Assembly (NCBI GenBank): GCA_964648195.1
Contig: CAZYLL010000007.1
Coordinates: forward strand, 64,102 to 128,101
Origin: an uncultured Anaerolineaceae bacterium
Lineage (GTDB): Bacteria > Chloroflexota > Dehalococcoidia > Tepidiformales > Tepidiformaceae
DNA: 64,000 bases
Direction: 5' to 3'
Part shown: piece after piece, positions 1 to 64,000 of the stretch
Position numbering within the stretch: position 1 is the first letter of the stretch
Layout: the number at the start of each line of letters is the position of its first letter
The notes under the pieces: generated by a model
Database searches by the model: none
The model's input: only the letters and a program-made list of their open reading frames with translations
What the model was told of the DNA's origin: nothing
Program-made: the position numbers and the translations under genes

Positions 1-2131
1 CGACCTGCGCGGCATCATGGCGGATGGGCTGCCCGGGGCCGGGAAGTTCGCCAAGCAGGCCGACCGCGATATCGAGCGGGACCTGGAAGAACGCGGGCTG
101 ATGCTCAAGAAGGGGACCATCAAGCACACGTACCCCTTCTGCTGGCGATGCGGCACCCCGCTGCTGTACTACGCAAAGCCGAGCTGGTACATCCGCACCA
201 CGCTCCAGAAAGAGGCCCTGCTCGAAGGCAACAGCCGCATCAACTGGTACCCGGAGCACATCAAGACCGGCCGCTTCGGCAACTGGCTCGAAAACAACAT
301 CGACTGGGCGTTTAGCCGCGAACGGTACTGGGGCACGCCGCTGCCGTTCTGGAAGTGTGATACGTGCGGCGAGACGATGTGCTGTGGTTCGAAGGCCGAG
401 ATCGTCGAGCACGCCATCGACCGGGTGAAGGCCGAGGCCCTGGACGACTTCCACCGGCCATACATCGACGACATCCTCCTTCGTTGCGGGAAGTGCGGGG
501 GCAGCGCCCGGCGGGTGCCGGAGGTCGCCGATGCCTGGTTCGATAGCGGTGCCATGCCTTACGCCCAGTGGCACTACCCCTTCGAGAACGAGGACGCGTT
601 CCTGAAGCACTTCCCGGCCGACTTCATTTGCGAGGCGATCGACCAGACCCGCGGCTGGTTCTACACGCTCCACGCCGAGGCGACGCTGTTGAAGGCGGCG
701 GAGGCCGTGCCGGACGGCATCGCCTACAAGAACGTGATCTGCCTTGGCCACATCAACGACGAGAAGGGCAACAAGATGTCCAAGAGCCGCGGCAACACGG
801 TCGAACCGTGGACGGTCATCGATGCCCATGGGGCCGACGCCACGCGCTGGTACATGTACGCCGCAAGCCCGGCCGGATCGTCGCGCCGGTTCAGCTCGGG
901 ACTCGTCGAAGAAGGCCTTCGCCGTTTCCTCCTCACCCTCTGGCACACCTACTCGTTCTTCGTCAGCTACGCCAACATCGACGGCTACCGGCCCACGCCC
1001 GGTGGACCGAAGCCGGCCGCGGAGATCGACCGCTGGCTCCTGAGCGAGCTCAACGCGCTCGTGGTGAAGGTGACGGACGAGCTGGAAGCGTATGACCCGA
1101 CCGACGCTGCCCGGGCGATCGAGGCGTTCGTCGACGACCTTTCGAACTGGTACGTCCGGCGCAGCCGCCGCCGATTCTGGCGTGGCGCCACGGAGGGGGA
1201 TGCGGACAAGCAGAGCGCTTACGACACCCTCTACACCGCGCTCACCACCGTCACGAAGCTCATCGCACCGTTCACCCCCTTCGTCGCCGAAGAGCTCTGG
1301 CAGAACCTGGTCCGCTCGGTTGATGAAACGGCCCCCATCAGCGTCCACCTGGCCAGCTGGCCGGAGGCGGACCCGGCGGTCATCGACGAGTCGCTGAACG
1401 CCGAGACCCAGCTGGTGAAACGCGTCTGCTCGCTCGGCCGGGCGGCGCGGGCAAAGGCGCAGATCAAGGTCCGCCAGCCGGTGGCGAGAGTGCTGGTGAA
1501 GCCGCGCACGGCCGAGGAGGCGGACTCGCTCCGCAAGAACGCCAACCTTGTCCTGGAGGAGCTCAACGCGAAGGAGATGGATCTGCTCGATGACGAGACC
1601 GCCGTAGTGAGTTATGACGTAAAACCCAACCTCCCGGTGCTCGGCAAGAAGTACGGCGCGGACGTGGCAGCGATCCGTGCCGGGCTTGCGACGATGGCGC
1701 CGGCCCGGGTGGCGGAGGCGGTCCGCCGGGGCCGGACCGTCGCGGTCGCCGACAAGGAGCTGGAGCCTGAGGATATCCTCCTCCAGGCGCAGGACACCCC
1801 GGGTTACGCCGCCGCCCAGGAAGCCGGCTACACCGTTGCCGTGACCACAGCCATCACGCCCGAGCTCGCCGACGAAGGCCTGGCCAGAGAACTCGTCCGC
1901 CGCATCCAGGACATGCGGCGCGAGGCTGGCTTCGACCTCGCCGACCGGATCATCACCTGGGTCGCGGGTGATGGCGATGTCGCGCGGGTGCTCGACGTCC
2001 AGGGAGACTACATTCGCGCGGAGACGCTGAGCACGGAGCTCGTTTCCGGGGAGCCCCCGGCCGATGCCCACCGCGCGGAGCACGACCTGGAGGGCACGAA
2101 GGTCACGATCGGCGTCCGCCGCGTGCGGTAG
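1..2131 (+). CDS. ileS: isoleucine--tRNA ligase, C-terminal ~705 aa (5' end outside window)
   Basis: The frame is open from the window edge. It carries the class-I aaRS KMSKS motif (NKMSKSRGN), DQTRGWFYTLH, and Cys pairs CDTCGE..CGKCGG. The stop is at 2129-2131. Confidence 0.95.
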   Translation, partial: DLRGIMADGLPGAGKFAKQADRDIERDLEERGLMLKKGTIKHTYPFCWRCGTPLLYYAKPSWYIRTTLQKEALLEGNSRINWYPEHIKTGRFGNWLENNIDWAFSRERYWGTPLPFWKCDTCGETMCCGSKAEIVEHAIDRVKAEALDDFHRPYIDDILLRCGKCGGSARRVPEVADAWFDSGAMPYAQWHYPFENEDAFLKHFPADFICEAIDQTRGWFYTLHAEATLLKAAEAVPDGIAYKNVICLGHINDEKGNKMSKSRGNTVEPWTVIDAHGADATRWYMYAASPAGSSRRFSSGLVEEGLRRFLLTLWHTYSFFVSYANIDGYRPTPGGPKPAAEIDRWLLSELNALVVKVTDELEAYDPTDAARAIEAFVDDLSNWYVRRSRRRFWRGATEGDADKQSAYDTLYTALTTVTKLIAPFTPFVAEELWQNLVRSVDETAPISVHLASWPEADPAVIDESLNAETQLVKRVCSLGRAARAKAQIKVRQPVARVLVKPRTAEEADSLRKNANLVLEELNAKEMDLLDDETAVVSYDVKPNLPVLGKKYGADVAAIRAGLATMAPARVAEAVRRGRTVAVADKELEPEDILLQAQDTPGYAAAQEAGYTVAVTTAITPELADEGLARELVRRIQDMRREAGFDLADRIITWVAGDGDVARVLDVQGDYIRAETLSTELVSGEPPADAHRAEHDLEGTKVTIGVRRVR

Positions 2132-2214
2132 GCAGCCCGAAACCCCGGACCACGCAGGGCGGCGGGCCGTGGCTCCTCGCCTGCCGGCCGCGAGACCGCG
2201 TGCCCGTGAGCTTC

Positions 2215-2220
2215 TAGACT
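2215..2220 (+). promoter_or_regulatory. -10-like TAGACT hexamer 6 nt upstream of the nadD ATG (predicts a leaderless mRNA)
   Basis: Read directly as cTAGACTtcccccATG. The same hexamer and spacing recur at 16906, 22567 (minus) and 45828. Confidence 0.4.
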
Positions 2221-2226
2221 TCCCCC

Positions 2227-2832
2227 ATGACGGGCGGCCGCATCGCGCTCCTTGGCGGGACGTTTGACCCGCCCCATATCGGGCACCTGGTGCTGGGTGA
2301 GTGTGTGCGCTCGCAGTTCGATTGCGAACGGGTGCTGTTCGTGCCCGCGGGCGACCCCTACCGGAAGACGGGGACGGACACGGAGGAGAACCGGCGGGCG
2401 GGTGTTGCATCGCCAAGGGCGGTGACCCCGGGAGTGGTGCGCCTCGAGATGGTGCGCCTGGCGATTGCGGGCAACCCGCACTTCGCGGCGGACGGACGGG
2501 AAGTGGACCGGGCGGGTCCCTCATATACGGTCGACACGCTGCGGGAGCTGCGGGCGGAAGGTTGGGAGGACCCCGTGCTGGTGCTGGGCAGCGATGCGCT
2601 GGCGGATCTGCCGAATTGGCGCGAGCCGGGCGAGATCCGGCGGCTGGCGCGGATTGCCGTCGCGGAGAAGGAGCCTGGAGCGGCGACCGGCCCTTTCGAG
2701 CGGGTGGACATGCCCCTGCTGCGCATTTCATCGACAGGAATCCGGGCGCGGGTCGCCGAGGGCAAGCCCATCCGCTACCTCGTGCCAGATGCGGTGCGGG
2801 AGTACATCGAGCGCGAGGGGCTGTATCGCTGA
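2227..2832 (+). CDS. nadD: nicotinate-nucleotide adenylyltransferase
   Basis: It has the N-terminal GGTFDPPHIGH nucleotidyltransferase motif and a C-terminal ISSTGIR motif. Length is 201 aa. Confidence 0.9.
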   Translation: MTGGRIALLGGTFDPPHIGHLVLGECVRSQFDCERVLFVPAGDPYRKTGTDTEENRRAGVASPRAVTPGVVRLEMVRLAIAGNPHFAADGREVDRAGPSYTVDTLRELRAEGWEDPVLVLGSDALADLPNWREPGEIRRLARIAVAEKEPGAATGPFERVDMPLLRISSTGIRARVAEGKPIRYLVPDAVREYIEREGLYR

Positions 2833-2868
2833 AGTGACGCCGGAGCGCCACACTGTACACTCGGCGCC

Positions 2869-3750
2869 ATGGCAGGAAAGGCGAACGCGGAGGCCGAGCA
2901 CCGGGGCCGGCGCCGGATACCCGGGGACGACCTGCTCGATGAACTGACGGAGCAGCTGGAACGCACCCGGCAGCTGCTCACGGGGAGCCCCGAGGCAGCG
3001 GCGGAGGCTGCACTGGAGCGGTTCGCAGGAGAAAGCGAAGAGGAAGCGCGGATCGCGCTGGACCTCGCGGCCGCAGGGCCGCTCGCCGCGCCGGGGAGGT
3101 TCCTGGAGGCGCACCGGCTGGTGATGCGGGCGCTGGAGGTGCTGGACCGCGAGGGAGCACGGAATGTGCGGGTCTCGCGCTGGTTCGGGCCGCTGCGGCC
3201 GCTGGCGGAGTTCGGCGCGGAGTTCGTGGCCACCTACATCGTGAAGTCGTATGCGCGGGACGTGATTGGGTCGCTGGGGAGGCTGTACACGCGGCGGGAG
3301 GCGCAATCGCTCCCAGGGACACCCGAACGGCGCGCGCTGGCGCGAGCGCGGGTCGAGGCGGACCGGCTGGCGCCGGGGTTCAGTGGGGGAGGGATCGGCG
3401 CTCCGGTGCTGGTGGCGGGCGGGGCGGTGGTACCGCTGGCCGCTTCGGTGGGCCAGTACCTCGGAGCGATCGACTTCCTTTCGCGGCCCGTCATCGCTTT
3501 TGGGTTCGGGGCGCTGTTCCTGCTGTTCCTGTTCCTGTCGTCGGTATTGCTCAGTGGGGCCGGCCTTGCCCACCGGCGGTCGCGGCTGATCATGAGCCAG
3601 CCACTGGCGGCGTTGTGGGAAGTGTTGGGCCACGCGGGGGAGCCGCCGCGAGACAACTCGCGGGTGTTCGCGACGGTGGCGATCGTGCTCACGGGGCTGG
3701 TGTGGGTGGTAGTCCCGGCGGCCGGGGTGACTCTCTACCTGGTGAGCTGA
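2869..3750 (+). CDS. hypothetical membrane protein
   Basis: This is a 293-aa ORF with a helical, charged N-terminal half and 3-4 hydrophobic segments in the C-terminal half (FGFGALFLLFLFLSSVLL, VAIVLTGLVWVVVPAAGV). I recognise no family. Confidence 0.5.
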   Translation: MAGKANAEAEHRGRRRIPGDDLLDELTEQLERTRQLLTGSPEAAAEAALERFAGESEEEARIALDLAAAGPLAAPGRFLEAHRLVMRALEVLDREGARNVRVSRWFGPLRPLAEFGAEFVATYIVKSYARDVIGSLGRLYTRREAQSLPGTPERRALARARVEADRLAPGFSGGGIGAPVLVAGGAVVPLAASVGQYLGAIDFLSRPVIAFGFGALFLLFLFLSSVLLSGAGLAHRRSRLIMSQPLAALWEVLGHAGEPPRDNSRVFATVAIVLTGLVWVVVPAAGVTLYLVS

Positions 3751-4937
3751 GGAACGCGGTAGGTCATGGCGAGACGGGCCAACGCGCGCACGTCCTTGAT
3801 CCGGTCTTTCGGCCGGAACGTTTCGCGGACCGAATGGAGGTTGCGCTCGCTGCCACCCCAGGGGAAGGCGACGGCGGGGATGCCCAGGCCGATCGGGATG
3901 TTCGCATCGGTCGAGGCGGGTCCGGTCCGGACGATGAGGCCCTCGGATTCGATGGCTTCGCGGGCGGCCACGACGAGGGGATCGTCCCACGGCGTGGCGC
4001 CGCCGGGCCGGTGGCCGAGGATCTCGGCGGTGTATGAAGACTCCCCGTCGACCGTGGAGGCGTACTCTTCATGGGCGGCGCGCACGAGCTCGAGGACGTG
4101 CGCGGCAGCGGTCTCGAGGCCTTCCGGTTCGACGCAGCGGAGGTCGAGCTCGAAGGAGGCGGATTCGGGGATCGCGTTGATCGACCGGCCGCCGGAGATG
4201 ACGCCGACGTTGTAGCTGGTGCGGGGCTCTGTGGGAGCCTTGTAGAGCGCGATCTTGCCGACAGCGAGGCCGGCGGCGTGAAGCGGGTTGTAGCGTCCGA
4301 AGTTGTCCCAGGCGTGGCCGCCGGGGCCACGGAAGGTGAAGCGGTAGCGGTAGCTGGCGACGCCGGTGTGGATGAGCGCGCCTCGGACGCCGATGTCGAC
4401 CGTGATGAAGGCTCCGATGCGCGGCCCCCATTCGCTGGCGAAGAGGTGGCGCGTGCCTTTCAGGTCGCCGATGCCTTCTTCGCCGACGACAGCTGCGAAA
4501 AGGATGCTGGAGGGGGTGAAGGCGGAGCGCGCCTGGAGAGCTTCAATCACGCCTGTGACCGAGGCCAGGCCGGCGGCGCAGTCGGAGACGCCGGGGCCGT
4601 GGTACTCGCCTTCGGGGACGACGCCTGGCGTTTCGCAGTAATCGCACCAATCGCCAGGGCGGCGGACGCGCACATCCTGTTCGATGGGGAAGACGGTATC
4701 GAGGTGGGCGGAAATGACCAGGACAGGCTCATCCTGCTGGCCCGGCCTGAGGGCGAGGACGTTTCCGGCGCCGTCGATGTGGGGGTCGAGACCGGCATCG
4801 CGCCAGATCTGAGCGACGACCCCGGCGCGGCGGCTCTCATCGAAGGTTGGCGCGGGTGTTTCCGCGTAACGGAGCTGCAATTCAAGCAGCCGGTTTTCGT
4901 TGAGGTGTGCGAGGACCGGTGCGATGGCATGGTTCAT
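3735..4937 (-). CDS. M20 family metallopeptidase (ArgE/DapE/PepT-like)
   Basis: It shows M20 blocks ISAHLDTV, GVSDCAAG and VVGEEGIGDLKG. The start was re-picked at MNHAIAP (ATG 4937) because the track ORF extension overlaps moaC. Confidence 0.8.
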   Translation of the reverse strand: MNHAIAPVLAHLNENRLLELQLRYAETPAPTFDESRRAGVVAQIWRDAGLDPHIDGAGNVLALRPGQQDEPVLVISAHLDTVFPIEQDVRVRRPGDWCDYCETPGVVPEGEYHGPGVSDCAAGLASVTGVIEALQARSAFTPSSILFAAVVGEEGIGDLKGTRHLFASEWGPRIGAFITVDIGVRGALIHTGVASYRYRFTFRGPGGHAWDNFGRYNPLHAAGLAVGKIALYKAPTEPRTSYNVGVISGGRSINAIPESASFELDLRCVEPEGLETAAAHVLELVRAAHEEYASTVDGESSYTAEILGHRPGGATPWDDPLVVAAREAIESEGLIVRTGPASTDANIPIGLGIPAVAFPWGGSERNLHSVRETFRPKDRIKDVRALARLAMTYRVPQLTR

Positions 4938-5037
4938 GGAGTTCCCGGGAAGACGTCCAGCTTCCAGACGGGGAAGTCTGCCGGATCGAGGCGGGTGACG
5001 CCACCGGCGAGGTCGAAGGCAAGGGGTGTCTGTACAG

Positions 5038-5514
5038 TTACGATGCGATCCAGTCGCCGCTCTTGCCGCCGTGCTTCTCGAGGAGGCGGACGGCTTCGAT
5101 ACGGATGCCTTTCTCGACGGCCTTGCACATGTCGTAGACGGTGAGGGCGGCGACCGAGGCGGCGGTGAGCGCTTCCATCTCAACGCCGGTCTTGCCGGTC
5201 GTCTTGACGGTCGCGCGCACTACCAGAACGGAGTCGCCTTCGGGGGCGAGCTCGACGGTCACGCCGGTGATGGCGAGCGGGTGGCAGAGGGGGATGAGTT
5301 CGTGCGTCTTCTTGGCGGCCATGATGCCCGCAATCCGGGCCGTGGCAAACACATCGCCCTTGGCGATGCCGCCCTGCTGGATGAGCGCCAGGGTGGCGGG
5401 TTGCATGCGGACGGCCGCTTCGGCGACGGCGGTGCGGGCGGTCTCGACCTTTTGGGAGACATCGACCATGCGGGCGGCGCCCCGCTCATCGAGGTGGGAG
5501 AGTTCACCGGCCAT
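5038..5514 (-). CDS. moaC: cyclic pyranopterin monophosphate synthase
   Basis: It shows MoaC blocks [29 protein letters not shown] and [23 protein letters not shown]. The start was re-picked at MAGELSH. Confidence 0.9.
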
Positions 5515-5725
5515 GGTTGCGCCGCCACATGAGGGTTTCGTAGCCAAAGACGAAGGCGTAGGCGATGCCGCCGACGGCAAGGCCGCCGGGGATACCGCTC
5601 CAGGGCGAGACCCAGGTATCGAAGGTGATGATGCCGATTCCGGTGCCAGCGAGAAAGCTGAAGAACGCCTCGCGGCGGCGGGCAGACTCGAACTGTTCGC
5701 GGAGAGGGTGTTTCCTCGTGGCCAT
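5504..5725 (-). CDS. small two-TM membrane protein (hypothetical)
   Basis: This is a 73-aa product from MATRKHP with two hydrophobic helices ([30 protein letters not shown]). It overlaps the moaC start by 11 nt. Confidence 0.4.
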
Positions 5726-5797
5726 TGGGCAGAGTGTAGGCCGAAGGCGGCGGTGGCGCATGGCTGGTAGATGCGCGGGGGGATAGGCTGGGAGGTG

Positions 5798-6844
5798 ATG
5801 ACAGAACCGCGCGCCTACGCCGCCGCCGGGGTGGATATCGCCGCCCGGAGCAAGTTCGCGAAGAGCCTGCCAGGGATTCTCGCGCAGGCCCGCCGGCCAG
5901 AAGTCTTGAGCGACGCCGGGCCGTTCAGCGGGCTATTCCGGCTGGGAGAGAAGTATCGCGACCCTGTGCTTTCGGCGAGCGCGGACGGGATCGGCACGAA
6001 GGTGAAGCTGCACCTGGCGGCGAACCGGCTGGACCTGTGCGGTCCGGACATCCTCGGGCACAGCATCAACGACATCATGGTGTGCGGGGCGGAGCCGCTG
6101 TTCTTCCTTGATTACATCGCGGGGAACGGGCTCACCACGGAGCAGAAGCAGACACTGGTCGAGGGAGTCGCGCGGGCCTGCGCTGAGGCGGGGTGCGCGC
6201 TGCTCGGCGGCGAGACGGCGGACATGCCGGATGTCTATCCCCCGGGAGAGTTCGACCTGGCCGGGTTCATCGTGGGGGTGGTGGAGCGCGACCGGATCAT
6301 CGACGGATCGAAGGTGGCCGCGGGAGACGTGCTGCTGGGCATCCCGAGCTCGGGGCTGCACACGAACGGCTTTTCGCTGGCGCGCAAGGTGCTCGACATC
6401 TGCAATGGCGAACCGGTGGAAGAGACGCGGCGGCGGCTGGAAGAGCGCCCGGCGGTGCTCGGCGGGGCGACGCTCGGCGAGGCGTTGCTGACCACCCACC
6501 GGCCGTACTACAGGCAGGTGGGGCCGGTGATGGAGCGCATCCACGGGATGGCGCACATCACCGGTGGCGGCTACGTGGAGAACGTGCCCCGCATATTGGC
6601 GGGCGGGGTGACGGCGGAGTTCGACACCGCGGCATGGCCGGTCCTGCCGATTTTTCAGCTCATCCAGCAGCGCGGCGAAGTCTCCTCTGAGGAGATGTAC
6701 GAGGTGTTCAACATGGGCATCGGGCTGGTGTTGATGGTCTCGCCGGATGACGCCGGGGCGGTGGAAGCGGCGATCCCGGAGGCTCTCCGGATCGGGCGGG
6801 TGCGGGAGTGGACGGGGCGGCCGGTGGAACTGCGCGGGCTGTAG
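5798..6844 (+). CDS. purM: phosphoribosylformylglycinamidine cyclo-ligase (AIR synthetase)
   Basis: It shows PurM blocks [41 protein letters not shown] and HITGGG. A GGGAGG RBS lies 4 nt upstream of ATG 5798. Confidence 0.93.
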
Positions 6845-6925
6845 GCCGGGGAGAGGCGCCGGACTCGCACCCTGGATGCGTGGCCGGTAGGCTTCGGGTA
6901 CGAAATTCCAACCCGGAGCATCAGA

Positions 6926-7753
6926 TTGACGAGCCCTCAACAGATTGAGATCCCGCCACCATCGCCGGACGACGTGTTGTACGAAAAGCGCGAGAACTAC
7001 GCGGTCATCACGCTCAACCGGCCGGTCGTACTCAACGCCATGAACTGGTCGATCAACCGCCGGCTGTGGTGGGCGCTCGACCAGGCGGAGGCCGACGACG
7101 AGGTGAAGGCCATCATCCTCACGGGTGCGGGGCGCGCATTTTCGGCGGGGGGCGACCTTCAATCGACGCCGCCCCCGGATAAGGAACCGACCCCGGGCGG
7201 CATGCAGATCAACCTCCGGATCTGGAGTATGCCAAAGCCGGTGATCGCGGCGGTCCGGGGCTACGCGGTGGGCCAGGGGTGCGAACTCGCCGGGATGTGC
7301 GACCTGACGATCGCCGCCGACGATGCGGTCTTTGGTGAAATCCAGATCCGGCACGGGTTCGGGCCACCCATCCTGATCACGCCGTTCCTGGTCGGGCTGA
7401 AGCAGGCGAAAGAGGTGCTGCTCCTCGGCGAGCGCATCAACGCGCAGGACGCGCTGCGGCTCGGGCTTGTGAACAGGGTGGTGCCGGGCGACGAGCTGAT
7501 GGCAACCGCCGAAGACTGGGCGAAGAAGATGGCGGCGCTCCCGCAGAAGGCTGTCCGCCAGAACAAGCTGCTGGTGAACCGGGTGTACGAACTCGCCGGT
7601 TTCCGCGAGGCGCTGGATTACCGTGCCGATGCGGGTCTGGCAGAACGGCTGGGGACGCAGGCGGCGGAGCCGGACCCGCACCTGAAGGTGTTGCGGGAGC
7701 AGGGATGGGAAGCGTTCCGCAAGTCGCGCGACGTGCTGTACCGCGGCGAATGA
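6926..7753 (+). CDS. enoyl-CoA hydratase/isomerase family protein
   Basis: It shows crotonase-fold blocks ILTGAGRAFSAGGDL and KPVIAAVRGYAVGQGCELAGMCDLTIA. The start codon is TTG. Confidence 0.85.
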   Translation: MTSPQQIEIPPPSPDDVLYEKRENYAVITLNRPVVLNAMNWSINRRLWWALDQAEADDEVKAIILTGAGRAFSAGGDLQSTPPPDKEPTPGGMQINLRIWSMPKPVIAAVRGYAVGQGCELAGMCDLTIAADDAVFGEIQIRHGFGPPILITPFLVGLKQAKEVLLLGERINAQDALRLGLVNRVVPGDELMATAEDWAKKMAALPQKAVRQNKLLVNRVYELAGFREALDYRADAGLAERLGTQAAEPDPHLKVLREQGWEAFRKSRDVLYRGE

Positions 7754-8262
7754 GCGGCAGGTCGCCCCAGGATCTCTGGGAGGAGTACCGGTCGACGCTG
7801 CAAGGGGACGACCATGCCCGGCTCCCGTCGGAAGCGCCGCCCGCGTGGCAGTTCGGCGACAGCCCGGAGATGGCCGAAGAACTGGGTGCGCTGGTGATCG
7901 CCGGGACGAAGAGAGCGACGGCGGGACTGGTGTGGGAGTACGAGGCTGAGGGCGCGGCGCTTCCACAGCCCGGGGCGTACGAGATCGTGCTCGACGGTCG
8001 GGGGGAGCCGTGGTGCATCCTCGAATACACGAAGGTAGAGATGCGTCCATTCGATGAAGTGGACGGGCGGTTCGCGGCGCTGGAAGGCGAAGGGGACGGC
8101 ACGCTTGCGTGGTGGCGGGAGGCGCACTGGCGCTATTTCTCGCGCCGGTGCGGGGTGATCGGGCGAGAACCAGACGAGCGGATGCCGGTTTCGTGCGAAC
8201 AGTTCCGGGTGGTGTACGTCCGTGGTTCAGAGCAGGCGCCCGGGCCCCTGCCTCAGCTGTAA
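7750..8262 (+). CDS. ASCH domain-containing protein
   Basis: It has WQFGDSPEMAEELGALVIAGTKRATAG, the usual N-terminus of ASCH-domain proteins. Its start forms an ATGA overlap with the upstream stop. Confidence 0.7.
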   Translation: MSGRSPQDLWEEYRSTLQGDDHARLPSEAPPAWQFGDSPEMAEELGALVIAGTKRATAGLVWEYEAEGAALPQPGAYEIVLDGRGEPWCILEYTKVEMRPFDEVDGRFAALEGEGDGTLAWWREAHWRYFSRRCGVIGREPDERMPVSCEQFRVVYVRGSEQAPGPLPQL

Positions 8263-9023
8263 CGGGCGGCGAAGTCGGCTTCGTCGAGCCGGGCGCCGTG
8301 GCGGCGTTCGCTGACGGCGAGTTCCATACGCGTGAGCTGGGCCAGGCCCTTGCGCGTGTCGCTTGCTACGCGGGCCTTATCCTGGAGCTTGAGGCGCTGC
8401 TTGAAGAGCCAGTAGGTGAACGCCTTCCATTCGGCGAGTGAGACACTCTCGCGGATGAGGACGCCGGTCTCCTGGTAGTGCAGGGCGAAGAGCTCTTCCC
8501 GGCTTCGGCCGTAAACGCGCTGGTACATCGATTCATCGACACGCTGGTCGTACCCCCAGGCGCGGCACCGGATCTCCTTGTGGATCTCTTCTTCGACGCT
8601 GAGCTGAAGCGCCTCTTCGACCAGCACGCCGTAGAGGTAGTTGAGGTGGGCGCTGTGCTTGACTTTGCCCATGCGAAGGGAAAAGTCGTCGTCGTCCATC
8701 TCGATCGGCCAGCGATTCTCCCAGAGGAGGGCCTCACGCTCGGCCGGCGGGATGAGGTCCGGCATCTCGTCGAGCAGGCGTTCAGCGAGGAGGAGCCAAT
8801 CGAACGCTTCGCCGTGGATGAGGTAGCGGTATTCGCGGTCGCCGATGCGTTCGCCGGGCAAGCGCCAGCGGGCGATGGCATCGAGCAGGGCCTCGAACCA
8901 GTGCTGACCCGCAAGGATGGCCTGGCGCATGCGCAGGACCGTCTGCTCGGGTGCTGGCAGGTTCGGGCTATCCTCCACATCGCCTTCGAGGACCGGGGGC
9001 CTGGACTCTGCAGCCGCGGACAT
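8253..9023 (-). CDS. hypothetical protein
   Basis: This is a 256-aa ORF with non-repetitive, protein-like composition (HWFEALLDAIARW, KVKHSAHLNYLYGVLVEEAL). I recognise no family. Confidence 0.55.
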   Translation of the reverse strand: MSAAAESRPPVLEGDVEDSPNLPAPEQTVLRMRQAILAGQHWFEALLDAIARWRLPGERIGDREYRYLIHGEAFDWLLLAERLLDEMPDLIPPAEREALLWENRWPIEMDDDDFSLRMGKVKHSAHLNYLYGVLVEEALQLSVEEEIHKEIRCRAWGYDQRVDESMYQRVYGRSREELFALHYQETGVLIRESVSLAEWKAFTYWLFKQRLKLQDKARVASDTRKGLAQLTRMELAVSERRHGARLDEADFAARYS

Positions 9024-9186
9024 TGAGGCTCAATGGTACCAGAGCGGAGGCTGACGGCGGGACAATGAAGCAGGTTACACAAAGCGTACGCAAACAGAGC
9101 ACCCTATCAGGGGTTCTCCCGATTGGCCCCTGGCGTGATACCGGAAACGATCGACGCAGCCGAGCCCCGGCTGTGGAGAGAGAACA

Positions 9187-9402
9187 ATGCGTGTGGTTTG
9201 TGCGTGGTGCGGCACGAGCCTCTCGGGGGTAGACGGCCCTGTTTCTCATGGGATCTGCGGCAGCTGCTCCCTCTCCGTTGAACGCGCCTTCCATCGATCG
9301 GTGCTGAACCGGCAGCGGCTGGAGCGCGCGCGGAGGAGGCGGCGGGGTGCACTCAGCCTGACGTTGCCCCTGCCAGGCTTCCCCTTCCCGGAGCCAGCGT
9401 AG
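9187..9402 (+). CDS. small Cys4 zinc-ribbon-like protein (hypothetical)
   Basis: This is a 71-aa product with CAWCG..(15)..CGSC. A GGAGAG RBS lies 6 nt upstream of the ATG, and third-position GC is moderately high. Confidence 0.45.
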   Translation: MRVVCAWCGTSLSGVDGPVSHGICGSCSLSVERAFHRSVLNRQRLERARRRRRGALSLTLPLPGFPFPEPA

Positions 9403-9451
9403 CCAGCCTCGCCCGGGTTGAGACGGTCCGGCCGGGCCGACTACGATCGGT

Positions 9452-9937
9452 ATGCCCATGAGCGTGAACGGGGCACTGCCGGGGGAGCCGTTGGATATCT
9501 CAGGCGAGCACAGGTTCAGTGCGCCGGCGGCGCTGGTGTGGGAGGCCCTGTTCGATGCGCGCGCGCTGCGGGCCTCGATTCCCGGGTGCGAGACGCTGGA
9601 GGAAGTGGCGCCGGGACGGTTCCTTGTCTCCATGCGGGTTGGAGTTTCCGGGGTGAAAGGCCAGTATGCCGGCGAGGTCGTGGCGGCCGGGGTCGCCGTG
9701 CCGAGCTCGTTCCAGCTGTCGATGGCGGGGAGGGGCGAGAATGGCGCGGTCCAGGCTGAAGCCCGAGTGAGCCTGCGCGAGGAGCCGGGGACGACTGTGG
9801 CCGCCTATTCCGGTGATCTGCGCGCCCAGGGTGCACTGGCCCGGCTCGGCGGGCCGGTGCTCGCGGGGACAGCGAAACTCCTGCTCGCCCAGTTTTTCAA
9901 GGAGATGGAGCGCCAGGTGCGGGACCGGACGGCCTGA
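9452..9937 (+). CDS. SRPBCC/CoxG family protein
   Basis: The pattern FSAPAALVWEALFDARALRASIPGCETLEEVAPGRFLVSMRVGVSGVKGQYAGEV matches the CoxG-type SRPBCC layout. Confidence 0.8.
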   Translation: MPMSVNGALPGEPLDISGEHRFSAPAALVWEALFDARALRASIPGCETLEEVAPGRFLVSMRVGVSGVKGQYAGEVVAAGVAVPSSFQLSMAGRGENGAVQAEARVSLREEPGTTVAAYSGDLRAQGALARLGGPVLAGTAKLLLAQFFKEMERQVRDRTA

Positions 9938-9952
9938 CGGTGGAAGCAGCCC

Positions 9953-10576
9953 TCAGGGGCGGTTGAGCGTGGCCCGAACCGCATCCAGGGCCAGTTCGGC
10001 GACGCGCGGCGCGGGCAGGGCGGCATCGACGATGACCCAGTGGCCGGCCTCTGAGCGGGCCTGGAGGAGGTAACCTTCGCGCACTTTCCGGTGGAATTCG
10101 ATCCCCTGGAGTCCGGTCTGGATGGCTTCCGGCTCGCCGTGCTTCCGCCTGAGCCCGGCCTCGGGGGCGATATCGAGGTAGACCACGAGGTCGGGTTCAA
10201 GGCCGCCGGTGGCGGCCGCATTCGCTGTCCGGACGACCACCGGGTCGAGACCGCGGGCGTGAACCTGGTAGGCGAATGTGCTTGGCGCGAAGCGATCGCA
10301 GATGACCGTTTGGCCACGTTCGAGGGCGGGACGGATAACGGTGGCGACCAGCTGGGCGCGTGCGACGAGGAACGCAAACAGTTCGGCCCACGGCACGAGG
10401 GGCTGGTGCAGCAGGCCGCGTACCAGCTCCCCGGCCGGCGTGCCGCCCGGTTCGCGGGTGTGCAGCACGGGGATGCCTTCGGCCTGGAGCCGGTGGACGA
10501 CGGCAAGGGACGCAGTGCTCTTGCCCGAGCCCTCGCCGCCTTCGAAGACGACGAAGCGGCCGCGGTCAGCGCCCAA
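9953..10576 (-). CDS. tmk: dTMP kinase
   Basis: It has the P-loop [14 protein letters not shown] and TREPGGT. The TTG start at 10576 overlaps the upstream stop. The 536-aa track ORF is an artefactual upstream extension. Confidence 0.85.
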
Positions 10577-12278
10577 GGCCGCCGCCCGATCCGAGGGGAA
10601 GGATCTTGACTCGCCGCAGCGGCTCCTTCCCGGAGCTGGTGCTATCGAGGTTGTAGCGGGTGGCGAGCTGGTGCTGGACGCGCCGCACGTAACTGTTGGC
10701 AGGCGGGAGCTCGACGGGCCGGCCTTCCTCGATGACTTTCGCGATGGCGTCTTCGGTCTCGCGGAAGACATCGACCATCGGGTCGCGGCGCGGGCTGCGC
10801 GCGCCATCGCCACCGCCCCGGAACTGGAGGAGCGCCTGTTCGAGCTGGAAGGTGCTGTTGCTCTTGACCACGTACATCGGGAGGTTGCGCTCTTCCGCCT
10901 CGCGGAGGGCGGCGGGCTTACTCCGGTAGTAGCTGCGCATGGTGAGCACGGCGTCTGCTTCGGCAACGTCGTCGACGAGCTGCACAGGCACGCCGGTCGA
11001 GCGGATGGCGGTCTCGAGGCGGTTGCGCGGAATGCCAAAGGGGAAGAGGCGCGCCACGCGGCCGGCAGTGCGGCCCGGGGCCGCGGGCGCCTCCCCGGGC
11101 TCTGGTTGCTCGAACAGGTAGCTATCGCGGTGTTCGCGCTCGCGGACGTGGCCGCCGTTGCGGCGGTGTCCAATTTCCCAGGTGGATCGGCCGGGAGGGG
11201 CAGCCTGCTGGGCGCCTGCGCCGACCCTCGCTTCCTCCCGGGCTGAGTCGTCGACGATTTCGATGCGGCCGCCGCGGCCCAGCTGGCGCGTCTCGGGGCG
11301 TGCCTCGTAGCCGCGGAGCATGGCGTCGACGGTATCCGCCACGTTTTTATGGATGCGGACGCGCTGCCAGCTCTCGATTTCGATGACCACGTCGAAGGTC
11401 GGTGGCGCCTTGCGCTCGAGAATCGACTTCTGCGTCCCGCGGCGGCGGGCTTCCTCGTCACCGAGCGTGACCGACTGGATGCCGCCGATGAGGTCGGCGA
11501 GGGTGGGGTTGAGCATGAGGTTTTCGAGCGAGGTGCCGTGGGCGGTGCCAACGAGCTGAACACCGCGCTCGGCGATGGTACGGGCGGCCTGTGCCTCGAG
11601 CTCGGTGCCGATCTCGTCGATGACGATCACTTCGGGCATATGGTTTTCGACGGCTTCGATCATCACCGCGTGCTGGGCGAGCGGGGTCGCGACCTGCATC
11701 CGGCGCGAGCCGCCGATGGCCGGGTGGGGCACGTCGCCATCGCCGCCGATTTCGTTCGAGGTATCGACGATAATGACGCGCTTGTTCGCGTCATCGGCCA
11801 GGACGCGCGCGATTTCGCGGAGCATGGTGGTCTTGCCGACGCCCGGCCGGCCGAGGAGGAGGATGCTCTTTCCGCTGAGGACGAGGTCTTCGATCACGCG
11901 GATGGTGCCGTAGACGGCACGGCCGACGCGGCAGGTGAGGCCGATGACCTTGCCGCGGCGGTTGCGGATGCAGGAGATGCGGTGGAGGGTACGCTCGATG
12001 CCCGCGCGGTTGTCATCGCCGAAATCGCCGATGCGGTCGATGACGTACTGGAGGTCGTCTTCGGTCACCTCATCCCTGCTGAGCACCACTTCGCGCCCGG
12101 GGTAGCGCGCTTCGGGCAGGCGGCCGAGGTCCATCACGACTTCGAGCAGGTCGGACCGGCGTTCTTCGGAGCGCAGCGACTCGACGATGCGCGGGGGCAG
12201 GGCATCGAGCAGGAGGTCGAGGTCGTCGGTGACGATCTGTTCGTTGGGAAGGGGCGTGGCGGATGGATTCTGGGACAC
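10566..12278 (-). CDS. AAA-type ATPase with C-terminal R3H-like domain (Ycf45/SpoIIIAA-like)
   Basis: It has Walker [14 protein letters not shown], Walker B VIVIDEIG, and a C-terminal block [30 protein letters not shown]. Confidence 0.8.
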
Positions 12279-12281
12279 GGA

Positions 12282-13199
12282 TTACTGCGGGACGGGGAAG
12301 GAATCTCCCGGGACCGCTACCACCTCCTTCAGAGGATTGAGGAGTGCGAGCCTGCGCGCGCACATCAGTCGTACGCCGAGGGCCGGGTAGGCGCGGGACT
12401 CGGCTGCGGCTTCAAGGCCGGGCTGGTGTTCGGCGATGACGACGGCGCCGTGCCGCGGTGCGTGGGCCTCGATGTGATTGAGCGCTGCTTCGACGATTCC
12501 CTCGCCCGGCTCGGCCAGGACGTGGGCCTCGCGTTCGCCGATGCCGGCCCACGCCACAAGGCCCGCGGGGCCATCGAGCACGAATTCGCGGCTTGCATCG
12601 AACGAATCGAGGACGGCGCGGAACTCCTGCTGGGTGGGGGCTTCGTTGCGGCGCACCATTTCGGGCACGGCACGGCAGTACAGCCGGAAGATTGCCTGGC
12701 GGTCGGCGCGGGTGGCTGGACGGAACGCGGTCTCGGCGCCCCTGGCGCTGGTTGGCAGTGCGTAGATGCGTTCCAGCCGGTAGGCGAAGAAGCCGGCCTG
12801 GCGCAGGGCGGCCGCGTGGGGCGAGCCTTCGGCGTAGCGGAGGTAGAGGCAGCGGCCTCCGCGGATGGCGGCCTCGCGCGCGAGGGCTGCGAGGAGGGCG
12901 GCCACCGCTTCGTCATCCTTGGGCCGGGCGATGCGGAGCGAGACCACTTCCCAGCCGGCGCCCCCTGCGAGCCGGCGGGCAACGGCAACACCCCGGTAGG
13001 AGAGGCCCCGGCGGATACCGACGACAGTGGTGCGGGGGACCCGCGGGAGGCGAGTGATGCCGGTGGCGGCGAGCCCGGAGGAAACGAGCAGGCTCTCGCC
13101 GCCGCGGGTAGCAATCACTTCGGTATCGAGCCGGTGGAGCTGCGGCCAGAGGGTCGCCGCGTCGATGGGGCTGAGCGTTTCCGCCCGCAGCTCGCTCAT
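12282..13199 (-). CDS. hypothetical protein, possibly GNAT-like acetyltransferase fold
   Basis: This 305-aa protein has two ~140-aa halves with weak GNAT-like features (AIRGGRCLYLRYAEGSPHAAALRQAGF). The family assignment is tentative. Confidence 0.45.
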   Translation of the reverse strand: MSELRAETLSPIDAATLWPQLHRLDTEVIATRGGESLLVSSGLAATGITRLPRVPRTTVVGIRRGLSYRGVAVARRLAGGAGWEVVSLRIARPKDDEAVAALLAALAREAAIRGGRCLYLRYAEGSPHAAALRQAGFFAYRLERIYALPTSARGAETAFRPATRADRQAIFRLYCRAVPEMVRRNEAPTQQEFRAVLDSFDASREFVLDGPAGLVAWAGIGEREAHVLAEPGEGIVEAALNHIEAHAPRHGAVVIAEHQPGLEAAAESRAYPALGVRLMCARRLALLNPLKEVVAVPGDSFPVPQ

Positions 13200-13816
13200 T
13201 TTACGGGCCCCCCGGGCGGGCCGCCGATGGTGAGGAAGAGCTCGTGGAGGCGGGTATCGCCGGTGAGCTCAGGATGGAATGAGGTGGCGAGGAGGTTCCC
13301 TTCGCGAGCGGCGACGATCGTGCCATCGGGCAGCGTGGCGATGGCGCGAGCCGGGAAGGTCACGGAATCGATGCGGGGCGCGCGAATGAAGACCGCCCGG
13401 AATGGTCCGCCCTGCAGTCCTTCGATGTCCAGGTCTGCCTCGAAGCTATCGACCTGGCGGCCGAAGGCATTGCGATGCACGGAGATATCCATGGTCTCGA
13501 TGCCGGGGCGGTCGAGGCGGTCGACCTTCCTGGCGAGGAGGATGGCGCCGGCGCAGGTGCCCCAGACGGGTTTTCCGCTTGCGCAGAAGTCGCGCAGGGG
13601 CTGCTGGAAGCCGTTGCTGAGGATGAGGCGGGCGATGGTGGTGCTTTCGCCGCCGGGGATGATGAGCGCATCGATGCCGGCGAGTTGCTCGGGCTTGCGG
13701 ATTTCGCGGACGTCGTGGCCCATGGCTTCGAGCATCTCGCGGTGCTCGCGGAAGTCTCCCTGGAGGGCGAGGACGCCGACCGTTTTGCGGCCTGTGCCGT
13801 TGGTGGAAACGTTCAT
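13196..13816 (-). CDS. pdxT: pyridoxal 5'-phosphate synthase glutaminase subunit
   Basis: It has VGVLALQGDFREH, LIIPGGESTT, WGTCAGAILLA (catalytic Cys) and FHPELT. Confidence 0.92.
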   Translation of the reverse strand: MNVSTNGTGRKTVGVLALQGDFREHREMLEAMGHDVREIRKPEQLAGIDALIIPGGESTTIARLILSNGFQQPLRDFCASGKPVWGTCAGAILLARKVDRLDRPGIETMDISVHRNAFGRQVDSFEADLDIEGLQGGPFRAVFIRAPRIDSVTFPARAIATLPDGTIVAAREGNLLATSFHPELTGDTRLHELFLTIGGPPGGPVK

Positions 13817-14002
13817 GAAGCGAGTACCCCGGGCACGGAGGATGGCAGGTGCCCCAGGGGCGAGAGCGGCGGCTGGGCGGGCTGTGGAGCCCGGCGGGGC
13901 TGGTTGTGCGACACCGTACGCAACGTAGTTTCAGTGTAGCGCATCGGCGGCGCGGTGATAGATGCCGCGAGCCGCCGTTGTCCGCCGGAGCCCATACAAG
14001 CG

Positions 14003-14030
14003 CGAGGCGGGGGAGTGTTCCCCCGCCTCG
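14003..14030 (-). terminator. hairpin downstream of etfA (candidate terminator)
   Basis: A 12-bp stem cgaggcggggga/tcccccgcctcg with loop gtgt lies about 30 nt after the etfA stop. The trailing sequence on the minus strand is only weakly T-rich. Confidence 0.45.
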
Positions 14031-14057
14031 TGGCGGCGTGACTGGAAGGACCGCGAC

Positions 14058-15020
14058 TCAGCCGAGCTTCTTGATCTCCTCGATCAGAGCGGGCACGACC
14101 TTCTTGTAGTCCTCGATGATGGCGAACTTGGAGACCTTCACCATGTTCGCATCAGGGTCCTTGTTGATGGCGACGATGTTCTTGGAGCCGGCCATACCGG
14201 CCATATGCTGGCTGGCGCCGCTGATGGCGACGGCGATGTAGAGGTTCGGCGAGACGGTCTTGCCGGTGAGGCCGACCTGCTGGCTCGGCGGGTACCAGCC
14301 GAGGTCGCAGGCGGCGCGGCTGGCGCCGGTAGCGCCCTTCAGCAGGCTGGCGAGCTCTTCCAGCATGGCGAAGGCGGACTGGTCGCCCAGGCCGCGTCCA
14401 CCGGCGACGACGACGGGAGCATCTTCGAGCCGGATGCCGGTGCTTTCGGCCTTGCTGGTTGCGAGGACCTTGACGCGCGAGGCGCCGGCGGCATCGATGG
14501 TGGAGACGGAGCCGCTGCGGCCGGCGTCCGGGGCGAGACCATCGAACGACTTGGCCTTGATGGTGGCGATGGCGGGCGAGTTCTTGAAGCTGACCTCGGC
14601 GCGGGCGTTGCCACCGTAGGCCGAGCGGGTGGCCTTCAGCTTGCCACCATCGAACCGGACATCGACACAGTCCATGGCAACGGCGGTGTTGTACTTGAAG
14701 GCGAGGGCGGGGCCGAGGTCGCGGCCGAGACTGGTCTGGCCGAGCAGGATGATATCGGCGCCGGACTGCGATACCGCAGCCTCGACGGCCGGCAGGTAGG
14801 CATCGACGGTGCCTTCGGCCAGTGCCGGGTTCGTGGCGGCGATGGCGGCATCGGCGCCCAGGGCAATGAGCTCCTTCGCAAGGGCTTCGCTGCCAGCGAC
14901 CATTGCCGTGACGCTGCCCGCGCCTTCAGCGGCCAGCTTGCGGGCCGCACCAAGGAGTTCGGCGGAGATGGGGGCGAGTGCGCCCTCCTGTGCTTCTGCG
15001 ATGACGAGGATTCCAGCCAT
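14058..15020 (-). CDS. etfA: electron transfer flavoprotein subunit alpha
   Basis: It carries the ETF-alpha C-terminal FAD block [31 protein letters not shown]. Confidence 0.93.
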
Positions 15021-15038
15021 TCAGTGCTCCTTGGCGTG

Positions 15039-15839
15039 CTAGACGAGCTTGGCGGCGCGCAGCTTCTGGGCGAGGTTGCGGGCCTTCTCTTCGGGGGTGT
15101 CGCCTTCGATGATCTCGACGTTGCTCTCGACCTTCGGGACGTAGAGGGCATCGAGCGTGAGCACGCGGTTGGCCACGCCCATTTCGCCGGCGATGCCGAG
15201 GTCGGCCGCGGACCAGATCTGGACGGTCTTCTTGGCGGCGAGCATGATCTGGCGAAGCTGGGGATAGCGCGGCTCGCCAAACTCGTTCGAGATGGAGACG
15301 ACGGCTGGCGTGCTGACTTCGACGGTCTGGAAGCCATCATCGAGCACGCGCTCTACCTTGAGCGTGGAGCCGTTCTTTTCGATGGCCTTCGCGACGGTGA
15401 CGCAGGGGATGCCGAGGATCTGAGCCACACCGGAAGGCACGACGCCCATATCCCAGTCGGCGGCGGCGCGGCCCATGAGGATGAGGTCGGCGCCACCGAG
15501 CTTCTGGATGGCGGCGGCAAGTGCGCGGGCGGTCTGGAAGTTGTCGATGTCCTCGAAGGCGGGGTCGGTGAGGAGCACGCCTTCATCGGCGCCCATGGCG
15601 AGCGCATGCTTGATGGCGTCGCGGGCGCTATCGGGGCCAAGACTGATGACGGTCACCTTGCCGCCGCCATCGGCTTCGTTGAGGCGGAGGGCTGCTTCGG
15701 TGGCCTGGGGATCGTAGGGGTTCACGACGGGCGCGATACCCTGGGCTGGGATGACCTTTTTCGCTGCTTCGTCGACTTTAAAGGACGAAGCCGGGGTCTC
15801 CGGGTCGGGGATTTGCTTGACACAGACGATGATGTTCAC
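15039..15839 (-). CDS. etfB: electron transfer flavoprotein subunit beta
   Basis: It has the N-terminus MNIIVCVKQIPD and ETF-beta-like sequence throughout, and it lies directly upstream of etfA. Confidence 0.93.
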   Translation of the reverse strand: MNIIVCVKQIPDPETPASSFKVDEAAKKVIPAQGIAPVVNPYDPQATEAALRLNEADGGGKVTVISLGPDSARDAIKHALAMGADEGVLLTDPAFEDIDNFQTARALAAAIQKLGGADLILMGRAAADWDMGVVPSGVAQILGIPCVTVAKAIEKNGSTLKVERVLDDGFQTVEVSTPAVVSISNEFGEPRYPQLRQIMLAAKKTVQIWSAADLGIAGEMGVANRVLTLDALYVPKVESNVEIIEGDTPEEKARNLAQKLRAAKLV

Positions 15840-15998
15840 GCGGCTATTCGGCCTCCTGCGCGTAACCCGGCCCCATTGGGAGTGAGCGCCGGGACAATTC
15901 CACGGGGGTTGGTGGGGCGAACCCGCGGCAGATTACCACAAATGACGAGATTGTGAAATCTCGCACGGATCGCGGGGATGCGCCGGTGGGACAAGCGA

Positions 15999-16802
15999 TC
16001 AGGCGGGGACGGCGGCGCCGAGGAACTCCAGGATGGCGGAGTTGTATTCGTTCGGGAACTCCATGGCGCCGAGATGGCCGCCATCGAGCACCTGGAGTTT
16101 CGACCCCGGGATGAGCTTGTTGAGCTTTTCGGAGTTGCGCGGCGGGACGAGGAGGTCTTCCTTTCCGACGAGGATGAGGGTCTCGGCCTTGATGCCGGAG
16201 GTGCGGGCGGAGGCGTCCCACTGGAGGATGGCCTGGGCCTGGCGGAGGAAGGCGTGATCCTGCTGGGCGTAGGGGTTGCTCACCGAGTTCTGGATGGAAC
16301 GCTCGTAGCGCGGTTCGTCATCGAGGAGTGCGGCGGTGTAGAGGTAGGGTGCGCGGAAGCGGACGATCTGCTCGCGGCTCATGTTCGAGCGCTGGACGTT
16401 GATCCAGTTGCCGAGGACGACGCGGCCGTAGCCATCGATGCTGGCGGCGGTGCCGAGGAGGATGAGGCGGTTTACGCGGGCGGGATACTTGAGCGCGAAC
16501 TCCTGGGCGATGTAGCCGCCCATGCTGAAGCCGAGGATGTGCGCTTTCTCGACCTTGAGAGCGTCGAGCAGGGCCGCGAGGTCATCGGCCATGCCGGAGA
16601 TGGAGTAGGGCTTATCGGGGGCGCTGGTGCGGCCGGCGCCGCGGTTGTCGTAGGTGATGACGCGGAAGTGCTTCGCGAGCGCGGGTGCGGTGAGGGCCCA
16701 GCCCTGCAGGTCGCCACTGAGGCCCATGATGAGGACGAGCGGTTCGCCGGTGCCGGCTTCTTCGTAGTAGGTGATGATGTCGCGCGTCGGTACGTACGGC
16801 AT
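15999..16802 (-). CDS. alpha/beta hydrolase
   Basis: It has the HG oxyanion region, the nucleophile elbow GFSMGG, and a C-terminal GGH. Confidence 0.85.
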   Translation of the reverse strand: MPYVPTRDIITYYEEAGTGEPLVLIMGLSGDLQGWALTAPALAKHFRVITYDNRGAGRTSAPDKPYSISGMADDLAALLDALKVEKAHILGFSMGGYIAQEFALKYPARVNRLILLGTAASIDGYGRVVLGNWINVQRSNMSREQIVRFRAPYLYTAALLDDEPRYERSIQNSVSNPYAQQDHAFLRQAQAILQWDASARTSGIKAETLILVGKEDLLVPPRNSEKLNKLIPGSKLQVLDGGHLGAMEFPNEYNSAILEFLGAAVPA

Positions 16803-16905
16803 GGGAGTTCCTTCAGTTCGAATGAGCGTGAGGCCGCGGGCGGCGAGGGGAGCGCGCGAACCGGGCCGATCCTACCGCGATCCTGCGCTTCGCGCCCGGC
16901 GCGGG

Positions 16906-16911
16906 TAGACT
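16906..16911 (+). promoter_or_regulatory. -10-like TAGACT, 7 nt upstream of ATG 16919 (predicts a leaderless mRNA)
   Basis: Read directly as gGTAGACTcggcggcATG. Confidence 0.4.
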
Positions 16912-16918
16912 CGGCGGC

Positions 16919-17719
16919 ATGCCCTACCTGGAACGGCCGGGAGCGCGCATCTATTACGAAGTCTCGGGGGGCGGGCCGGCGCTGGTGTTCGCGCATGGCC
17001 TCGGAGGGAACCACCTGTCCTGGTGGCAGCAGGTGCCAGCATTCCAGGACCGTTACACGTGTGTGGTGTTTGCCCACCGGGGATTTGCACCGTCGACGGA
17101 GGAGCCGGGCGGGCCGGGAGGGGCAGCATTCGCGGATGACCTGGAAGCGCTCATCGACGAGCTGGGGCTGGAGGATGTGCGGCTGGTGGCACAATCGATG
17201 GGCGGCTGGACGTGCCTTGCGTATTCGCTGCGCCACCCGGGGCGGGTGAGGGCGCTGGTGATGTGCGATACCACGGGGACGCTGAATCACCCGGGTTTCG
17301 CGGCGATATACGCGGCGCGGCCTCCGGGGCGCGAGCAGGCACTGTTCGGACGCGGGATCCACCCGGCGGCGGGCGAGCGGATGGCGGCGGAGCAGCCCGC
17401 GCTGCACTACCTCTACTGGCAGATCAATCACCTGGCGAGCGGGCTCGATAAGGAGGCGTTGCGGCGTCAGCTGGTGGAGATGCGGACGACCCCGCCGGAG
17501 GCGCTGGCGGCGCTACGGATGCCGGTTCTGTGCATCGCGGGCGAGGAGGATGTGGTGATCGCCCCGGAATCGGTGCGGCTGCTTGCCGAAACGGTACCCA
17601 ACGGGCGATTCGTGCAGGTCCCGCGGGCCGGGCATTCGGTGTACTTCGAACGGGCGGACGTTTTCAACGAAGCTCTCGGGGCGTTTCTCGATGAGATTGA
17701 TGGAGGAGGCAGGCGATGA
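16919..17719 (+). CDS. alpha/beta hydrolase
   Basis: It has FAHGLGG, the nucleophile elbow AQSMGG, and a C-terminal AGHS. Confidence 0.85.
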   Translation: MPYLERPGARIYYEVSGGGPALVFAHGLGGNHLSWWQQVPAFQDRYTCVVFAHRGFAPSTEEPGGPGGAAFADDLEALIDELGLEDVRLVAQSMGGWTCLAYSLRHPGRVRALVMCDTTGTLNHPGFAAIYAARPPGREQALFGRGIHPAAGERMAAEQPALHYLYWQINHLASGLDKEALRRQLVEMRTTPPEALAALRMPVLCIAGEEDVVIAPESVRLLAETVPNGRFVQVPRAGHSVYFERADVFNEALGAFLDEIDGGGRR

Positions 17720-18132
17720 TCGGGAATGAGGAGCAGGACGCGTTCGTCCGCTCGATGAAGTGGTGCGTGGTGACCACGTTGCGGAAGGATGGGAGCCCGG
17801 CGACTTCGGTGCTGTTCTACGCAGTGGACGGCAACCAGCTGCTGCTGAGCACGACGAAGGGCCGGCTCAAGGCGAAGACGCTGCTGCGGGACCCGCGAAT
17901 CGCGGTCACGGTACTGGACGAAGGTGCGCCGTACCGGTATGTGAGTATCGAGGGCACCGCCCGGCTCGAAGAGGACAACCTGGTCGCGAACCACACGCTG
18001 ATCAACCGGGCGATGCGGAACGCGCCAGACTGGACACCGCCGGAGGGGTTCGAAGAGCGGCTTCGCAGTGAGGGGAGGGTCGTCATCCGGGTGACGCCGG
18101 GCCGGGTGAGCGGGGTGGTGCGGCGCGGCTGA
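17716..18132 (+). CDS. PPOX-class (pyridoxamine 5'-phosphate oxidase-like) probable F420-dependent enzyme
   Basis: The block WCVVTTLRKDGSPATSVLFYAVDGNQLLLSTTKGRLKAKTLLRDPRIAVTV is typical of the PPOX split-barrel family. Its start forms an ATGA overlap with the upstream gene. Confidence 0.75.
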   Translation: MIGNEEQDAFVRSMKWCVVTTLRKDGSPATSVLFYAVDGNQLLLSTTKGRLKAKTLLRDPRIAVTVLDEGAPYRYVSIEGTARLEEDNLVANHTLINRAMRNAPDWTPPEGFEERLRSEGRVVIRVTPGRVSGVVRRG

Positions 18133-18158
18133 CGCCGGCGGGCGCCCGGGGGCTGCGG

Positions 18159-19418
18159 TCAGTCGGCCCCGGCGGGCACGGGCCGGGCTGAAGATGTGGC
18201 GGCGCCAGCAGAACGAAGGGCGGGGCGGAGCGCGATCACGGAACCGGTGACGGCCAGGGTGGCCCAGGCAAGGATGGGGAACACGAGCGGGAGACCCCAC
18301 ACTTCGCCGGCGGCGCTGGCGGGGAAGCCGGCGAGCATGGACAGGCCCATGGCGAGCGGGAAGAGGCCCATCACGCGGCCACGCATCTCCTCGCTGACGG
18401 TCTGCTGGACGATGGTGGAGGAGGAGACCATGGTGGCGACCATAGCGAACCCAAGGCCGAAGTTCGCGGCGGCGGTGACCAGGACAACGCGCGAGTGGGC
18501 GAAGACGATGGCGCAGGAGGCGAAGCAGAGGACGGCCAGGCAGAGGCTGAGGCCCCGTCCGGCCAGCTCCTTGCGGAAGACGAAGAAGAAAGAGGCGAAG
18601 AAGGTGCCGAGGCCCCAGGTCATCGCCATGAAGCCGAACTGGGTGGTGCTGAGGCCAAGGACCTCGGTCATCCAGACGGGGCCGAGGGTGGCAGGGCCGG
18701 GCATGCCCAGGACCTGGAGGGAGATGACGATGGCGATGACGGCGAAAATCGTGGCATCGCGGCGGGTGTAGAGCAGGCCCTCGCGGATGTTGCCGAGGAC
18801 GCCGGCCGCGCGGTTGGCTTCGCCACGGTTCTGGAAGCGAAGCATGGCGATGAGGGGGACGATGGCAAGCCAGGCGAGGAGCGTCAGCGCGTAGACTGTG
18901 CCGGCATCCATCTGGTCATTGAGGAAGCCGACGAGGGGGAGGGCGAGGGGGAAGGTCACCTGCTGGGCGACCATCTGCAGGGTGATGGCGCTGGGAAGGT
19001 CCTGCATGCCGACAATGGCGGGCGTGGCGGCAGTGCGCGCGGGCTGGTCGACCGCCATGTTGCCGGCGGCGAGGAAGGTGAGGACCAGGAGGATGGCCAC
19101 GTTCGCCTGGCCGAGCGGCTCAAGGATCATCAACAGGGCTACGAGGGCGCCGAGCGCGAGCGAGACGAGCTGGCAGGCCATGAGGACGCGGCGGCGCTCG
19201 TAGCGGTCGGCGAAGGCGCCCCCGAGGAGGCCGAAGAAGAGCATGGCGGCACCGCGGCTGGCGGCCAGGAGGCCGACGAAGAGCACGGAATGGGCGGGGT
19301 AGCGGTCCTGGATCCAGAAGACCTGGGTGAGGAACTGCATGGGCATGACAAAGCTGACCGCCACCGAACCGGCGAAGAGCAGTCGGAAATCGCGGTGGCG
19401 GAGGGCTCCTCGCTTCAT
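18159..19418 (-). CDS. MFS transporter
   Basis: This is a 419-aa protein with about 12 hydrophobic helices and an MFS loop motif near GGAFADRYERRRV. Confidence 0.85.
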   Translation of the reverse strand: MKRGALRHRDFRLLFAGSVAVSFVMPMQFLTQVFWIQDRYPAHSVLFVGLLAASRGAAMLFFGLLGGAFADRYERRRVLMACQLVSLALGALVALLMILEPLGQANVAILLVLTFLAAGNMAVDQPARTAATPAIVGMQDLPSAITLQMVAQQVTFPLALPLVGFLNDQMDAGTVYALTLLAWLAIVPLIAMLRFQNRGEANRAAGVLGNIREGLLYTRRDATIFAVIAIVISLQVLGMPGPATLGPVWMTEVLGLSTTQFGFMAMTWGLGTFFASFFFVFRKELAGRGLSLCLAVLCFASCAIVFAHSRVVLVTAAANFGLGFAMVATMVSSSTIVQQTVSEEMRGRVMGLFPLAMGLSMLAGFPASAAGEVWGLPLVFPILAWATLAVTGSVIALRPALRSAGAATSSARPVPAGAD

Positions 19419-19452
19419 CGGGGGAGTATAGGGCGGCGGCGAGCGGGGTGGA

Positions 19453-20325
19453 TCAATCGCGGGCGAGAAGGGGGAGATAGACGCCGTAGGAAAGCGCCGG
19501 CGGCTGTTCGATTTCGTACTCGATCTGGCAGCCCATCACCTCACAGCCGAGGAGGAGATCGTCGAGGAGTTCGAGATCGATGCGCGATCCGTTGTTAAGG
19601 GTGCCGGAGGCGATGCCCTGGGTGTGGATGCCGACGACCTTTGCGAGGTTCGGGCCATTGGCGAGCGACCAGATTGCGGAGCCGCTTTGCCCGGGCGCGG
19701 TATCGATGTCGTAGAAGAGGCGGAACGGTTCGACGAAGATGAAGGCAGAACGGGAGAGGCCCCACATGGTGCCGCGGGGCTTGTCACCGGGATAGCCGAC
19801 GATGGCGGGTTCGAAGGCGGGGTCGCTCAGGGTGGCATCGCTGAGGACGGCGATGGGCATCCACCCGGCGTACCTCGAAAGGGAGTCATCGGGGAGCTTG
19901 ATGACGCCCCAGTCCCATTCGACAGAGCCTGTTTCAGCGTAGGCGTCGGGCACCCACCAGTCCTCGGCGTAGTCCCAGCCGAAGGGCTCGAAGCCGCCAT
20001 CTTTGCCGGGCACCAGGCGTAAGCCTTCGGCGGCCCAGGTCCCAGAGCCAGCGTCCCAGAGGCAATGGCCGGCCGTGAGCACGGCATCGGGGCCGATGAA
20101 GGTACCGCTGCAGGTGCCGATGGGGTCGTCGAACTCGTCGAGCAGTTCGATGAAGACCATGGCGGAGAAGGGGTAGAGGGTGGTGTCGGGGATCCGGATG
20201 CGCTCATCCTGGCCGATGATGGTCTGGCCGGAGACGGGTGCATCGCCATCACGCGCGAAGGCGATGGCGGGCACCAGGGCGAGGATGGCTACCAGCGGCC
20301 AGGCGGGGAGGCGCAGGCGGGGCAT
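19453..20325 (-). CDS. secreted trypsin-like (S1 family) serine protease
   Basis: It has a signal peptide MPRLRLPAWPLVAILALVPAIAFA, the catalytic His block LTAGHC and the catalytic Ser block GQSGSAIW. Confidence 0.75.
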   Translation of the reverse strand: MPRLRLPAWPLVAILALVPAIAFARDGDAPVSGQTIIGQDERIRIPDTTLYPFSAMVFIELLDEFDDPIGTCSGTFIGPDAVLTAGHCLWDAGSGTWAAEGLRLVPGKDGGFEPFGWDYAEDWWVPDAYAETGSVEWDWGVIKLPDDSLSRYAGWMPIAVLSDATLSDPAFEPAIVGYPGDKPRGTMWGLSRSAFIFVEPFRLFYDIDTAPGQSGSAIWSLANGPNLAKVVGIHTQGIASGTLNNGSRIDLELLDDLLLGCEVMGCQIEYEIEQPPALSYGVYLPLLARD

Positions 20326-20432
20326 GGCGCACAGTCTCGCCGTTGCGCGGCCAGAGCGCGAGGGGCGGACGGTTGGGTGACGCAAGGGTGGCCGGGTATC
20401 CGCCCGGGCGGTGGCATGCCGAACACCACGTT

Positions 20433-21212
20433 ATGCGCATCGAGCACGCTTCGGAGGGTACCGTGCGGGGGCCGTGGGGCTGGCAGGGGCCGGCGCCAGC
20501 AGAAGCCGCCCGGGTTGCGGCGCGGCTGGCGATTGGCCCCGATGGGGCGACAGCCCCGGCCGTGCTCCAGGCCGACGCGGTGCGGATATCCGCGGAGGCC
20601 CGCGCCCTGCTCCGGGGAGGTGCGCAGACCGCAGGGGACCAGGAGCCGTTGCCGGCTGAGGTGATCGGGGCGATGCGGGCCGTGCTCACGGCCCTTTCAC
20701 CGGCCGAGGCCCGCGCGGCGTTGGAACAGCTTGGAGCCCTGCTGAGGCGTGTACCGGGCGAACCGCCGTGGCCAGCCGGGAGCGGAGCTCGGCATGGGCG
20801 GCTGATGCGGCTGGCGAACCTGGCCATGGCCGCGATCGCCGCCGGGCGGGCCGGGCGCGCCGCCGGCCTGGTCCGGGCGCTGACCGGGCCGCTACCGGGC
20901 GAGGCTTCAGACGGCGACCTGCTGCTGGAGCGGGCCGCGGCAGCACTGTACCTTGCCGCGGGCCGGGTTGCGCGTGAGGCGAGTGAGGGGAGTGACAGCG
21001 GGCCGGGCGTCGCGCGCATGGTGGGCCGGGAGCCGGGGGAACTGCCGCCGGCGCTCCTTTCGCTGGCCGGTGCGCCCGGGCGCGGCCGGCGAGCCACGAA
21101 TCAGCGGGGACGCGGCAAGCCAGGGCGGACGCGTGATGGCAGGCTCGCAGGGGAGCAGGAGAACGCCGGGCCGGGGGAAGTCCTGGACCGCGACGCCCGC
21201 TGCTTTGTATAG
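20433..21212 (+). CDS. hypothetical Ala/Arg-rich protein
   Basis: Third-position GC is high in this frame over 20640-20780, and the peptide reads naturally (EVIGAMRAVLTALSPAEARAALEQLGALLRRV). The start is uncertain and I recognise no family. Confidence 0.4.
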   Translation: MRIEHASEGTVRGPWGWQGPAPAEAARVAARLAIGPDGATAPAVLQADAVRISAEARALLRGGAQTAGDQEPLPAEVIGAMRAVLTALSPAEARAALEQLGALLRRVPGEPPWPAGSGARHGRLMRLANLAMAAIAAGRAGRAAGLVRALTGPLPGEASDGDLLLERAAAALYLAAGRVAREASEGSDSGPGVARMVGREPGELPPALLSLAGAPGRGRRATNQRGRGKPGRTRDGRLAGEQENAGPGEVLDRDARCFV

Positions 21213-21248
21213 TCCCGCGGCGCGCCGGGATGGCGCCGGGGGGAAATC

Positions 21249-21722
21249 GTGGACGTATCGTGGGAAGAGCTCGCGGGGGACTTTCACCGCATCACCGGGC
21301 GGGTGGTGTGGTGCACCGTCACGACAGTCGACCGGAAGGGGCGGCCGAGGGCGCGCATCCTGCACCCGGTGTGGGACGGGCAAACCGGGTGGATTGCGAC
21401 GGGGCGGAACTCGTTCAAGGCGAAGCACATCGCGAACAACCCGTATGTCTCGTGCAGCTACTGGGACCAGCAGCACGAGCAGGTGTACGCGGAGTGCCGC
21501 GCTTCGTGGGATGACCGGCCCGAGACGAAGCGGTGGCTCTGGGAGCTGCTGAAGGCCACACCGCCCCCGGTGGGATACGACCCGGGGATGTTCTGGCCGG
21601 GCGGACCCGAGAGCCCGGACTTCGGAGCGCTGAAGCTGGAGCCGTGGCGCGTGGAGGTCTGGAACCTCCAGGAGATGGCATCGGGCAAGCCGAGCAGGGT
21701 GTGGCGATCCCGGGATTCGTGA
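21249..21722 (+). CDS. pyridoxamine 5'-phosphate oxidase family protein
   Basis: It shows a split-barrel PNPOx-like pattern (VVWCTVTTVDRKGRPRARILHPVW ... KHIANNPYVSCSYW). Confidence 0.7.
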   Translation: MDVSWEELAGDFHRITGRVVWCTVTTVDRKGRPRARILHPVWDGQTGWIATGRNSFKAKHIANNPYVSCSYWDQQHEQVYAECRASWDDRPETKRWLWELLKATPPPVGYDPGMFWPGGPESPDFGALKLEPWRVEVWNLQEMASGKPSRVWRSRDS

Positions 21723-21729
21723 CCGGGCG

Positions 21730-22128
21730 CTACTGGCCGGGGGTAGCGGAAGGCGATGCGGCGGCGGGCGAAGGGGATGCGTCCGGGGCAGGAGACGCGC
21801 CGGGGAGCTTGAGCACCTGTCCGATGGAGAGCGCATCTTCGTCGTCGAGCTCGTTCAGCTCGGCGATGGCCTGGACGGTGGTGTTGAACCGGGCGGCGAT
21901 GTCCCAGAGTGTATCGCCGGCAACGACGGTGTAGGTCTGCGGGTTGGCGGCCGGCGTGGGCGAGGGGGATGGCCGGGGAGTTGAGGCGCCGCCGGGGGTG
22001 GTCGCCGGTGCAGAGGGGACCGTGGCGGTGTCCGTCGCCCCGGGGCGTTGGCCCGGGGGAGTATTGTTTCCACCGCCGCATGCGGCGAGGGCGCTGCCGA
22101 GCAGGGCGATTGCGATGAGGCGCCGCAC
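21730..22128 (-). CDS. LysM domain lipoprotein
   Basis: It has a lipobox (LLGSALAAC), a Pro/Thr-rich linker, and a LysM domain YTVVAGDTLWDIAARFNTTVQAIAELN...GQVLKLP. Confidence 0.8.
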   Translation of the reverse strand: MRRLIAIALLGSALAACGGGNNTPPGQRPGATDTATVPSAPATTPGGASTPRPSPSPTPAANPQTYTVVAGDTLWDIAARFNTTVQAIAELNELDDEDALSIGQVLKLPGASPAPDASPSPAAASPSATPGQ

Positions 22129-22192
22129 TCCACCACCTCCTTCTTATCGACCGGAGGGTATGTGATTCCGCTATCGCCTGTAAATGCGTGTC

Positions 22193-22555
22193 TTAACCGT
22201 GTGCGGAGTGTTCGGCGGGGGGTTCAGCCCATTTCGCGGTCCAGGCGTCGATAGCGGCGACGATTTGCTCGAGTTCGCGGCCTTTTTCGGTGAGGTGGTA
22301 TTCGATGCGGACCGGGACCTCGGGGTAGACAGTGCGGGTGACGATGCCGGCGGCCTCGAGTTCGCGGAGGCGCTCGGAGAGGAGGCGGTCGGAGAGGCCG
22401 GGGACGCGGCTGAGGATCTCGCCGAAGCGGATGGAGCCCGAGAGCATGGAGCGGATGATGGAGCCGGACCACCGGCGGCCGATGAGCTCGACGGTGGCCT
22501 GGAAGGCGGGGCAATAGGCAGAAACCTCGGGGTGTGGGGCAGTGTCGGTGCTCAT
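22193..22555 (-). CDS. HxlR family transcriptional regulator
   Basis: It has CPAFQATVELIGRRWSGSIIRSML and YPEVPVRIEYHLTEKGREL. Confidence 0.85.
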   Translation of the reverse strand: MSTDTAPHPEVSAYCPAFQATVELIGRRWSGSIIRSMLSGSIRFGEILSRVPGLSDRLLSERLRELEAAGIVTRTVYPEVPVRIEYHLTEKGRELEQIVAAIDAWTAKWAEPPAEHSAHG

Positions 22556-22561
22556 TAGGGA

Positions 22562-22567
22562 AGTCTA
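22562..22567 (-). promoter_or_regulatory. -10-like TAGACT 6 nt upstream of the HxlR-family gene ATG (predicts a leaderless mRNA)
   Basis: The minus strand reads GGTAGACTtccctaATG. Confidence 0.4.
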
Positions 22568-22885
22568 CCATGCCTGCTCTTCCCTTTCGTAGCCAGCTTG
22601 ACAGTTCTTAGTTACTATTCGTGCATTGCCTATAACAAATCGCCTTCTTACGTGTCGTCCACCCTGATCCGGGCGTGGCCCGGAAAGGGGCGCCTCGAAC
22701 GCCGATCGCGGCGCCTGCCGGCGCCGAAAAACACCTTGAGATTCCCCGGGATCGATGCCGCCGACCGCGCCACAAGCCGGAGAGTTGGGGAGAGCCCGGC
22801 GAGCGAGGCCACGGTCACGAACGCGGCGGCATCCGCGGCTGGCGGCTCACGATGCGCTTGCGGCGGACGCGACCGGGCACCCCGG

Positions 22886-23278
22886 CTACCGGGCGACGGT
22901 TGCTTCGAGAACCTGGCGCAGCACCGCCAGATCGAACGGCTTCTGGAGGAAGCCAGCGGGGGGCGGCCCGTCGATGCTGTCGATGGCATTCGCCGGCGCA
23001 TAGCCGCTCATGAAAAGGACGGGGAGGCTTGAACTGAGCTCCTTCATGCGGCGGTACGTAGCAACGCCACCCATGCCCGGCATGGTGAGGTCGAGCAGGA
23101 CGCAGGCGTAGCGGTCGGGGCTGCTGCTGAGCTGTTCGATGGCGGATTCGCCGCTGGCGGCCGCATCGACCGAGTAGCCCCAGAGGCCGAGGGCGCGAAC
23201 AAGCACACCGCGGACAGCGTCTTCATCGTCGACCACAAGGACTCGCAGGCCGGTTGGGACGGGACGAGACGCAGTCAT
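22886..23278 (-). CDS. single-domain response regulator (REC only)
   Basis: It has VLVVDDE, the phospho-acceptor region VLLDLTMPGMGG, and QKPF. There is no output domain and no adjacent kinase. Confidence 0.85.
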   Translation of the reverse strand: MTASRPVPTGLRVLVVDDEDAVRGVLVRALGLWGYSVDAAASGESAIEQLSSSPDRYACVLLDLTMPGMGGVATYRRMKELSSSLPVLFMSGYAPANAIDSIDGPPPAGFLQKPFDLAVLRQVLEATVAR

Positions 23279-23404
23279 TGCTGACGGGAAGTATGCAGCC
23301 TATGGACCGTCTGAGGCCATACATTTCATGCAAAATGAGTCCCGCGGTTTCGCGGGCGGCGCCGATGAGCCAGAATCGCCGGACTACGTTGTTCGGGGGG
23401 CCAG

Positions 23405-24196
23405 GTGGGCGATTGCATTGTTGAGCGAGACGGCGGCGTGATGGTGATCCGGTTCAACCGGCCGGAGCGGTTGAACTCGCTGGGCGGCACGCTGATCGAC
23501 GAATTCAACGCCGCGCTCGACGAAGGCCGGACGGATGACCGGGTGAGGGCGTTCATCGTGACCGGCGAGGGGAGAGGCTGGTGCGCGGGAGCCGACCTCC
23601 AGGCTGCGGGGAGCGCGCAGCCGGGCGAGCACAGCCAGCGGTGGAATGCGCTCGACCCTATCGGCCAGGTGGGGCGGACCATTATCAACATCCACACGTG
23701 CGACAAGCCGATCATTGCCGCCGTGAACGGGGTTGCGGTCGGCGGGGGCTTCGGGTTCTGCTCGGCGATGGATGTGCGGATTGCCAGCGAGGAAGCGCGG
23801 TTCAGCACGGTGTTCATCAAGCGGGCGCTGGCGCCGGACTGCGGGCTTTCGTACTTCCTGCCGCGGCTGGTGGGCCCGGAGCGGGCGGCTGAGCTGTTCT
23901 ACTCGGGGCGAATGGTGGATGCGCGCGAGGCGCTGGCGCTGGGAATCGTCTCCAGGGTGGTGCCGCACGGGGAGCTGATGGAGGTGGCGATGGAGTTCGC
24001 GCGCGGGATTGCGAAGGCTCCGCCATCGGCGATGACGTATACGCGGCGAGCGCTGAAGCACTCGCTCTCGGCGACGCTGCCGGAGCAGCTGGAGTTCGAG
24101 TGGGCGAACCAGAAGGCGTGCCTTGCCAGCCCGGAGTTCCGGGAAGGGGTGAAGGCGTTCCTGGAGAAACGGGAGCCGGATTTCGGGAAGTTCTGA
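23405..24196 (+). CDS. enoyl-CoA hydratase/isomerase family protein
   Basis: It has IVTGEGRGWCAGADL and KPIIAAVNGVAVGGGFGFCSAMDVRIA. The start codon is GTG. Confidence 0.85.
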   Translation: MGDCIVERDGGVMVIRFNRPERLNSLGGTLIDEFNAALDEGRTDDRVRAFIVTGEGRGWCAGADLQAAGSAQPGEHSQRWNALDPIGQVGRTIINIHTCDKPIIAAVNGVAVGGGFGFCSAMDVRIASEEARFSTVFIKRALAPDCGLSYFLPRLVGPERAAELFYSGRMVDAREALALGIVSRVVPHGELMEVAMEFARGIAKAPPSAMTYTRRALKHSLSATLPEQLEFEWANQKACLASPEFREGVKAFLEKREPDFGKF

Positions 24197-24205
24197 CGAA
24201 ATGCG

Positions 24206-25534
24206 CTAGAGGAGCGCGCGGAGCTCGGCAGCGCCGCCTTCGATCACCGGGATCGCCTCGATGCCGTGGCGGCGGAGGTAGCTGGCTGCCATGGCGGAGC
24301 GCTGGCCGCTGGCACAGACCACGAGGACGGGGCCTGTAACAATCTCCTGTGCCCAGACCTGGATCTCATCGAAGGGGAGCTGGCGTGCGCCCGGAACCGG
24401 CACGTCGCGGTGCTCCTGGGTGTAGCGGACATCGAGCACCGGCAGCGCGCCGCTGCGGAGGAGGTCGGCGGCTTCGCGGACTTCGACCGTATGGAGCGAC
24501 GCGGGGAGTTCGACCGAGGTGGCTGCGATGAACCCGCGGACGTCCTCGTAGCCGATGCGGAAGAGGTCCGTCGTCACGCGTTGGGCCTGGGCGGCATCGT
24601 AGGCGACGAGGGCGATCGGCGCGTTGAACGGAATGAGCCAGCCAGCGTAGGCGAGCATGCTGTTGCCCTCCTCGATTTCGAGGGCGCCAGGCAGATGGCC
24701 GGCAGCGTAGTCGCGGCGGGTGCGGACATCTACACGGTAGACGCCGGGATCGAGCGCGTGGAACTGGCGGCTATCGAGGGCCGGGGTACGGGGGACGGAC
24801 CCGAACACGCGTGGGCCCTTGCGATTGAGCGGAGCCATGTACCGGTAGTAGCCCGGGATTGGGGCGACGCTGCCGAGCTGGAGTTCGTGGAAGAGTTCGA
24901 AAGTGGGGGAAGATAGCGCCGGGTTGCGAAGGAGCTCGACCGACATCGGGCCGCTGCGGCCGAGATCTGTGCCGGTGGTGCTGCAGAACGACCCCGCGCC
25001 ATGGGTCGGGAGGACATCGGCGGCCGCGGGGATCACCTGTCGCAGGTGCTGTGCGCTCTCCCACTGGAGGCGGGTGAGCTTCTCGGTGTGGCCGGGGCCG
25101 AGGAGGTCGGTGCGCCCGACGGCGCCCATGAGCAGCGCGCCGCCGGTGAAGGCGCCGTGGGTGGCGCCGCTGGAATCCTTCGCGAGGTAGGCGGTGTGCT
25201 CATAGGTGTGGCCCGGGGCTTTCACGGCAACCACGCGCGCCTCGCCGACGGTGAGCACGGCGCCATCGCGCATGGGGCGGTGGGGGAATTCGAGGCCGGA
25301 ATCCGCGGGAGCGACGACTTCGGCGCCGAGGTCCGCGAGTTCGCGGCCGCCGGAGACGTAGTCGTTGTGGACGTGGGTCTCGACGACGTAGCGGATGGTT
25401 GCGCCATGAGCCGTGGCCGTCCTGACGAACGGCTCGATGTCGCGCTCGGGATCGATGACTGCCGCTTGGTTGCCGCTCACCAGGAGGTACGAGGCATCGC
25501 CGAGGGATTCGGCGACGAACTGCTGGATCTTCAT
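24206..25534 (-). CDS. MBL-fold hydrolase fused to rhodanese domains (persulfide dioxygenase/sulfurtransferase-like)
   Basis: It has the MBL metal motif THVHNDYVSGG and APGHTYEH. The C-terminal half contains rhodanese-like modules with the active-site loop VVCASGQRS. Confidence 0.85.
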   Translation of the reverse strand: MKIQQFVAESLGDASYLLVSGNQAAVIDPERDIEPFVRTATAHGATIRYVVETHVHNDYVSGGRELADLGAEVVAPADSGLEFPHRPMRDGAVLTVGEARVVAVKAPGHTYEHTAYLAKDSSGATHGAFTGGALLMGAVGRTDLLGPGHTEKLTRLQWESAQHLRQVIPAAADVLPTHGAGSFCSTTGTDLGRSGPMSVELLRNPALSSPTFELFHELQLGSVAPIPGYYRYMAPLNRKGPRVFGSVPRTPALDSRQFHALDPGVYRVDVRTRRDYAAGHLPGALEIEEGNSMLAYAGWLIPFNAPIALVAYDAAQAQRVTTDLFRIGYEDVRGFIAATSVELPASLHTVEVREAADLLRSGALPVLDVRYTQEHRDVPVPGARQLPFDEIQVWAQEIVTGPVLVVCASGQRSAMAASYLRRHGIEAIPVIEGGAAELRALL

Positions 25535-25896
25535 GTTCGGGGCACCTGTGGTGGGGTCCATGCGCTGGGGCTGCCGGCAACGAGTGCGGCCTCGGCGAGA
25601 ACGCGCTGGCGAATGCCGCCGCAGACGATGTCGCAGAGTTCGGGGACGCTGGGGTCGGCGACGCTGTAGAAGGCGGAGGTGCCTTCGGGGCGGCGGCGGA
25701 CAACGCGCGCATCGAGGAGGACGCGGAGATGCTTACTCACGTTGGCCTGGGAACAGCGGGTAGCTTCGACGATTTCGCCGACAGTGGCCTCGCCATGTTC
25801 GATGAGGTGGCGGAGGATGCGCAGGCGGTTGGGGTCGCTAAGGACGCGGAAGCGGTCGGCGACGTAGTCGAGGAGTTCGTCGGGGAGCCGGTTCAT
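25531..25896 (-). CDS. ArsR/SmtB family transcriptional regulator (BigR-like)
   Basis: It has LSDPNRLRILRHL and the wHTH block ATRCSQANVSKHLRVLLDARVV, plus the Cys-containing C-terminus LCDIVCGG. Its stop overlaps the start of the downstream MBL-rhodanese gene (ATGA). Confidence 0.85.
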   Translation of the reverse strand: MNRLPDELLDYVADRFRVLSDPNRLRILRHLIEHGEATVGEIVEATRCSQANVSKHLRVLLDARVVRRRPEGTSAFYSVADPSVPELCDIVCGGIRQRVLAEAALVAGSPSAWTPPQVPRT

Positions 25897-26089
25897 GTTA
25901 CACACTGTATAACCACATACTCATGAAGCGCAAGGGGGCTGGAGCCAAGTGCGCGGTGTGGGGGATCGGGTACCGCTACCAGCCGTGAGCCGGGGGCGCC
26001 GGGCGGCGCCCCTTCGTATACTGCGGGCACTCAGAGAGACCACAGCTGCCGCTGATGCCAGAGGCATCGGCGACGCGAGAGGAACCCGT

Positions 26090-27076
26090 ATGAAGGCGGT
26101 CGTGATTACCAGGCCGGGTGGCCCGGAAGTGCTCGAACTGAAGGAGGTCCCAGACCCGGTGGCCGGGCCGGACGACCTGCTTGTCCGGGTGCGCGCGACG
26201 GCGCTGAACCGGGCGGACCTGCTCCAGCGGATGGGCGGTTATCCCCAGCCGGGCCGAAGGCCGGCGCACGAAATCCCGGGGCTGGAATTCGCGGGCGAAG
26301 TGGCCGCGATGGGCGAGCGGGTGGAGGGCTTCGCGGTGGGCGACCGGGTGATGGGGCTGCTGGCCGGGGGCGGCTATGCAGGGCTGGTGACGACGCACCA
26401 CCGGCTGGCGATGAAGGTGCCGGAAAGGCTCTCGTGGGCCGAGGCGGGCGCGACGCCGGAAGTATTCATCACCGCGCACGATGCGCTGATGCAGTGCGGG
26501 ATGGTTGCCGGCGAGACGGTGCTCATCCACGCTGCGGGGTCCGGCGTGGGTGTGGCGGCCATCCAGATTGCGAAGGCGCTTGGCGCCGGGCTGGTACTGG
26601 GGACAGCGGGGAGCGACGACAAGCTGGAGCGGGCACGCGAACTCGGGCTGGACGTGGGCATCAACTACCGGACACAGGACTTCGCTGAAGAGACGTTACG
26701 GGCGACGGGCGGGCGGGGCGCCGATGTAATCCTGGACGTGATCGGGGCGGACTACTGGGAGCGCAACATGCGGGCGCTGGCCCTCAAGGGCCGGATGGTG
26801 ATCGTGGGGCTGATGGGAGGAAACAGCACCAGCGCGAACATCGGGGTGCTCCTGCAGAAGCGGGCACAGGTACGGGGAACGACGCTACGGGCACGGCCAC
26901 TGGAGGAGAAGGCGGTTGCGACGCGAGCATTCGAGAAGAGCGTATTGCCGCACATCGCTTCGGGGCGGATCAGGGTGGTGGTCGACCGGGAGTTCGAATT
27001 GAGCGATGCGGCTGCCGCGCACGAATACCTGGGCTCGAATGCCAACTTCGGGAAAGTTGTGCTGCGGGTGAGCTGA
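26090..27076 (+). CDS. NAD(P)H:quinone oxidoreductase (MDR/zeta-crystallin family)
   Basis: It has MKAVVITRPGGPEVLEL, GLEFAGEV and the Rossmann block AAGSGVGVAAIQIAK. Confidence 0.88.
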   Translation: MKAVVITRPGGPEVLELKEVPDPVAGPDDLLVRVRATALNRADLLQRMGGYPQPGRRPAHEIPGLEFAGEVAAMGERVEGFAVGDRVMGLLAGGGYAGLVTTHHRLAMKVPERLSWAEAGATPEVFITAHDALMQCGMVAGETVLIHAAGSGVGVAAIQIAKALGAGLVLGTAGSDDKLERARELGLDVGINYRTQDFAEETLRATGGRGADVILDVIGADYWERNMRALALKGRMVIVGLMGGNSTSANIGVLLQKRAQVRGTTLRARPLEEKAVATRAFEKSVLPHIASGRIRVVVDREFELSDAAAAHEYLGSNANFGKVVLRVS

Positions 27077-27125
27077 CGCCTGTTGCGGAACAGGACGCAG
27101 GGAGCGAGCGCCTGACGTAAGTGAG

Positions 27126-27386
27126 CTATTCGGCGGCGACTGGCTGAGGGGTGTCCTTCGGTTCCTTCTTGACGCGCTCCATGTGCTCGAGGCCGGCCAT
27201 GCTGAAGCCGAGGTCGCCGAGTTCGCAGAGGAAACTGCAGTAGGTGAGGCGGAGGGCGCTGGTGGACTTGGTGGGGAGATAGGCGAGGTTGCAGCGCTTG
27301 CAGCGCGGCATGGCCACCAGTTCACCATCGACGGCGGGGCGGGGCACTGGCGTCGATTCGTCTCGGTCTTCGGTCATGGTACTCAT
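27126..27386 (-). CDS. small Cys-containing protein (hypothetical, zinc-ribbon-like)
   Basis: This is an 86-aa product with CKRCN..(17)..CSFLC and a Lys/Glu-rich tail. Confidence 0.4.
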   Translation of the reverse strand: MSTMTEDRDESTPVPRPAVDGELVAMPRCKRCNLAYLPTKSTSALRLTYCSFLCELGDLGFSMAGLEHMERVKKEPKDTPQPVAAE

Positions 27387-27424
27387 GGATGGCGATCCTT
27401 CCTCCAGTATGCGCCTGTTGTGCA

Positions 27425-27440
27425 GTATGCGCGCGCATAC
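27425..27440. promoter_or_regulatory. perfect 16-bp palindrome GTATGCGCGCGCATAC (candidate operator)
   Basis: It lies about 40 nt upstream of the start of the 27126-27386 small-protein gene. CAGTATGCGC also occurs twice as a direct repeat, at 27405 and 27423. Confidence 0.35.
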
Positions 27441-27669
27441 CGGGAGGGATTCCTACAGCTATCCAACATTCTGAAGTGCGACCGGGGGGAAGGCGAGTGC
27501 CGGTCGTTGCATCCGTGGGGGCCATTCGGCCAAATCCGCCTTGCAATCGTATGAAATTCATCAGGAAGCGATTGCCCGCCGTGTGCGGGGTTGCTAGGGT
27601 GTCGGGTGAGGGTTTCGCTTACCGCTCATCGGCTCTGCCAGGTGGTAGCGAGGGAGGGACAGGCCAGCC

Positions 27670-28488
27670 GTGGCACTGGTGAAGTCAGCCGCGGAGACAG
27701 GCGAGCGGCAGAGGCCGGGCGCCATCCGGTGGCGCGTCGTCGCGGGCGAGATGCTCGGGACGGCGGTCGTCCTGGCGGTGTACTTCCTGCTGCGCGGGAT
27801 CCGTCCCCCGGATGTGGAGGAATCGGTGAGCCGGAGCCTCCAGCTGATCCGGTTCGAGCAGCGGCTGGGGGTATTCCAGGAGGTTCACTGGCAGGCATTC
27901 TGGCTGGATTACGGCTGGGCGATGAAGGTCGCCAACGTGGTCTATGCCTGGTTCCACTACCCGGTCATGCTTGTCATCGGCTTGTGGCTCCTGCTGAAGG
28001 ACCCGGTGCGGTTCCGGTTTGTGCGGAACGTGATGTTCGTCTCGGCGGCGGTGGGTGTCGTGAGCTACTGGGTGCTGCCGGCGGCGCCGCCGCGGCTGAT
28101 GGAGAGCTACGGTTACGACTACGGCTTCATCGATACCGTCCACGGGCCGGCGAGCAACGTGAATTACTTCCAGCCGGGGCCGTTCGTAAACGACCTCGCG
28201 GCGCTGCCGAGCTTCCATTTTGGGTGGATCCTGCTGTCTTCGATGGCGGTCTGGTACAACACCACGAGCCGGGTGGTGCGAGGATTCGCAGTGCTGATGT
28301 CGGTCGTGATGTGGTGGGCGGTGACGGTGACCGGGAACCACTACTTCTTCGACATGGTGATGGGCGGGGTGGTGGTGGTGCTTTCGTGGATGTTCGTATC
28401 GGGCCTGGGCGATGTGCATTTGCGCGACACCTGGGCGCCGGTGCAGCGGGTGATCGCCCGGCGGCGGACGCCTCCTTCTTTCGAGTGA
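27670..28488 (+). CDS. PAP2-superfamily (IPC-synthase-like) membrane protein
   Basis: It is a multi-TM protein with AAPPRL and LPSFHFGWILLS motifs reminiscent of the PAP2 C-terminal family. The start codon is GTG. Confidence 0.6.
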   Translation: MALVKSAAETGERQRPGAIRWRVVAGEMLGTAVVLAVYFLLRGIRPPDVEESVSRSLQLIRFEQRLGVFQEVHWQAFWLDYGWAMKVANVVYAWFHYPVMLVIGLWLLLKDPVRFRFVRNVMFVSAAVGVVSYWVLPAAPPRLMESYGYDYGFIDTVHGPASNVNYFQPGPFVNDLAALPSFHFGWILLSSMAVWYNTTSRVVRGFAVLMSVVMWWAVTVTGNHYFFDMVMGGVVVVLSWMFVSGLGDVHLRDTWAPVQRVIARRRTPPSFE

Positions 28489-28600
28489 TCGCTGCCCGCC
28501 CGGGTGGCGGTGTGTGGCGCGGGCCATAGTGGCGCGTGGCTGAGGCTTCTACCTTCGAATGCGGCCCGGCAGCGCGGGCCACGAGGAGGAGAACTTCACC

Positions 28601-29317
28601 ATGAGGACACAGTACGAAGCGCGGCCCGGCGCTGGTGCGGGAGTCATCCCGCTGCAGCGGAGCCGCCTCGGCCTGGTACTGCCCGCCAGCATGCATCCCC
28701 GCGTGCTTGCGGCGCTGGCACGGAGAGCCGACGAGGGTGGCTACGATTCGCTCTGGATCGAGCACGAGCCGGGCGACCGGACGGACACGCTATCGACGCT
28801 GGCCTACCTTGCGGGCCGCACGAACCGGATCGCGCTTGGGGCACGCCTGGACTTGCCGGCGGGGTGCGCTCACTGGCACCTGTTGGAACGGCTGACGAGC
28901 GTGGCAAGGCTGGCCGATGGGCGGTTTATCCTCGGGGTCGACCACCCGGTGGACCTCGGCGATGGGAGCTTTGCGCAGCTGGCCCCGGCACAGGTCGCCG
29001 GGGTGGTGCGCGCCCCGGGATCGGCGTCCGGTGTGGTTGGCGCAACGGTTGTGGCGGCGTGCGATGTCACCTATCAGCCCGTGGAGGGCGCGCGGCCCGC
29101 GTTCGCCGGGGCGTTCGATCAGCTCGCGGAAGATGTGGAGCGGTACCGGCGGATGGGGGCCTACGAGGTGGTGCTGGACCTGCGCCAGTCCGCCTCCATC
29201 GGCTCGGCCGATGACTACGTGTGGCACATCGAGCGGCTGCGGGAGGCGGTTGAGCCGGGCCTGGCACCCCGGCGGGCGCCGGGCAGGGCAGAGGATCTGT
29301 TCGATTCGATCACCTAG
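28601..29317 (+). CDS. LLM-class flavin/F420-dependent oxidoreductase (short)
   Basis: It shows the luciferase-like monooxygenase N-terminal pattern LGLVLPASMHPRVLAALARRADEGGYDSLWIEHEP. A GAGGAGGAG RBS precedes ATG 28601. Confidence 0.6.
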   Translation: MRTQYEARPGAGAGVIPLQRSRLGLVLPASMHPRVLAALARRADEGGYDSLWIEHEPGDRTDTLSTLAYLAGRTNRIALGARLDLPAGCAHWHLLERLTSVARLADGRFILGVDHPVDLGDGSFAQLAPAQVAGVVRAPGSASGVVGATVVAACDVTYQPVEGARPAFAGAFDQLAEDVERYRRMGAYEVVLDLRQSASIGSADDYVWHIERLREAVEPGLAPRRAPGRAEDLFDSIT

Positions 29318-29359
29318 ACGAAGCGGCGCGGCACAGAGCTGCGGACGGCAGGGCGCCGC

Positions 29360-31069
29360 TCAGTCCTCGCCGCGCACGAAGTCTTCGGGGCGGGCTGCAT
29401 CGCGGGAGCCGAGGTCGCGGCCAAGCAGCCTCAGCTCGCGCGAGAACCGGGTCGTCCGCTCGGCGATGCCGGCCATGTAAGTACGGGCCGGGGTGACCTT
29501 GACCCACAGGCGGCGGCGAGGGACGTAGAAGGTGGTGGCGAGGCCGACCATGGCCATGACGACGGCGATCCAGATGAACGTATCGCCGGGGTCACGGCGG
29601 ACGCTCACCCCCGAGGCTTCGAGCTGGCCACCGAACGTGTAGGTATAGCCCTGCTCGTTCTTCACCGGCACATCCCGGGTGAGAACGAGCGGGGCATCGC
29701 CGAGACCGCTGATGAGGAGGTAGGGCTTGCCATCTCCGCCGGTTGGCATCTGGACTGTGACCCGGTCATCGATGGCGCCGGGCATATCAGCGATGGTGAG
29801 CGCCGGTATCGAACGGGCCTCGAGGAAATCGAAACGGTAGCCGCCGGAGGTCGCGGATTCACCGGGCGTGAGGGAAACCGGGGACAGGCCGGGGCCGCTG
29901 AGGTTGAGCCGCATTTCGCCCCCGCGGAAGAACCAGCCGACGGCATAGGTTTCGACCTCCTGGGAGCCGGGGCTCCGGGGGAAGACGAGCACCGCCAGGC
30001 CGGAATCGTCGCCGCGGGACGTGGTGGGGCCGGGGTCGGTCGCCATCTGCGGGATTTGCTGGCTGAAGAGGACCTCGCCTGTCACGGTGGTGACCCGGAC
30101 GACCGGGACGGCGGCGGTCTGGCTGTCGAAATCGACCACGTCGTCGTAGAGGAGCTGGCCGTTGGGGGCCTGGATGCGGAGGCGGGCGATATCGTTGAAC
30201 CAGGCAGCCTGGTGGACCTTGTAGCCGAAGGCGTGGCAGGGGTCGTTCACGGTGGTTTTACAGACCTTCACTTCGTCGCCGCGGCGCACCTCGATCATGC
30301 TGTGGTAGTCGATGATGTTCCCACCCTCATCAAGGCCGCGATGAGCATCGAGCATGCGGATGAAGAGCTGGCCGGGGCCGGGATCGGCGAACACCGGGGC
30401 CGCAGGCGTCGTCTCGGCGATAACGAGCGTGCGGTCGAAGCCGGCCATGGTGGTCAGGAGGGCGCCGATGAGGAGCATGAGGAGCGCCAGGTGACTGATG
30501 AAGGTGCCGTACTGGCTCCAGGCGAAGCGGTCGGCAAAGAGGTAGACGGAGCCGTCGCGCTCGGCGACGCGTTCCACCCGGTAGCGCCGGCGGCGCAGGA
30601 GGGTTTCGACGGCGGAAGCGCCACCTTCATGGGTGAAGTCGGCCCGGTGGTGGGCACGCTCGAAGTAGGAGTCGGCAACGGTGCGTTGCGGGCGCTGGAC
30701 GGCACGCCAGGTGGGCCGAAAGCGGCTGACCGTGCAGACCGTAACCGCGACGATGATGAGCACCCAGAGACCGTTGAACCAGGCGGAGTGGAAGACATCG
30801 AAGAGCCCGAGGGCGTCGATGGTGCCGGTGAGCGGGCCGTAGGTCTCGCGGCGCAATTCGAGCCAGGCTGATCGGGCGGCCGGGTTGGCGCGCATGGGGC
30901 CGGGGACCTGGGGGAGGACGACGCCGATAATCCCGGCGGCGAGGGCCAGGCCAACCAGGAAGAGGGCGAATTTGACATTCGTTAGGAGCTGCCAGGCCCA
31001 GCGAAATGGGTCGAGGCTGCCGGGCTCGATGCGGGCACGCGGTTTATTGGCGCGCGAGGCGGCGGTCAC
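29360..31069 (-). CDS. resB: cytochrome c biogenesis protein ResB/Ccs1
   Basis: It has an N-terminal TM region FRWAWQLLTNVKFALFLVGLALA, a large soluble domain and a C-terminal TM. The GTG start overlaps the resA stop (GTGA). Confidence 0.85.
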   Translation of the reverse strand: MTAASRANKPRARIEPGSLDPFRWAWQLLTNVKFALFLVGLALAAGIIGVVLPQVPGPMRANPAARSAWLELRRETYGPLTGTIDALGLFDVFHSAWFNGLWVLIIVAVTVCTVSRFRPTWRAVQRPQRTVADSYFERAHHRADFTHEGGASAVETLLRRRRYRVERVAERDGSVYLFADRFAWSQYGTFISHLALLMLLIGALLTTMAGFDRTLVIAETTPAAPVFADPGPGQLFIRMLDAHRGLDEGGNIIDYHSMIEVRRGDEVKVCKTTVNDPCHAFGYKVHQAAWFNDIARLRIQAPNGQLLYDDVVDFDSQTAAVPVVRVTTVTGEVLFSQQIPQMATDPGPTTSRGDDSGLAVLVFPRSPGSQEVETYAVGWFFRGGEMRLNLSGPGLSPVSLTPGESATSGGYRFDFLEARSIPALTIADMPGAIDDRVTVQMPTGGDGKPYLLISGLGDAPLVLTRDVPVKNEQGYTYTFGGQLEASGVSVRRDPGDTFIWIAVVMAMVGLATTFYVPRRRLWVKVTPARTYMAGIAERTTRFSRELRLLGRDLGSRDAARPEDFVRGED

Positions 31070-31701
31070 CGGAGGCGCTCCTCGAGCTCCGTGAGCTGTT
31101 CCCGCGTGATGCGGCCGTAGTAGACGCGCTCGACGAGCCCGGCCGGGTCGATCAGGTAAGTGGTGGGCAGGCCGGGAAACTGGTAGGCGTTGCTCACTTC
31201 GCCGGAGGAATCGAGGAGGATGGGGTAGGTGACGCCGAATTCGTCGGCGAAGGCGCGGGCGGTTGCGGCCTGTTCCTGCTGGTTGACGCCGATGATGACG
31301 ACGTTGGCTCCAGCGGGGCCCTGGTGGAAATCCTGGAGGTCGGGCGTTTCGCCCCTGCAGGGGCCACACCAGCTAGCCCAGAAGTTCAAAAGGACGTAGC
31401 TGCCCCGGTACTGGTCGAGGGTCCGGGTCTCGCCTTCGGGGGTCTGGAGCTTGAAGTTGGGGGCAGCGCGGCCTTCGCGGGCGGCAGGGGAGCGGCCGGT
31501 GGGGTTGAGTGATTCGGGGAGGGCGATGATGCCGAGGCCGGGTGTGCCATTGCCGGTGGTGCTCCCGCCATCGCGGAATTCGAACCACCAGATGGCGAGG
31601 CCGACGGTGAGGATGACGAGCGCTGCGAGCCCCAGGGTGGAGCCGGGGCCCGAGTATTCGCGCCGCCGTTGCGGCCGTTCGTCGGGGTGGGTTGCAGTCA
31701 T
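31066..31701 (-). CDS. resA: thiol-disulfide oxidoreductase ResA/TlpA family
   Basis: It has an N-terminal TM helix and the thioredoxin-fold motif WASWCGPC. Confidence 0.85.
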   Translation of the reverse strand: MTATHPDERPQRRREYSGPGSTLGLAALVILTVGLAIWWFEFRDGGSTTGNGTPGLGIIALPESLNPTGRSPAAREGRAAPNFKLQTPEGETRTLDQYRGSYVLLNFWASWCGPCRGETPDLQDFHQGPAGANVVIIGVNQQEQAATARAFADEFGVTYPILLDSSGEVSNAYQFPGLPTTYLIDPAGLVERVYYGRITREQLTELEERLR

Positions 31702-31948
31702 GCGGGCGCCGGGATCGAGGGTATCACCGGGGGCGGCTTGGCGGGGTAAGGGAGGAGGGAGGCTCTATCGCGTCCCGTCGACCCAGACCATGAGATTCGC
31801 GCTCTCCATCCCCGCGGGGGCATCGAGGAAGAGCATATCGAAGGTCCCCTGCTGCCCCGGGCCCAGCTATTGTGCGTCGCTAACGACACTCTTCCCTCTT
31901 TCCTCTCGGGTCGCCATAATCCGAACATCTGTGCGATAGAGGCAGAGC

Positions 31949-34249
31949 ATGGCCAAGCCACCGCCCGCGTATCCTGTGCCGGCCGTGAGGCCGGTACCGC
32001 CCGCTGTCATCGCCGAGAAGGTGGTGGCAGACCTCCAGGCGCGGCAGACCGGGACCACGGTGCGACGGATCGAGGAGCGGCCACCGCGGTATGCCGAGTG
32101 GCCCGAGGGGCTGGACAGCCGCCTGGTCCAGGCGCTCCGGAAGCGGGGGATCGAGCGGCCGTACACGCACCAGGCGGCCGCGATCTCGAACGCGCTGGCC
32201 GGGAAGAACAGCGTGGTGGTGACTCCGACGGCGAGCGGCAAGACGCTGTGCTACAACGCGCCGGTGCTCGATTCCATCCTGAAGGACAGCTCAACGCGGG
32301 CGCTCTACCTGTTCCCGACGAAGGCCCTGGCGCAGGACCAGCTGGACGAGCTGCACGGGCTCATCGCGAGCATCGGCGAGGAGATCCGGACCTTCACGTA
32401 CGACGGCGATACGCCAGCGGACGCGCGGCGAGCGGTGCGGACGGCGGGGCACATCGTGCTGACGAACCCGGACATGCTGCACGCGGCGATTCTTCCCCAC
32501 CACACGAAGTGGATGCAGCTGTTCGAAAGCCTGGACTACGTGGTGATCGACGAGTTGCACACGTACCGGGGCGTGTTCGGGAGCCACCTCGCGAACGTGC
32601 TGCGGCGGCTGCGGCGGATCTGCCAGTTCTATGGCTCCGATCCGGCGTTCATCCTCTGTTCTGCGACGATTGCGAACCCGGGCGAGCTCGCGCGGGCGCT
32701 GGTGGGCGATGACGTGGAGCTCATCGACGACAACGGAGCGCCCTCGGGCGAGCGGATGGTGGTGATCCACAACCCGCCCGTGGTGAACCGGGAGCTGGGC
32801 ATCAGGCAATCGGCCCTGAAGGCGGCACGGGACATCTCGGCGCAACTCATCCGGGCGGGGGTGCAGACAATTGTGTTCGCGCCAAGCCGCACGCGGGTGG
32901 AACTGCTGTTGACGTATCTGCGCGAAGCGTTGCGGAGCAAACCGGGCGACCCCGAGCGGGTAACCGGGTACCGGGGGGGCTACCTTCCGAACGAGCGGCG
33001 GGGGATCGAGCGGGGGCTGCGGGAAGGGACCATCAGGGGGGTGGTCGCGACCAATGCGCTCGAGCTCGGCATCGATATCGGGGGGATGGGGGCGAGCGTG
33101 GTGACGGGCTACCCCGGTTCGCTGGCGAGCCTGTGGCAGCAGTTCGGGCGGGCGGGGCGCAGCCGGGAGGCATCGCTCGCGGTGCTGGTGGCGTCTTCGA
33201 ACCCGCTGGATCAGTACGTGGCGACGCACCCGGATTTCGTGTTCGAGCAGGGGGTAGAGCGGGGGCTGATCGACCCGGACAACCTGTTCATCCTCGCGAG
33301 CCACCTGAAATGCGCGGCGTTCGAGTTGCCGTTCAGCGTTGGGGAGGTATTCGGGGCACACACGGACGAGCTGCTGGACATCCTCTCGGAAGAGGGGGTG
33401 CTGCAGAAGGCGAACGGACGGTACCACTGGATGAGCGAGGCCTACCCGGCGGAGCAGGTGAGCCTTCGATCGGCGAGCACCGACAATTTCGTCATCATCG
33501 AGCAGGGCCCGGCGCCGCGGGTGATTGGCGAGTGCGACCGGCCGAGCGCGCCGCTGCTCATCCACGAGGACGCCATCTATATCCACCGGGGCCAGCAGTA
33601 CCAGGTGGAGTACCTGGACTGGGACGATAAGAAGGCGTTCGTGACACCGGTGGCGGTGGATTACTACACCGATGCGCAGCTGGCGGTTGAATTGAAGGTG
33701 CTGGAGAGCTTCCGGCAGGAAGGTGCGGCCGGGGGTTCGTTCGAGATGGGGGAGGTCTCGATTACGTTCCTGGCGACGATCTTCAAGAAGGTGAAGCTCC
33801 ACACCCACGAGAATGTGGGCTGGGGCAAGATCGCGATCCCGGAGGAGAACCTCCACACGACGGCCATGTGGATGAGCTTCGACGGTGAGGCCACCAGGGG
33901 GTTGGCGCGCGACGAGATCGCGAGCGGGCTCATGGGGATCGGGCACCTGGCGCGCAACCTGGCGCCTATCTACTGCCTGTGCGACGCGAGAGACATCGGC
34001 GCGGACGCGCAGGTGCGGTCGCCCTACAACGAGCTGCCGACGGTGTACCTGTACGACATGGCGCCGGGAGGTGTTGGGCTGGCGGAGAAGCTGTTCGATG
34101 CGCGGGAGGCGTTGCTGGCGGCGTGTCTGACGGTCGTGCGGTCATGCCCGTGCGAGAACGGGTGCCCGGGTTGCGTGGGGCCGCAGGTGGAGGCGGCGAG
34201 CGCGGCGAAGCGCGCGGCAGCCACGATGCTCGGGCGGCTTGCCGGGTAG
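31949..34249 (+). CDS. DEAD/DEAH-box helicase with C-terminal DUF1998-type Cys4 domain (MrfA/YprA-like)
   Basis: It has helicase motifs TPTASGKT, VVIDELH, SAT and QQFGRAGR. The C-terminal Cys cluster is CPCENGCPGC. Confidence 0.88.
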   Translation: MAKPPPAYPVPAVRPVPPAVIAEKVVADLQARQTGTTVRRIEERPPRYAEWPEGLDSRLVQALRKRGIERPYTHQAAAISNALAGKNSVVVTPTASGKTLCYNAPVLDSILKDSSTRALYLFPTKALAQDQLDELHGLIASIGEEIRTFTYDGDTPADARRAVRTAGHIVLTNPDMLHAAILPHHTKWMQLFESLDYVVIDELHTYRGVFGSHLANVLRRLRRICQFYGSDPAFILCSATIANPGELARALVGDDVELIDDNGAPSGERMVVIHNPPVVNRELGIRQSALKAARDISAQLIRAGVQTIVFAPSRTRVELLLTYLREALRSKPGDPERVTGYRGGYLPNERRGIERGLREGTIRGVVATNALELGIDIGGMGASVVTGYPGSLASLWQQFGRAGRSREASLAVLVASSNPLDQYVATHPDFVFEQGVERGLIDPDNLFILASHLKCAAFELPFSVGEVFGAHTDELLDILSEEGVLQKANGRYHWMSEAYPAEQVSLRSASTDNFVIIEQGPAPRVIGECDRPSAPLLIHEDAIYIHRGQQYQVEYLDWDDKKAFVTPVAVDYYTDAQLAVELKVLESFRQEGAAGGSFEMGEVSITFLATIFKKVKLHTHENVGWGKIAIPEENLHTTAMWMSFDGEATRGLARDEIASGLMGIGHLARNLAPIYCLCDARDIGADAQVRSPYNELPTVYLYDMAPGGVGLAEKLFDAREALLAACLTVVRSCPCENGCPGCVGPQVEAASAAKRAAATMLGRLAG

Positions 34250-34259
34250 GGGCAGGGCC

Positions 34260-34550
34260 TCAGAGCGACCCGGAGAGCATCGGCAGCAGGGCCGAGAGGA
34301 GCGCGCCCAGCTGGAGACCCTGGGCGACGGGTCCTTTCAGGGTGGCGGCCGCATTGACCTCGTAGTGGTTGCGGCGGCCGTGGCGCTCGCGGGCGAGGTA
34401 CCCGCCCTTTTCGAGGTCGGCGACGATGCGCTTGACGGCCCTTTCGCTGATATTGACCCGGGCTGCGAGGTCGCGGAGGCGGATGTCCGGCTCTTCGGTG
34501 ATGCAGAGCAAGACGTTTGCGTGGTTGGTGAGCAGCGACCAGTCGGACAT
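34260..34550 (-). CDS. winged-helix transcriptional regulator (small)
   Basis: This 96-aa protein has IRLRDLAARVNISERAVKRIVADLEKGGYLARERHGRRNHY, an HTH plus wing. Confidence 0.65.
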   Translation of the reverse strand: MSDWSLLTNHANVLLCITEEPDIRLRDLAARVNISERAVKRIVADLEKGGYLARERHGRRNHYEVNAAATLKGPVAQGLQLGALLSALLPMLSGSL

Positions 34551-34741
34551 GGATACAGGCTAGCGACGGCCCGTGATAGCTACTAGCGATCTGCAAGTTG
34601 TGAAACAGAGTACCTTTATCTGTTCCAAACCAGCCGCTGAACGGGCGGGCCTCGCCGGTTTCCAGGATGGCGCCAACTCCCGGCGTTAAGGGGGCTTGCG
34701 CAGGTAGCGTAGGATGCGGCCATAACGCTGCGGAGGTGCGC

Positions 34742-35392
34742 ATGGCTACGGCTGAATTCGCCGCAGGCTACCCCGTAACGGTTGACGTGCAACCGGCGAC
34801 AGGACCACGGGACAAGATGACGATCGGGTTCCGGGTCATCCTGGCGATCCCGCACCTGCTACTTGTTGGCGGGCTTGGATTCGCAGGGAGCGTCGGGGCG
34901 TGGTGGCTGACGTACGGTGGGCTCTTCTCGCTGGGCGTGCTGGGCGCGGTGGCCTCGGTGTGCGCGATCATTTCGTGGTTCGCGATCATGTTCGCGGACC
35001 AGCACCCCCCGGGGTTGCGGGACCTGTGCCTGTACTACCTGCGCTGGCGGACGCGAGGGCTGGCCTACATGGCGCTGTTCCGCGATGAGTACCCGCCGTT
35101 CGGCGATGGGGAATACCCGGCCTCGATCAACGTGGTGCTCGCCGAGGGCCAGCGCGACAAGAAGTCGGTGGGATTGCGGATTTTCTACCTGATCCCGCAC
35201 GCGATTGTGCTCTGGGCACTTTCGATTGCGTGGACGGTGACCAGCATCATCGCCTGGTTCAGCCTCTTGCTGAACGGGACATACCCGGAAAGCCTGTACA
35301 ACTTCGGGCTGGGCGTGATGCGGTGGTCGCTGCGGGTGGAAGCGTACGCTCTGCTGCTGGTGGACGAGTTCCCGCCGTTTTCGCTGGACTAA
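34742..35392 (+). CDS. DUF4389 domain membrane protein
   Basis: It has RVILAIPHLLLVGG and a second half RIFYLIPHAIVLWAL, each followed by WFAIMF/WFSLLLNGTYP motifs. Confidence 0.7.
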   Translation: MATAEFAAGYPVTVDVQPATGPRDKMTIGFRVILAIPHLLLVGGLGFAGSVGAWWLTYGGLFSLGVLGAVASVCAIISWFAIMFADQHPPGLRDLCLYYLRWRTRGLAYMALFRDEYPPFGDGEYPASINVVLAEGQRDKKSVGLRIFYLIPHAIVLWALSIAWTVTSIIAWFSLLLNGTYPESLYNFGLGVMRWSLRVEAYALLLVDEFPPFSLD

Positions 35393-35413
35393 CGACGGCA
35401 GGCGCGCTGGCTG

Positions 35414-36454
35414 CTACACCGGGAGCCAGTAGAGCTTGCCATCGCGCATGACCTTCGCGAGGCGGCCAGTCTCGAAAAGGTATTCGAGGTGGGCGATGGT
35501 TTCGCCGACCGCAGCGCGCTGCATGTGCGGTTCGAAATCAGCGAGGGCGCCGGTGGCCCACTTCACGCGGCCGGCGACTTCCCAGGCGGTTGAGCCTCCG
35601 CGGTCGACGCATTTCACCATCTCATCGAGGCGGAGGTGGTGGTGGTGTTCGATCTCGCGGAGGCGTTTCTTGAGGTCGGAGATCTCGAACTCGTGGGCGG
35701 GAAGGACGATCTCGACATCGAGGTCTTCAAGGATTTCGAGTGAGCGCATGTAGTCGCCCAAGGGGCTGCCGTGCGTCTGGGCGTGGATGCTGACGTTAGG
35801 CGTGATGGTGGGGAGGACGTGGTCGCCAGTGAGGAGGATTTTGCGGTTGGGTTCGTAGAGGCAGATGTGGCCGGGCGAATGGCCGGGAGTCCAGATGATT
35901 TCGAAGTCGAAGTCGCCGACCTTGAAGGTCTCGCCGCCCTTGACTTCGGTATCGGCCGGGACGGGGGCAACGTTGCCGAGCATGCCCATGGAGCCGCGGG
36001 CCATGGTGGGCGAATCGAGGGCGGGGACGCCGTTGGTCTGCATGAACTTGCCCATCTCATCGGCGAGGCCCTTCGGGGCGAAGTAGCGGTCCTTGATGAC
36101 CTCGGCATCCTTTTCGTGGAGGACGATTTCGCAGCTGGAGAGCTGCTTGAGGCGGCCGGCCATGCCGTAATGGTCCGGGTGGATGTGGGTGACGACGAGC
36201 TTTCCGATGTCGTTGGGGTGAGAGCCATGCTCCTTCATGCCTTCTTCGAGCGCCTGGTAGGCGCTATCGGTGTTCCAGCCGCAATCGACGAGGACGGTAT
36301 CGCCGCCGTCCTTGAGGAGGTAGGGGAGGACATAGGGCAGGCCCTTGGTGACGCGGGGATGCTCCTGGAGGTCGCGGCGGAGCGCTTTCGCGTCTTCGAT
36401 GGTGAACTGGGGAAACGGTGTGAGGAGCTGGTAGATGCCGTCGATGATGCGCAT
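35414..36454 (-). CDS. MBL-fold metallo-hydrolase
   Basis: It has the metal motif THIHPDHYG, then GHSPGH, and a C-terminal winged-helix-like tail. Confidence 0.8.
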   Translation of the reverse strand: MRIIDGIYQLLTPFPQFTIEDAKALRRDLQEHPRVTKGLPYVLPYLLKDGGDTVLVDCGWNTDSAYQALEEGMKEHGSHPNDIGKLVVTHIHPDHYGMAGRLKQLSSCEIVLHEKDAEVIKDRYFAPKGLADEMGKFMQTNGVPALDSPTMARGSMGMLGNVAPVPADTEVKGGETFKVGDFDFEIIWTPGHSPGHICLYEPNRKILLTGDHVLPTITPNVSIHAQTHGSPLGDYMRSLEILEDLDVEIVLPAHEFEISDLKKRLREIEHHHHLRLDEMVKCVDRGGSTAWEVAGRVKWATGALADFEPHMQRAAVGETIAHLEYLFETGRLAKVMRDGKLYWLPV

Positions 36455-36551
36455 GTGGGCGTGCCCCCGGGCTTGGCTCGCCGTCCTGGACTGGAAGGTT
36501 GGCGGCTGCCGCCGATACTACGCGAGATGGTTCACGCGAGGCAAAACACCG

Positions 36552-37463
36552 TCAGCGGGACGAGACGGCGATGGCAGCGGCGAGCAGGAGGCCGAGGACC
36601 AGGTTGTAGCGGGCGGTCGCCTTGAGCACGGGATTGAGGGCGCGGCCGGAGGCGCCGGAGAGGATGGCACGAAATGGCCGCGCGGCCCACGGCAGGCTGA
36701 TGAGCGAGGCTGCCCAGGCCCACTCGGCCGTGGAGACGAGCGAGATGCCGATTGGCACGACAAGGGCAACGACGAGCAGGATTGCGTACCAGGCACGGGT
36801 GCCGCGGTCGCCGAGGATGACGCCAAGCGTGGTTTTGCCGCTGTTCTTGTCGGTGGGGATATCGCGAAGGTTGTTGACGACGAGGATCTGGGTGACGGTG
36901 CAGCCAACGGGGATGGAGGCCGCGACAGCGAGCGCGGCGACATGGCCGGCCTGCACGTAGCAGGTGCCGACGACAGCGACGACGCCAAAGAACACGAAAG
37001 TGAACAGGTCGCCAAGGGCGTGATACCCGATCGGCCAGGGCCCGCCAGTATAGATGATGGCGGCGGCGATGCTGGCGAGGCCAACGGCGACAATCGGCCA
37101 CCCGCCGATGGAGACCAGGTAGACGCCGATGAGCATAGCCAGGGCGAAGACGAGCCACATGGCGGCGAGCATCTGGCCGGGGCTCAGGAAGCCCATCTGG
37201 GTGGCGCGGGGCGGGCCGAGGCGCTCGCTCGAATCGGCGCCCTTCTTGAAGTCGAACACATCGTTGGCGAAGTTGGCGCCAACCTGGAGGAGGAGCGCGC
37301 CGGCGAGGGCGGCCAGGGCAGGGAGCGGCTCGAAAGCACCAAGATGGATGGCCACGCCCGTGCCGGCCGCAACGGGGGAGATGGCAGCAGTCAGGGTCGG
37401 GAGGCGGGTCGCGAGCTTCCAGGCCTGGAAGGTGGATGGGCGCGCGGGGGTGGCGACGGTCAT
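36552..37463 (-). CDS. menA: 1,4-dihydroxy-2-naphthoate polyprenyltransferase
   Basis: It is a UbiA-family protein with Asp-rich motifs NFANDVFDFKKG and NNLRDIPTD and about 8-9 TM helices. Confidence 0.88.
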   Translation of the reverse strand: MTVATPARPSTFQAWKLATRLPTLTAAISPVAAGTGVAIHLGAFEPLPALAALAGALLLQVGANFANDVFDFKKGADSSERLGPPRATQMGFLSPGQMLAAMWLVFALAMLIGVYLVSIGGWPIVAVGLASIAAAIIYTGGPWPIGYHALGDLFTFVFFGVVAVVGTCYVQAGHVAALAVAASIPVGCTVTQILVVNNLRDIPTDKNSGKTTLGVILGDRGTRAWYAILLVVALVVPIGISLVSTAEWAWAASLISLPWAARPFRAILSGASGRALNPVLKATARYNLVLGLLLAAAIAVSSR

Positions 37464-38167
37464 GCGCGCACCGCGCTGATGGACTGGATGGCGCCGAACA
37501 TCGGGGAGCGGCGCGTGATGCGGGTGAACCCGGATGCTTCGATGATGCGGTCGAGCTCGGCCACCGGCGGCAGGTAGGACGCTGACTGCGGGAGGTAGCG
37601 GTACGCCCTGCGGTCGGCGATGAGGCCGCCGACGACAGGGACGACGCGGTTGAAGTAGATGCCGTGGCCGGCCGCGACCAGGCGGTTGCGGGGCTTATCA
37701 ACTTCGAGGAGGCCGAGGCGGCCACCGGGCTGGAGCACCCGCGCAAGCTCATCGAGGACCGGGGGAATGGCCACGAAGTTGCGCAGGGCGAAGCCAGAGA
37801 CGGCGGCGGTGAACGAACCATCGGCGAAGGGGAGCCGGAGCGCATCACCCTGGACAAAGATGCCCAGGCCCGGGAAGCGGCGGTGCGCGGCGGTCAACAT
37901 ACCGCGGGAGAAATCGAGGCCGACGGCGCTGGCTCCGGCCGCGCGGCAGATCTCGGCGAAATCGCCGGTGCCGCAGGCGAGATCGAGCACGCGGTCGCGG
38001 GGGCCAATGCCCAGGCGGCGGACGAGCTCGCGGCGCCAGCGCTGGTCGGCGTTGAAGGTCATGATCCGGTTGACGCGGTCGTAGGTCGGCGAAATGCGGT
38101 CGAACATGTCGCGGACGGCGGCGGCCTTCTCTTCCGGGGGCGGGAGAACCGACATGGATACATTCAT
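37460..38167 (-). CDS. ubiE: demethylmenaquinone/ubiquinone methyltransferase
   Basis: It has MFDRISPTYDRVNRIMTF and the SAM motif VLDLACGTGD. The start was re-picked at ATG 38167, with 38155 as an alternative. Confidence 0.88.
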   Translation of the reverse strand: MNVSMSVLPPPEEKAAAVRDMFDRISPTYDRVNRIMTFNADQRWRRELVRRLGIGPRDRVLDLACGTGDFAEICRAAGASAVGLDFSRGMLTAAHRRFPGLGIFVQGDALRLPFADGSFTAAVSGFALRNFVAIPPVLDELARVLQPGGRLGLLEVDKPRNRLVAAGHGIYFNRVVPVVGGLIADRRAYRYLPQSASYLPPVAELDRIIEASGFTRITRRSPMFGAIQSISAVRA

Positions 38168-38210
38168 ACCCGATTTCGCGCGTATGGCCTGTGGGCGCGC
38201 CATGCCGGTG

Positions 38211-38654
38211 CTAGCCGACGCGCTCGGCGATTTTGCGGGGATTGACGACGCGGGTAAGGAGAAAAGTGACCAGGCTGATGATGACGGCGCCCCAGAATGC
38301 TGGCCAGAAGCCATCGATTTCGAACCGGATGCTTTCGAACTTGCCGGCAATCCAGGCCGTGAGGGCGAGGAGGGCGGTGTTGATGAGGATGAGGAAGAAG
38401 CCCAGGGTGAAGACCAGCGCGGGGAGCGACCCGAGGACGAGCAAGGGCTTCAGGTAGGCGTTGAGCAAGCCGAGGATGAGCGCGACGGCGAGGGTGCTCC
38501 CCCAGCCTTCGAGGTGGATCCCGCCGAGCAGTTCGGCGGCCACCCAGACCGCGACAGCGGTGATGAGCCAGCGGGCAACGAAGGCGACGGCCCGGCCGGC
38601 GCCGGAAGGTTCGCGATTGCGGCCACCAACGGTAACGACGACGAAACCTGGCAT
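38211..38654 (-). CDS. 4-TM membrane protein of the phage-holin-4/YvlD-like family
   Basis: It has WLITAVAVWVAAELLGGI ... LILGLLNAYLKPLLVLGSLP ... LGFFLILINTALLALTAW. Confidence 0.65.
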   Translation of the reverse strand: MPGFVVVTVGGRNREPSGAGRAVAFVARWLITAVAVWVAAELLGGIHLEGWGSTLAVALILGLLNAYLKPLLVLGSLPALVFTLGFFLILINTALLALTAWIAGKFESIRFEIDGFWPAFWGAVIISLVTFLLTRVVNPRKIAERVG

Positions 38655-38690
38655 GGCCGCAAGTTAACCACGGCCGGGTGCAAATCGCGA

Positions 38691-39494
38691 TCAGGCGGCC
38701 TGCTGGCGGAGCATGGCGAGCATGGTCTGCTGGAAGCGGACGCGTTTCTCCGGGTCGCGGATCTCGGCGCTGATCCGTTCGGCCAGGGAGGCGACGGCGT
38801 CGCGGGGCAGTGTGGGGCGGGTGAAGCCCAGGTCTTCGACGGCGTCATCGATGATGATCTCCGCCAGGGGGCCGAGGGCGGCGGCGACGGCTGTGGTGAG
38901 GGCCTGGAAGAACTGGGCCCCCGCCAGCTGGCGGACAGGGGCCGGGGCAGCCTGCGGGGCGGCGAGGTCGATCAGCCCGGAGAGGCGCAGGCGGTAGAGG
39001 CGGCGGATAGCCTCGAAATCGTCGATGCCGAGCTCCGCTGCGATGGTGCCGGCGGTCGCCTGGCCATCGATGAGGGCGATGACTTCCCAGTCGGCCGCAT
39101 CGATGGTGACCGAGGGGGCGGGAGGCTTGCGGGCGAGCCGGGGGAGGGTATCCATGGAGGGGATGACGCGGCGCATGGCCTCGCGTTCGCCGGCGGCGCG
39201 GGCCGACTCAGCGAGCAGGACATCGAGCGGGCGGTCGATGGTGCGGTCGGGCGCGGGGAGCCCGGGCTCGAAGCGGAACTGGCCGTTCGGCCAGCTGAAG
39301 AGGCGGAAGAGTGCCTGTTCGCCCCACTCGGGGCCAGATTCGGCGTGCACGATGGCGCCCCCGGCGAGGAAGATATCGCCGGTATCGAGGCCGGAGGTGA
39401 GTTCGAGACGGCCGGTTTGCCCCCCGGCACCGAGCATTTTGAGCAGGTCTCCCAGCGGTAGCTGGGCGAGGCTGCCGGTGAGTCCTTCTGGCAT
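38691..39494 (-). CDS. PATAN/DUF4388 domain protein
   Basis: Its N-terminus is LAQLPLGDLLKMLGAGGQTGRLELTSG..DIFLAGGAIVHAE..GEQALFRLFSW. A middle wHTH-like block reads WEVIALIDGQATAGTIAAELGIDDFEAIRRLYRLRLSGLI. Confidence 0.7.
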   Translation of the reverse strand: MPEGLTGSLAQLPLGDLLKMLGAGGQTGRLELTSGLDTGDIFLAGGAIVHAESGPEWGEQALFRLFSWPNGQFRFEPGLPAPDRTIDRPLDVLLAESARAAGEREAMRRVIPSMDTLPRLARKPPAPSVTIDAADWEVIALIDGQATAGTIAAELGIDDFEAIRRLYRLRLSGLIDLAAPQAAPAPVRQLAGAQFFQALTTAVAAALGPLAEIIIDDAVEDLGFTRPTLPRDAVASLAERISAEIRDPEKRVRFQQTMLAMLRQQAA

Positions 39495-39527
39495 GGTTGT
39501 CCCTCCCGTTTCCCTCGGATGAAGGTG

Positions 39528-39977
39528 CTAACTCCCGCGCGACTGGATGATGGCCCAGGAGTTCCACGAGCCGTGGTCGAGGGCTGTCCTGTTCACGAGC
39601 GCGGAGCGCTCGGCGCGGTGACGCTGGAGCCGCTTCCGGGCGGCGGCGTTCTTCTGCCAGCTTCCAATGACGACATCGGCGCTCAGGCGGACCATGGCCA
39701 TATCGGCATCGGGCTGGCAGACGACGAAGAGGACGGCATCACCGATGTCGCGGGCCAAAAGCCGCCAGGTGTTGTAGGCGAATTCGAGCCTGGGAGCATC
39801 CTGGCCGGCGGCCTGCAGGGCGACGAACGCGCGCCCGACCTCGCGGCCGATGGTGTTCATGGTGACCGTGGCGAGCACGGCGGGGTTGGAGCTCACGATG
39901 ACATCGCCGCGGTTGTCGCAAAGGAACGACCCACCAACGCCAGGTACCGTGCTGATCTGCTCCAGCTCCTTTTCCAT
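39528..39977 (-). CDS. Roadblock/LC7 (MglB-like) domain protein
   Basis: It has LEQISTVPGVGGSFLCDNRGDVIVSS ... AFVALQAAGQD ... LEFAYNTWRLLARDIGDAVLFVVC and a basic C-terminal tail. Confidence 0.7.
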   Translation of the reverse strand: MEKELEQISTVPGVGGSFLCDNRGDVIVSSNPAVLATVTMNTIGREVGRAFVALQAAGQDAPRLEFAYNTWRLLARDIGDAVLFVVCQPDADMAMVRLSADVVIGSWQKNAAARKRLQRHRAERSALVNRTALDHGSWNSWAIIQSRGS

Positions 39978-39989
39978 GCCAGTCCCCTG

Positions 39990-41030
39990 CTAGGCCACGA
40001 GCTCGGCGAAGTCGTCGCGCAGGTTGAACCGATCGACGACGGCGGCGTGTTTTTCGCTGACACCTTCGAGCCGCTCGCGGATGCGTGTCTCGAGGTCGGC
40101 CCGCTTGAGCTGGAAGGCGAGCTTGGAGACGGTATCGCTGAGGCAATCACCGAGCGCCTTGCTGAACTCATCGGGCAGGGGGCCATCGAAGGCGACTTTG
40201 CCCGCGCGGTACTCGAATTCGGCGGCGAAGGGGTCGAGGAACGGGTAGGTGGGCGCGCGGGCGACGAGGACCTCCTTGAAGGCCATGAGGAAGCGGCCGG
40301 GCTTCGAGTATCCATCGGCAACGGACTCAACGGTGGCGACGACTTCGGACCAGAAGGCGAGCAGCGCCTCGCGGTGGGTCTCGGCGGCGGCGACGGGACC
40401 GGCAGGCCGGGCGGGCGCGCCATTGGCTGCTGGGGCCGGGGCGGCTTCGACGAACACGTTGAATGAGCCGCCGGAAGCGGTGACCAGCTGCACGATGGTG
40501 TTGAGGGCATCCTGGCCGGCGTTCAGGCCGGCGGGGGTGGAGAGGACGCTCTCGACCGGCTCGCCGTCGGCGAGGTAGATGACGCCGGTGCCCTGGCCAT
40601 CCCCGGCCTGGACTTCGACGTAGCCGGTCAGCCCATCGGAGCGGAGCTTGGCGATGAGGCGGTCGAGGCTGGTGAACGCGCTCGTGAGGTCCTTGTAGAG
40701 CGGGCGGGCATCCATGAGGCGATGGAGGAGGAGGACGACATCGGGGAAGGCGGAATAGACGTTGAGGGTGCCGTCCTTTTCGGTGGCGCGGGCAAGGATG
40801 CCGCGGACCGCGGGCGCGCCGGTGACGCGCCCGGCGCCGGACTCCTCGCAGGCGTTGACGATCTCGCCTTCAGAAAGGAGGAGCGTGCCGGTGTGGCCGG
40901 GGAAGGCGACCTCGACATAGCCGGTGAGCCGGCGGGACTGGAGGTCGGCGAGGAGCGCCTCGAAGGAGGTGAACGAAGTGTTCAGGTTGGCGTAGAGGGT
41001 ACGGTCTCGGGGGAACATCATCGTGGTCAA
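39990..41030 (-). CDS. protein with two tandem PATAN/DUF4388-like modules plus an unknown helical C-terminal domain
   Basis: An internal repeat is visible: FTSFEALLADLQSRRLTGYVEV..GTLLLSEGEIVNA versus FTSLDRLIAKLRSDGLTGYVEV..GVIYLADGEPVES. Confidence 0.6.
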   Translation of the reverse strand: MTTMMFPRDRTLYANLNTSFTSFEALLADLQSRRLTGYVEVAFPGHTGTLLLSEGEIVNACEESGAGRVTGAPAVRGILARATEKDGTLNVYSAFPDVVLLLHRLMDARPLYKDLTSAFTSLDRLIAKLRSDGLTGYVEVQAGDGQGTGVIYLADGEPVESVLSTPAGLNAGQDALNTIVQLVTASGGSFNVFVEAAPAPAANGAPARPAGPVAAAETHREALLAFWSEVVATVESVADGYSKPGRFLMAFKEVLVARAPTYPFLDPFAAEFEYRAGKVAFDGPLPDEFSKALGDCLSDTVSKLAFQLKRADLETRIRERLEGVSEKHAAVVDRFNLRDDFAELVA

Positions 41031-41446
41031 CTCCTCGATGCGGGGTTCGAAGCGAGCGCCAGCCGGCGCAGCAGTTGAGCAACCGAAGGAAGGACGGCGG
41101 TGGCCCGGCCGGCGCTGGTGAGAAGCGAAAGGTACGTGCGCCCATCGACGGGGCAGATAAGCGTTTCCGACACGCCGGGGCCTGCGATGAGGACGTGGTC
41201 GAGACGGCTGCCGGCGAGCTGGCGGCCCATGCCCCGGAGGTCGCCATCAACCGGGAGTGCTTCGGCGCGGAGGGCCACGAAACTGGCGAGAGCAGCCTCG
41301 CGGGGCGCGTTGGGACAGCCGCTGGCGCCGAGCGCCCTGCCATCGGCATCGCAGACCAGGGCCGACCGGACGCCATCGAGCGCAGCGGCAGCAGCGGCAA
41401 GCCGGGGAGCGAGGGCCGGGTCGAACGAGACGGTTGGCGCGGGCAT
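41027..41446 (-). CDS. Roadblock/LC7-like protein
   Basis: This 139-aa protein has LDGVRSALVCDADGRALGASG ... LDHVLIAGPGVSETLICPVDGRTYLSLLT. Its stop overlaps the start of the next gene (ATGA). Confidence 0.6.
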   Translation of the reverse strand: MPAPTVSFDPALAPRLAAAAAALDGVRSALVCDADGRALGASGCPNAPREAALASFVALRAEALPVDGDLRGMGRQLAGSRLDHVLIAGPGVSETLICPVDGRTYLSLLTSAGRATAVLPSVAQLLRRLALASNPASRS

Positions 41447-41481
41447 GGTGGCGTCCTCGGTCGGGGGTTGGCTCGATGGTT

Positions 41482-42708
41482 TCAGGCGGCGGCGCGGCGC
41501 TGGCGCAGGCGCTCGATGGCGGAACGGAGGCTGGCCTGCATGCGGCGGAGCGATTCGGCGAGCTGGCCGACTTCGTTGCGACCTTCGACATCGATTTCGA
41601 CGTTGAGTTCGCCGAGGCTCATGCGGTCGGCAACATCGGCCAGGTGCTTGAGCGGGCGGGTGATGGTGGCGGAGATAAAGACGGCCAGGGCGAGCGCAAG
41701 CAGGATCACGCCGAGGGCGGCGCCACCGTAGGTGTAGAACTCCTGCTGGGCCTGGCTGGTGCGTTCATCGAAGCGTGCGTCGAGGGTTTCCTGGGCAGCG
41801 GAGAGGAGCTGATTCGAGAGGTCGATGGCGCTTCCGCCGAGGAGGAAGTAGCCTTCGGCGCCGGTGGTGGAGAGGATGTTGGCGTTGATGATGTTGTTGG
41901 TGGTGGATTCGCCGAAGACGTTGCGCGACGTCTCGGCGCGGCGTGCGATCGGGCGGAGGGATTCCTCGAAATCGGCATTCGCGGCCATCGCGGTTTCGAG
42001 CGCGCGGGAGAGGGCATCGGCGTGGGCGGCAGCGAGGCTCATCTGCGAGACGAGGTAGGCCTTCTGCTCGGCGGTGGCGGACTGGCCCTGGCGGGCGATG
42101 AGGGCGGCGGTGCCGAAGCTGCGGGCCTGGGAAAGCGCTTCGGTGAGGCGGGGCAGGGAATCGGTGAGGGCGACGATGACGCTGCGGCTATCGAGGTCGG
42201 GGTCGAGCACGAGCCGGGACTCGACGGAGACCGTGGAGAGCAGCGGGAAGATGCCCTGTTCGATGAGGCGGGTGTGGGCGGCGTTGGAATCGATCGCGCT
42301 CGACCGGGAATCCTTGACTTTGGGCCACTCGGAATTCAGGAACTGGACGAGTTCGCCAGTCCCAAGGGCATCGCCGTGGCGGGAGTTCATGTCGTTGATG
42401 ACGGCGAGGGCGGCATCGGCGGCCGCCGCGGTGCGAACCATGTTATCGCGCGAGAACTCGTCGCCGCTGAGGACGCGCTGGACAAGGCCGCGGTGGATCT
42501 GCACTTCGCGGAGGAAGGGGACGATGGCGGCGACGTAGTCGAGGCCATCGGATTCGGCGCTCGCCTGTTCCTGCGTCTCGGTGCGCTGCTGGTACTGGAC
42601 GAAGAGGAGCGCGGCGATGGGCAGCGCGAGGACGACGACAATGAGGCCGAGTTTGTTGGAGATGCCGAGGTTGGCGATGGCGGAAAAACCGGGCAGGTGA
42701 CGACGCAT
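41482..42708 (-). CDS. membrane sensor with a NIT-like extracytoplasmic domain and HAMP, without an output domain
   Basis: TM1 is LGLIVVVLALPIAALLFV. NIT-like motifs are FLREVQIHRGLVQRVL and LSQARSFGTAALIARQ. TM2 is AALGVILLALALAVFISATI. The HAMP domain is TRPLKHLADVADRMSLGELNVEIDVEGRNEVGQLAESLRRM. The protein ends about 20 aa after HAMP. A GGAGGGA RBS precedes ATG 42708. Confidence 0.75.
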   Translation of the reverse strand: MRRHLPGFSAIANLGISNKLGLIVVVLALPIAALLFVQYQQRTETQEQASAESDGLDYVAAIVPFLREVQIHRGLVQRVLSGDEFSRDNMVRTAAAADAALAVINDMNSRHGDALGTGELVQFLNSEWPKVKDSRSSAIDSNAAHTRLIEQGIFPLLSTVSVESRLVLDPDLDSRSVIVALTDSLPRLTEALSQARSFGTAALIARQGQSATAEQKAYLVSQMSLAAAHADALSRALETAMAANADFEESLRPIARRAETSRNVFGESTTNNIINANILSTTGAEGYFLLGGSAIDLSNQLLSAAQETLDARFDERTSQAQQEFYTYGGAALGVILLALALAVFISATITRPLKHLADVADRMSLGELNVEIDVEGRNEVGQLAESLRRMQASLRSAIERLRQRRAAA

Positions 42709-43126
42709 GCTCCCTCCAAGGTGACCCGGGCGATGTCTGGCTGGGAATCCCGGGCAAGGCCGGGCCCGCGTGGGGCCTGGCACTCCCTGCTATTTCCAGA
42801 ATCGACGCCCGGCGTACACGGATAAGGTGGCAACTGCGTGGAGCAGGGGGCGCAGGACCGGGAACCACGCCTCCAGGCGCGGGGGTTATGCGGGCCGGGC
42901 GAGGAGGAGCGCCGCAGCTTCGGGCGGCCGTAGATTCACCGGGGGTGTGGGGGCGTTCCAGTGCGGGGGCGCGTGGCGCCGCGGCGGGTGGATGAGGGGG
43001 TTTCGCACGAAAATTCCTGCGTTGCCGGCGGCGCGGGCGTGGACCGCACGAAGGCCCCAAGAAAGGGGCCAGGGTGAGGTCGAACGCGCCGCAATGGGGG
43101 TAGACTCAGGGCCACGGAGGACAGCG

Positions 43127-44164
43127 ATGCGAATAGCGATTGGCTTCGGTGGCGGGCCAGACTGGGCACGGGCGGCTGCGTTCGTGCAGGAAGCGGAGAA
43201 GCTGGGTGTGGACTTCTGCTGGACCGCGGAGACCTGGGGTTTCGACGCGGCCACGCCGATCGGGTACCTGGCGGGAAAGACCGAGAAGATCCGGCTGGGC
43301 ACGGGCATCATGCAGCTGGGTTCGCGCTCCCCGGCGATGCTGGGGATGACGGCACTGACCCTGAACTCGATGTCGAACGGGCGGTTCACGCTGGGGCTGG
43401 GGGCGAGCGGGCCGCAGGTGGTGGAAGGGTGGCACGGCGTGCGGTTCGCGCACACAGTGCCGCGCATCCGCGATGCGGTGAACATCGTGCGAATGGTGAC
43501 GCGAGGCGAGCGGGTGGCCTACCAGGGCGAGTACTACGAGCTGCCGCTCCCGGGGGGAGAGGGCAAGGCGCTGAAGAGCTCGGCGCCGCCGGCGCAGATC
43601 CCCATCTACCTTGCGACACTCAGCCCGAAGTCGCTCGAACTCACGGGGGAGATCGCGGACGGGTGGATCGGCACGTCGTTCATGCCGGAACACGCGGATG
43701 TCTTCTTCGACCACATGCGCAGGGGCGCGGAGCGGGCGGGGCGCAGCCTGAAGGACATCGACATTCAAGCCGCCGCCGGGGTTGTGCAGTTCTCAGACGA
43801 CCTGGAGCGCATCATCCCACCGCGAAAGCCGGGACTGGCGTTCACGCTCGGTGCGATGGGCTCGCGCCAGCACAACTTCTACAACGCGGCGTACCGGCGG
43901 GCGGGGTATGCCGACGAGGCGGTGGCGGTCCAGAAGCTGTGGCTCGAGGGGAGGCGTGACGAGGCTGCCGCGCTCGTGCCCGACGAGATGGTGCTGCAAT
44001 CGAACCTGCTTGGGACGGAAGCGATGGTGCGCGAACGCATCCGGAAGCACCGGGATGCGGGCGTGAACACCATCCGCGTGCAGCCGGAGGGCGCGACCAT
44101 GGAGGAGCGGCTGGAGACGCTGGCGCGCGTGGTGCGGATCATCCGGGAAGAGGCGCCGGAGTAG
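43127..44164 (+). CDS. LLM-class F420-dependent oxidoreductase
   Basis: It has GVDFCWTAETWGFDAATPIGYLAGKTEKIRLGTGIMQLGSRSPAML. A GGAGGA RBS and an upstream TAGACT (43101) precede the start. The track ORF extension was rejected. Confidence 0.85.
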   Translation: MRIAIGFGGGPDWARAAAFVQEAEKLGVDFCWTAETWGFDAATPIGYLAGKTEKIRLGTGIMQLGSRSPAMLGMTALTLNSMSNGRFTLGLGASGPQVVEGWHGVRFAHTVPRIRDAVNIVRMVTRGERVAYQGEYYELPLPGGEGKALKSSAPPAQIPIYLATLSPKSLELTGEIADGWIGTSFMPEHADVFFDHMRRGAERAGRSLKDIDIQAAAGVVQFSDDLERIIPPRKPGLAFTLGAMGSRQHNFYNAAYRRAGYADEAVAVQKLWLEGRRDEAAALVPDEMVLQSNLLGTEAMVRERIRKHRDAGVNTIRVQPEGATMEERLETLARVVRIIREEAPE

Positions 44165-44172
44165 CGGCGTCC

Positions 44173-45111
44173 CTACGAGCCGGCGAGGAAGCGGCGCGGG
44201 ACTTCGCGAATCATCATGTCGATGGCCGACTCCGGGACACCCTGGGCGAGGAGCGCGGGGATGGCGACCGTGCTGACGAAGAGGTAGCGGGTAGGGCCGG
44301 GGTTTGGGGGCGCTGCCTGGCCCCGGACAACCGCCGCGGGCGCGTGGTCATGTCCGAGCATGAGGCGGCTGGCCCAGCCCTTCTCGATGAGCGCCTTCAC
44401 GGTTGCGTTCCGCTGCTCCCAGTTGGGGCGGCCCGCGGCCCCGGGGTAGCGGTCCATGGAAAGGTACACGCCGGTCCGGAGGAGGTCCTCGAGGTAGGCC
44501 ACGTCAGTGGTGTCGGCGCTGTGGCCGATGGCGATGCGGTCCATGGGCGCACCTTCCTCCTGGAAGATCTCGACCTGGCGGCGGCCAACCTCTTGGGGAG
44601 CCCAGTGGTGGGTGCTGATGGGGCAGCCGGTGCGCTTGAGAGCGCGGGCGGCGCCGCGGAGGATGCGTTCGCCTTCGGGAGAGACACCGCCCATGTCGTT
44701 GGCGACCTTGATACAGCCTGCCTTGATGCCGGAATCGCCGATGCCAACCTCGATTTCGCGGACGAAGATGTCGGCAATCTCGTCGATATCGCGCGTCCAG
44801 AACGAACGGGGGATATCGCGCCAGATGCCGGTGGCGACGACGACGTTCACGCCCGAAGCGCGGGAGACATCGCGGACGAACTCGACATCGCGGCCGAGGT
44901 CAGGCGTGGTGAGGTCGATCAGGGTATCGACGCCGCCGGCCTTTGCTTCGGAGAGTTCGCGGATGGCGTTGGCGCGGGTGGCCTCCCAATCAAAGCGCCA
45001 GGGGTAGTGATGGTTGTCTTCGCCCATGCTGACGAGGACGTGCTCGTGGCTGAGGACGGTGCCGAGCTCCCCGGCGGGGACAGGGCCAAGGGCGGTTTCG
45101 ACGGTAGGCAT
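44173..45111 (-). CDS. phosphotriesterase-related (PHP/amidohydrolase) protein
   Basis: It has LSHEHVLV (HxH metal ligands), a TIM-barrel amidohydrolase pattern, GHSAD and LGHDH. Confidence 0.85.
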   Translation of the reverse strand: MPTVETALGPVPAGELGTVLSHEHVLVSMGEDNHHYPWRFDWEATRANAIRELSEAKAGGVDTLIDLTTPDLGRDVEFVRDVSRASGVNVVVATGIWRDIPRSFWTRDIDEIADIFVREIEVGIGDSGIKAGCIKVANDMGGVSPEGERILRGAARALKRTGCPISTHHWAPQEVGRRQVEIFQEEGAPMDRIAIGHSADTTDVAYLEDLLRTGVYLSMDRYPGAAGRPNWEQRNATVKALIEKGWASRLMLGHDHAPAAVVRGQAAPPNPGPTRYLFVSTVAIPALLAQGVPESAIDMMIREVPRRFLAGS

Positions 45112-45287
45112 GGCGGCTGCTCCGGCGGAAGGTGGTGTGATTCTGAGGGCAGGCGGGAAATGGGTCGAGAAATTGCGGCAGGCTTTCGCAGACAACCGTC
45201 ATCCGCCTGACAACGGTTCGACCGTGCGGTAGACTCCGGCCACGCAGCCCGTGCCCGAGTCGGGCCGTTTGCTCATGGAGGTGCCCA

Positions 45288-45722
45288 ATGCCTGAGTTTC
45301 CGTCTGTCGAGTGGTTCAAGACCGCAGCCGACCTGTTGAACAAGTCCGATAGCTTCAAGCGGCTTGGAACGTGCGACGCCGAGATGGGCGTGCAGGTGGA
45401 TAACAAGTACTACGAGATCGATTTCGAGGCGTTCGAAGTGAAGGACGTGAAGGAAATCGATGCGAAGCGGGCGGAGGAGCTCGACTTCGTGCTGGTGCAA
45501 TCGCTGGACGCCTGGAAGGCGATGCTGGACGACATCAAGGCGCACGGGCGGGCAACGCACGAGTACACGCTGAACTCGCTCGACCTGCGGAGCGCGGAGG
45601 AATTCGCGCGGGGGAAGGACTACCACCGCAGGGACGCGTTCTACCGGTTCAACCAGACGTTCCAGGAGTACTTCGACATCTCCTCGCAGATGGAGACGAC
45701 GTTCCCGGCGGCGGTAGCCTAA
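45288..45722 (+). CDS. hypothetical protein, possibly SCP2-like fold
   Basis: This 144-aa ORF has a GGAGG RBS and an N-terminus FPSVEWFKTAADLLNKSDSFKRLG reminiscent of SCP2-type proteins. The family call is tentative. Confidence 0.45.
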   Translation: MPEFPSVEWFKTAADLLNKSDSFKRLGTCDAEMGVQVDNKYYEIDFEAFEVKDVKEIDAKRAEELDFVLVQSLDAWKAMLDDIKAHGRATHEYTLNSLDLRSAEEFARGKDYHRRDAFYRFNQTFQEYFDISSQMETTFPAAVA

Positions 45723-45827
45723 GGATCAGAGCTGTTCGGCCAAGGCAGTGCGCCGGGTCGCCCCGTGAAGGTGGCGGTCCGGCGCGTTCGCGTGTGCTGG
45801 GCCCGGCCACTTGCAGGATGCATCCGG

Positions 45828-45833
45828 TAGACT
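45828..45833 (+). promoter_or_regulatory. -10-like TAGACT 6 nt upstream of the LigD-Pol ATG (predicts a leaderless mRNA)
   Basis: Read directly as cGGTAGACTgccgggATG. Confidence 0.4.
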
Positions 45834-45839
45834 GCCGGG

Positions 45840-46898
45840 ATGGCGGACCCATCGATCGTCATCGAGGCGGCTGGCCGCGAGGTGACCGTCACCAACCCGG
45901 GGAAGGTGTTCTTCCCGAAGGCTGGCTTTACGAAGCTGGACCTGGTGCGGTATTACCTCTCGGTTGCCGATGGTGCGCTCCGCGGCGTGATGAACCGGCC
46001 GATGGTGCTGAAGCGGTTTGTCAACGGCGTGGAAGAGAAGCCTTTCTTCCAGAAGCGGGCGCCCGCGAACCTGCCATGGGGCATCGAGACCGCACGCGTG
46101 ACGTTTCCGAGCGGAAGGAGGGCGGACCTGTGCGTGATCGATGATGCGGCGGACCTGGCATGGGTGATCAACCTTGGGTGCGTGGACTTGAACCCGTGGG
46201 CGGTGCGAGCCAGCGACGTAGAGCACCCCGACGAGCTGCGAATCGACCTGGATCCCACACCAGAGGCGACCTTCGCGATGGTGCGCGAGCTTGCGCTTGT
46301 GTGCCGCGACGTGCTGGCGGATTACGGGTACACGGGATACCCGAAGACGTCCGGGAGCCGGGGCATCCACATTAACGTGAGGATCGAGCCAAGGTGGACG
46401 TTCACGGAGGTGCGCCAGTGCGCGCTGGCGTTCGGGCGGGAGTGCGAGCGCCGCGCGCCGGAACTGGCGACGACGAAGTGGTGGAAAGAAGAGCGGCACG
46501 GGGTGTTCATCGACTACAACCAGAATGCGCGCGACCGGACGGTCGCCTCCGCCTATTCGGTACGTCCGACGCCGAACGCGCAGGTCTCGACGCCGCTGGA
46601 GTGGGACGAGGTGGGGACGGTGGAGCTGGCGGACTTCACGGTCGCGAACGTGCCGCGGCGGTTTGCGGAGCTGGGCGACCCGGGGGCGGGTATCGATGAC
46701 CGGGCATTCTCGCTTGAGCCGCTATTGGAGTTGAGCCGGAAGCAGTCGGAGGCGGGGCTGGGCGATGCGCCGTATCCGCCGCACTACCCGAAGGCACCGG
46801 GAGAGCCGCGACGGGTGCAGCCGAGCAAGGCAAAGAAGGATGCAGAAGCCGCCAGGACGCGAAGAGCGCCCGGGGGAGCGCCAAGGGCTTCTGAATAA
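45840..46898 (+). CDS. NHEJ polymerase/primase (stand-alone LigD Pol domain)
   Basis: It has VTNPGKVFFPKAGFTKLDLVRYY, KPFFQKRAP and KTSGSRGIHINV, followed by a basic C-terminal tail. Confidence 0.88.
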   Translation: MADPSIVIEAAGREVTVTNPGKVFFPKAGFTKLDLVRYYLSVADGALRGVMNRPMVLKRFVNGVEEKPFFQKRAPANLPWGIETARVTFPSGRRADLCVIDDAADLAWVINLGCVDLNPWAVRASDVEHPDELRIDLDPTPEATFAMVRELALVCRDVLADYGYTGYPKTSGSRGIHINVRIEPRWTFTEVRQCALAFGRECERRAPELATTKWWKEERHGVFIDYNQNARDRTVASAYSVRPTPNAQVSTPLEWDEVGTVELADFTVANVPRRFAELGDPGAGIDDRAFSLEPLLELSRKQSEAGLGDAPYPPHYPKAPGEPRRVQPSKAKKDAEAARTRRAPGGAPRASE

Positions 46899-46916
46899 TG
46901 AGGCGTTCGGAGGCTG

Positions 46917-47195
46917 TCAGCCGCCGACGACGACGTTCCATTCGCGGATACGGTGGGCGGTGACGAGGCCGTTGGCCACGTAGGGATCGCGGGAGACGAA
47001 CTCCTCGGCAGCCTCACGCGAGGTGAAGACGAAGACGGCACCGTCGACCGGGTCGGCATAGGCGCCGGCGAGCTTGAGCTTTCCATCGGCGAGGAAGGCG
47101 CGAGCGAGATCGAGGTGGGCCGGGCGAAAGGGGTCGCGCCTGGTGAGCACGTCGGGGACGTAGTCGTAGAACAGGAGGTAGTGCATGGGGCTCAT
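46917..47195 (-). CDS. YciI family protein
   Basis: This 92-aa protein has MHYLLFYDYVPDVLTRRDPFRPAHLD ... FVSRDPYVANGLV. Confidence 0.8.
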   Translation of the reverse strand: MSPMHYLLFYDYVPDVLTRRDPFRPAHLDLARAFLADGKLKLAGAYADPVDGAVFVFTSREAAEEFVSRDPYVANGLVTAHRIREWNVVVGG

Positions 47196-47387
47196 CGTAC
47201 GGGATGAAAGCCCGGTGCCACGTATTCACAGGTCTCCGTGCTTCCACAGGCCCCAGAGTCTCCGTGCCACGGCCGCCGGGTCCTCATCGAGCCCGGCGTT
47301 GTAGCGGGCCAAGTAGCGCAGGAGGTTGCGCAGGTCCCGCTCGACATGGACAAGAGCGAGGGCGGCTGGAGCCGATGGCACGCTCAG

Positions 47388-48401
47388 TTACGCATCGAAG
47401 ACACGCTGCAATTCGTAGGGGACGGCAGCCTCGAACTGGTCGAACGTGCAGGTCCGCGGGGGCTTATCGGTGCGCCAGCGTCTGAAGGTGGCTGCGTGGC
47501 GGAAGCGGTTGTCCTGAAGGTAGTCAAAGGAGACTTCGCAGACGAGTCCGGGGCGGAGGCGCACCCAGGAGAGGTCCTTGCCGCCTGTCCAGCGGCTGGG
47601 GGCGCCGGGGGTTCTTCCCTGGCCGAACGATTCGGCTTCGTCTTCGGAGCGGTAGGGCGCCAGGAAGGCCACCAGGTCGCGTTTTTCGCTGGCGCTGAAG
47701 CTGGAGGTGTGACCGACGTGGTGGAAGAGGCCATCGTCGCTGTAGAGGCCCAGCAGGAGGGAGCCGACCGATTTGCCCTCTTCGCCACGGTGCCAGCGAA
47801 AGCCGCCGACGACGCAATCAGCGGTGCGGAGGTGCTTGATCTTGGCCATGACGCGTTTGCCCGGCTGGTAGGCATCGGAAAGCTTCTTTGCGATGACGCC
47901 ATCGAAGCCGGCGCCTTCGAAGCGTTCGAACCAGTCGAGCGCAACCGCGCGGTCAGCGGTGGCGGGGGTGAGGTAGGCAGGGGGGGAGACGTGTTCGAAG
48001 TAACGCTCGAGGCGGGCGCGGCGCTGGGCAAGGGGGGCCGTGAAAAGGTCGTCGGCGCCATCGCGGAGCATGTCGAAGGCCACAAAGGCGGCAGGCGTTT
48101 CGCGGGCGAGCATGCGGACGCGGGATTCGGCGGGGTGGATGCGCATCTGGAGGGCATCGAAGTCGAGGCCTTTCGGTCCCATGATGACGATTTCGCCGTC
48201 GAGGATGGCGGGGTCAGGGAGGGCGGCGGCGAGGCCGCCGACGAGTTCGGGGAAGTAGCGGGCGAGGGGCTTGAGGTCACGCGACTGGAGGTAAGGCGGC
48301 GAAGCGCCATCGTAGAAGACGATGCAACGGAAGCCATCCCACTTCGGTTCGTAGAGCCAGCCATCGCCCGCGGGGATTCCGGGCGTGAGTTTGGCGAGCA
48401 T
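47388..48401 (-). CDS. ATP-dependent DNA ligase (stand-alone LigD ligase domain / LigC-like)
   Basis: It has MLAKLTP..GWLYEPKWDGFR (adenylation Lys motif), GFDGVIAKK and an OB-fold C-terminus. The start was re-picked at ATG 48401. Confidence 0.88.
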   Translation of the reverse strand: MLAKLTPGIPAGDGWLYEPKWDGFRCIVFYDGASPPYLQSRDLKPLARYFPELVGGLAAALPDPAILDGEIVIMGPKGLDFDALQMRIHPAESRVRMLARETPAAFVAFDMLRDGADDLFTAPLAQRRARLERYFEHVSPPAYLTPATADRAVALDWFERFEGAGFDGVIAKKLSDAYQPGKRVMAKIKHLRTADCVVGGFRWHRGEEGKSVGSLLLGLYSDDGLFHHVGHTSSFSASEKRDLVAFLAPYRSEDEAESFGQGRTPGAPSRWTGGKDLSWVRLRPGLVCEVSFDYLQDNRFRHAATFRRWRTDKPPRTCTFDQFEAAVPYELQRVFDA

Positions 48402-48498
48402 GGGAGCGATGGGGGATGGGGGTTGCGAGCCGGGCACGCAGGGATTGTGGCGTAGCCAGAAGCGAGTTGCGAGTTTGCCTCTCTCGCAAGCGCGAAGG

Positions 48499-48969
48499 CT
48501 ACTTGTCGGAGGAGACGGCAGGGAGGCGGAGGCAGTGCTCGCTCTTGCGGCAGAGTGGGACGGGGGGCTGGAGGTTGGGGTCGGGGATGCACTGGGGGTC
48601 CCAGGTCTGGACGAAAACGGGAGTGATGACGGTGCCCTTGAGGGCGGGATCGAAGGCGTCGACGAAGGTGGTGGAACCGCCGTATTCGATCCGGAGGGCG
48701 TTGGATACCTCTCCGCTCTCAAGGACGCCCGTATCGAAGAAAGGTGGGTCTTCGGGGAAAAGGCTCGGGATGATGATGCGGCGGGGCTGGTTGCCGGCGT
48801 TCTTGAAGCGGACGTACTCGCGGTTCATGCGGCAGATCGGGGGGTTGAAGCCGGCCTCGCTGACCTCGATGGTCTGGACTTCGTAGGCGCGCGGGGCCAA
48901 CGGCGGCGCGAGCGCCTGGGCCAGCAGGGCCAATGCGCAAAGGGGGAGGAAGATGCGGCGAGCAGACAC
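48499..48969 (-). CDS. secreted hypothetical protein
   Basis: It has a GTG start and a signal peptide MSARRIFLPLCALALLAQALA, and the mature part of ~130 aa contains 4 Cys. I recognise no family. Confidence 0.55.
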   Translation of the reverse strand: MSARRIFLPLCALALLAQALAPPLAPRAYEVQTIEVSEAGFNPPICRMNREYVRFKNAGNQPRRIIIPSLFPEDPPFFDTGVLESGEVSNALRIEYGGSTTFVDAFDPALKGTVITPVFVQTWDPQCIPDPNLQPPVPLCRKSEHCLRLPAVSSDK

Positions 48970-49010
48970 GTGCGAAGCCTACGGGGCTGCCGGGCTTTCC
49001 GCACGTGCGG

Positions 49011-49396
49011 GGACAAGCAAACAGGCCCCGGTAACTCGCGGGGCCTGTTGGTTTTCGAACTCCTCCACCGGGTACCGGGCGGTGCGCCGGTGGAGAGTGG
49101 CCGCTGGTTGGTGGGGGCTCTTTCGTATCCAGTGCCGCTCCTTGGAGGAGCGATCCGGGTCGCGCCTGCTTCGTGCAGGGCTTCGTGCGACCGGGCATCA
49201 CCAGTGAGGACTCTTGGGATACGCGCCCTCAGCGGCCGCCGTGCCTGGCCTGCCTGGTGCAGGCCTCATTTCTGCACAATGAAGACTCCGTAGACGGCGT
49301 GCAGCTTGCTTCGCATACGCTTACCTCCGTCCAGATGGCGACTTGCCCGGGTTCCGCTCCCTCTTCAGGAGCGGGGGCTTCGTCGCAGGTCTCACC
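49011..49396 (-). ncRNA. candidate structured non-coding RNA or long riboswitch-type leader (class unassigned)
   Basis: This is about 380 nt with no credible ORF. It is bounded by a near-consensus promoter and a terminator. Several perfect local hairpins are present (CCGCUCC/GGAGCGG, GGCCUGC/GCAGGCC, CGCUCC/GGAGCG). Confidence 0.45.
49020..49049 (-). terminator. intrinsic-terminator-like hairpin
   Basis: A 10-11 bp GC-rich stem aacaggcccc/ggggcctgtt is followed on the minus strand by TTTGCTTGT. On the plus strand it is followed by GGTTTTCG, so it may work in both directions. Confidence 0.6.
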
Positions 49397-49400
49397 AGTC

Positions 49401-49428
49401 ACATTACTCCGGCGGGGAGGGTTGTCAA
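49401..49428 (-). promoter_or_regulatory. sigma70-like promoter, TTGACA-16 nt-TAATGT
   Basis: The minus strand reads cTTGACAaccctccccgccggagTAATGTgactgg. Confidence 0.55.
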
Positions 49429-49467
49429 GGGGTTTTGGTGGAAGGTAAACGCAAGAAAATCGCAGGC

Positions 49468-49890
49468 TCAGCGGCGGATGGTGCGGAGGGTGAGGAGGTG
49501 CACGGAGACGGCGATTGCGATGGCGAAAAGGGTCAGGCGTACCCAGTGGCTCTCGATGAGGAAGTACTCGGTGACGCCAATGCCGAGCCATAGGGAGCCG
49601 ACGGAGTAGGCCTTGGCGGCGATCGTCGCGCCCTTCTCTTCACGGTATTCGCGCAGGGGCTTGCCAAACCAGCGGTTCGTCGTCAGCCATCGGTAGGCGC
49701 CGGGCGAGCTCTTGCCGTAGCAGCCGGCAGCCAGGAGGAAAAAGACCGTCGAAGGGAGGAGGGGGAGGAAGATCCCGAGGATACCGATGCCAACAAGAAG
49801 GCTGCCCAGGGCGATGAACAGCCAGCGGACCAGGCGGTGGCGGCTGGGCGGCCGGAGCCCGAGGGAGGATGAACTTCCCAAATCTTTCAT
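49468..49890 (-). CDS. DUF454/YbaN family inner membrane protein
   Basis: It has [43 protein letters not shown]. The start was re-picked at MKDLGSS. Confidence 0.75.
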
Positions 49891-50010
49891 TTCGGTGATG
49901 GAGGTCTCCGTCACGGCAGATTCAGTATGCCACGGCAGAGAGGGGGATGCGAGTGCCATTCGGGACGGGGAGCGGAGCCGGGAGCGGGCCCGCGGACGTA
50001 CAATCCGGGC

Positions 50011-50754
50011 ATGACCTACACGCTTGTTTTGCTCCGCCACGGTGAGAGCACGTGGAACCAGGAGAACCGGTTCACCGGTTGGACCGATGTCCCGCTGAAT
50101 GAGAAGGGCCTTGCAGAGGCGCGCGAGGCGGGCAGGATGATGCTGGAGGAGGGGCTGCGCTTTGATGTGGTGCACACCTCACTGCTCCGGCGGGCGATCG
50201 CGACGACCCAGATCGCGCTGGATGTGATGGATCAGCACTGGTTGCCGGTGCGGCGGTCGTGGCGGCTGAACGAACGGCACTACGGGGCGCTCCAGGGCCT
50301 GAACAAGAAGGAGACCTCGGAACGGTACGGGCCGGAGCAGGTGTTCGCCTGGCGGCGCGGATACGATACGCCACCTCCACCCCTGTCCCTGGACGATACC
50401 CGGCATCCGCGCCACGACGCTCGCTATGCCGCCCTCGCGCCTGACCTGGTGCCGGCGACGGAATGCCTGAAGGATGTGGTCGGGCGGATGTTGCCGTACT
50501 GGTACGACGCGATCGTGCCGGACCTGCGAGCGGGGATGCGGGTGCTGATCGGGGCGCATGGGAACAGCCTGCGGGCGCTGGTGAAGCACCTCGACGGGAT
50601 CAGCGACGAGGACATCCCGGAGCTGAACATTCCCACCGGCATCCCGCTGGTGTACGAGCTGGGCGAGGACCTGCGGCCGGTCTGGTCGCGGTACCTTGGC
50701 GACCCGGAGGCGGCGCGCGCAGCGGCTGAGGCGGTGGCCAGGCAGGCCGGGTAG
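50011..50754 (+). CDS. gpmA: 2,3-bisphosphoglycerate-dependent phosphoglycerate mutase
   Basis: It has [20 protein letters not shown] (catalytic His), [11 protein letters not shown] and [10 protein letters not shown]. Confidence 0.93.
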
Positions 50755-50821
50755 AAAAGACGGGGGCCGGGCAAGAATGCCCGGCCCTGGAAGTCCAACA
50801 GGTTGTGCCTGACCGGCTGGC

Positions 50822-51838
50822 TCATCGCATCGGCGTGGCGGTCGCCATTCCGGTGCCCATGTTCATGCCCGAATCGGAGCCTGGTTTGGCAGCAGCCATG
50901 ATGGTCACCTCTCCGGCCTTTTCGAACGTCAGGGTGATCGGCACCACCTGGCCTTCGGTCACCGGGGCCTTCAGGTCCATCAGCATGATGTGGAAGCCAC
51001 CGGGCTTGAGTTCGAGCATGCCGTTGGCGGGGATGGGGAAGCCGCCTGCCTTCTCCTGCATCTTCGAGGTCGAGCCTTCGGTGATCACTTCGTGGAGCTG
51101 GACGGTAGCCGTCAGGGGGGTGCTGGCCTTGATGAGCCTGTCGGCAACGCCGGTGTTTTTCACGACCAGGTAGGCGGCGGTGACGTTGTTCGTGGTGGTG
51201 CGGACCCATTGGCCTGTGATGGTCAACGAACCCAACGTCACGTCTTTGGGCATGCCAGACATCGCGGTCGTGGCGGTGGCGGCAGGGGTGGTCGAGGAGC
51301 TCATGCTGCCGTGATCCATTCCGCTCATGTCGGGCGCGGCCTTCACCGGGGCATCGATAGTGATTTCGCCGGCCTTTTCGAACGTGAGGGTCAGCGAGAC
51401 GGTCTCGCCCACGGCGATGGGCGCCTTGAGGCCCATGAGCATGATATGGAAGCCACCGGGCTTGAGTTCGAGCGTGCCGTTTGCCGGGACGGGGAAGCCG
51501 CCAGGTTTCTCTTGCATCTTCGAGCTGGAGCCTTCGGTGATGACTTCGTGCAGCTGGACGGTGCTGGTGAGCGGCGTGGCCGCCTTGATGAGGGTATCGG
51601 CGGCGCCGGAGTTGTGGACGGTGAGGTAGGCGGCGGAAACGTCGTTGGTGGTGGGGCGGACCCACTGGCCGGAGATGGTCAGCTTGCCAAGCCTGGCGCC
51701 ATCGGTCATGGCCGGGGTGGAATCGCCACGGGCGTCGTCGTCATCGTCGTCACCGCAGGCGACGGCGACGAGGGGGAGGGAGAGCGCAAGGATGAGGAGG
51801 AACGCGGCAAGCGGGCCGCGCCGGAGGAGGTGTGTCAC
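50822..51838 (-). CDS. copper chaperone PCu(A)C, tandem two-domain fusion (lipoprotein)
   Basis: It carries two copies of the PCuAC pattern ISGQWVR..AAYL.V.N.G...D.LI.A.TP....VQLHEV......KMQE......PANG.LELKPGGFHIMLM.LK. The likely start is GTG at 51838, overlapping the SCO stop. The lipobox is LVAVAC. Confidence 0.85.
   Translation of the reverse strand: MTHLLRRGPLAAFLLILALSLPLVAVACGDDDDDDARGDSTPAMTDGARLGKLTISGQWVRPTTNDVSAAYLTVHNSGAADTLIKAATPLTSTVQLHEVITEGSSSKMQEKPGGFPVPANGTLELKPGGFHIMLMGLKAPIAVGETVSLTLTFEKAGEITIDAPVKAAPDMSGMDHGSMSSSTTPAATATTAMSGMPKDVTLGSLTITGQWVRTTTNNVTAAYLVVKNTGVADRLIKASTPLTATVQLHEVITEGSTSKMQEKAGGFPIPANGMLELKPGGFHIMLMDLKAPVTEGQVVPITLTFEKAGEVTIMAAAKPGSDSGMNMGTGMATATPMR
50913..51226 (-). 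repeat. intragenic direct repeat, copy 1 (second PCuAC domain of the protein)
   Basis: About 314 nt are clearly alignable with 51369-51682 at a constant 456-nt offset. Long identical runs include ccggccttttcgaacgt and atggaagccaccgggcttgagttcgagc. Confidence 0.8.
51369..51682 (-). repeat. intragenic direct repeat, copy 2 (first PCuAC domain of the protein)
   Basis: See copy 1 at 50913-51226. Confidence 0.8.
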
Positions 51839-52488
51839 TTTGGTTGATATCCCTTTTTCACGAGGAGTGGAAGGTCGTTGAGCCATTCGGCCTGGCCCAT
51901 CCCGGAGGGGTAGACCAAGTAGGCGATGCGGTCGGGGGTGAAGGCCATGACGTAGGCGGCGTGGTTGACCGCGTAGTTGCCACCGCCAAGGTCGGTACGG
52001 GTGGCGGGCTCGAGGCCGAGGGCACGCTGGAAGTCATCCATGAGCTCCCGGGGGCCGGTGAGCCCGACAAAGTTCTCGTCGAAGGTATCGAGGTACTTCT
52101 TCAGCACCTCCGGGGTGTCGCGTTCGGGGTCGGCGGTCGCAAAGACGACCTTGACCTTGCCCGATACATCCGCGGGGAGCTTCTTGAGTGCCTCGCTGAT
52201 TTCGTAGAGGTGGGTTGGGCAGATGTCGGGGCAATGGGTGTACCCGACATAGAGAAGGGTGACGAAGCCCTCGGTCTCCTCCTGGAGGTCGTACTTCTCG
52301 CCGTTCTCATCGAGGAGGACCGCATCGGGCATCTCAATTGGAGGAGCGACGGTGGCGCCCATGTAGGAGGCGCCGCCGCTGGCCGGGCTGCCGCTGTCGC
52401 TGTCGCCGTTACCGCCACAGGCGGTGAGAACGAAGGCTGCAGCCAGGACGCCGAAGGCGAGGGCGGCAGAACGGGCGATTGTGTGCAT
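51835..52488 (-). CDS. SCO1/SenC family copper chaperone (lipoprotein)
   Basis: It has the lipobox LTAC and the thioredoxin-fold Cu site YVGYTHCPDICP. The start was re-picked at MHTIARS (ATG 52488). Confidence 0.88.
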   Translation of the reverse strand: MHTIARSAALAFGVLAAAFVLTACGGNGDSDSGSPASGGASYMGATVAPPIEMPDAVLLDENGEKYDLQEETEGFVTLLYVGYTHCPDICPTHLYEISEALKKLPADVSGKVKVVFATADPERDTPEVLKKYLDTFDENFVGLTGPRELMDDFQRALGLEPATRTDLGGGNYAVNHAAYVMAFTPDRIAYLVYPSGMGQAEWLNDLPLLVKKGYQPK

Positions 52489-52609
52489 GAGTAACTCCAG
52501 AGGGTGTCGCTGCCCGGGCGCGGGAGCCCGGGCAGCGGGCGGGAACCACCGATCGTGATGATCTTCACAGATCATACACCCGCAGGTGAGGGGCGGATGG
52601 GCCTTGCGT

Positions 52610-52641
52610 GGCCAGCGCGGCCGGCGCCGGCCGCGCTGGCC
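52610..52641. repeat. perfect 32-bp GC-rich palindrome
   Basis: GGCCAGCGCGGCCGGCGCCGGCCGCGCTGGCC equals its own reverse complement. It lies between the lipoprotein gene stop (52649) and the SCO start (52488). A second hairpin gctgcccggg/cccgggcagc lies at 52509-52536. Confidence 0.8.
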
Positions 52642-52648
52642 ATGCACC

Positions 52649-53131
52649 TCAATGGGTATGACCATCGCCGCCATGGGCCAGCCCAGCAGCCTCGTAAAGG
52701 TAGTCCCACACCGCTCCAGAAAAGTCGTGCTGGGCGACGTGGACCTTCGTCGAGAGCTCGCCGACCCGGGCCATGTCGGGGGATTCGGCATCGAGGACTT
52801 CGGCGAATTCGCCGAAGAGCGCCGCGAGCGAATCGGCCCGGGCCTCGAGGTCATCGTTGGGCCAGTGTGTGAGCTTGACGAGCGCCTGCATGCGGACCGT
52901 GGTGGTCCTCGCAGTCGCCGGGATCTTCTTTTCCTGCTGAATGGCATCATCGATTTCGTGGAAGCCGGCGGCATCGAGGATGCTGATTGCGGTGAGGACG
53001 GTTGCGTCGCCGGAGGGGGAATCACCGGCGCCGTCGTCACCGCAGGCAGCCGCGGCAAGCAGGGCGATCGCGGAGAGAGCGGCGAGCGCCATGAGCGCCA
53101 GCGGGCGCGAGAGGATCCTGGTCATATCCAT
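52649..53131 (-). CDS. lipoprotein with His-rich C-terminus (hypothetical, possible metal binding)
   Basis: It has a signal peptide plus lipobox LLAAAACG, a helical body and a C-terminal HGGDGHTH. The start is 53131 or 53125. Confidence 0.5.
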   Translation of the reverse strand: MDMTRILSRPLALMALAALSAIALLAAAACGDDGAGDSPSGDATVLTAISILDAAGFHEIDDAIQQEKKIPATARTTTVRMQALVKLTHWPNDDLEARADSLAALFGEFAEVLDAESPDMARVGELSTKVHVAQHDFSGAVWDYLYEAAGLAHGGDGHTH

Positions 53132-53193
53132 GTTCCTTGTGAGCTGGGAGGCGAGACGCCTCGTGCGCGAGCGAACAACGCTCGCGGGGCACA

Positions 53194-53634
53194 TCAGCAA
53201 GCGCGGGAAAGGGCTCGCGGCGGCTCCAGCTCTGGGGAAGGGGTAAAGCCCTCACCCGGGTTCCACCAGCGAAGGGCGAGAAGGAGAAAGATCCCGGAAG
53301 CACCGAGAAGGGTGACGAACTCATTCAGGATGGCGAATGTGACACCGGCGGAGGCGGGAGCATCGCTGCAGGAGCCAGCGTCGGCGTGGCAGTGGCGGGA
53401 GTGGTCGTGGCCGTCGTCCTCGCCCGAGGCGGGAGCGGCGCCGGGGAGCGCGAGGTAGTACGCGGTGCCGGGGATCGGCAGTTCGGCGGGCCAGTGGCCG
53501 AAGAAGGTCAGGGTCGGCAGCAGCGCGAAGGCCAGGATGAAGGAGGCGCGGCGCCGGCCCGCCACAGAGGAAAGGCGAACTCCCACGCGCGAAGGATAAC
53601 ACCGGGTGCGCGATAGCGGTGAGACAAAGGTCAC
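53194..53634 (-). CDS. membrane protein with a His/Cys-rich loop (hypothetical)
   Basis: Two hydrophobic helices flank GEDDGHDHSRHCHADAGSCSD. The start is uncertain. Confidence 0.4.
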   Translation of the reverse strand: MTFVSPLSRTRCYPSRVGVRLSSVAGRRRASFILAFALLPTLTFFGHWPAELPIPGTAYYLALPGAAPASGEDDGHDHSRHCHADAGSCSDAPASAGVTFAILNEFVTLLGASGIFLLLALRWWNPGEGFTPSPELEPPRALSRAC

Positions 53635-53699
53635 AAGATCCGGAGAGGCCGGGTTCCGCTACACTCGGCAGCCACCACCGGTTGGACGAGGGCAGAAGC

Positions 53700-54548
53700 A
53701 TGCGAGACTTGCGAGGCAGGACAGCAATCGTAACTGGCGCATCGCGCGGACTGGGACAGTACATCGCGCGGGCGCTGGCAGCGGAGGGGGTGAACCTTTC
53801 GCTCGCGGCGCGTTCGGCGAGCGAGCTGGAGCGGGTCGCGGACGAGATGCGTGCCCTGGGCGTGCGCGCTATTGCGGTGCCCGGGGATGTGACCTCGGCA
53901 GCGGACCGCGCGCGGCTCGTCGAGGCGACGCTGGCAGAGTTCGGGCGGGTCGACATCCTGGTGAACAACGCCGGGATCGAGGTGACGGCGCACTTCGAGC
54001 GGCAGAGCGAGGAAGAGCTGGCGCGGACGATCGAGGTGAACCTGACGTCGGCGATCCTCCTGACGCGGCAGGTGGTCCCCGTGATGCTGGAACGAAATGC
54101 CGGGCATGTGGTGAACATGGCATCGCTGGCGGGGAAGGTGCCGGTGCCGTACAGCGTGCCCTACGCGGCTTCGAAGGCCGGGCTCATCGGGTTCACCGAG
54201 TCGTTCCGGAACGAGTTCAGGAAGCGCGGGGTGAGCGCAAGCGTGGTCTGCCCGGGGCTGGTCTCGGAAGCGGGCATGTATGTGCAGATGCAGCAGGACG
54301 CGGGCGTGAAGGAGAACTTCCTGGCCGGGACGGTGACCCCGGGGAAGGTTGCCTCGGACGTGGTGAAGGCGATCAAGCGGGACAGGCCGGAGTTGCTGGT
54401 GTACCGGGGGCCGGGCCGGCTGGTGAGCGCCTTTGCGGAGGCCGCGCCGGGTGTGTTCGAGCGGGTGTTCCCGGTATTCGGGACATTCACGCTGTTCCGG
54501 AAGATCGCCGACGCGAGGGAGAAGCGGGGGGAGAAGGCCGGCGGATGA
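53700..54548 (+). CDS. SDR family oxidoreductase
   Basis: It has TGASRGLG (TGxxxGxG), NNAG and YAASK (YxxxK). Confidence 0.88.
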   Translation: MRDLRGRTAIVTGASRGLGQYIARALAAEGVNLSLAARSASELERVADEMRALGVRAIAVPGDVTSAADRARLVEATLAEFGRVDILVNNAGIEVTAHFERQSEEELARTIEVNLTSAILLTRQVVPVMLERNAGHVVNMASLAGKVPVPYSVPYAASKAGLIGFTESFRNEFRKRGVSASVVCPGLVSEAGMYVQMQQDAGVKENFLAGTVTPGKVASDVVKAIKRDRPELLVYRGPGRLVSAFAEAAPGVFERVFPVFGTFTLFRKIADAREKRGEKAGG

Positions 54549-54576
54549 AGGGAACTCCCGGTGTCCCCATGAGGCG

Positions 54577-55353
54577 TCAGGCGTCGCCGACAAGGGTACT
54601 GGCGAAGATCTGCCACGCGAGGGCCGACTTCGCGGTCAGGCTGAGGAGGACGTAGACGGCTTCTCCGAAGAGGTAGTCGCGCCAGGGGCCGGTGCGGCGG
54701 TACTGCAGGACCATGTTGACCGCGAAACAGTTGAAGAAGACGAAGAGCGACACGAAGATGCCGACGACGAAGCCGGGCGGCGAGGCTTCGAAACCGGGGC
54801 TGGTGAAGTAGATGGCGATGGCGATCCACGGCACGGCCCCGGCGAAACAGCCGAAGATGAACGCAGTCCAGTTGGGGTTGCCGGGCTCCTCGTAGTGCTC
54901 CATCAGGAGTCCGAACAGGATCATTGCGGCGTTGACGCCGAAGATGGCGACCAGCGCAGCGACATCGCTGATGCCCGTGAACATCGCGATGAGGACGACC
55001 ATGACCGAGGAGCTGACGGAATACTCGATCCAGCGGGCGTAGTTGCGATTGCGGCCGAGGTTGCGGGCGTACCAGCCGTAGACGCCCGGGGCGGAGATGA
55101 TCCAGTGAGCCGCCGCCGAGAGGAAGACGAAGAGGGCAACCCCCCAGGCGATGCGGACATCGAAGAGGTCGCGCAGTTCGGGGGGAGCCGAACCCGGGGC
55201 ATCGCTCATAAACGTCGCCGTAACGGGCAAGGAGAAGTCGTTGGCGAGGGCGAGGATAGCCACGCCCTGGGCGGCATGGAAGGCGCCCATCACCAGGTTG
55301 TAGAGACGGAGGCGGCGCAGCTGGCGTTCGCGTGGGGCGCCGGGGGTGCTCAT
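54577..55353 (-). CDS. heliorhodopsin
   Basis: It is a 7-TM protein carrying, in order, the blocks I recall from heliorhodopsins: ILALANDFSLPVT, RWIEYSVSSSVMVVLIA, IFGVNAAMILFG, FGCFAGAVPWI, and LSLTAKSALAWQIF (Schiff-base Lys). Confidence 0.9.
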   Translation of the reverse strand: MSTPGAPRERQLRRLRLYNLVMGAFHAAQGVAILALANDFSLPVTATFMSDAPGSAPPELRDLFDVRIAWGVALFVFLSAAAHWIISAPGVYGWYARNLGRNRNYARWIEYSVSSSVMVVLIAMFTGISDVAALVAIFGVNAAMILFGLLMEHYEEPGNPNWTAFIFGCFAGAVPWIAIAIYFTSPGFEASPPGFVVGIFVSLFVFFNCFAVNMVLQYRRTGPWRDYLFGEAVYVLLSLTAKSALAWQIFASTLVGDA

Positions 55354-55459
55354 CGTTTGTCCTTCGGGTGGGTTTGGGGGATGTCCCCGGTAGATGAACG
55401 AACGGCAAGGCTGCGGCGATCATCGGGGCGCGTTAACCGCCGGGCCCGGCGAAGCGTTG

Positions 55460-55489
55460 TTGATGCAAGCAGCCAATGGAGACTATAGT
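55460..55489 (+). promoter_or_regulatory. sigma70-like promoter, TTGATG-18 nt-TATAGT
   Basis: Read directly as gTTGATGcaagcagccaatggagacTATAGTctgcta. No annotated plus-strand gene lies immediately downstream. Confidence 0.55.
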
Positions 55490-55519
55490 CTGCTACATGT
55501 TCGAAGGGGGGCGCCGCCG

Positions 55520-55600
55520 ATGACGACAAAGACGCGAGCAGCTGCATTCCGGCTGCGCCTCAGTGCGCCCAGCGCCGGAAGAGTGCCCATCGAGCAATAA
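55520..55600 (+). CDS. possible 26-aa leader peptide / small ORF (MTTKTRAAAFRLRLSAPSAGRVPIEQ)
   Basis: The ATG is preceded by GAAGGGGGG 9 nt upstream. The ORF lies inside the promoter-to-terminator leader. Coding status is unproven. Confidence 0.25.
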   Translation: MTTKTRAAAFRLRLSAPSAGRVPIEQ

Positions 55601-55622
55601 ACGGGACGAGTCCGACCGTTCG

Positions 55623-55664
55623 AAGCCGTGGGCGTCACCAGACCAAACGCCCACGGCTTTTTTT
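55623..55664 (+). terminator. strong rho-independent terminator
   Basis: A 12-bp stem agccgtgggcgt/acgcccacggct with an 11-nt loop is followed by TTTTTTT. It lies 82 nt upstream of the ABC ATPase start. Confidence 0.8.
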
Positions 55665-55746
55665 GATCTCCGCTCTTGCCGGGGTGAGGAATGCCGGGGC
55701 AGCCCGGCCACTCGCCGGGAACGCCCGCCCCACGAGGAGGAGATGA

Positions 55747-56640
55747 ATGACGGTGGCAACCACAGAGCCAGAACAGTTTCGAGGGTTGCGGATCGAGGTC
55801 GACCCGCACGCCCGCGCCCTCGAAGTCGACGACGTGACCAAGGTGTTCCGGCAGGGGCCGGGACTCATCGGGCGGATGAAGGGGAAACGCGAAGAGCGCA
55901 AGCGGGTGGTCGCAGTTGACCACGTGAGCTTCGTGGTGGAGCGTGGGGAGATTTTCGGCGTGCTGGGACCGAACGGCACGGGAAAGAGCACGCTCATCCG
56001 GCTGATGTCGACGCTCCTGATGCCCGACACGGGGCGGGTGCGGGTGTTCGGGCTGGACGTGGAGCGGGACGAGGCGCAGGTGAAGCGGCTCATCAACCGC
56101 GTCTCGGTGGAGGCGTCGTTCTTCAAGAAGCTCTCGCCCATGGAGAACCTGATGTACGGGGCGCGGCTTTACGGCGTCGACCCGGCCTATGCGCGGCGCA
56201 AGGTCGTGGAGATCCTGACGCGGCTCGGGCTGGAGAACCGGTCGATCAGCTCTTCGATGGAAGACATGTCGCGCGGGATGCAGCAGAAGGTGGCGATTGC
56301 GCGGGCGTTCCTGACGGCCCCGGTGCTGCTGCTGCTGGACGAGCCGACGACCGGGCTCGACCCGCATTCGAAGCGGGAGGTGCAGGCGGCGGTGCGGGAG
56401 CTGCGCGACACGCACGAAGCGACGGTGGTGCTGACCACCCACGACATGCAGGAAGCGGACGAACTGTGCGACCGGATCGCGATCGTGGACAAGGGCCGGA
56501 TCGTGGCGCTGGATACGCCACAGGGGTTGAAAGACATGGTCCGGCAGCCGGGCGAAGCCCCGCCATCGCTGGAGGACGTCTTCCTGCGGCTAACGGGGAA
56601 GAAGCTGGAAGAAGCTGACCAGGAGGCAGAACAGTCATGA
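55747..56640 (+). CDS. ABC transporter ATP-binding protein (DrrA/ABC-2 type)
   Basis: It has Walker A GPNGTGKST, the signature MSRGMQQKV, Walker B LLLLDEPTTGLD and the H-loop TTHDM. Confidence 0.92.
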   Translation: MTVATTEPEQFRGLRIEVDPHARALEVDDVTKVFRQGPGLIGRMKGKREERKRVVAVDHVSFVVERGEIFGVLGPNGTGKSTLIRLMSTLLMPDTGRVRVFGLDVERDEAQVKRLINRVSVEASFFKKLSPMENLMYGARLYGVDPAYARRKVVEILTRLGLENRSISSSMEDMSRGMQQKVAIARAFLTAPVLLLLDEPTTGLDPHSKREVQAAVRELRDTHEATVVLTTHDMQEADELCDRIAIVDKGRIVALDTPQGLKDMVRQPGEAPPSLEDVFLRLTGKKLEEADQEAEQS

Positions 56641-57473
56641 CACTGGCGTATCACGAATTGCGGGCGAGCTACGCGTTCGTCGAGCGGAACATCAACCTGG
56701 TGAAGCGGTACTGGGGCTGGGAGCTGGTGTGGATGCTGTACACCATCGCGAACTCACTCGCGGTGGTGCTGATTGCGCGCGGGGCGAACACGGCCGTGGG
56801 CGGGCAGCCGCTGAGCACAGCGCAGGTGGACACGCTGATCCTGTTCCTGGCGATCGGGGCGCTGGTGTGGCACTACCTGGCGGTGGTGTTCCAAACGGTG
56901 AGCGAGATGATCAGCTGGGAGCGCTGGGAAGGGACGATCGAGTACACGTTCATGGCGCCGGTGCGGCGGGGCACACATATGGTGGGGACGGCAGTGTTCT
57001 CGCTGGTGTACGGGTTCGCGCACACGGCGGTCGTGCTCATCATCGTCGTGCTGGCGTTCGACCTGAACATGTCGCACGCGAACTACGTCTCGGCGAGCGC
57101 GGTCCTCATCGCCGGGAGCCTGTCGCTGGTTGGGATCGGGATCATGGGGGCGGTGCTGCCGCTGCTGTACCCGGAGCGTGGGGCGGAGATGACCCACGTG
57201 ATCCAGGCGGCGCTGGTGCTGATCTCGGGCGTGTACATCACGGCGAGCGAGATGCCGGAGCCGCTGGCAACGATCTCGATCTTCAGCCCTGCGACCTACG
57301 TCATCGAAGGGATCAGGTCGGCGCTGATCGACGGTGAGGGGTTTGCGGAACTCTGGCCGACGATGCTGGGGCTGGTCGCAAGCGGCATGCTGATGATCCC
57401 GCTGGGGGTGTACGTGTTTTCGCTGGGCGAGCGGTACGCGAAGCGGACGGGGCGGCTGAAGCGGAGCGGGTAG
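56637..57473 (+). CDS. ABC-2 type transporter permease
   Basis: It is a 6-TM protein whose start forms an ATGA overlap with the ATPase gene. Confidence 0.85.
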   Translation: MTLAYHELRASYAFVERNINLVKRYWGWELVWMLYTIANSLAVVLIARGANTAVGGQPLSTAQVDTLILFLAIGALVWHYLAVVFQTVSEMISWERWEGTIEYTFMAPVRRGTHMVGTAVFSLVYGFAHTAVVLIIVVLAFDLNMSHANYVSASAVLIAGSLSLVGIGIMGAVLPLLYPERGAEMTHVIQAALVLISGVYITASEMPEPLATISIFSPATYVIEGIRSALIDGEGFAELWPTMLGLVASGMLMIPLGVYVFSLGERYAKRTGRLKRSG

Positions 57474-57501
57474 AGGGAGGAGGGAGGAGTCCCTCCAACC
57501 C

Positions 57502-57542
57502 AACCCCTCCCCATTTCACGATTCGCGATTGGGGAGGGGGTT
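57502..57542. terminator. hairpin between convergent genes (candidate bidirectional terminator)
   Basis: A ~12-bp stem aacccctcccca/tggggagggggtt has its right arm overlapping the 3' end of the ferredoxin CDS. An additional 7-bp hairpin GGAGGGA-ggag-TCCCTCC lies right after the permease stop. Confidence 0.45.
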
Positions 57543-57887
57543 GCGGCCGATGACGAGGTCGGGGACTTCCTGGCCGTTGACCAGGTGCTCGTTGATGACG
57601 CGGTCGAGGTTTTCGGGGGAGAGGCAGCCGTACCAGGTGCCTTCGGGGTAGACGACGGCGGTGGGGCCGGCTTCGCAAATGCGGAGGCAGCCGACCTTGC
57701 TGCGGTAGAGGCGGCCACGATCGGGGGAGCCATTGAGGCGCGCGGCGGCCTGTTTGAGCTGGCCCCAGGCGCGGTCGCCTTCCTCCGGCGTGCAGCAGTC
57801 CGGGCCGATGCAGAGAAAGATGTGGCGGTCGTAGTGGCCGATGCCCCGTTTCGCGGCGGCGGCGCGGGCGGACTCGATGTCGGTCAT
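57516..57887 (-). CDS. thioredoxin-like [2Fe-2S] ferredoxin domain protein
   Basis: The Cys pattern is HIFLCIGPDCC ... GCLRICEAGP, followed by AVVYPEGTWY. Confidence 0.8.
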   Translation of the reverse strand: MTDIESARAAAAKRGIGHYDRHIFLCIGPDCCTPEEGDRAWGQLKQAAARLNGSPDRGRLYRSKVGCLRICEAGPTAVVYPEGTWYGCLSPENLDRVINEHLVNGQEVPDLVIGRNPLPNRES

Positions 57888-57987
57888 CGGACAGAGGATA
57901 GCGGATTGGGAGGAGGTGAGAACGCGCGAGTAGGCGGCGGAGAGACGGTTGATGGGTGTTGAATGCACCACGTTCTGTTGTTGCGCT

Positions 57988-58017
57988 TTGCGGCGGGGAT
58001 GATGGGCCACATATACT
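57988..58017 (+). promoter_or_regulatory. candidate purF promoter, TTGCGG-18 nt-TATACT
   Basis: Read directly. An AGGAGGG RBS precedes the TTG start at 58060. Confidence 0.35.
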
Positions 58018-58059
58018 GGTTGTGCCGTTAACGTCACCCAGCAGGAGGGCGACCAGGGT

Positions 58060-59526
58060 TTGATCCCCGACAGCGATAACCCGCGCGAGGCCTGCGGCGT
58101 CTTCGGGGTGTACAGCCCCGGGGACGACGTCGCAAGGCTGACGTTCTACGGGCTGTATGCCCTCCAGCACCGGGGCCAGGAAAGCGCCGGGATAGCCACC
58201 AGCAACGGGAGCGATTTCAGCCTGCGGACGGGCATGGGCCTGGTGGCCCAGGTGTTCGACGAGGAAGACCTGGCGTACCTTCGCGGACACATCTCGATTG
58301 GGCACACGCGGTACAGCACGGCAGGCGGCTCGATCGCCTGCAACGCCCAGCCGATCGTGGTGAACGACAGCCACAACGGCGAACCGATTGCGCTGGCGCA
58401 CAACGGGAACCTGACGAACGTGGACATCCTCCGGGAGGACCTGGAGGCGCAGGGCATCCAGTTCGAATCAACGGCGGACAGTGAGGTGATCGCGCACCTG
58501 CTCGCGATTGCGCCGGCGGGGACGTGGGAAGAGCGCTTCCACTACGTGATGCGCCGGATCGAGGGCGCCTACAGCGTGGTGATTATGACCAAGGATCGGC
58601 TGTTCGCAATGCGCGACCCGATGGGTGTGCGGCCGCTGTGCATTGGCCGGCTCGAAAGCGGGTGGGTCGTGGCATCGGAATCGTGCGCCCTGGAGCACCT
58701 GGGCGTGCCGATGGAGCGAGAGGTGCAGCCGGGCGAAGTCGTGCAGATCGACGAACACGGGATGGCGAGCTTCTACCCGGTTGCGCCCGCGCGGAAGCGG
58801 GCGATCTGCACGTTTGAGTACACCTATTTTGCCCGCCCCGACAGCCGTCTCGGCGGGCAACTTGTTTACCCCGCGCGGGAAGCGATGGGCGCGCACCTGG
58901 CGAAGGAACACCCGGTTGAGGCCGACATGGTGATCGGCGTGCCGGACTCGGCGATCCCGGCGGCGATTGGGTATGCGCGGGCGGCGGGGATCCCGTACCG
59001 CGAGGGGCTGGTGAAGAACCGATATGTGGGGCGGACGTTCATCCAGCCGGACCAGCGCATCCGCGAGGCGGGCGTAAGCCTGAAGTTCAATGCGCTTTCG
59101 GACGTGCTGCGGGGGAAGCGCGTGATCCTGGTGGACGACAGCATCGTCCGTGGGACGACGACGCCGCGGGTGGTGAGCCTAGTGCGGAACGCGGGCGCGG
59201 CCGAGGTGCACATGCGCATCACCACGCCACCGATCGTTTCGCCGTGCTTCCTGGGCGTGGACATGGCGACAAAGGCGGAGCTGATTGCGGCAAACCACAG
59301 CATCGAGGAGATCCGCGCGCATATTGGGGCCGACTCGCTCGGGTTCCTGAGCCTGGACGGGCTGAACGCCTCGACCGGGCAGGCGCCGGAAGACCTCTGC
59401 AACGCCTGCTTCACCGGCATCTACCCGCTGAACGTGCAGATGCAGATGGACCGGCTGGAGGCTCCGCGCGCGCGGGAGCCGGAGCTGGTTGCCGCGGAGA
59501 GCCTGAACCGGGCGGGACGCCCGTAG
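58060..59526 (+). CDS. purF: amidophosphoribosyltransferase
   Basis: It has the N-terminal nucleophile CGVFGV, then ALQHRGQESAGIA, and the PRPP loop VILVDDSIVRGTT. The start codon is TTG. Confidence 0.95.
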   Translation: MIPDSDNPREACGVFGVYSPGDDVARLTFYGLYALQHRGQESAGIATSNGSDFSLRTGMGLVAQVFDEEDLAYLRGHISIGHTRYSTAGGSIACNAQPIVVNDSHNGEPIALAHNGNLTNVDILREDLEAQGIQFESTADSEVIAHLLAIAPAGTWEERFHYVMRRIEGAYSVVIMTKDRLFAMRDPMGVRPLCIGRLESGWVVASESCALEHLGVPMEREVQPGEVVQIDEHGMASFYPVAPARKRAICTFEYTYFARPDSRLGGQLVYPAREAMGAHLAKEHPVEADMVIGVPDSAIPAAIGYARAAGIPYREGLVKNRYVGRTFIQPDQRIREAGVSLKFNALSDVLRGKRVILVDDSIVRGTTTPRVVSLVRNAGAAEVHMRITTPPIVSPCFLGVDMATKAELIAANHSIEEIRAHIGADSLGFLSLDGLNASTGQAPEDLCNACFTGIYPLNVQMQMDRLEAPRAREPELVAAESLNRAGRP

Positions 59527-59531
59527 CAACG

Positions 59532-59990
59532 GTGGTGGACGGGCGGGCGGGGATCACGGCGGCGCACTTCATCCTGTACGTCCGGGAGCAGGCGGCCGCC
59601 ACCGCGTTCTACCGGCGTGTCTTCGGCGAACCAGCGCTCGATGTGCCCGGCATGACGGAGTTCGCACTGGCGGAGGACGTCGTGCCGGGCCTGATGCCCG
59701 CGGCGGGCATCAGGGCGCTCCTGGGCGATACGCTGCCGGACCCTGCGGTTGCGGGTGGGGTGCCGAGGGCCGAACTCTATCTGAGGGTAGCGGACCCGGC
59801 GGGAATGCATGCCCGCGCCGTGCGCGCCGGGGCGCGTGAACTGAGCCCGCTGCTCCCGCGGGACTGGGGCGACGAGGCGGCGTATTGCCTCGATCCCGAC
59901 GGGCATGTGCTGGTCTTCGCGCGAGCGATCGCTGTCCGGGGTCAGGCCAGGAACTCGGCCGCCTCGAGGTCGAGCACGGCCTCGCCGTAG
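59532..59990 (+). CDS. VOC (glyoxalase/bleomycin-resistance fold) family protein
   Basis: It has a GTG start just after the purF stop, then ITAAHFILYVREQAAATAFYRRVFG ... YCLDPDGHVLVF. The last ~16 codons overlap the convergent gene. Confidence 0.55.
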   Translation: MVDGRAGITAAHFILYVREQAAATAFYRRVFGEPALDVPGMTEFALAEDVVPGLMPAAGIRALLGDTLPDPAVAGGVPRAELYLRVADPAGMHARAVRAGARELSPLLPRDWGDEAAYCLDPDGHVLVFARAIAVRGQARNSAASRSSTASP

Positions 59991-61042
59991 CGGCTGAACA
60001 TGCGGTCCATGAGCTCGCGGCCGCGGTCGTTCAGGGTCTCCGGGTCGACATCGGCGGCGCCGGTGACCATGTAACCGATGAGGACGAGGGCGGCCTTGCG
60101 GTAGTCGCGCCAGCAATCCTCAAACGAATAGCCGATGACGCCGTTGCGGAGGAGCGCCTCGTGGTAGGCACGGAGCAGGTCCTCCTGGTTGGCCCGCCGC
60201 ACCCCGGGGTCGAAGTTGCCTGCGAGGAAGTAGGCGATGTCCCACTGTGGAATGGAACGGAAGGGGAGCTGCCAGTCGATGATCGCGATTGGCGGGTCGC
60301 CGGGGTTGTCGCCGAAGAGCATGTTGTCGAGGCGGTAGTCGCCATGGACGAGCGTGACGGCATCGGTGGCGAGATTGGCGACGAGACGCTGGTAGTTATC
60401 GGCGTAGGCATCGACGAGGCGGCGGATTTCGGGGCCGACGAGGTCGCCGTAGATGGCGTTGAAGGCGGGGATGGCCTGGCGGAAGGCCATTTCGAGGAAG
60501 AGGAAATACGGGTCGCCGGCGCCGGGAAGCCATGAGGCGAAGGCATCGAGCCGGGGGCTGTTCCACCAGGTTGCATGGAGCGCTGCGGCGGCCTCGAGGG
60601 CCAGGCGGGCTTCTGCCATGGAGCAGGATGCGAGCTGGTTGCCGGGGCGCATGGGTGCGAGGTCCTCGATGAGGAGGGCAAACGTCTCGGTCGCGGGGTC
60701 TCCGAACCGGTAGTAGCAGGCAGGGATGCGCATGGGGGTCTCGGCCGCGGCGTGCGCGAAGAAGGCGTTTTCACGCTGGTACAGTCCAAGGGCCGTTCCG
60801 AGGCGGCGGAAGCCTTCGTTGGCGGTCGGGACCTTGGAGATGACAGAGGGCGGGGCGCCGGGCGCGGGACGGTCGTAGGTGAGGCGAACGCGGGCGACTT
60901 CGCCGACGAATCCCACCCCTTCGCCGATGACCTGGATATCGACTGCGGCGATGGTCGCACCGGCCCGGACGTCGGCGGGAAGGGCTTCGTTGAGCCACTG
61001 CGGGGTGATTTCGCTGCTGGCGCGTGGGATGGGTTGCGGCAT
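59942..61042 (-). CDS. phosphotransferase (APH/ChoK-like kinase) family protein
   Basis: The catalytic loop is LVHGDYRLDNMLF and the metal-binding block is IIDWQ. Confidence 0.85.
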   Translation of the reverse strand: MPQPIPRASSEITPQWLNEALPADVRAGATIAAVDIQVIGEGVGFVGEVARVRLTYDRPAPGAPPSVISKVPTANEGFRRLGTALGLYQRENAFFAHAAAETPMRIPACYYRFGDPATETFALLIEDLAPMRPGNQLASCSMAEARLALEAAAALHATWWNSPRLDAFASWLPGAGDPYFLFLEMAFRQAIPAFNAIYGDLVGPEIRRLVDAYADNYQRLVANLATDAVTLVHGDYRLDNMLFGDNPGDPPIAIIDWQLPFRSIPQWDIAYFLAGNFDPGVRRANQEDLLRAYHEALLRNGVIGYSFEDCWRDYRKAALVLIGYMVTGAADVDPETLNDRGRELMDRMFSRYGEAVLDLEAAEFLA

Positions 61043-61160
61043 GTTCAGACCTCCGGCGCGTCAGGGTTCGATGGCGCGTGGAGGAACAGTGATGAGCGGC
61101 GTCATAAGGCGCAACAAGCGAGGGGCGGCCCGCTAGTGGAGTCATAGAGCATGGCGTAAG

Positions 61161-61859
61161 GTGGAGGATATGGGAGTGCTTCAGGAGATCCGGGCGGACA
61201 TTCGTGCGGCGATGGACCATGACCCGGCAGCGCGCAGCGCGCTGGAGGTGGCCCTGTTCTATCCCGGGTTTCATGCCCGGCTGGCGCACCGCCTGGCCCA
61301 CGCGTTGCACCGCCGGGGCGTGCCGCTCGTTCCACGCGGGATCATGCACATGGCGCGTTTTTTCACGGGAATCGAAATTCATCCGGGGGCAACCATCGGG
61401 CGGCGCTTTTTCATCGATCACGGGATGGGGGTGGTGATTGGCGAGACCGCCGAGATTGGCGACGACGTGATGCTCTACCAGGGTGTGACGCTGGGGGGCA
61501 CAAGCACGCGGCGCGTGAAGCGGCACCCAACCCTGCGGGACCGCGTGGTGGTCGGCGCCGGCGCGAAGGTCATCGGCGCCATCGAAGTGGGTGAGAACGC
61601 TCGCATTGGGGCGGGGAGTGTAGTGGTGACGAATGTCCCCGCGAATGCGACGGTCGTGGGCGTGCCCGGGCATATCGTGGCTTTTCACGACGATTCGAAC
61701 GGGGCGATCCAGCGGTTGCCGGACCCTGAGTGGGAGCGGCTGAACGACCTCGACCGGCGGGTGCGGGAGCTGCACGAGCTGGTGGAGCACCTGGAAGAAC
61801 ACATCGGCGGGCTGCATTCGAACCACCACACCGAATCTTCTCCGGCGCGGGCCGACTGA
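61161..61859 (+). CDS. cysE: serine O-acetyltransferase
   Basis: It has [19 protein letters not shown] and the hexapeptide repeats [44 protein letters not shown]. Confidence 0.9.
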
Positions 61860-61867
61860 GACACGCG

Positions 61868-62029
61868 GTGGAACGTTGGGAGCGCCGGGCGCAGAAGCTG
61901 GATGCGAAACGCCGGCGGATGCGGGTGACGGGCCGCGGTCTACTGACGACAGAACCGCTCGCCATCCAGAAGCGCTTGCAGAAGCTGAAAGCAGCTGCCG
62001 CGACGCGGCGAGGGAAGCGGAAGAAGTAA
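61868..62029 (+). CDS. possible small basic protein (53 aa from GTG, or 36 aa from ATG 61919)
   Basis: The product reads VERWERRAQKLDAKRRRMRVTGRGLLTTEPLAIQKRLQKLKAAAATRRGKRKK. Third-position GC is about 79 percent, and an imperfect GC hairpin follows. Coding status is unproven. Confidence 0.3.
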   Translation: MERWERRAQKLDAKRRRMRVTGRGLLTTEPLAIQKRLQKLKAAAATRRGKRKK

Positions 62030-62082
62030 GGCCGGGCACCGCCGGGGACCCGGGCCTCCGGGTGTGTTGCCGCGGCTCTGTG

Positions 62083-62982
62083 CTACGGGAGCGGGACGTT
62101 GAGGCCGCGGGTGGCAATAATCCAGTAGCGCTGGCCGGCACGCAGTTGGAAGAGTGTTTGGAGTACCGGGTCGATGCGGGGGCTCCAGCGCAGCCAGGTG
62201 TTCGTCTCCTCATCCCAGGCGTAGACGACGGCGATCCAGTTGGAGACGCCGCGGAAGGCGGAGGCAGGGCTCGAGTCCGGGCCGCTCCAGGTCACCAAAT
62301 TTGAACCGGTGGAGACAGCGAGGCTCGCACTGGAGACCGATGGGGGCGGCGGGGCAGCGGGGACCGGCGGGGCAGACGCCTGGATCACCGGGGTGGCCAG
62401 AGGCGGCGGGAGCGGCGTGGGCGTTGGCGGCACCGGGGCCGGAGTTGGTGCAACAGGGGCGTCGCCTCCGGGGTAGCCAAAATCGGCGACCCAGTACCAG
62501 CCGTAGCGGGAGCCTTCCGCGTAAACGCGGGCGATGCCGATGGCAGTGAACTCGGTAGCGAGCATGACGTCGCGATGCGAGGGCGAGGCGATCCAGGCAT
62601 CGAGGGCCCACTGCGCGCTGGAGCGATTGGTGCCGGCTGCCAGGTTTTCGCCACCGGGGACGGAGTAGCCGCAATCCGGCATCCGCTGCCAGGGGGAGCG
62701 CCCGAGCGAATCGTTGTGGGCGAGGCCGGGACGCTTCGCCAGGTCGAATGCCATCCACGTGGCCGCACGATTGAGGGCGGGCGATACCGCGAGCGCCGGG
62801 GCGTTGTTCCGGGCGCGGTAGTCATTGAGGAGGCGCAGGAAGGCCTGCTCCTCGTCGTCAATGGTCAGGTCGGCGACATCACAGTTCGAAAGCGCGTGGG
62901 CCGGGGCCGGGCGAACCACGGTCCACACGGTGGCGCTCAGCGCGATCGCGGCAACGAGCGCCCATGAGAGTTTCCGCAACAC
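62083..62982 (-). CDS. secreted CAP (SCP/PR-1-like) domain protein
   Basis: It has a signal peptide, the CAP blocks YRARNNAPALAVSPALNRAATWMAFD and WIASPSHRDVML, a Pro-rich linker and a C-terminal beta-rich domain. Confidence 0.8.
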   Translation of the reverse strand: MLRKLSWALVAAIALSATVWTVVRPAPAHALSNCDVADLTIDDEEQAFLRLLNDYRARNNAPALAVSPALNRAATWMAFDLAKRPGLAHNDSLGRSPWQRMPDCGYSVPGGENLAAGTNRSSAQWALDAWIASPSHRDVMLATEFTAIGIARVYAEGSRYGWYWVADFGYPGGDAPVAPTPAPVPPTPTPLPPPLATPVIQASAPPVPAAPPPPSVSSASLAVSTGSNLVTWSGPDSSPASAFRGVSNWIAVVYAWDEETNTWLRWSPRIDPVLQTLFQLRAGQRYWIIATRGLNVPLP

Positions 62983-63109
62983 TGCATCCTCCCGGGGGCC
63001 ACCGGAATGACCCTAGGAGGGCGAGCGGGTTGGAACGACCGGGATATTCCCTATTTGTTGTAAACGGACGGCAAAAAGTTAGAGCTTCGTATGAGCGCGC
63101 CCCGGGCGG

Positions 63110-64000
63110 TCAGCCTTCGAGGTGTTCGAAGGCGACGGCGGCGGCGCCGAGGAGCCCGGCGTCTGCGCCAAGTTCGCTGAGGCGGATGAGCGTGCCCGCC
63201 GCAGGGCCGTAGGCGAGCGAGTACATGGCCTCGCGGGCGGGGCCGAGGAACATCTCGCCCATGGAGAGCAAGCCACCGCTGAGCGTGACCAGGTCGGGAT
63301 TGAGGACGTTGACGAGGCTTCCCAGGGCGAGGCCAAGCAAGTGGCCACCGTGGCGGATCTCGGCCTCGCAGAGGGTGTCGCCACGGGCGGCGGCCGCGGC
63401 AAGGTGGGCGGCGGTGGGTGGCCCGCCTGCGGCTATCTCCGCAAGGATGGGTGATTTGCCCTGGTGGATGAGCCTGCGCGCGCGTTCGGCGAAGGCGACG
63501 CCGCTGACCATGGCCTCGAGGCAACCGCGCGAGCCGCAATTACAGCGGGGCCCTGCGGGATTGAGGATGATGTGCCCGATTTCGCCGGCCAGGCCCTTCG
63601 CGCCCCGGTAGAGGCGGCGGTCGATAACGATGCCTCCGCCGATGCCGGTGCCCAGGGTGGCGTGGAGCAGGTGGCGGGTGCCCCTCCCGGCGCCGAACCG
63701 GAACTCGCCAAGAGCGGCTGCGCTCGCATCGTTTTCGATGTAGGCCGGGATGCCGAGGCGCTCGGCGACCGGGGCGGTAAGCACCAGGTTGCGGAAGCCG
63801 GGGATGTTGGGCGCGACGATGACCTTCCCCTCCTCGGCGTTGATCAGGCCAGCGGTGGCGATGCAGGCGGCGGCTGGAGTGGCCCCCGAAGCGGCGACGG
63901 TGCCTGCCAGCAGATCGATGACGCGGATGATGATCGCCCCGGGTGTTGCCTCGGCCGGGGTGGGGTGGTCGTCGCGGTGGAGGATGGTCCCGTCTTCGGT
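63110..64000 (-). CDS. ROK family sugar kinase/glucokinase (5' end outside window)
   Basis: My own translation shows the frame stays open to the window edge (..ATAGLINAEEGKVIVAPNIPGFRNLVL..). It has ENDASAAALGE, the ROK Zn motif GHIILNPAGPRCNCGSRGCLE, and LSGG. Confidence 0.85.
   Translation of the reverse strand, partial: TEDGTILHRDDHPTPAEATPGAIIIRVIDLLAGTVAASGATPAAACIATAGLINAEEGKVIVAPNIPGFRNLVLTAPVAERLGIPAYIENDASAAALGEFRFGAGRGTRHLLHATLGTGIGGGIVIDRRLYRGAKGLAGEIGHIILNPAGPRCNCGSRGCLEAMVSGVAFAERARRLIHQGKSPILAEIAAGGPPTAAHLAAAAARGDTLCEAEIRHGGHLLGLALGSLVNVLNPDLVTLSGGLLSMGEMFLGPAREAMYSLAYGPAAGTLIRLSELGADAGLLGAAAVAFEHLEG

Follow-up and report, generated by a model that had tools for sequence, protein, structure and literature searches.

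A five-gene receptor, Roadblock and PATAN cassette in Tepidiformaceae as a possible receptor-anchored adaptor complex

Architecture of the gene block

How can a membrane receptor pass on a signal when no kinase, GTPase or DUF742 protein is encoded in the gene block to which it belongs? The question is raised by five co-oriented minus-strand genes, A to E, that fill positions 38691-42708 of the window (the whole stretch of DNA analysed, 64,000 nucleotides or 64 kb) in a member of the Tepidiformaceae (Chloroflexota). The features are listed in Table 1. The five genes and the gaps of 35, -4, 12 and 33 nt between them, as given in a first-pass annotation, were reproduced from the open reading frames (ORFs), and this spacing suggests that A to E form a single operon. 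In public gene calls C begins at the ATG at 41021, leaving a product of 343 aa and a 5-nt gap. A ribosome-binding GGAGG lies about 5 nt ahead of the ATG of gene A at 42708. No sigma-70 consensus was found in a promoter scan, there are no terminator-like sites on the minus strand within the block, and an Rfam search for RNA elements returned no match.

A possible sixth gene, encoding a PF04020 membrane protein, follows E on the minus strand after a gap of 36 nt. Its homologue is present in 29 fetched loci, mostly directly after E, and is missing from the more divergent Tepidiformaceae loci; its membership of the system is uncertain. This 'holin-like' gene, next to a cassette of poorly annotated proteins, could point to anti-phage defence or to cargo of a mobile element. 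However, PADLOC at E<=0.01 gives nothing beyond a weak match (0.0023, 15.6 bits) between the winged-helix region of E and a CARF-type model, the flanks consist of housekeeping genes (as do the ten genes of the window sampled by Pfam), no mobile-element genes lie nearby and inheritance looks vertical within the family, which leaves such a role hardly credible.

Table 1. Features of the five-gene block and its surroundings (positions counted from the first letter of the window)
Feature	Position	Strand	Basis
Gene A, 408-aa two-TM receptor	41482-42708	minus	ORF, RBS, Pfam HAMP, hydrophobic segments
A, extracytoplasmic sensor domain, ~aa 40-323	41740-42591	minus	no sensor-family assignment
A, HAMP (aa 344-395) and conserved C-terminal tail RMQASLRSAIERLRQRRAAA	41485-41679	minus	Pfam, cross-phylum alignment
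Gene B, 139-aa divergent protein, likely Roadblock/LC7-type	41027-41446	minus	family-level Robl_LC7 matches, PDB profile
Gene C, 346-aa double-PATAN protein	39990-41030	minus	Pfam DUF4388, hhalign, AF2, alignment
C, PATAN-like module 1, aa 10-105	40716-41003	minus	Pfam, hhalign
C, PATAN-like module 2, aa 109-194	40449-40706	minus	Pfam, hhalign
C, conserved helical C-terminal domain, aa 213-346	39993-40394	minus	three-phylum alignment, AF2
Gene D, 149-aa divergent protein, likely Roadblock/LC7-type	39528-39977	minus	family-level Robl_LC7 matches, PDB profile
Gene E, 267-aa PATAN, winged-helix and helical-domain protein	38691-39494	minus	Pfam DUF4388, DUF8082, AF2
E, PATAN, aa 5-110	39165-39482	minus	Pfam DUF4388
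E, winged helix, aa 117-178	38961-39146	minus	AF2, fold matches
E, four-helix C-terminal domain with GPLAEIIIDD and FQQ motifs, aa 193-266	38697-38918	minus	AF2, alignment
Divergent intergenic region 5' of A, presumed promoter region	42709-43126	.	sequence reading
Possible sixth gene, 147-aa PF04020 (Phage_holin_4_2-type) membrane protein	38211-38654	minus	annotated in L004

A receptor that ends after HAMP

The product of gene A has two hydrophobic segments that bracket an outside domain of about 285 aa. A HAMP domain (PF00672, Pfam 7e-15) directly follows the second transmembrane segment, and the protein stops 13 residues past it, at residue 408, just as the first reading of a HAMP domain with nothing behind it had it. 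The HAMP model is matched by all 12 of the 12 A-family members examined, HAMP proteins are the only matches of the family profile among PDB sequences, and the public annotation reads 'HAMP domain-containing protein'. The NIT domain (PF08376) earlier proposed for the outside region is unsupported at the sequence level: none of the 12 family members matched NIT (at E<=1) or the other sensor models searched, and NasR did not match the family profile among PDB sequences at E<=10.

In relatives the outside region is swapped for sCache_3_3 or for Zn-ribbon plus Cache-like domains. While the sensor domains differ, the basic tail RM(Q/R)xS(L/I)(R/K)xAIERLRxRR, with the stop after it, is kept from Tepidiformaceae to Desulfobacterales, and HAMP and tail together may form the output surface of the receptor. 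Neither HisKA nor HATPase was matched in A (Pfam, NCBIfam); matches to methyl-accepting chemotaxis protein (MCP) and kinase models span the HAMP region only and lie far below the cut-offs. Since A-like receptors in three phyla all end just after HAMP with one common tail, A is not a truncated kinase, nor a CvnA from which the HATPase domain, noted earlier as absent, has been lost.

The Roadblock-type and PATAN proteins

B and D had both been called Roadblock proteins. The assignment holds at the level of the families and not for the window proteins themselves, which stay below the Pfam threshold: B reaches E 0.016 and 15.4 bits against a gathering cut-off of 23 for PF03259 (Robl_LC7), and D has no Pfam match. 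Among the families assembled from the fetched loci, with 21 members each, Robl_LC7 is matched by 14 B members (best 1e-5) and 7 D members (best 4e-7). The top PDB profile matches are the Roadblock proteins 7f8m (0.0027) and 7yh1 (0.008) for D, over most of the domain, and a Robl_LC7 protein (0.038) and CvnB5 (0.12) for B. Because orthologues are significant and the PDB profiles rank Roadblock proteins first, B and D are likely members of the Roadblock superfamily. Consistent with this, an IMG label on one member of the D cluster reads Roadblock/LC7/MglB family. By hhalign, D scores 87% to B and 96.7% to a 117-aa protein of Desulfobacterales; the scores of B and D to MglB-like proteins of related loci are 0.4% and 41%. 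The B model also matches the C-terminal half of PATAN-Roadblock fusions in relatives (3e-19 to 2e-7), one of which (L059) matches both Pfam DUF4388 and Robl_LC7, and by these profile matches B is orthologous to the Roadblock half of the fusions. B and D are separate paralogues, and each can be followed through the lineages.

The two tandem PATAN/DUF4388 modules proposed for C were confirmed. DUF4388 (PF14332) is matched over two stretches (4e-8, 33.6 bits), and by hhalign the modules score 99.6% with each other and 79-86% with the PATAN domain of E, by which they are tandem duplicates. The alpha/beta modules in the AF2 models of C (pLDDT 92.5) and E (pLDDT 90) resemble one another in the order of their strands and helices. 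Beyond a disordered linker, C carries a conserved C-terminal domain that had been overlooked, with a near-invariant YPFLDPF motif in an alignment of three phyla. This domain has no known relative: in searches against the PDB, C found none by sequence profile and had no significant whole-chain fold match. The C family comprises 669 cluster representatives (50% identity) at E<=1e-3. A distant C-like gene (P0329) stands alone without a cassette, and so proteins of this kind also occur outside the system.

The PATAN/DUF4388 domain named earlier for E is firmly matched (Pfam 9e-21, 74.6 bits). The remainder of the protein, a winged helix and a four-helix domain, together corresponds to Pfam DUF8082 (PF26309), for which precomputed matches exist on the E product itself (L004) and on its homologues. 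The block is thus more than the sensor plus scaffold proteins first described, as E adds a winged helix and a helical domain and C adds its C-terminal domain.

The winged helix could mean that E is a DNA-binding regulator, held at or released from the membrane by the receptor and the Roadblock and PATAN proteins, giving a kinase-free transcriptional output. The winged helix is canonical in the AF2 model, with local fold matches at a probability of 0.96-0.98. Some E homologues have weak MarR-type matches or names (P0075, P0088), another DUF8082 protein (L069) has weak helix-turn-helix (HTH) matches, and a DUF8082 protein goes with the receptor in every case. PATAN domains are reportedly sometimes linked to HTH domains. 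Against these points, no HTH model is significant on E, and the presumed recognition helix shows little conservation and opens with a pair of acidic residues in most Tepidiformaceae sequences, which suggests a protein-binding winged helix. A whole-chain search of E against the PDB gave no significant fold match; the best, NPRL2/NPRL3 (E 0.05-0.3, TM ~0.23), use their winged helices for protein contacts. Moreover, the conservation within DUF8082 sits in the helical C-terminal domain rather than in the winged helix. A transcriptional output is accordingly doubtful.

Conservation and permutation of the cassette

All five families are present together in 49 fetched loci with unrelated flanks, and the block therefore occurs far beyond chance. 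The ORFs are intact in all 49 and 32-100% identical. Permuted versions of this set of parts are found in Anaerolineae, in Blastocatellia and other Acidobacteriota, and in Desulfobacterales. In Blastocatellia and Acidobacteria the genes run [PATAN-B][C][D][E][A]; the Anaerolineae order is [PATAN-B][C][D][DUF8082][A], so that the receptor gene in these relatives lies at the opposite end of the operon, adjoining the DUF8082 gene. The DUF8082 protein always accompanies an A-type receptor. In every lineage but Tepidiformaceae it is the immediate neighbour: wherever the order is rearranged, its gene directly precedes that of the receptor. In two loci (L058 and L063) no cassette family other than these two was detected. 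A literature search found no paper describing this gene composition, as the first reading had supposed.

These comparisons bear on the likeness to the actinobacterial conservon CvnABCD, in which a HAMP membrane sensor is followed by a Roadblock protein, as A is here by the Roadblock-like B; the profile of B weakly resembles CvnB5. The block lacks HisKA/HATPase, DUF742 and GTPase, however, and its receptor family never carries a kinase. Since relatives have the parts in another order, the adjacency of A and B is a local permutation peculiar to Tepidiformaceae, and it is on this adjacency that the earlier comparison with CvnA-CvnB rests. Identity with a conservon is rejected on the absence of HATPase and DUF742 matches in the block and of a GTPase in the window.

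Could the locus instead be a non-functional remnant of a conservon or Mgl locus from which the kinase domain, the DUF742 protein and the GTPase have disappeared? The order of sensor and Roadblock protein recalls cvnA-cvnB, and the B profile is weakly similar to CvnB5 (E 0.12). On the other hand, all five ORFs are intact at 32-100% identity across 49 loci, in three phyla receptors of the A family stop after HAMP, A and B were brought side by side by a permutation specific to one lineage, and there is no DUF742 or HATPase match. Because the block is intact and conserved with differing flanks, the Tepidiformaceae version is not decayed, contrary to the outcome weighed at first, and we regard a remnant as very improbable.

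Relation to GTPases and other known systems

That a kinase, a GTPase and a DUF742 protein are lacking in cis was borne out by Pfam, NCBIfam and MglA HMM searches. The MglA HMM had no match at E<=10 in the whole 64-kb window, and no MglA lies within 10 kb of the block in about 45 Tepidiformaceae loci or in the Blastocatellia and Acidobacteria loci. Searches for a PilB-type ATPase or a response-receiver (REC) protein found none in the window and none within 10 kb of any Tepidiformaceae cassette, no pilus genes lie near the block, and Response_reg was not matched by Pfam in any of the five proteins.

Elsewhere the picture differs. An MglB-like Roadblock gene and a bona fide MglA adjoin the cassette in 12 loci. 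Both the Anaerolineae and the Desulfobacterales versions adjoin mglB-mglA together with kinase and REC-PATAN genes, the latter also standing inside Desulfobacterales cassettes. In addition, there is a REC-PATAN-C fusion protein (P0389), a PilB-like ATPase adjoins two Desulfobacterales cassettes, and in L049 the receptor gene is followed by an MglB-like Roadblock gene. Linkage to a GTPase or kinase in relatives, raised at first as a question, is thus found in Anaerolineae and Desulfobacterales and not in Tepidiformaceae, Blastocatellia or other Acidobacteria.

The MglA/MglB(/MglC) polarity module of Myxococcus, Thermus and others, with its PATAN-encoding neighbours (Wuichet & Sogaard-Andersen 2014; Makarova et al. 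2006) shares Roadblock-fold and PATAN proteins with the block, and homologous cassettes directly adjoin mglB-mglA in Anaerolineae and Desulfobacterales. In contrast, neither MglA nor an MglB-like gene lies in the window or within 10 kb of the Tepidiformaceae cassettes. B and D have diverged as paralogues and stand apart from MglB, and a receptor ending in HAMP, the C family and DUF8082 have no place in the Mgl module as described. One reading is that MglA and MglB are encoded elsewhere in Tepidiformaceae genomes and that the operon is an unlinked input or accessory module acting on them in trans. It would fit the linkage just described, the MglB-like gene of L049 and the PATAN genes near some mglA and mglB genes in the literature (PMC4316618). 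However, MglA was not found in the window or in about 45 Tepidiformaceae loci, and the acidobacterial versions also have no linked GTPase. Tepidiforma and large Tepidiformaceae contigs are missing from the best 120 of more than 8000 MglA relatives, which is weak evidence, and the Tepidiforma paper (PMC10284905) makes no mention of pili, MglA or GTPase. We consider action in trans possible, if on balance unlikely.

The PatA-type regulators of cyanobacteria (PixG, PixE and PilG) offer a second comparison. In Synechocystis, PATAN is an output domain that binds PilB1 and PilC (bioRxiv 10.1101/2021.06.11.447907), and these PATAN-REC proteins share with the block a PATAN domain as the likely protein-binding output. 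The REC-PATAN genes in Desulfobacterales cassettes and the REC-PATAN-C fusion strengthen the likeness. The window block differs in having no REC domain, chemosensory kinase or nearby pilus genes, and its PATAN domain is joined to a winged helix and DUF8082 (E) or duplicated (C).

A proposed receptor-anchored adaptor complex

The explanation we favour, at a probability of roughly 45%, is that the block encodes a receptor-anchored adaptor complex of PATAN and Roadblock regulators that accompany MglA/MglB-type GTPases. Binding of a ligand outside the cell would change the HAMP conformation of A, whose HAMP domain and tail would then engage or let go of the DUF8082 part of E. Such a switch would control assembly at the membrane of a complex made up of a B-D Roadblock pair, C and E. 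A contact between HAMP and DUF8082 and a heterodimer of B and D are suggested by gene order and by the habits of the families. The three PATAN modules would then deliver the output by binding target proteins, candidates being a PilB-type secretion or pilus ATPase, as in cyanobacteria, or a small GTPase with the proteins that regulate it. The pathway targeted in Anaerolineae and Desulfobacterales may be the one next door (mglB-mglA, REC-PATAN, kinase). In Tepidiformaceae, where the module is encoded alone, the partners would be encoded elsewhere in the genome, or no GTPase would be needed. Several observations weigh against the adaptor complex: the searches of the window and of the Tepidiformaceae loci brought up no GTPase, PilB-type ATPase or REC protein as a target, B and D are remote from MglB-like proteins, the winged helix of E permits a transcriptional output, and lone C-like genes exist outside any cassette.

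The last prospect can be carried further. The block may be a self-sufficient transmembrane pathway without kinase or GTPase, in which the HAMP-tail receptor directly controls a Ragulator-like platform of Roadblock and PATAN proteins, the response comes from the PATAN modules or the winged helix, and the linkage to MglA/MglB is an add-on. Eukaryotic Ragulator/GATOR1-type platforms have membrane-anchored Roadblock heterodimers and the longin and winged-helix subunits NPRL2/3. The block resembles them, by analogy only and with homology not established, in having two Roadblock proteins and proteins with an alpha/beta platform and a winged helix, apparently tethered to the membrane. It differs in having no Rag-like GTPase, and the fold matches to NPRL2/3 are not significant. 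We consider such a pathway unlikely.

Significance

To our knowledge, the Frz chemosensory pathway of Myxococcus is the only case in which it is known how signals from outside are passed to polarity switches of the MglA/MglB type. The cassette is a second candidate input route to these switches, and a widespread one, with a C family of 669 clusters at 50% identity. It also offers a possible function for receptors that end in HAMP, namely direct protein contact as opposed to a kinase, cyclase or methyl-accepting output. Tepidiforma species have been cultivated and are motile (PMC10284905), and therefore the hypothesis is testable. If the Tepidiformaceae version does work free of a GTPase, Roadblock and PATAN parts would make up a new logic of signal transduction in bacteria, one that would bear on the origin of the eukaryotic Roadblock/longin platforms.

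Operon organization and genomic context

The five minus-strand genes A to E, together with other features discussed below, are listed in the first table. The spacing described in the first-pass annotation, with gaps of 35, -4, 12 and 33 nt between the five ORFs at 38691-42708, was recovered with the same values. Public gene calls start C at an ATG at position 41021, giving a protein of 343 aa. A GGAGG lies just ahead of the start codon of A (ATG), and a search of the minus strand within the block found no terminator-like sites. The source names of close homologues place the window in a Tepidiformaceae genome (Dehalococcoidia, Chloroflexota). Its G+C content is 65-72%, and the neighbouring genes are housekeeping genes (UbiE, UbiA, ResB, a helicase, purM, purF and a tRNA synthetase). 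GC skew is +0.10 to +0.21 in all 2-kb bins of the window except the first and is independent of gene strand, a strong and uniform strand asymmetry.

On the minus strand, as are A to E, a gene for a membrane protein starts 36 nt past E. Homologues occur in 29 fetched loci, mostly directly after E, and in none of the more divergent Tepidiformaceae; in the subclade that carries it, the gene may be a sixth operon member. A few kb from the operon, a LigD gene is convergent with an ORF that by eye resembles an ATP-dependent DNA ligase; if the ligase reading is right, they form an apparent end-joining repair pair. Elsewhere the window encodes an unusual mix of AAA/SpoIIIAA-like NTPase, phosphotyrosine-phosphatase-like and R3H domains in one protein, with no relation to the operon.

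Features of the window and of homologous loci (L-numbers) in other genomes
Feature	Location	Strand	Description
Gene A	41482-42708	-	ORF, 408 aa; receptor
Gene B	41027-41446	-	ORF, 139 aa; Roadblock-type
Gene C	39990-41030	-	ORF, 346 aa, TTG start; double PATAN
Gene D	39528-39977	-	ORF, 149 aa; Roadblock-type
Gene E	38691-39494	-	ORF, 267 aa; PATAN and DUF8082
PF04020 gene	38211-38654	-	147 aa, Phage_holin_4_2-type
LigD gene	45840-46898	+	primase-polymerase
Candidate ligase ORF	47388-48722	-
Multidomain NTPase gene	10566-12278	-	570 aa
Chloroflexota MAG cassette	L049:7455-12028		first protein 354 aa; receptor 266 aa
PilB-like ATPase	L064:15490-17871		TPR-MshEN-T2SSE
PilB-like ATPase	L065:11250-13706		TPR-MshEN-T2SSE
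Receiver-Ras GTPase fusion	L059:6163-7086		Response_reg 6e-21, Ras 1e-39

Conservation and gene order of the cassette

With the E-family alignment as query, one genome for each GTDB species was scanned, which yielded 66 loci. All five families co-occur in 49 fetched loci, with identities to the window proteins of 32-100% and with flanking genes that vary between species, indicating that the block is a maintained unit and not a remnant. A decayed conservon, the outcome that would have reduced the operon to an ordinary locus of known type, is thereby effectively excluded.

Gene orders of the cassette (commas and semicolons separate genes, semicolons setting the cassette off from its neighbours; hyphens join domains of one gene)
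Lineage (loci)	Order
Tepidiformaceae and two other Chloroflexota (L046, L048)	A, B, C, D, E
Chloroflexota MAG (L049)	REC-type match-PATAN-B, C, D, E, A; MglB-like Roadblock
Blastocatellia (L050-L054)	PATAN-B, C, D, E, A
Two other Acidobacteria (L055-L056)	PATAN protein, C, D-like, E, A
Anaerolineae-type (L059-L062, L067)	kinase, OmpR-type regulator, REC-Ras GTPase fusion, unknown gene; PATAN-B, C, D, DUF8082 only, A; solute-binding protein, Roadblock, MglA, SCP2, Roadblock, Roadblock
Desulfobacterales (L064-L073)	Roadblock, Ras-like GTPase, unknown gene; DUF8082, A, C; PAS/HisKA, REC-PATAN, 117-aa protein

In the rearranged MAG locus, the N-terminal extension of the first protein matches a REC-PATAN query and is followed by PATAN and a B-like Roadblock domain; the receptor is shortened, an MglB-like Roadblock gene follows the cassette, and MglA was not detected nearby. 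By hhalign, the 117-aa protein of the Desulfobacterales is a relative of D (96.7%). Two Desulfobacterales cassettes are closely followed downstream by a PilB-like ATPase gene, which was not seen in the remaining fetched loci or in the window.

The receptor

Two hydrophobic segments of A bracket an outside domain of about 285 aa, and Pfam places HAMP at residues 344-395 (7e-15), with only 13 residues after it. Matches of A to kinase and chemoreceptor models are confined to the HAMP region. The NIT domain proposed earlier for the outside part found no support: at E<=1, neither NIT nor another sensor model is matched by any of 12 diverse family members, and the family profile finds only HAMP proteins among PDB sequences. 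The outside domain varies by lineage, the Tepidiformaceae type matching no sensor model, the acidobacterial one being sCache_3_3 and that of the Desulfobacterales a zinc ribbon plus a Cache-like domain.

From Tepidiformaceae through Desulfobacterales, all A-like proteins stop 0-4 residues past the motif that closes HAMP, RM(Q/R)xS(L/I)(R/K)xAIERLRxRR. A is therefore not a kinase stripped of its catalytic part; the conserved signalling end of the family is HAMP plus tail. The DUF8082 gene lies directly upstream of the receptor gene in all rearranged lineages, sometimes overlapping it, and at two loci (L058 and L063) these are the sole cassette families detected, which points to DUF8082 as the direct partner of the receptor.

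The Roadblock-type proteins

B scores 15.4 bits against Pfam Robl_LC7, below the cut-off of 23, and the window's D has no Pfam Roadblock match. At the family level the model is matched by 14 of 21 B orthologues (best 1e-5) and by 7 of 21 D orthologues (best 4e-7). Searched against PDB sequences, the D profile ranks Roadblock proteins at the top (0.0027 and 0.008, most of the domain aligned), and the B profile a Roadblock protein (0.038) and then CvnB5 (0.12). B and D are mutually related (hhalign 87%), and one D-cluster member is named Roadblock/LC7/MglB family in IMG. On these combined grounds we accept both as likely members of the Roadblock superfamily. In the fusions of PATAN with Roadblock, the Roadblock half is matched specifically by the B-family HMM (3e-19 to 2e-7) and not by those for D, the MglB-like proteins or the 117-aa protein, and the L059 fusion matches Pfam DUF4388 (the PATAN model) and Robl_LC7; B is therefore orthologous to the Roadblock moiety of the fusions.

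The PATAN proteins

The PATAN assignments of the first-pass annotation stand, with Pfam matches of 9e-21 in E and 4e-8, over two stretches, in C; its domain list had missed the C-terminal domain of C and the winged helix and four-helix domain of E. The two C modules duplicate one another in tandem (hhalign 99.6%), and each is related to the PATAN of E at 79-86% probability. In an AlphaFold2 model of C (70 sequences, pLDDT 92.5), the two modules are alpha/beta folds, a linker after them is disordered, and the C-terminal domain is helical, with a beta-hairpin behind a near-invariant YPFLDPF motif. No PDB relatives of C were found by sequence or by fold. Among 1.84 billion cluster representatives, 669 belong to the family at E<=1e-3, fusions included (REC-PATAN-C in P0389; C followed by DUF547 in P0291 and P0338). 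C-like genes that stand alone also occur. Another member, P0340, has a weak match to the archaeal DUF2226.

The model of E (63 sequences, pLDDT 90) has three parts: PATAN (5-110), a winged helix (117-178) and a four-helix domain (193-266) bearing the invariant motifs GPLAEIIIDD and FQQ. The latter two correspond to Pfam DUF8082 in precomputed matches. In Foldseek, local matches to winged-helix domains reach a probability of 0.96-0.98, and transcriptional output through this winged helix is conceivable, if unlikely. The sole PADLOC match is a weak CARF-type one to the same region, and a role in defence is effectively excluded. The top whole-chain folds are NPRL2/NPRL3 of GATOR1/SEA, not significant at E 0.05-0.3, a likeness that we treat as no more than a lead.

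Linkage to GTPases

An HMM for MglA, based on 120 sequences, has no match at E<=10 in the 64-kb window, nor within 10 kb of any Tepidiformaceae, Blastocatellia or Acidobacteria cassette; it matches 12 Anaerolineae and Desulfobacterales loci. None of the best 120 of more than 8000 MglA relatives is named Tepidiforma. Judged by the names of its closest relatives, the GTPase adjoining the Anaerolineae cassette is a bona fide MglA. Two genes upstream of the cassette, these loci (L059-L062, L067) also encode the receiver-Ras fusion, so that, counting the MglA of the downstream MglB/MglA pair, each has two different small GTPases.

Proposed function

Receptor architecture, conservation and gene linkages are observed; the contacts and the target in the following reading, the best one at a probability of about 0.45, are inferred. 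An outside signal would change the HAMP conformation, upon which HAMP and tail would bind or release the DUF8082 part of E; this contact would control how C and E assemble at the membrane with a Roadblock pair of B and D, and the PATAN modules would then engage a target. In Synechocystis, PATAN is the output domain that binds PilB1 and PilC (bioRxiv 10.1101/2021.06.11.447907). Action in trans on an unlinked MglA and GTPase-independent action are both versions of this reading and cannot be separated.

PATAN, Roadblock and MglA are already known to be associated in general, and an earlier paper notes PATAN genes close to some mglA and mglB genes (PMC4316618). Our literature search turned up no publication dealing with this cassette, with DUF8082, or with DUF4388 combined with Roadblock, and public annotation names the proteins 'HAMP domain-containing', 'hypothetical' or 'DUF4388 domain-containing'. 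The operon is a defined cassette of five components, shared across phyla and including a HAMP-terminal receptor, which in the window is uncoupled from any GTPase gene.

Follow-up and report, generated by a model that had tools for sequence, protein, structure and literature searches.

The window, that is, the whole 64,000-nt stretch of DNA that we analysed, comes from a genome that shares its genus with Ca. Amarobacter glycogenicus (Tepidiformaceae, Chloroflexota). On its minus strand, ahead of a gene for a secreted protein (48499-48969), a unit can be read from the sequence at 49428-49013, which runs from a promoter through a hairpin-rich stretch of ∼385 nt to a terminator and encloses a micro-ORF. 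The features on which the analysis turns are as follows.

49401-49428, minus strand: putative promoter, with the −35 box TTGACA at 49428-49423, a 16-nt spacer and the −10 box TAATGT at 49406-49401
49338-49386, minus strand: 5′ leader domain, an outer helix GCGA/UCGC around the hairpin CCGCUCCU-GAAGA-GGGAGCGG (49374-49354)
49324-49328, minus strand: Shine-Dalgarno site GGAGG, 7 nt upstream of the ATG at 49316
49266-49316, minus strand: micro-ORF of 16 codons and TGA, MRSKLHAVYGVFIVQK, with the ATG at 49316 and the stop codon at 49268-49266
49241-49265, minus strand: hairpin GGCCUGC-ACCAG-GCAGGCC (49265-49247) directly after the stop codon, then a conserved AGGCAC
49095-49246, minus strand: 3′ multi-helix domain closed by the long-range helix GGCCGCUG/CAGCGGCC, with the inner helices GGGC/GCCC, CGUAUC/GAUACG, CCGGUCGC/GCGACCGG, CUGC-ACGAA-GCAG and UCGCUCC/GGAGCGG (49153-49135)
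49059-49098, minus strand: long 3′ hairpin ACUCUCCACCGG...CCGGUGGAGGAGU with the conserved apical sequence CCGCCCGG
49013-49048, minus strand: putative intrinsic terminator, ACAGGCCCCG-loop-CGGGGCCUGU (GC stem of 10-11 bp, 49048-49021), then UUGCUUGU
48976-48981, minus strand: −10-like box TAGGCT of the secreted-protein gene, 6 nt before its GTG at 48969

An earlier note on this DNA had proposed a structured non-coding unit here, and the location, the minus strand, the TTGACA-16-TAATGT promoter and the terminator that it described all stand, with both signals conserved in relatives. CTTGACA and a TAnnnT box are present at fixed spacing in 26 of the 27 aligned homologues, the exception being L055, which has TTGCAA. 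A simple promoter scan left the promoter at 49428-49401 unflagged because TAATGT agrees with TATAAT at three of six positions, and conservation in relatives is the better evidence for this promoter. Transcription would start near 49396-49393. At the other end of the unit, the stem of the terminator (the 3′ tract after it is also given as TTGCTTGT) is the same in sequence in 27 homologues, and its innermost pair and loop are variable. The possibility that the terminator is a dispersed repeat was rejected, since its sequence occurs once in the genome of the window. Structure alone should matter for such an element, yet the 10-bp stem (49021-49048) is invariant in sequence across genera, and this invariance points to sequence-specific recognition, either by a protein or by base pairing.

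The composition of the region had been said to differ from that of its surroundings. This is true of the strand skews alone (GC skew near 0, AT skew −0.25), which depart from those of the flanking minus-strand genes, whereas the G+C content of 0.61-0.68 is similar to the flanks. The unit folds better than its dinucleotide shuffles, with z = −4.1 for the minus strand and −3.4 for the plus strand, in agreement with the structured nature that had been claimed for it. A self-contained structured RNA gene of ∼385 bases with its own promoter and terminator is supported by the sequence, and we infer that it is transcribed separately, from a sigma-70-type promoter to an intrinsic terminator.

Micro-ORF and peptide

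The earlier note saw no believable ORF in this interval, a statement that does not survive comparison with relatives: the 16 codons behind GGAGG (49316-49266) show a coding-type substitution pattern, and the micro-ORF is the most conserved part of the element. Its 34 distinct DNA versions give only 9 distinct 12-residue cores, with the consensus KLHA[V/L/F]YGV[W/F/L]IVQ, against 14-24 distinct versions, or stops, in the other five frames over the same segment. The variable columns at codon positions 1, 2 and 3 number 5, 3 and 9, respectively, and the differences are mainly synonymous third-position changes, with alternative codons for Leu (CTG/CTT/CTC), His, Ala (GCC/GCG/GCA), Tyr, Val and Ile, a change of the Gly codon from GGA to GGG in L093 (genus g19) and a change from ATT to ATC in other genera. 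Because these synonymous changes become amino-acid changes in the complementary frame, the coding strand is the promoter strand. The micro-ORF of L013 has an in-frame insertion of 3 nt, and an ATG and a Shine-Dalgarno site are present in every micro-ORF examined, with GGAGG, GGAG or GGGGG kept 6-9 nt ahead of the start codon. Some members of the ORF set came from searches with residue-fixing patterns, and the apparent conservation of the set is therefore partly built in by construction; the first 20 loci, retrieved by blastn with the whole region as query, show the same coding-type pattern. The synonymous bias, the in-frame indel and the retention of the Shine-Dalgarno site and ATG are comparative evidence that the small ORF is under purifying selection, and conservation of the peptide exceeds that of the neighbouring proteins. 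Hence the description of the unit as non-coding has to be given up: the earlier note had itself named a conserved small protein in relatives as an argument against its finding, and such a protein is encoded there.

Selection within the ORF seems to go beyond the peptide. The codons AAG, GTG and CAG are invariant across the 34 versions, and GGA is likewise constant apart from the single GGG that was later seen in L093; moreover, rare A/T-ending codons (GGA, ATT, CTT, TAT) are preferred in a genome of ∼65% G+C. The invariant codons together with the rare ones point to an overlapping constraint at the RNA level inside the ORF.

The RNA would be translated into a peptide of 16-21 residues, whose core is rich in beta-branched and aromatic residues and has a hydrophobic portion of ∼10 residues. 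Judged by its sequence, the peptide is too short, and its ends are too polar, for a membrane helix, and it probably acts by binding a protein partner. Pfam and NCBIfam scans with five versions of the peptide returned no match. The peptide is retained in L055, L057 and L059 despite a differing nucleotide context. L055 and L059 each have two tandem micro-ORFs of related sequence, each with its own GGAGG, which read MIHGVRIHALYGVWIVQR and MKHRIHVWFGVFFGPV in L055 (∼4190-4340, plus strand) and ...RRLHALYGVWIVQI and MKLRVHAFYRRWFRPI... in L059. The latter locus is a second copy in the same-genus genome G017 (C32:16494-16523 region), which has both the one-ORF and the two-ORF type.

Structure and covariation of the surrounding RNA

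A consensus structure was computed by RNAalifold on a 23-sequence alignment, A2, and has 103-105 pairs in 16-19 helices. Paired cells amount to 87-89%, compared with 35-43% when the partners are slid by 1-3 columns. Compensatory changes occur in 49-50 pairs (229-235 cells), and none of 500 column shuffles (0/500) reached the observed values, so the comparative alignment that the earlier note had proposed as a check bears out a structured RNA with covarying helices. Several U-G pairs are conserved, such as 274-292 (23 of 23 sequences), and are compatible with the minus strand alone. By this comparison, the RNA around the micro-ORF is also under selection.

In the 5′ domain (consensus helices 1-3), where the loop UGAAGAG of the hairpin at 49374-49354 is conserved, five of the eight pairs of the inner hairpin and four of the five pairs of the outer helix are compensatory. 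The hairpin after the ORF (A2 columns 148-169) is paired in 99% of cells and includes two compensatory pairs; in most relatives, the stop codon lies within the loop of this hairpin. The main helices of the 3′ domain have compensatory changes in 7/8, 6/6 and 3/8 of their pairs, of which the 7/8 belong to the long-range helix that closes the 150-nt domain (49231-49224 with 49106-49099) and the 6/6 to CGUAUC/GAUACG, and the helix UCGCUCC/GGAGCGG (49153-49135) can still be made out in the members that diverge most. A covariance model of this domain, R1 (152 positions, 41 bp), scores 144 bits on the copy in the window. The long 3′ hairpin is the local fold in each of the 23 homologues, and 12 of its 16 pairs are compensatory; its column-wise pairing is 67% because the alignment shifts in that stretch. 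Thus, three of the four hairpins that the earlier note had picked out by eye are conserved and covarying (49374-49354, 49265-49247 and 49153-49135), and the fourth, CUUCAUU/AAUGAGG, proved to be specific to this genome and to lie inside the ORF.

The helices that touch the Shine-Dalgarno site and the ORF are of another kind, as their predicted pairs are invariant and so without covariation support. One predicted pairing joins GUGC in the ORF to GCAC, and neither side varies. A pairing of GGAGU in the ORF with an invariant ACUC was downgraded, since ACUC closes the local long hairpin in every homologue. The post-ORF hairpin (GGCCUGC/GCAGGCC) and the terminator (CAGGCC.../...GGCCUG) have complementary hexamers in common, and a switch of the attenuation type between them was considered; it was rejected, since each of the two hairpins varies independently of the other (L008, L019, L035, L043).

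No known family accounts for the unit. When the whole window was searched with cmscan against Rfam 15, no model reached its gathering score, and at E ≤ 10 the segment 48600-49900 gave chance-level snoRNA-like matches only, so the unit keeps the unassigned class that it had been given. RNase P RNA, tmRNA, SRP RNA, 6S RNA and the ydaO/c-di-AMP riboswitch (RF00010, RF00023, RF00169 and RF00013 were among the models tested) have no match at the unit. The first three lie elsewhere in the genome, with 293, 138 and 76 bits, respectively, and these identities were therefore rejected, as they had been before from the absence of their hallmark strings; 6S RNA was not found anywhere in the genome. The loose resemblance to c-di-AMP (ydaO) riboswitches that had been pointed out gains no support from the covariance model. 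The unit matches no described RNA or protein family in Rfam, Pfam or NCBIfam.

Distribution and neighbouring genes

The 451-nt region is present in 19 of 23 genomes of the same genus and in a second genus, and it is single copy in the genome of the window. An exact-pattern scan of all species representatives gave 26 true loci, all in metagenome-assembled genomes (MAGs) of Chloroflexota, and two chance matches in one Bacteroidales genome. The R1 model matches 32 of the 71 sampled genomes of the family, in 15 of 34 genera and once per genome, and all 16 of the matches inspected have the small ORF ∼70 nt upstream. The comparison thus shows a conserved unit, present once per genome, in which the ORF and the 3′ domain occur together. 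A degenerate peptide pattern had no match among ∼398 other Chloroflexota genomes, nor did a reversed control pattern. From the genomes compared, the element is found almost only in Tepidiformaceae. Several near-complete genomes of the family match neither the 3′-domain model nor a stricter peptide pattern (for example, none of four in g22), and the element is therefore not essential.

Two divergent loci separate the peptide from the 3′ domain. L093 (genus g19) has the small ORF with a diverged 3′ domain, in which the AUCGC...GCGGCA hairpin is kept, and L057, from one genome of another family, has the small ORF with an unrelated 3′ part. Because the peptide outlasts the 3′ domain in these lineages, it is probably the primary product, and the diverged 3′ domains weaken a dual-function reading of the RNA.

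In two genera, most genomes have the secreted-protein gene downstream of the element. In eight relatives (L008 and L011-L017), the terminator is separated from the secreted-protein gene by a small converging gene, and distant loci have unrelated flanking genes (Nudix and UbiA-like, CopC-like, SDR, MFS, EthD-like); downstream of L029, L035, L047, L055 and L057, the genes are unrelated or convergent. The comparison therefore shows that the unit is independent of its neighbours. The secreted-protein gene of the window has the box TAGGCT and no Shine-Dalgarno site, and GTAGGCT recurs ahead of the homologous gene in relatives; its mRNA is probably leaderless and made from its own promoter. The differing neighbours at distant loci and this separate promoter argue that the unit is neither a leader nor a riboswitch. 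The secreted protein lacks both a Pfam domain and a PDB relative, and so gives no functional clue.

Several minor observations concern these neighbours. The converging ORF, which is conserved in the eight relatives (for example, L011 ∼1810-1980), encodes ∼45-60 residues with a hydrophobic C-terminus, ...LIILIF, and is absent from the window; where it is present, the palindromic RNA terminator could serve both the RNA gene and the converging ORF. Many relatives have, after the secreted-protein gene, a diverged tandem paralogue of it at 32-45% identity (as in L011, 2165-2545 and 2760-3038), which is also absent from the window. The longest ORF of the ATP-dependent DNA ligase (47388-48722, minus strand) opens with TTG at 48722 and has 224 nt in common with the secreted-protein gene. 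Homology of the ligase to its relatives starts only near residue 81-84, and the true start is therefore probably ∼240 nt further downstream.

Explanations and relation to known systems

We consider the unit to be a micro-protein gene that is new, specific to this lineage and set within a conserved structured RNA, possibly with a dual function, and we put the probability of this reading at roughly 0.75. A free-standing Tepidiformaceae gene would be transcribed from a sigma-70-type promoter to an intrinsic terminator, giving an RNA of ∼385 nt, and a strong Shine-Dalgarno site would drive translation of a peptide of 16-21 residues. In the fold of this transcript, the hairpin domain of the 5′ leader would be followed by a hairpin next to or around the stop codon, then by the multi-helix domain of 150 nt and, towards the 3′ end, by the long hairpin. 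These structures probably control the stability of the RNA and translation of the micro-ORF, and they may add a second activity at the RNA level, which would make this a dual-function RNA. The covarying structure outside the ORF, together with the invariant synonymous sites, bears indirectly on a possible RNA-level function separate from coding. We infer transcription and translation from sequence comparison, as we do any role of the peptide and any trans-acting role of the RNA.

The same conserved positions could be read in the opposite direction, with the unit as a purely non-coding structured sRNA and the ORF as a by-product of RNA-level constraint on an invariant single-stranded or paired segment. 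The lack of synonymous change in AAG, GTG and CAG (with the one later exception for GGA), the use of rare codons, the strong covariation in the rest of the RNA and the ability of the ORF segment to join the helices UCUAYGGAGU/AUUGUGCAGA, GUGC/GCAC and GGAGU/ACUC would all fit such an RNA. However, RNA-level constraint of this kind does not explain why third-position variation preserves the peptide (9 peptides from 34 DNA versions, compared with 14-24 in other frames), why an insertion of 3 nt stays in frame, or why the ATG and the Shine-Dalgarno site are kept everywhere at a spacing of 6-9 nt. The changes from GGA to GGG and from ATT to ATC in other genera, the survival of the peptide within differing nucleotide context in L055, L057 and L059 and the existence of a tandem second small ORF likewise speak for coding, and we regard a non-coding RNA as very improbable. 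A module like those of type I toxin-antitoxin systems, in which a stable structured mRNA would encode a toxic peptide that is held untranslated by folding or by an antisense RNA, agrees with the structured mRNA of ∼400 nt, the tiny ORF, the strong and possibly sequestered Shine-Dalgarno site, the strong terminator, the patchy occurrence in the family (15 of 34 genera) and the second copy in some genomes. Yet the hydrophobic core of ∼10 residues is too short for a membrane helix, and the alignments display no conserved antisense promoter or second conserved transcript. Moreover, a single-copy locus with conserved synteny in two genera is unlike typical type I loci, and the predicted pairing of the Shine-Dalgarno site is invariant and lacks covariation support, so this explanation is also quite improbable.

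The riboswitch-type leader that the earlier note had kept as an option, or a leader-peptide attenuator, would govern read-through into the secreted-protein gene. A short ORF, hairpins and a terminator ∼45 nt upstream of a gene on the same strand are what such a leader would look like, and this gene does follow the element in most genomes of two genera; against this stand the converging gene that intervenes in L008 and L011-L017, the unrelated or convergent downstream genes of L029, L035, L047, L055 and L057, and the conserved −10 box GTAGGCT that the secreted-protein gene has of its own, 6 nt before its start codon. In addition, the whole 12-residue core is conserved, rather than a few regulatory codons, and no riboswitch model matches, which leaves a leader highly improbable. 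A more elaborate version of a coding and structured RNA would make the ORF and the fold one translation-coupled device, in which the invariant codons (GGAGU, GUGCAG) pair with the 3′ part, the stop codon stands at or in the next hairpin and passage of the ribosome, or its stalling on the nascent peptide, remodels the 150-nt 3′ domain and so switches an RNA-level activity; alternatively, the peptide would bind its own RNA as a small ribonucleoprotein. We think this unlikely; if true, it would add a type of riboregulator that has so far not been described for Chloroflexota.

For a micro-protein gene within a structured RNA, the closest functional class may be the dual-function sRNAs, if the RNA fold provides a second function. 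Examples are SgrS/SgrT, RNAIII/delta-haemolysin, SR1/SR1P, Spot 42/SpfP and AzuCR/AzuC (reviewed in PMC12310071 and PMC12612679). Like these, the element appears, here from its sequence, to be transcribed on its own over a few hundred nucleotides, between a promoter and a terminator that belong to it, and its very small ORF, behind a real Shine-Dalgarno site, is of about the size of that for SpfP, the peptide of 15 amino acids encoded by Spot 42 (PMC8916003). RNA structure is conserved outside the ORF, and the peptide and the RNA are both conserved, as are the peptide and RNA parts of SR1 across its homologues (PMC3526287). Unlike these sRNAs, to which it has no homology in sequence or structure, the element lies in the phylum Chloroflexota, and its structured part, a stretch of ∼230 nt that includes a closed multi-helix domain, exceeds that of most of them in size. 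No base-pairing target is known or predicted for the element, and the regulatory half of a dual function is accordingly hypothetical. The mRNAs of type I toxins (hok, ibs, aapA1, tisB) are similar to it in their length of ∼400 nt and their high degree of structure, in their tiny ORF and long-range helices and in the stable hairpin of their terminator; they differ in that the present peptide is no transmembrane helix, the alignments revealed no antisense partner and the locus is single copy and syntenic.

Micro-proteins of fewer than 20 residues and their RNAs escape routine annotation, and to our knowledge almost none are known beyond Proteobacteria and Firmicutes. The element offers a clean comparative case in Chloroflexota, with a highly conserved peptide inside an RNA that has ∼50 covarying base pairs. 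It is also a new gene to annotate in Tepidiformaceae genomes, and it may be accessible to bench experiments if cultured Tepidiforma species carry it.

Follow-up and report, generated by a model that had tools for sequence, protein, structure and literature searches.

A typical heliorhodopsin gene with lineage-specific neighbors on a Chloroflexota contig

Heliorhodopsins (HeRs) are retinal-binding light-sensor membrane proteins that are frequent in Chloroflexota and Actinomycetota. Members of the family are described as non-pumping proteins with a photocycle longer than 1 s and a cytoplasmic N-terminus; proton transport is known for some of them, mainly viral, and the bacterial HeRs that have been tested do not transport ions (PMC9385722; PMC11109279). 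Solved structures are available for 48C12, from a freshwater actinobacterial fosmid (PDB 6SU3, 6SU4, 6UH3 and 9LJJ), and for TaHeR, from the Thermoplasmatales archaeon SG8-52-1 (PDB 6IS6, 7U55 and 7CLJ), in which a glutamate (E107 and E108, respectively) acts as the Schiff-base counterion (PMC9385722). A functional partner has been described for OcHeR of Ornithinimicrobium cerasi, which up-regulates the multidrug ABC exporter OmrDE in the light (PMC11109279). HeRs are restricted to monoderms, and a full retinal pathway was found in just 1 of 381 HeR-only genomes (Bulzu 2021); 61.4% of helR genes stand alone (Cho 2024), and both an SDR or ABC transporter near helR and the lack of a retinal pathway are patterns already described as common (Bulzu 2021; Cho 2024). 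Here we compare with these systems a HeR gene from a 64,000-nucleotide stretch of contig CAZYLL010000007.1, referred to below as the window.

The heliorhodopsin gene and its product

The HeR ORF lies on the minus strand at 54577–55353, from an ATG at 55353 to a stop codon at 54577, and encodes 258 amino acids with seven transmembrane helices. A Shine-Dalgarno-like GAAGGA, read from the sequence, is positioned 6 nt 5′ of the ATG (55360–55365, minus strand), and the GC3 of 0.88 is typical for real genes of the window (window GC 67.5%). An earlier note on this DNA had named the gene a heliorhodopsin, and two curated HMMs bear this out with scores well over their cut-offs: PF18761 (E 9.2e-101, 336.7 bits, cut-off 26.7) aligns residues 15–254 with profile positions 1–242 of 242, and the NCBIfam equivalog NF038020 'heliorhodopsin HeR' scores 332.8 bits (cut-off 100) and spans positions 1–244 of 244. 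The type-1 rhodopsin model PF01036 reached 19.5 bits on the same protein, under its cut-off of 24.6 bits. In phmmer searches of the PDB the protein matches 48C12 at E ~1e-74 and TaHeR at 4.5e-68, the TaHeR match covering residues 9–254, and among 8000 candidates scored, 7261 are relatives with E≤1e-20. The gene is a genuine, typical heliorhodopsin. It is a routine addition to a family of which thousands of members have been sequenced, and standard annotation pipelines would be expected to name it automatically.

The AF2 model of the protein (pLDDT 79, pTM 0.77) has seven helices and a short helix at residues 91–100 in the B-C loop, typical of the heliorhodopsin family. Foldseek comparison of the model with the PDB returned HeR structures at all of ranks 1–10 (TM-score 0.72–0.78), whereas type-1 rhodopsin structures align with a TM-score of ~0.57 and 13% identity. 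Grouping with a non-rhodopsin seven-helix family, which would have overturned the assignment, is not what was found; the fold groups with the solved heliorhodopsins and with no other 7-TM family. A long extracellular A-B loop in the form of a β-hairpin is a feature of heliorhodopsins; the A-B loop here comprises 28 residues (40–67) and is modeled without secondary structure, with pLDDT <50 at 41–51 and 59–64. By the positive-inside rule, the loops carry 10 Lys/Arg residues on the N-terminal side versus 2 on the other side, and this distribution of charge predicts an inverted topology with the N-terminus in the cytoplasm and the C-terminus outside.

All four motif blocks that had been listed as family hallmarks (ANDFSLPVT, RWIEYSVSSSVM, IFGVNAAMILFG and LSLTAKSALAWQIF) occur in the translation in the order given. 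The lysine of LTAKS, proposed to bind retinal, is K242 (codon AAG, 54628–54630, minus strand); it sits in the predicted helix 227–254 (helix G) of the AF2 model, and K242 in LSLTAKS aligns with the Schiff-base lysine K241 in LSLVAKS of 48C12, making it the predicted retinal Schiff-base lysine. The glutamate of RWIEY, proposed as the counterion, is E110 (codon GAG, 55024–55026, minus strand) in helix C; its counterparts are E107 in 48C12 and E108 in TaHeR, and it is the predicted single Schiff-base counterion. In full, the His23/His80 pair, E107, S237 and K241 of 48C12 correspond to H26/H83, E110, S238 and K242. W108, Y111, S114/S115, N141, M144, P175, W176 and W247 are also retained relative to 48C12, and the Arg/Glu cap is present as R107/E231. 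Invariant positions in a 40-sequence alignment are H26, H83, R107, W108, E110, Y111, S114, N141, M144, P175, W176, E231, S238, K242 and W247. Among the retinal-pocket residues checked against 48C12 there is one exception, Q213, which is replaced by M214, and this methionine is nearly invariant within the clade in the same alignment.

The closest relatives belong to a Thermoflexus sp. (HeR 91% and purF 98% identical) and to Chloroflexota MAGs; the uncharacterized HeRs from these genomes (loci L001, L010 and L085; proteins P0001–P0003) are 91–94% identical to the window protein, and the region is syntenic throughout, with purF 98% and the ABC ATPase 93–96% identical. The exact protein is also encoded on five public metagenome contigs, with the same neighbors where the contigs are long enough. 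Thermoflexus, a genus of thermophiles, belongs to Chloroflexota, which are monoderm bacteria. From these closest relatives we infer a monoderm prokaryotic host, Thermoflexus-like and within Chloroflexota, and a rough temperature estimate from the amino acid composition of the window gives ~50 °C. Among the papers searched, none names heliorhodopsin together with Thermoflexus.

Flanking genes and their conservation

The HeR gene forms a single-gene unit, convergent with one neighbor and divergent from the other, as the earlier note had described it. On the downstream side is a classical SDR gene (53619–54548, plus strand; PF00106 E 1.5e-58), indeed convergent; 28 bp separate its stop codon from that of HeR. 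Its start is ambiguous, with products of 252–282 aa predicted by other gene callers, it scores under every NCBIfam equivalog cut-off, and its best PDB matches are generic FabG/glucose-dehydrogenase-type SDRs. On the upstream side, 393 bp away and divergent, are the plus-strand genes for a DrrA-like ABC transporter ATPase of 297 aa (55747–56640; PF00005 E 3.3e-30), which scores 249 bits against TIGR01188 drrA, under the cut-off of 312, and for an ABC-2 permease of 278 aa (56637–57473; PF01061 ABC2_membrane E 4.9e-12). A 4-nt overlap between the end of the ATPase gene and the start of the permease gene places the two in one operon.

The description of this exporter as leader-controlled agrees with a conserved, terminator-bearing leader between HeR and the ATPase gene (55460–55664, plus strand), supported by promoter scan, alignment and folding. 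It is composed of a promoter-like TTGATG-18-TATAGT (55460–55489) found by the promoter scan, a 26-codon ORF (55520–55600) and, in both MFE and consensus folds, a hairpin GCCGTGGGCG/CGCCCACGGC followed by T7 (55625–55664), all on the plus strand, and the three blocks are invariant in an alignment of four relatives. The four sequences are too similar to one another for covariation, and no compensatory pairs were found among them; the folding z-score for an antiterminator alternative was non-significant. The region between HeR and the ABC genes was also examined for riboswitches and other known RNAs; this possibility was rejected, as Rfam gave no match there at gathering thresholds and a permissive search gave one chance-level match (E 0.72).

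Conservation of the neighborhood was assessed by tblastn of 16 window neighbors against loci with HeR relatives, 80 from genomes and 80 from metagenomes, and by all-against-all clustering of ORFs ≤5 kb from HeR. Orthologues of the SDR, the ABC-2 genes, purF, SCO1 and others were found only in five near-identical relatives, and at most 7 of 80 HeR loci share any one flanking family. A conserved HeR partner gene was rejected on this ground, the neighbors being shared only by near-identical relatives. The arrangement varies even at this range: L002, L010 and L085 have ~1 kb between HeR and the SDR, which in L002 and L010 carries a lipoprotein gene of 311–315 aa (GerMN/Gmad2-type in L010), and in L010, where HeR is 94% identical, an additional Zn-dependent dehydrogenase (Zn-ADH) gene lies directly upstream of HeR and separates it from the ABC leader. 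The SDR and the ABC-2 exporter are neighbors specific to this lineage; they do not count as evidence of partnership, and a partner cannot be reliably deduced from them. Proximity of HeR to LigD (NHEJ) in L025 and L109 is a curiosity; a linkage hinted at by L025 was dropped after an extra metagenome scan gave the same lineage only (L109).

Proposed function and alternative readings

We consider the protein to be a canonical bacterial HeR that most likely functions as a slow-photocycle light sensor, a function extrapolated from relatives of 45–50% identity. By analogy with 48C12, TaHeR, BcHeR and OcHeR, it would bind all-trans retinal, and on the pattern of the characterized members light would convert the retinal to the 13-cis form, the Schiff-base proton would shift within the protein only, no ion would be pumped, and a long-lived O-like state (~1 s or more) would serve as the signaling state. 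This state may alter the arginine-rich cytoplasmic face and thereby, through direct contact, modulate at least one partner protein. HeR is a transcription unit of its own.

In a different reading, light harvesting or transport would be the main role instead of sensing, with an exogenous xanthophyll bound at a lateral fenestration as a second antenna and/or protons moved. A 2025 preprint argues for HeRs as carotenoid-antenna light harvesters and names six residues that form the carotenoid-binding fenestration. All six are identical here (48C12 F162, C166, G169, F206, N207 and A210 correspond to F165, C169, G172, F207, N208 and A211), and four of them (G172, F207, N208 and A211) do not vary across the clade; however, the same preprint reports these residues in 91% of HeRs, so they do not single out this one, and its antenna case is made by structure comparison and docking rather than by showing that a HeR binds a carotenoid or receives energy from one. 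Proton transport has been described for viral HeRs, whereas none of the bacterial HeRs tested transports ions, and antenna binding would also be compatible with a sensory output. We regard a primarily light-harvesting or transporting role as unlikely, and the light sensor remains the preferred reading.

If the protein is a sensor, the adjacent exporter is a candidate target, and the experimental precedent of a HeR acting on an ABC exporter (PMC11109279) raises the idea that HeR, through protein-protein contact in the membrane, activates the DrrAB-like ABC-2 exporter in the light, as OcHeR does OmrDE. The divergent HeR/ABC-2 layout is retained in L001, L002, L085 and the identical metagenome contigs, and an independent Actinomycetota lineage (L025 and L109; HeR 65–66% identical) has a divergent DrrA-like ATPase and ABC-2 permease 357–652 bp upstream. 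However, the L025 permease is just 24% identical to the window permease over 67 residues, so the two transporters are not orthologous, and ABC ATPase-like matches, at varying distances from HeR, are present at ~19 of ~155 other HeR loci, which is about the frequency of the genomic background. HeR and the ABC operon are not co-transcribed, the latter having its own promoter-like site and terminator-bearing leader, which in L010 is split from HeR by the Zn-dependent dehydrogenase gene. The transporter class differs as well: here the NBD and the ABC-2 permease are separate proteins, whereas the precedent has fused, TmrAB-like half-transporters that share an operon with helR. Direct activation of the exporter thus appears distinctly improbable, and more doubtful still is the fuller scheme in which efflux would be under dual control, from the peptide/terminator leader and from light acting via contact with HeR in the membrane.

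The other neighbor bears on the supply of the chromophore. The earlier note saw no retinal-synthesis genes in the window, and Pfam scans of the ORFs likewise gave none: crtE/B/I/Y, blh and RPE65-type genes were not found among 58 GC3-filtered ORFs and the SCO1-like ORF at 51835–52479, and ORFs in the larger inter-gene gaps, listed and inspected outside the Pfam scan, showed none either. A UbiA prenyltransferase gene (36552–37463) was rejected as a retinal-pathway gene, being 17 kb away and not crt-type. Because the window lacks retinal-synthesis genes, as is usual for HeR-only organisms, the cell probably scavenges the chromophore or makes it with genes that lie elsewhere in its genome.

Scavenging of retinol would give a role to the convergent SDR, as a retinol dehydrogenase supplying HeR with retinal in a chromophore-plus-opsin pair. 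Such a role has been proposed for adh_short genes near HeRs (Bulzu 2021), and SDR oxidoreductases are among ten recurrent same-operon helR neighbors (Cho 2024). At the locus itself, the close spacing of the SDR and HeR stop codons would suit such a pair, as would the second, Zn-ADH-type oxidoreductase immediately upstream of HeR in L010 and the co-directional SDRs downstream of HeR in L026, L056, L101 and L157. Against this, the window SDR is convergent, so that SDR and HeR are not an operon and are not co-transcribed, the co-directional SDRs of the other loci are 26–29% identical to it, and the ~1 kb gap of L002, L010 and L085, with its lipoprotein gene in L002 and L010, separates the pair in close relatives. 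SDRs are among the commonest bacterial gene families. The window SDR is generic and FabG/glucose-dehydrogenase-like, no retinol-dehydrogenase entry is among the 60 PDB matches listed, and with PDB and NCBIfam comparisons generic only, we rejected the assignment as a retinol dehydrogenase; of the readings considered, the chromophore-plus-opsin pair is the least probable.

Comparison with described heliorhodopsin systems

As the gene stands alone and its neighbors are not conserved, the locus is no more informative about the physiological role of HeRs than hundreds of other loci, and makes that role no more testable. The finding has little importance past correct annotation, adding one more canonical HeR from a Chloroflexota lineage related to Thermoflexus; should its host indeed be a thermophile, the protein might serve biophysics or optogenetics as a stable scaffold.

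The OcHeR-OmrDE system and the window locus are alike in that a HeR gene adjoins ABC exporter genes, and the arginine-rich cytoplasmic loops of the window HeR are a further likeness to OcHeR that could provide a contact surface. OmrDE consists of TmrAB-like fused TMD-NBD half-transporters whose genes precede helR in a shared operon (PMC11109279), whereas in the window the ABC operon is divergent from HeR at a distance of 393 bp with a terminator in its own leader, and the transporter is made of a 297-aa ATPase and a 278-aa permease. Were the exporter nonetheless under HeR control, HeR-ABC coupling would extend from TmrAB-type half-transporters to the structurally unrelated ABC-2 class.

The protein itself compares with the two structurally characterized HeRs as follows. 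TaHeR is 45–46% identical in structural alignment (TM-score 0.72–0.76) and has the same counterion/lysine architecture, but is archaeal and farther from the window HeR than is 48C12. The alignment with 48C12 covers 249 residues at 49% identity with one gap only, of 2 residues, and the two proteins are of the same length class; they differ in the E-F loop, which is two residues shorter in the window HeR, in the replacement of Q213 by M214, and in their hosts, a high-GC member of Chloroflexota and a freshwater actinobacterium. 48C12 is also the best structural match to the model (TM-score 0.77), and common to both proteins are the Schiff-base lysine, the glutamate counterion, the histidine pair, the Ser237 equivalent, the Arg/Glu cap and the fenestration residues.

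The heliorhodopsin and its chromophore site

The heliorhodopsin (HeR) gene runs on the minus strand from an ATG at 55353 to a stop codon at 54577 and encodes 258 amino acids. Its codon-position GC content (0.60/0.47/0.88) follows the pattern of real genes in this window of 67.5% GC, and a GAAGGA ribosome-binding motif is read in the sequence 6 nt 5' of the start codon. The four motif blocks quoted in the earlier note are all present in the translation, in the order claimed. Several independent results place the protein in the family: Pfam PF18761 (Heliorhodopsin) matches at E 9.2e-101 over profile positions 1–242 of 242; the type-1 rhodopsin model scores 19.5 bits, under its 24.6-bit cut-off; the NCBIfam equivalog NF038020 'heliorhodopsin HeR' scores 332.8 bits (cut-off 100); and the best PDB sequence matches, both aligned over nearly the full length of HeR, are the crystallised heliorhodopsin 48C12 (E about 1e-74) and Thermoplasmatales HeR (E 4.5e-68). 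The finding is real and was correctly read; the protein is an ordinary, canonical member that automatic annotation would name, with thousands of sequenced relatives (7261 of 8000 scored candidates at E<=1e-20).

Residues were mapped through the alignment to 48C12 (49% identity, 123/249, one 2-residue gap). The Schiff-base lysine is K242 (K241 in 48C12), the counterion E110 (E107), the His pair H26 and H83 (H23 and H80), and S238 (S237) adjoins the Schiff base. W108, Y111, S114/S115, N141, M144, P175, W176 and W247 are common to both proteins, while M214, in place of Q213, is the sole mismatch among the positions checked. In an alignment with 39 relatives (67–91% identity), H26, H83, W108, E110, Y111, S114, N141, M144, P175, W176, S238, K242 and W247 are invariant and M214 is nearly so. 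Also invariant is the R107/E231 pair, the counterpart of the Arg/Glu pair that caps the Schiff-base cavity in heliorhodopsins (PMC9385722).

The AlphaFold2 model built from this alignment (pLDDT 79, pTM 0.77) has seven transmembrane helices and the short B–C loop helix (residues 91–100) that is a hallmark of heliorhodopsins; the long A–B loop is of low confidence. A Foldseek search of the PDB with the model returned heliorhodopsin structures at all of ranks 1–10 (TM-score 0.72–0.78), followed by type-1 rhodopsins (TM-score about 0.57, 13% identity). The loops between the modelled helices carry 10 Lys/Arg on the N-terminal side and 2 on the opposite side, so the positive-inside rule predicts a cytoplasmic N-terminus, the inverted topology that defines heliorhodopsins. 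These results favour the claim in both tests proposed against it: the lysine of LTAKS aligns with the Schiff-base lysine, and the protein does not fall in a non-rhodopsin 7-TM family.

The computations establish family membership, fold, chromophore site and counterion, and predict the topology. By inference from characterised relatives, all-trans retinal would be held as a protonated Schiff base on K242 and stabilised by E110, light would isomerise it to 13-cis, proton transfer would be internal and without release, and a long-lived O-like signalling state would modulate a partner through the arginine-rich cytoplasmic face. It seems improbable that HeR serves as a carotenoid antenna or in transport: the six fenestration residues that a 2025 preprint proposes are all present, but the same preprint finds them in 91% of HeRs and argues for carotenoid binding from docking and structural comparison.

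Genomic setting and host

HeR faces a classical SDR gene in convergent orientation (53619–54548, plus strand; 28 bp between stop codons), diverges from genes for an ABC ATPase (55747–56640, plus strand; DrrA-like, with a score under the cut-off of the DrrA model) and an ABC-2 permease (56637–57473, plus strand), and is therefore a single-gene transcription unit, with surroundings as the earlier note described them. Farther out lie gpmA-like, PCuAC and SCO1 genes, purF, and genes for an EcKL/APH kinase, a serine acetyltransferase and a ROK protein, with LigD polymerase and ligase genes (45840–48722) 5.8 kb downstream of HeR. Pfam scans covering 58 GC3-filtered ORFs and one more gave no match to a polyprenyl synthase, phytoene synthase/desaturase, lycopene cyclase, Blh or RPE65-type enzyme, and no ORF inspected by eye in the larger inter-gene gaps resembled a retinal-pathway gene, in line with the reported absence of retinal biosynthesis genes from the window. 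Rfam detected no tRNA, rRNA or riboswitch family.

Directly past the SDR gene is a copper-handling cluster (50822–53200, minus strand), syntenic in L010 and L085, two loci with HeR relatives. It encodes a 354-aa copper chaperone with two PCuAC domains in tandem, a SCO1/SenC protein and, lacking annotation, a protein of 183 aa whose N-terminus resembles that of lipoproteins. A 433-aa protein (41482–42783, minus strand) has a HAMP domain at its C-terminus and shows no output domain that could be recognised; it adjoins a DUF4388-containing protein (39990–41030, minus strand) and lies about 12 kb away from HeR. Genes of two-component systems are reportedly enriched near HeRs, but this one is distant.

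The nearest relatives come from a Thermoflexus sp. MAG (Thermoflexus being a genus of Chloroflexota) and Chloroflexota MAGs; no paper mentioning heliorhodopsin and Thermoflexus together was found in the literature searched. A neighbour-joining tree (without bootstrap) groups HeR with those of loci L001 and L010, nested in a cluster of interleaved Chloroflexota and Actinomycetota HeRs at 65–76% identity. This interleaving suggests either helR exchange between these monoderm phyla or strong constraint; the identity exceeds our own, unmeasured expectation for vertical inheritance, which suggests horizontal exchange. From the share of IVYWREL among some 16,000 amino acids that the window encodes, the growth optimum would, by crude inference, be near 50 C.

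The leader of the ABC-2 operon

HeR and the ABC ATPase gene are separated by a 393-bp spacer, in which a leader with conserved elements (55460–55746, plus strand) comprises a promoter-like TTGATG-18-TATAGT (55460–55489), a 26-codon ORF, MTTKTRAAAFRLRLSAPSAGRVPIEQ (55520–55600), a 10-bp GC-rich hairpin followed by seven T (55625–55664, about 80 nt 5' of the ABC start codon) and a GGAGGAG ribosome-binding site 5' of that codon. The promoter-like hexamers, the hairpin arms and a GTGCCCATCG block are invariant in three alignable relatives, while the intervening sequence varies; in the short ORF the frame, the length (25–26 codons) and the ...RVPI end are preserved.

The terminator-like hairpin dominates single-sequence and consensus folds. 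With its 3' arm omitted, the 5' arm instead base-pairs with GTGCCCATCG, the invariant block that closes the short ORF, a pairing that could act as an antiterminator, and the whole looks like a translation-coupled attenuator. This alternative fold gains no stability over shuffled sequence, and four similar sequences yield no covariation; hence, of the claim that the exporter is leader-controlled, a leader with a conserved terminator is supported, while how it would sense is no more than a model. No Rfam family matches the leader. It is part of the ABC operon rather than of HeR; in L010 a whole gene lies between the two.

A CGTTAACC motif (55432–55439), containing the palindrome GTTAAC, lies about 20 nt 5' of the -35-like hexamer. 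It is invariant in 4/4 aligned relatives, stays on the ABC side in L010, where HeR no longer adjoins, and may be an operator site.

Conservation of the neighbourhood and published systems

The identical HeR protein occurs on five public metagenome contigs, with the same neighbours on those of sufficient length. We compared the best 80 of 573 loci from a genome scan (one genome per species) and a further 80 from a metagenome scan. Orthologues of the window SDR, ABC ATPase, ABC-2 permease, purF, SCO1 and others occur only in L001, L002, L010 and L085, whose HeRs are 78–94% identical to that of the window and where the whole region is syntenic (purF, for example, at 98% identity). Even among these closest relatives the HeR flanks differ. 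A secreted lipoprotein gene separates HeR from the SDR gene in L002 (10898–11833, minus strand) and in L010 (3636–4583, minus strand; GerMN/Gmad2-type), and the HeR–SDR gap of L085 is of the same size. In L010 a Zn-dependent alcohol dehydrogenase/quinone oxidoreductase-like gene (1727–2788, plus strand) ends 25 bp before the co-directional HeR ORF. The window has neither gene.

When all ORFs lying up to 5 kb from HeR were clustered, no flanking family recurred in more than 7 of the 80 genome loci. ABC-ATPase-like and SDR-like matches at other loci are 25–42% identical and scattered in distance and orientation, at a frequency close to what a rough estimate, as opposed to a measured background, gives for such abundant families. 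HeR is a solitary gene with neighbours that are not conserved.

In L025 (9992–12958) and L109, loci of an Actinomycetota lineage with HeRs 65–66% identical to that of the window, an ATP-dependent DNA ligase gene (LigD ligase domain, 47–49% identical to window 47388–48722) starts 11 bp past the stop codon of HeR, in the same orientation. A LigD polymerase gene lies there in convergent orientation, and upstream a DrrA-like ABC/ABC-2 pair is transcribed divergently. This may be a HeR–NHEJ operon in that lineage, or the linkage may be chance; about 155 other loci gave no further independent case.

Light control of the adjoining exporter by HeR is likewise an improbable reading. In the case characterised by Cho et al. 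2024 (PMC11109279) the partner, OmrDE, consists of two fused half-transporters of TmrAB type, encoded within the helR operon and upstream of helR; the window ABC-2 exporter differs in both arrangement and transporter class. It is also improbable that the SDR supplies retinal to HeR: Bulzu et al. 2021 saw potential retinol dehydrogenases in adh_short genes located near HeRs, but this one is a generic FabG or glucose-dehydrogenase-like enzyme. A HeR gene that stands alone among non-conserved neighbours agrees with both surveys: Cho et al. 2024 find that 61.4% of helR genes stand alone and name ten neighbours that recur in the same operon, including ABC transporters and SDRs, and Bulzu et al. 2021 found a complete retinal pathway in only 1 of 381 HeR-only genomes.
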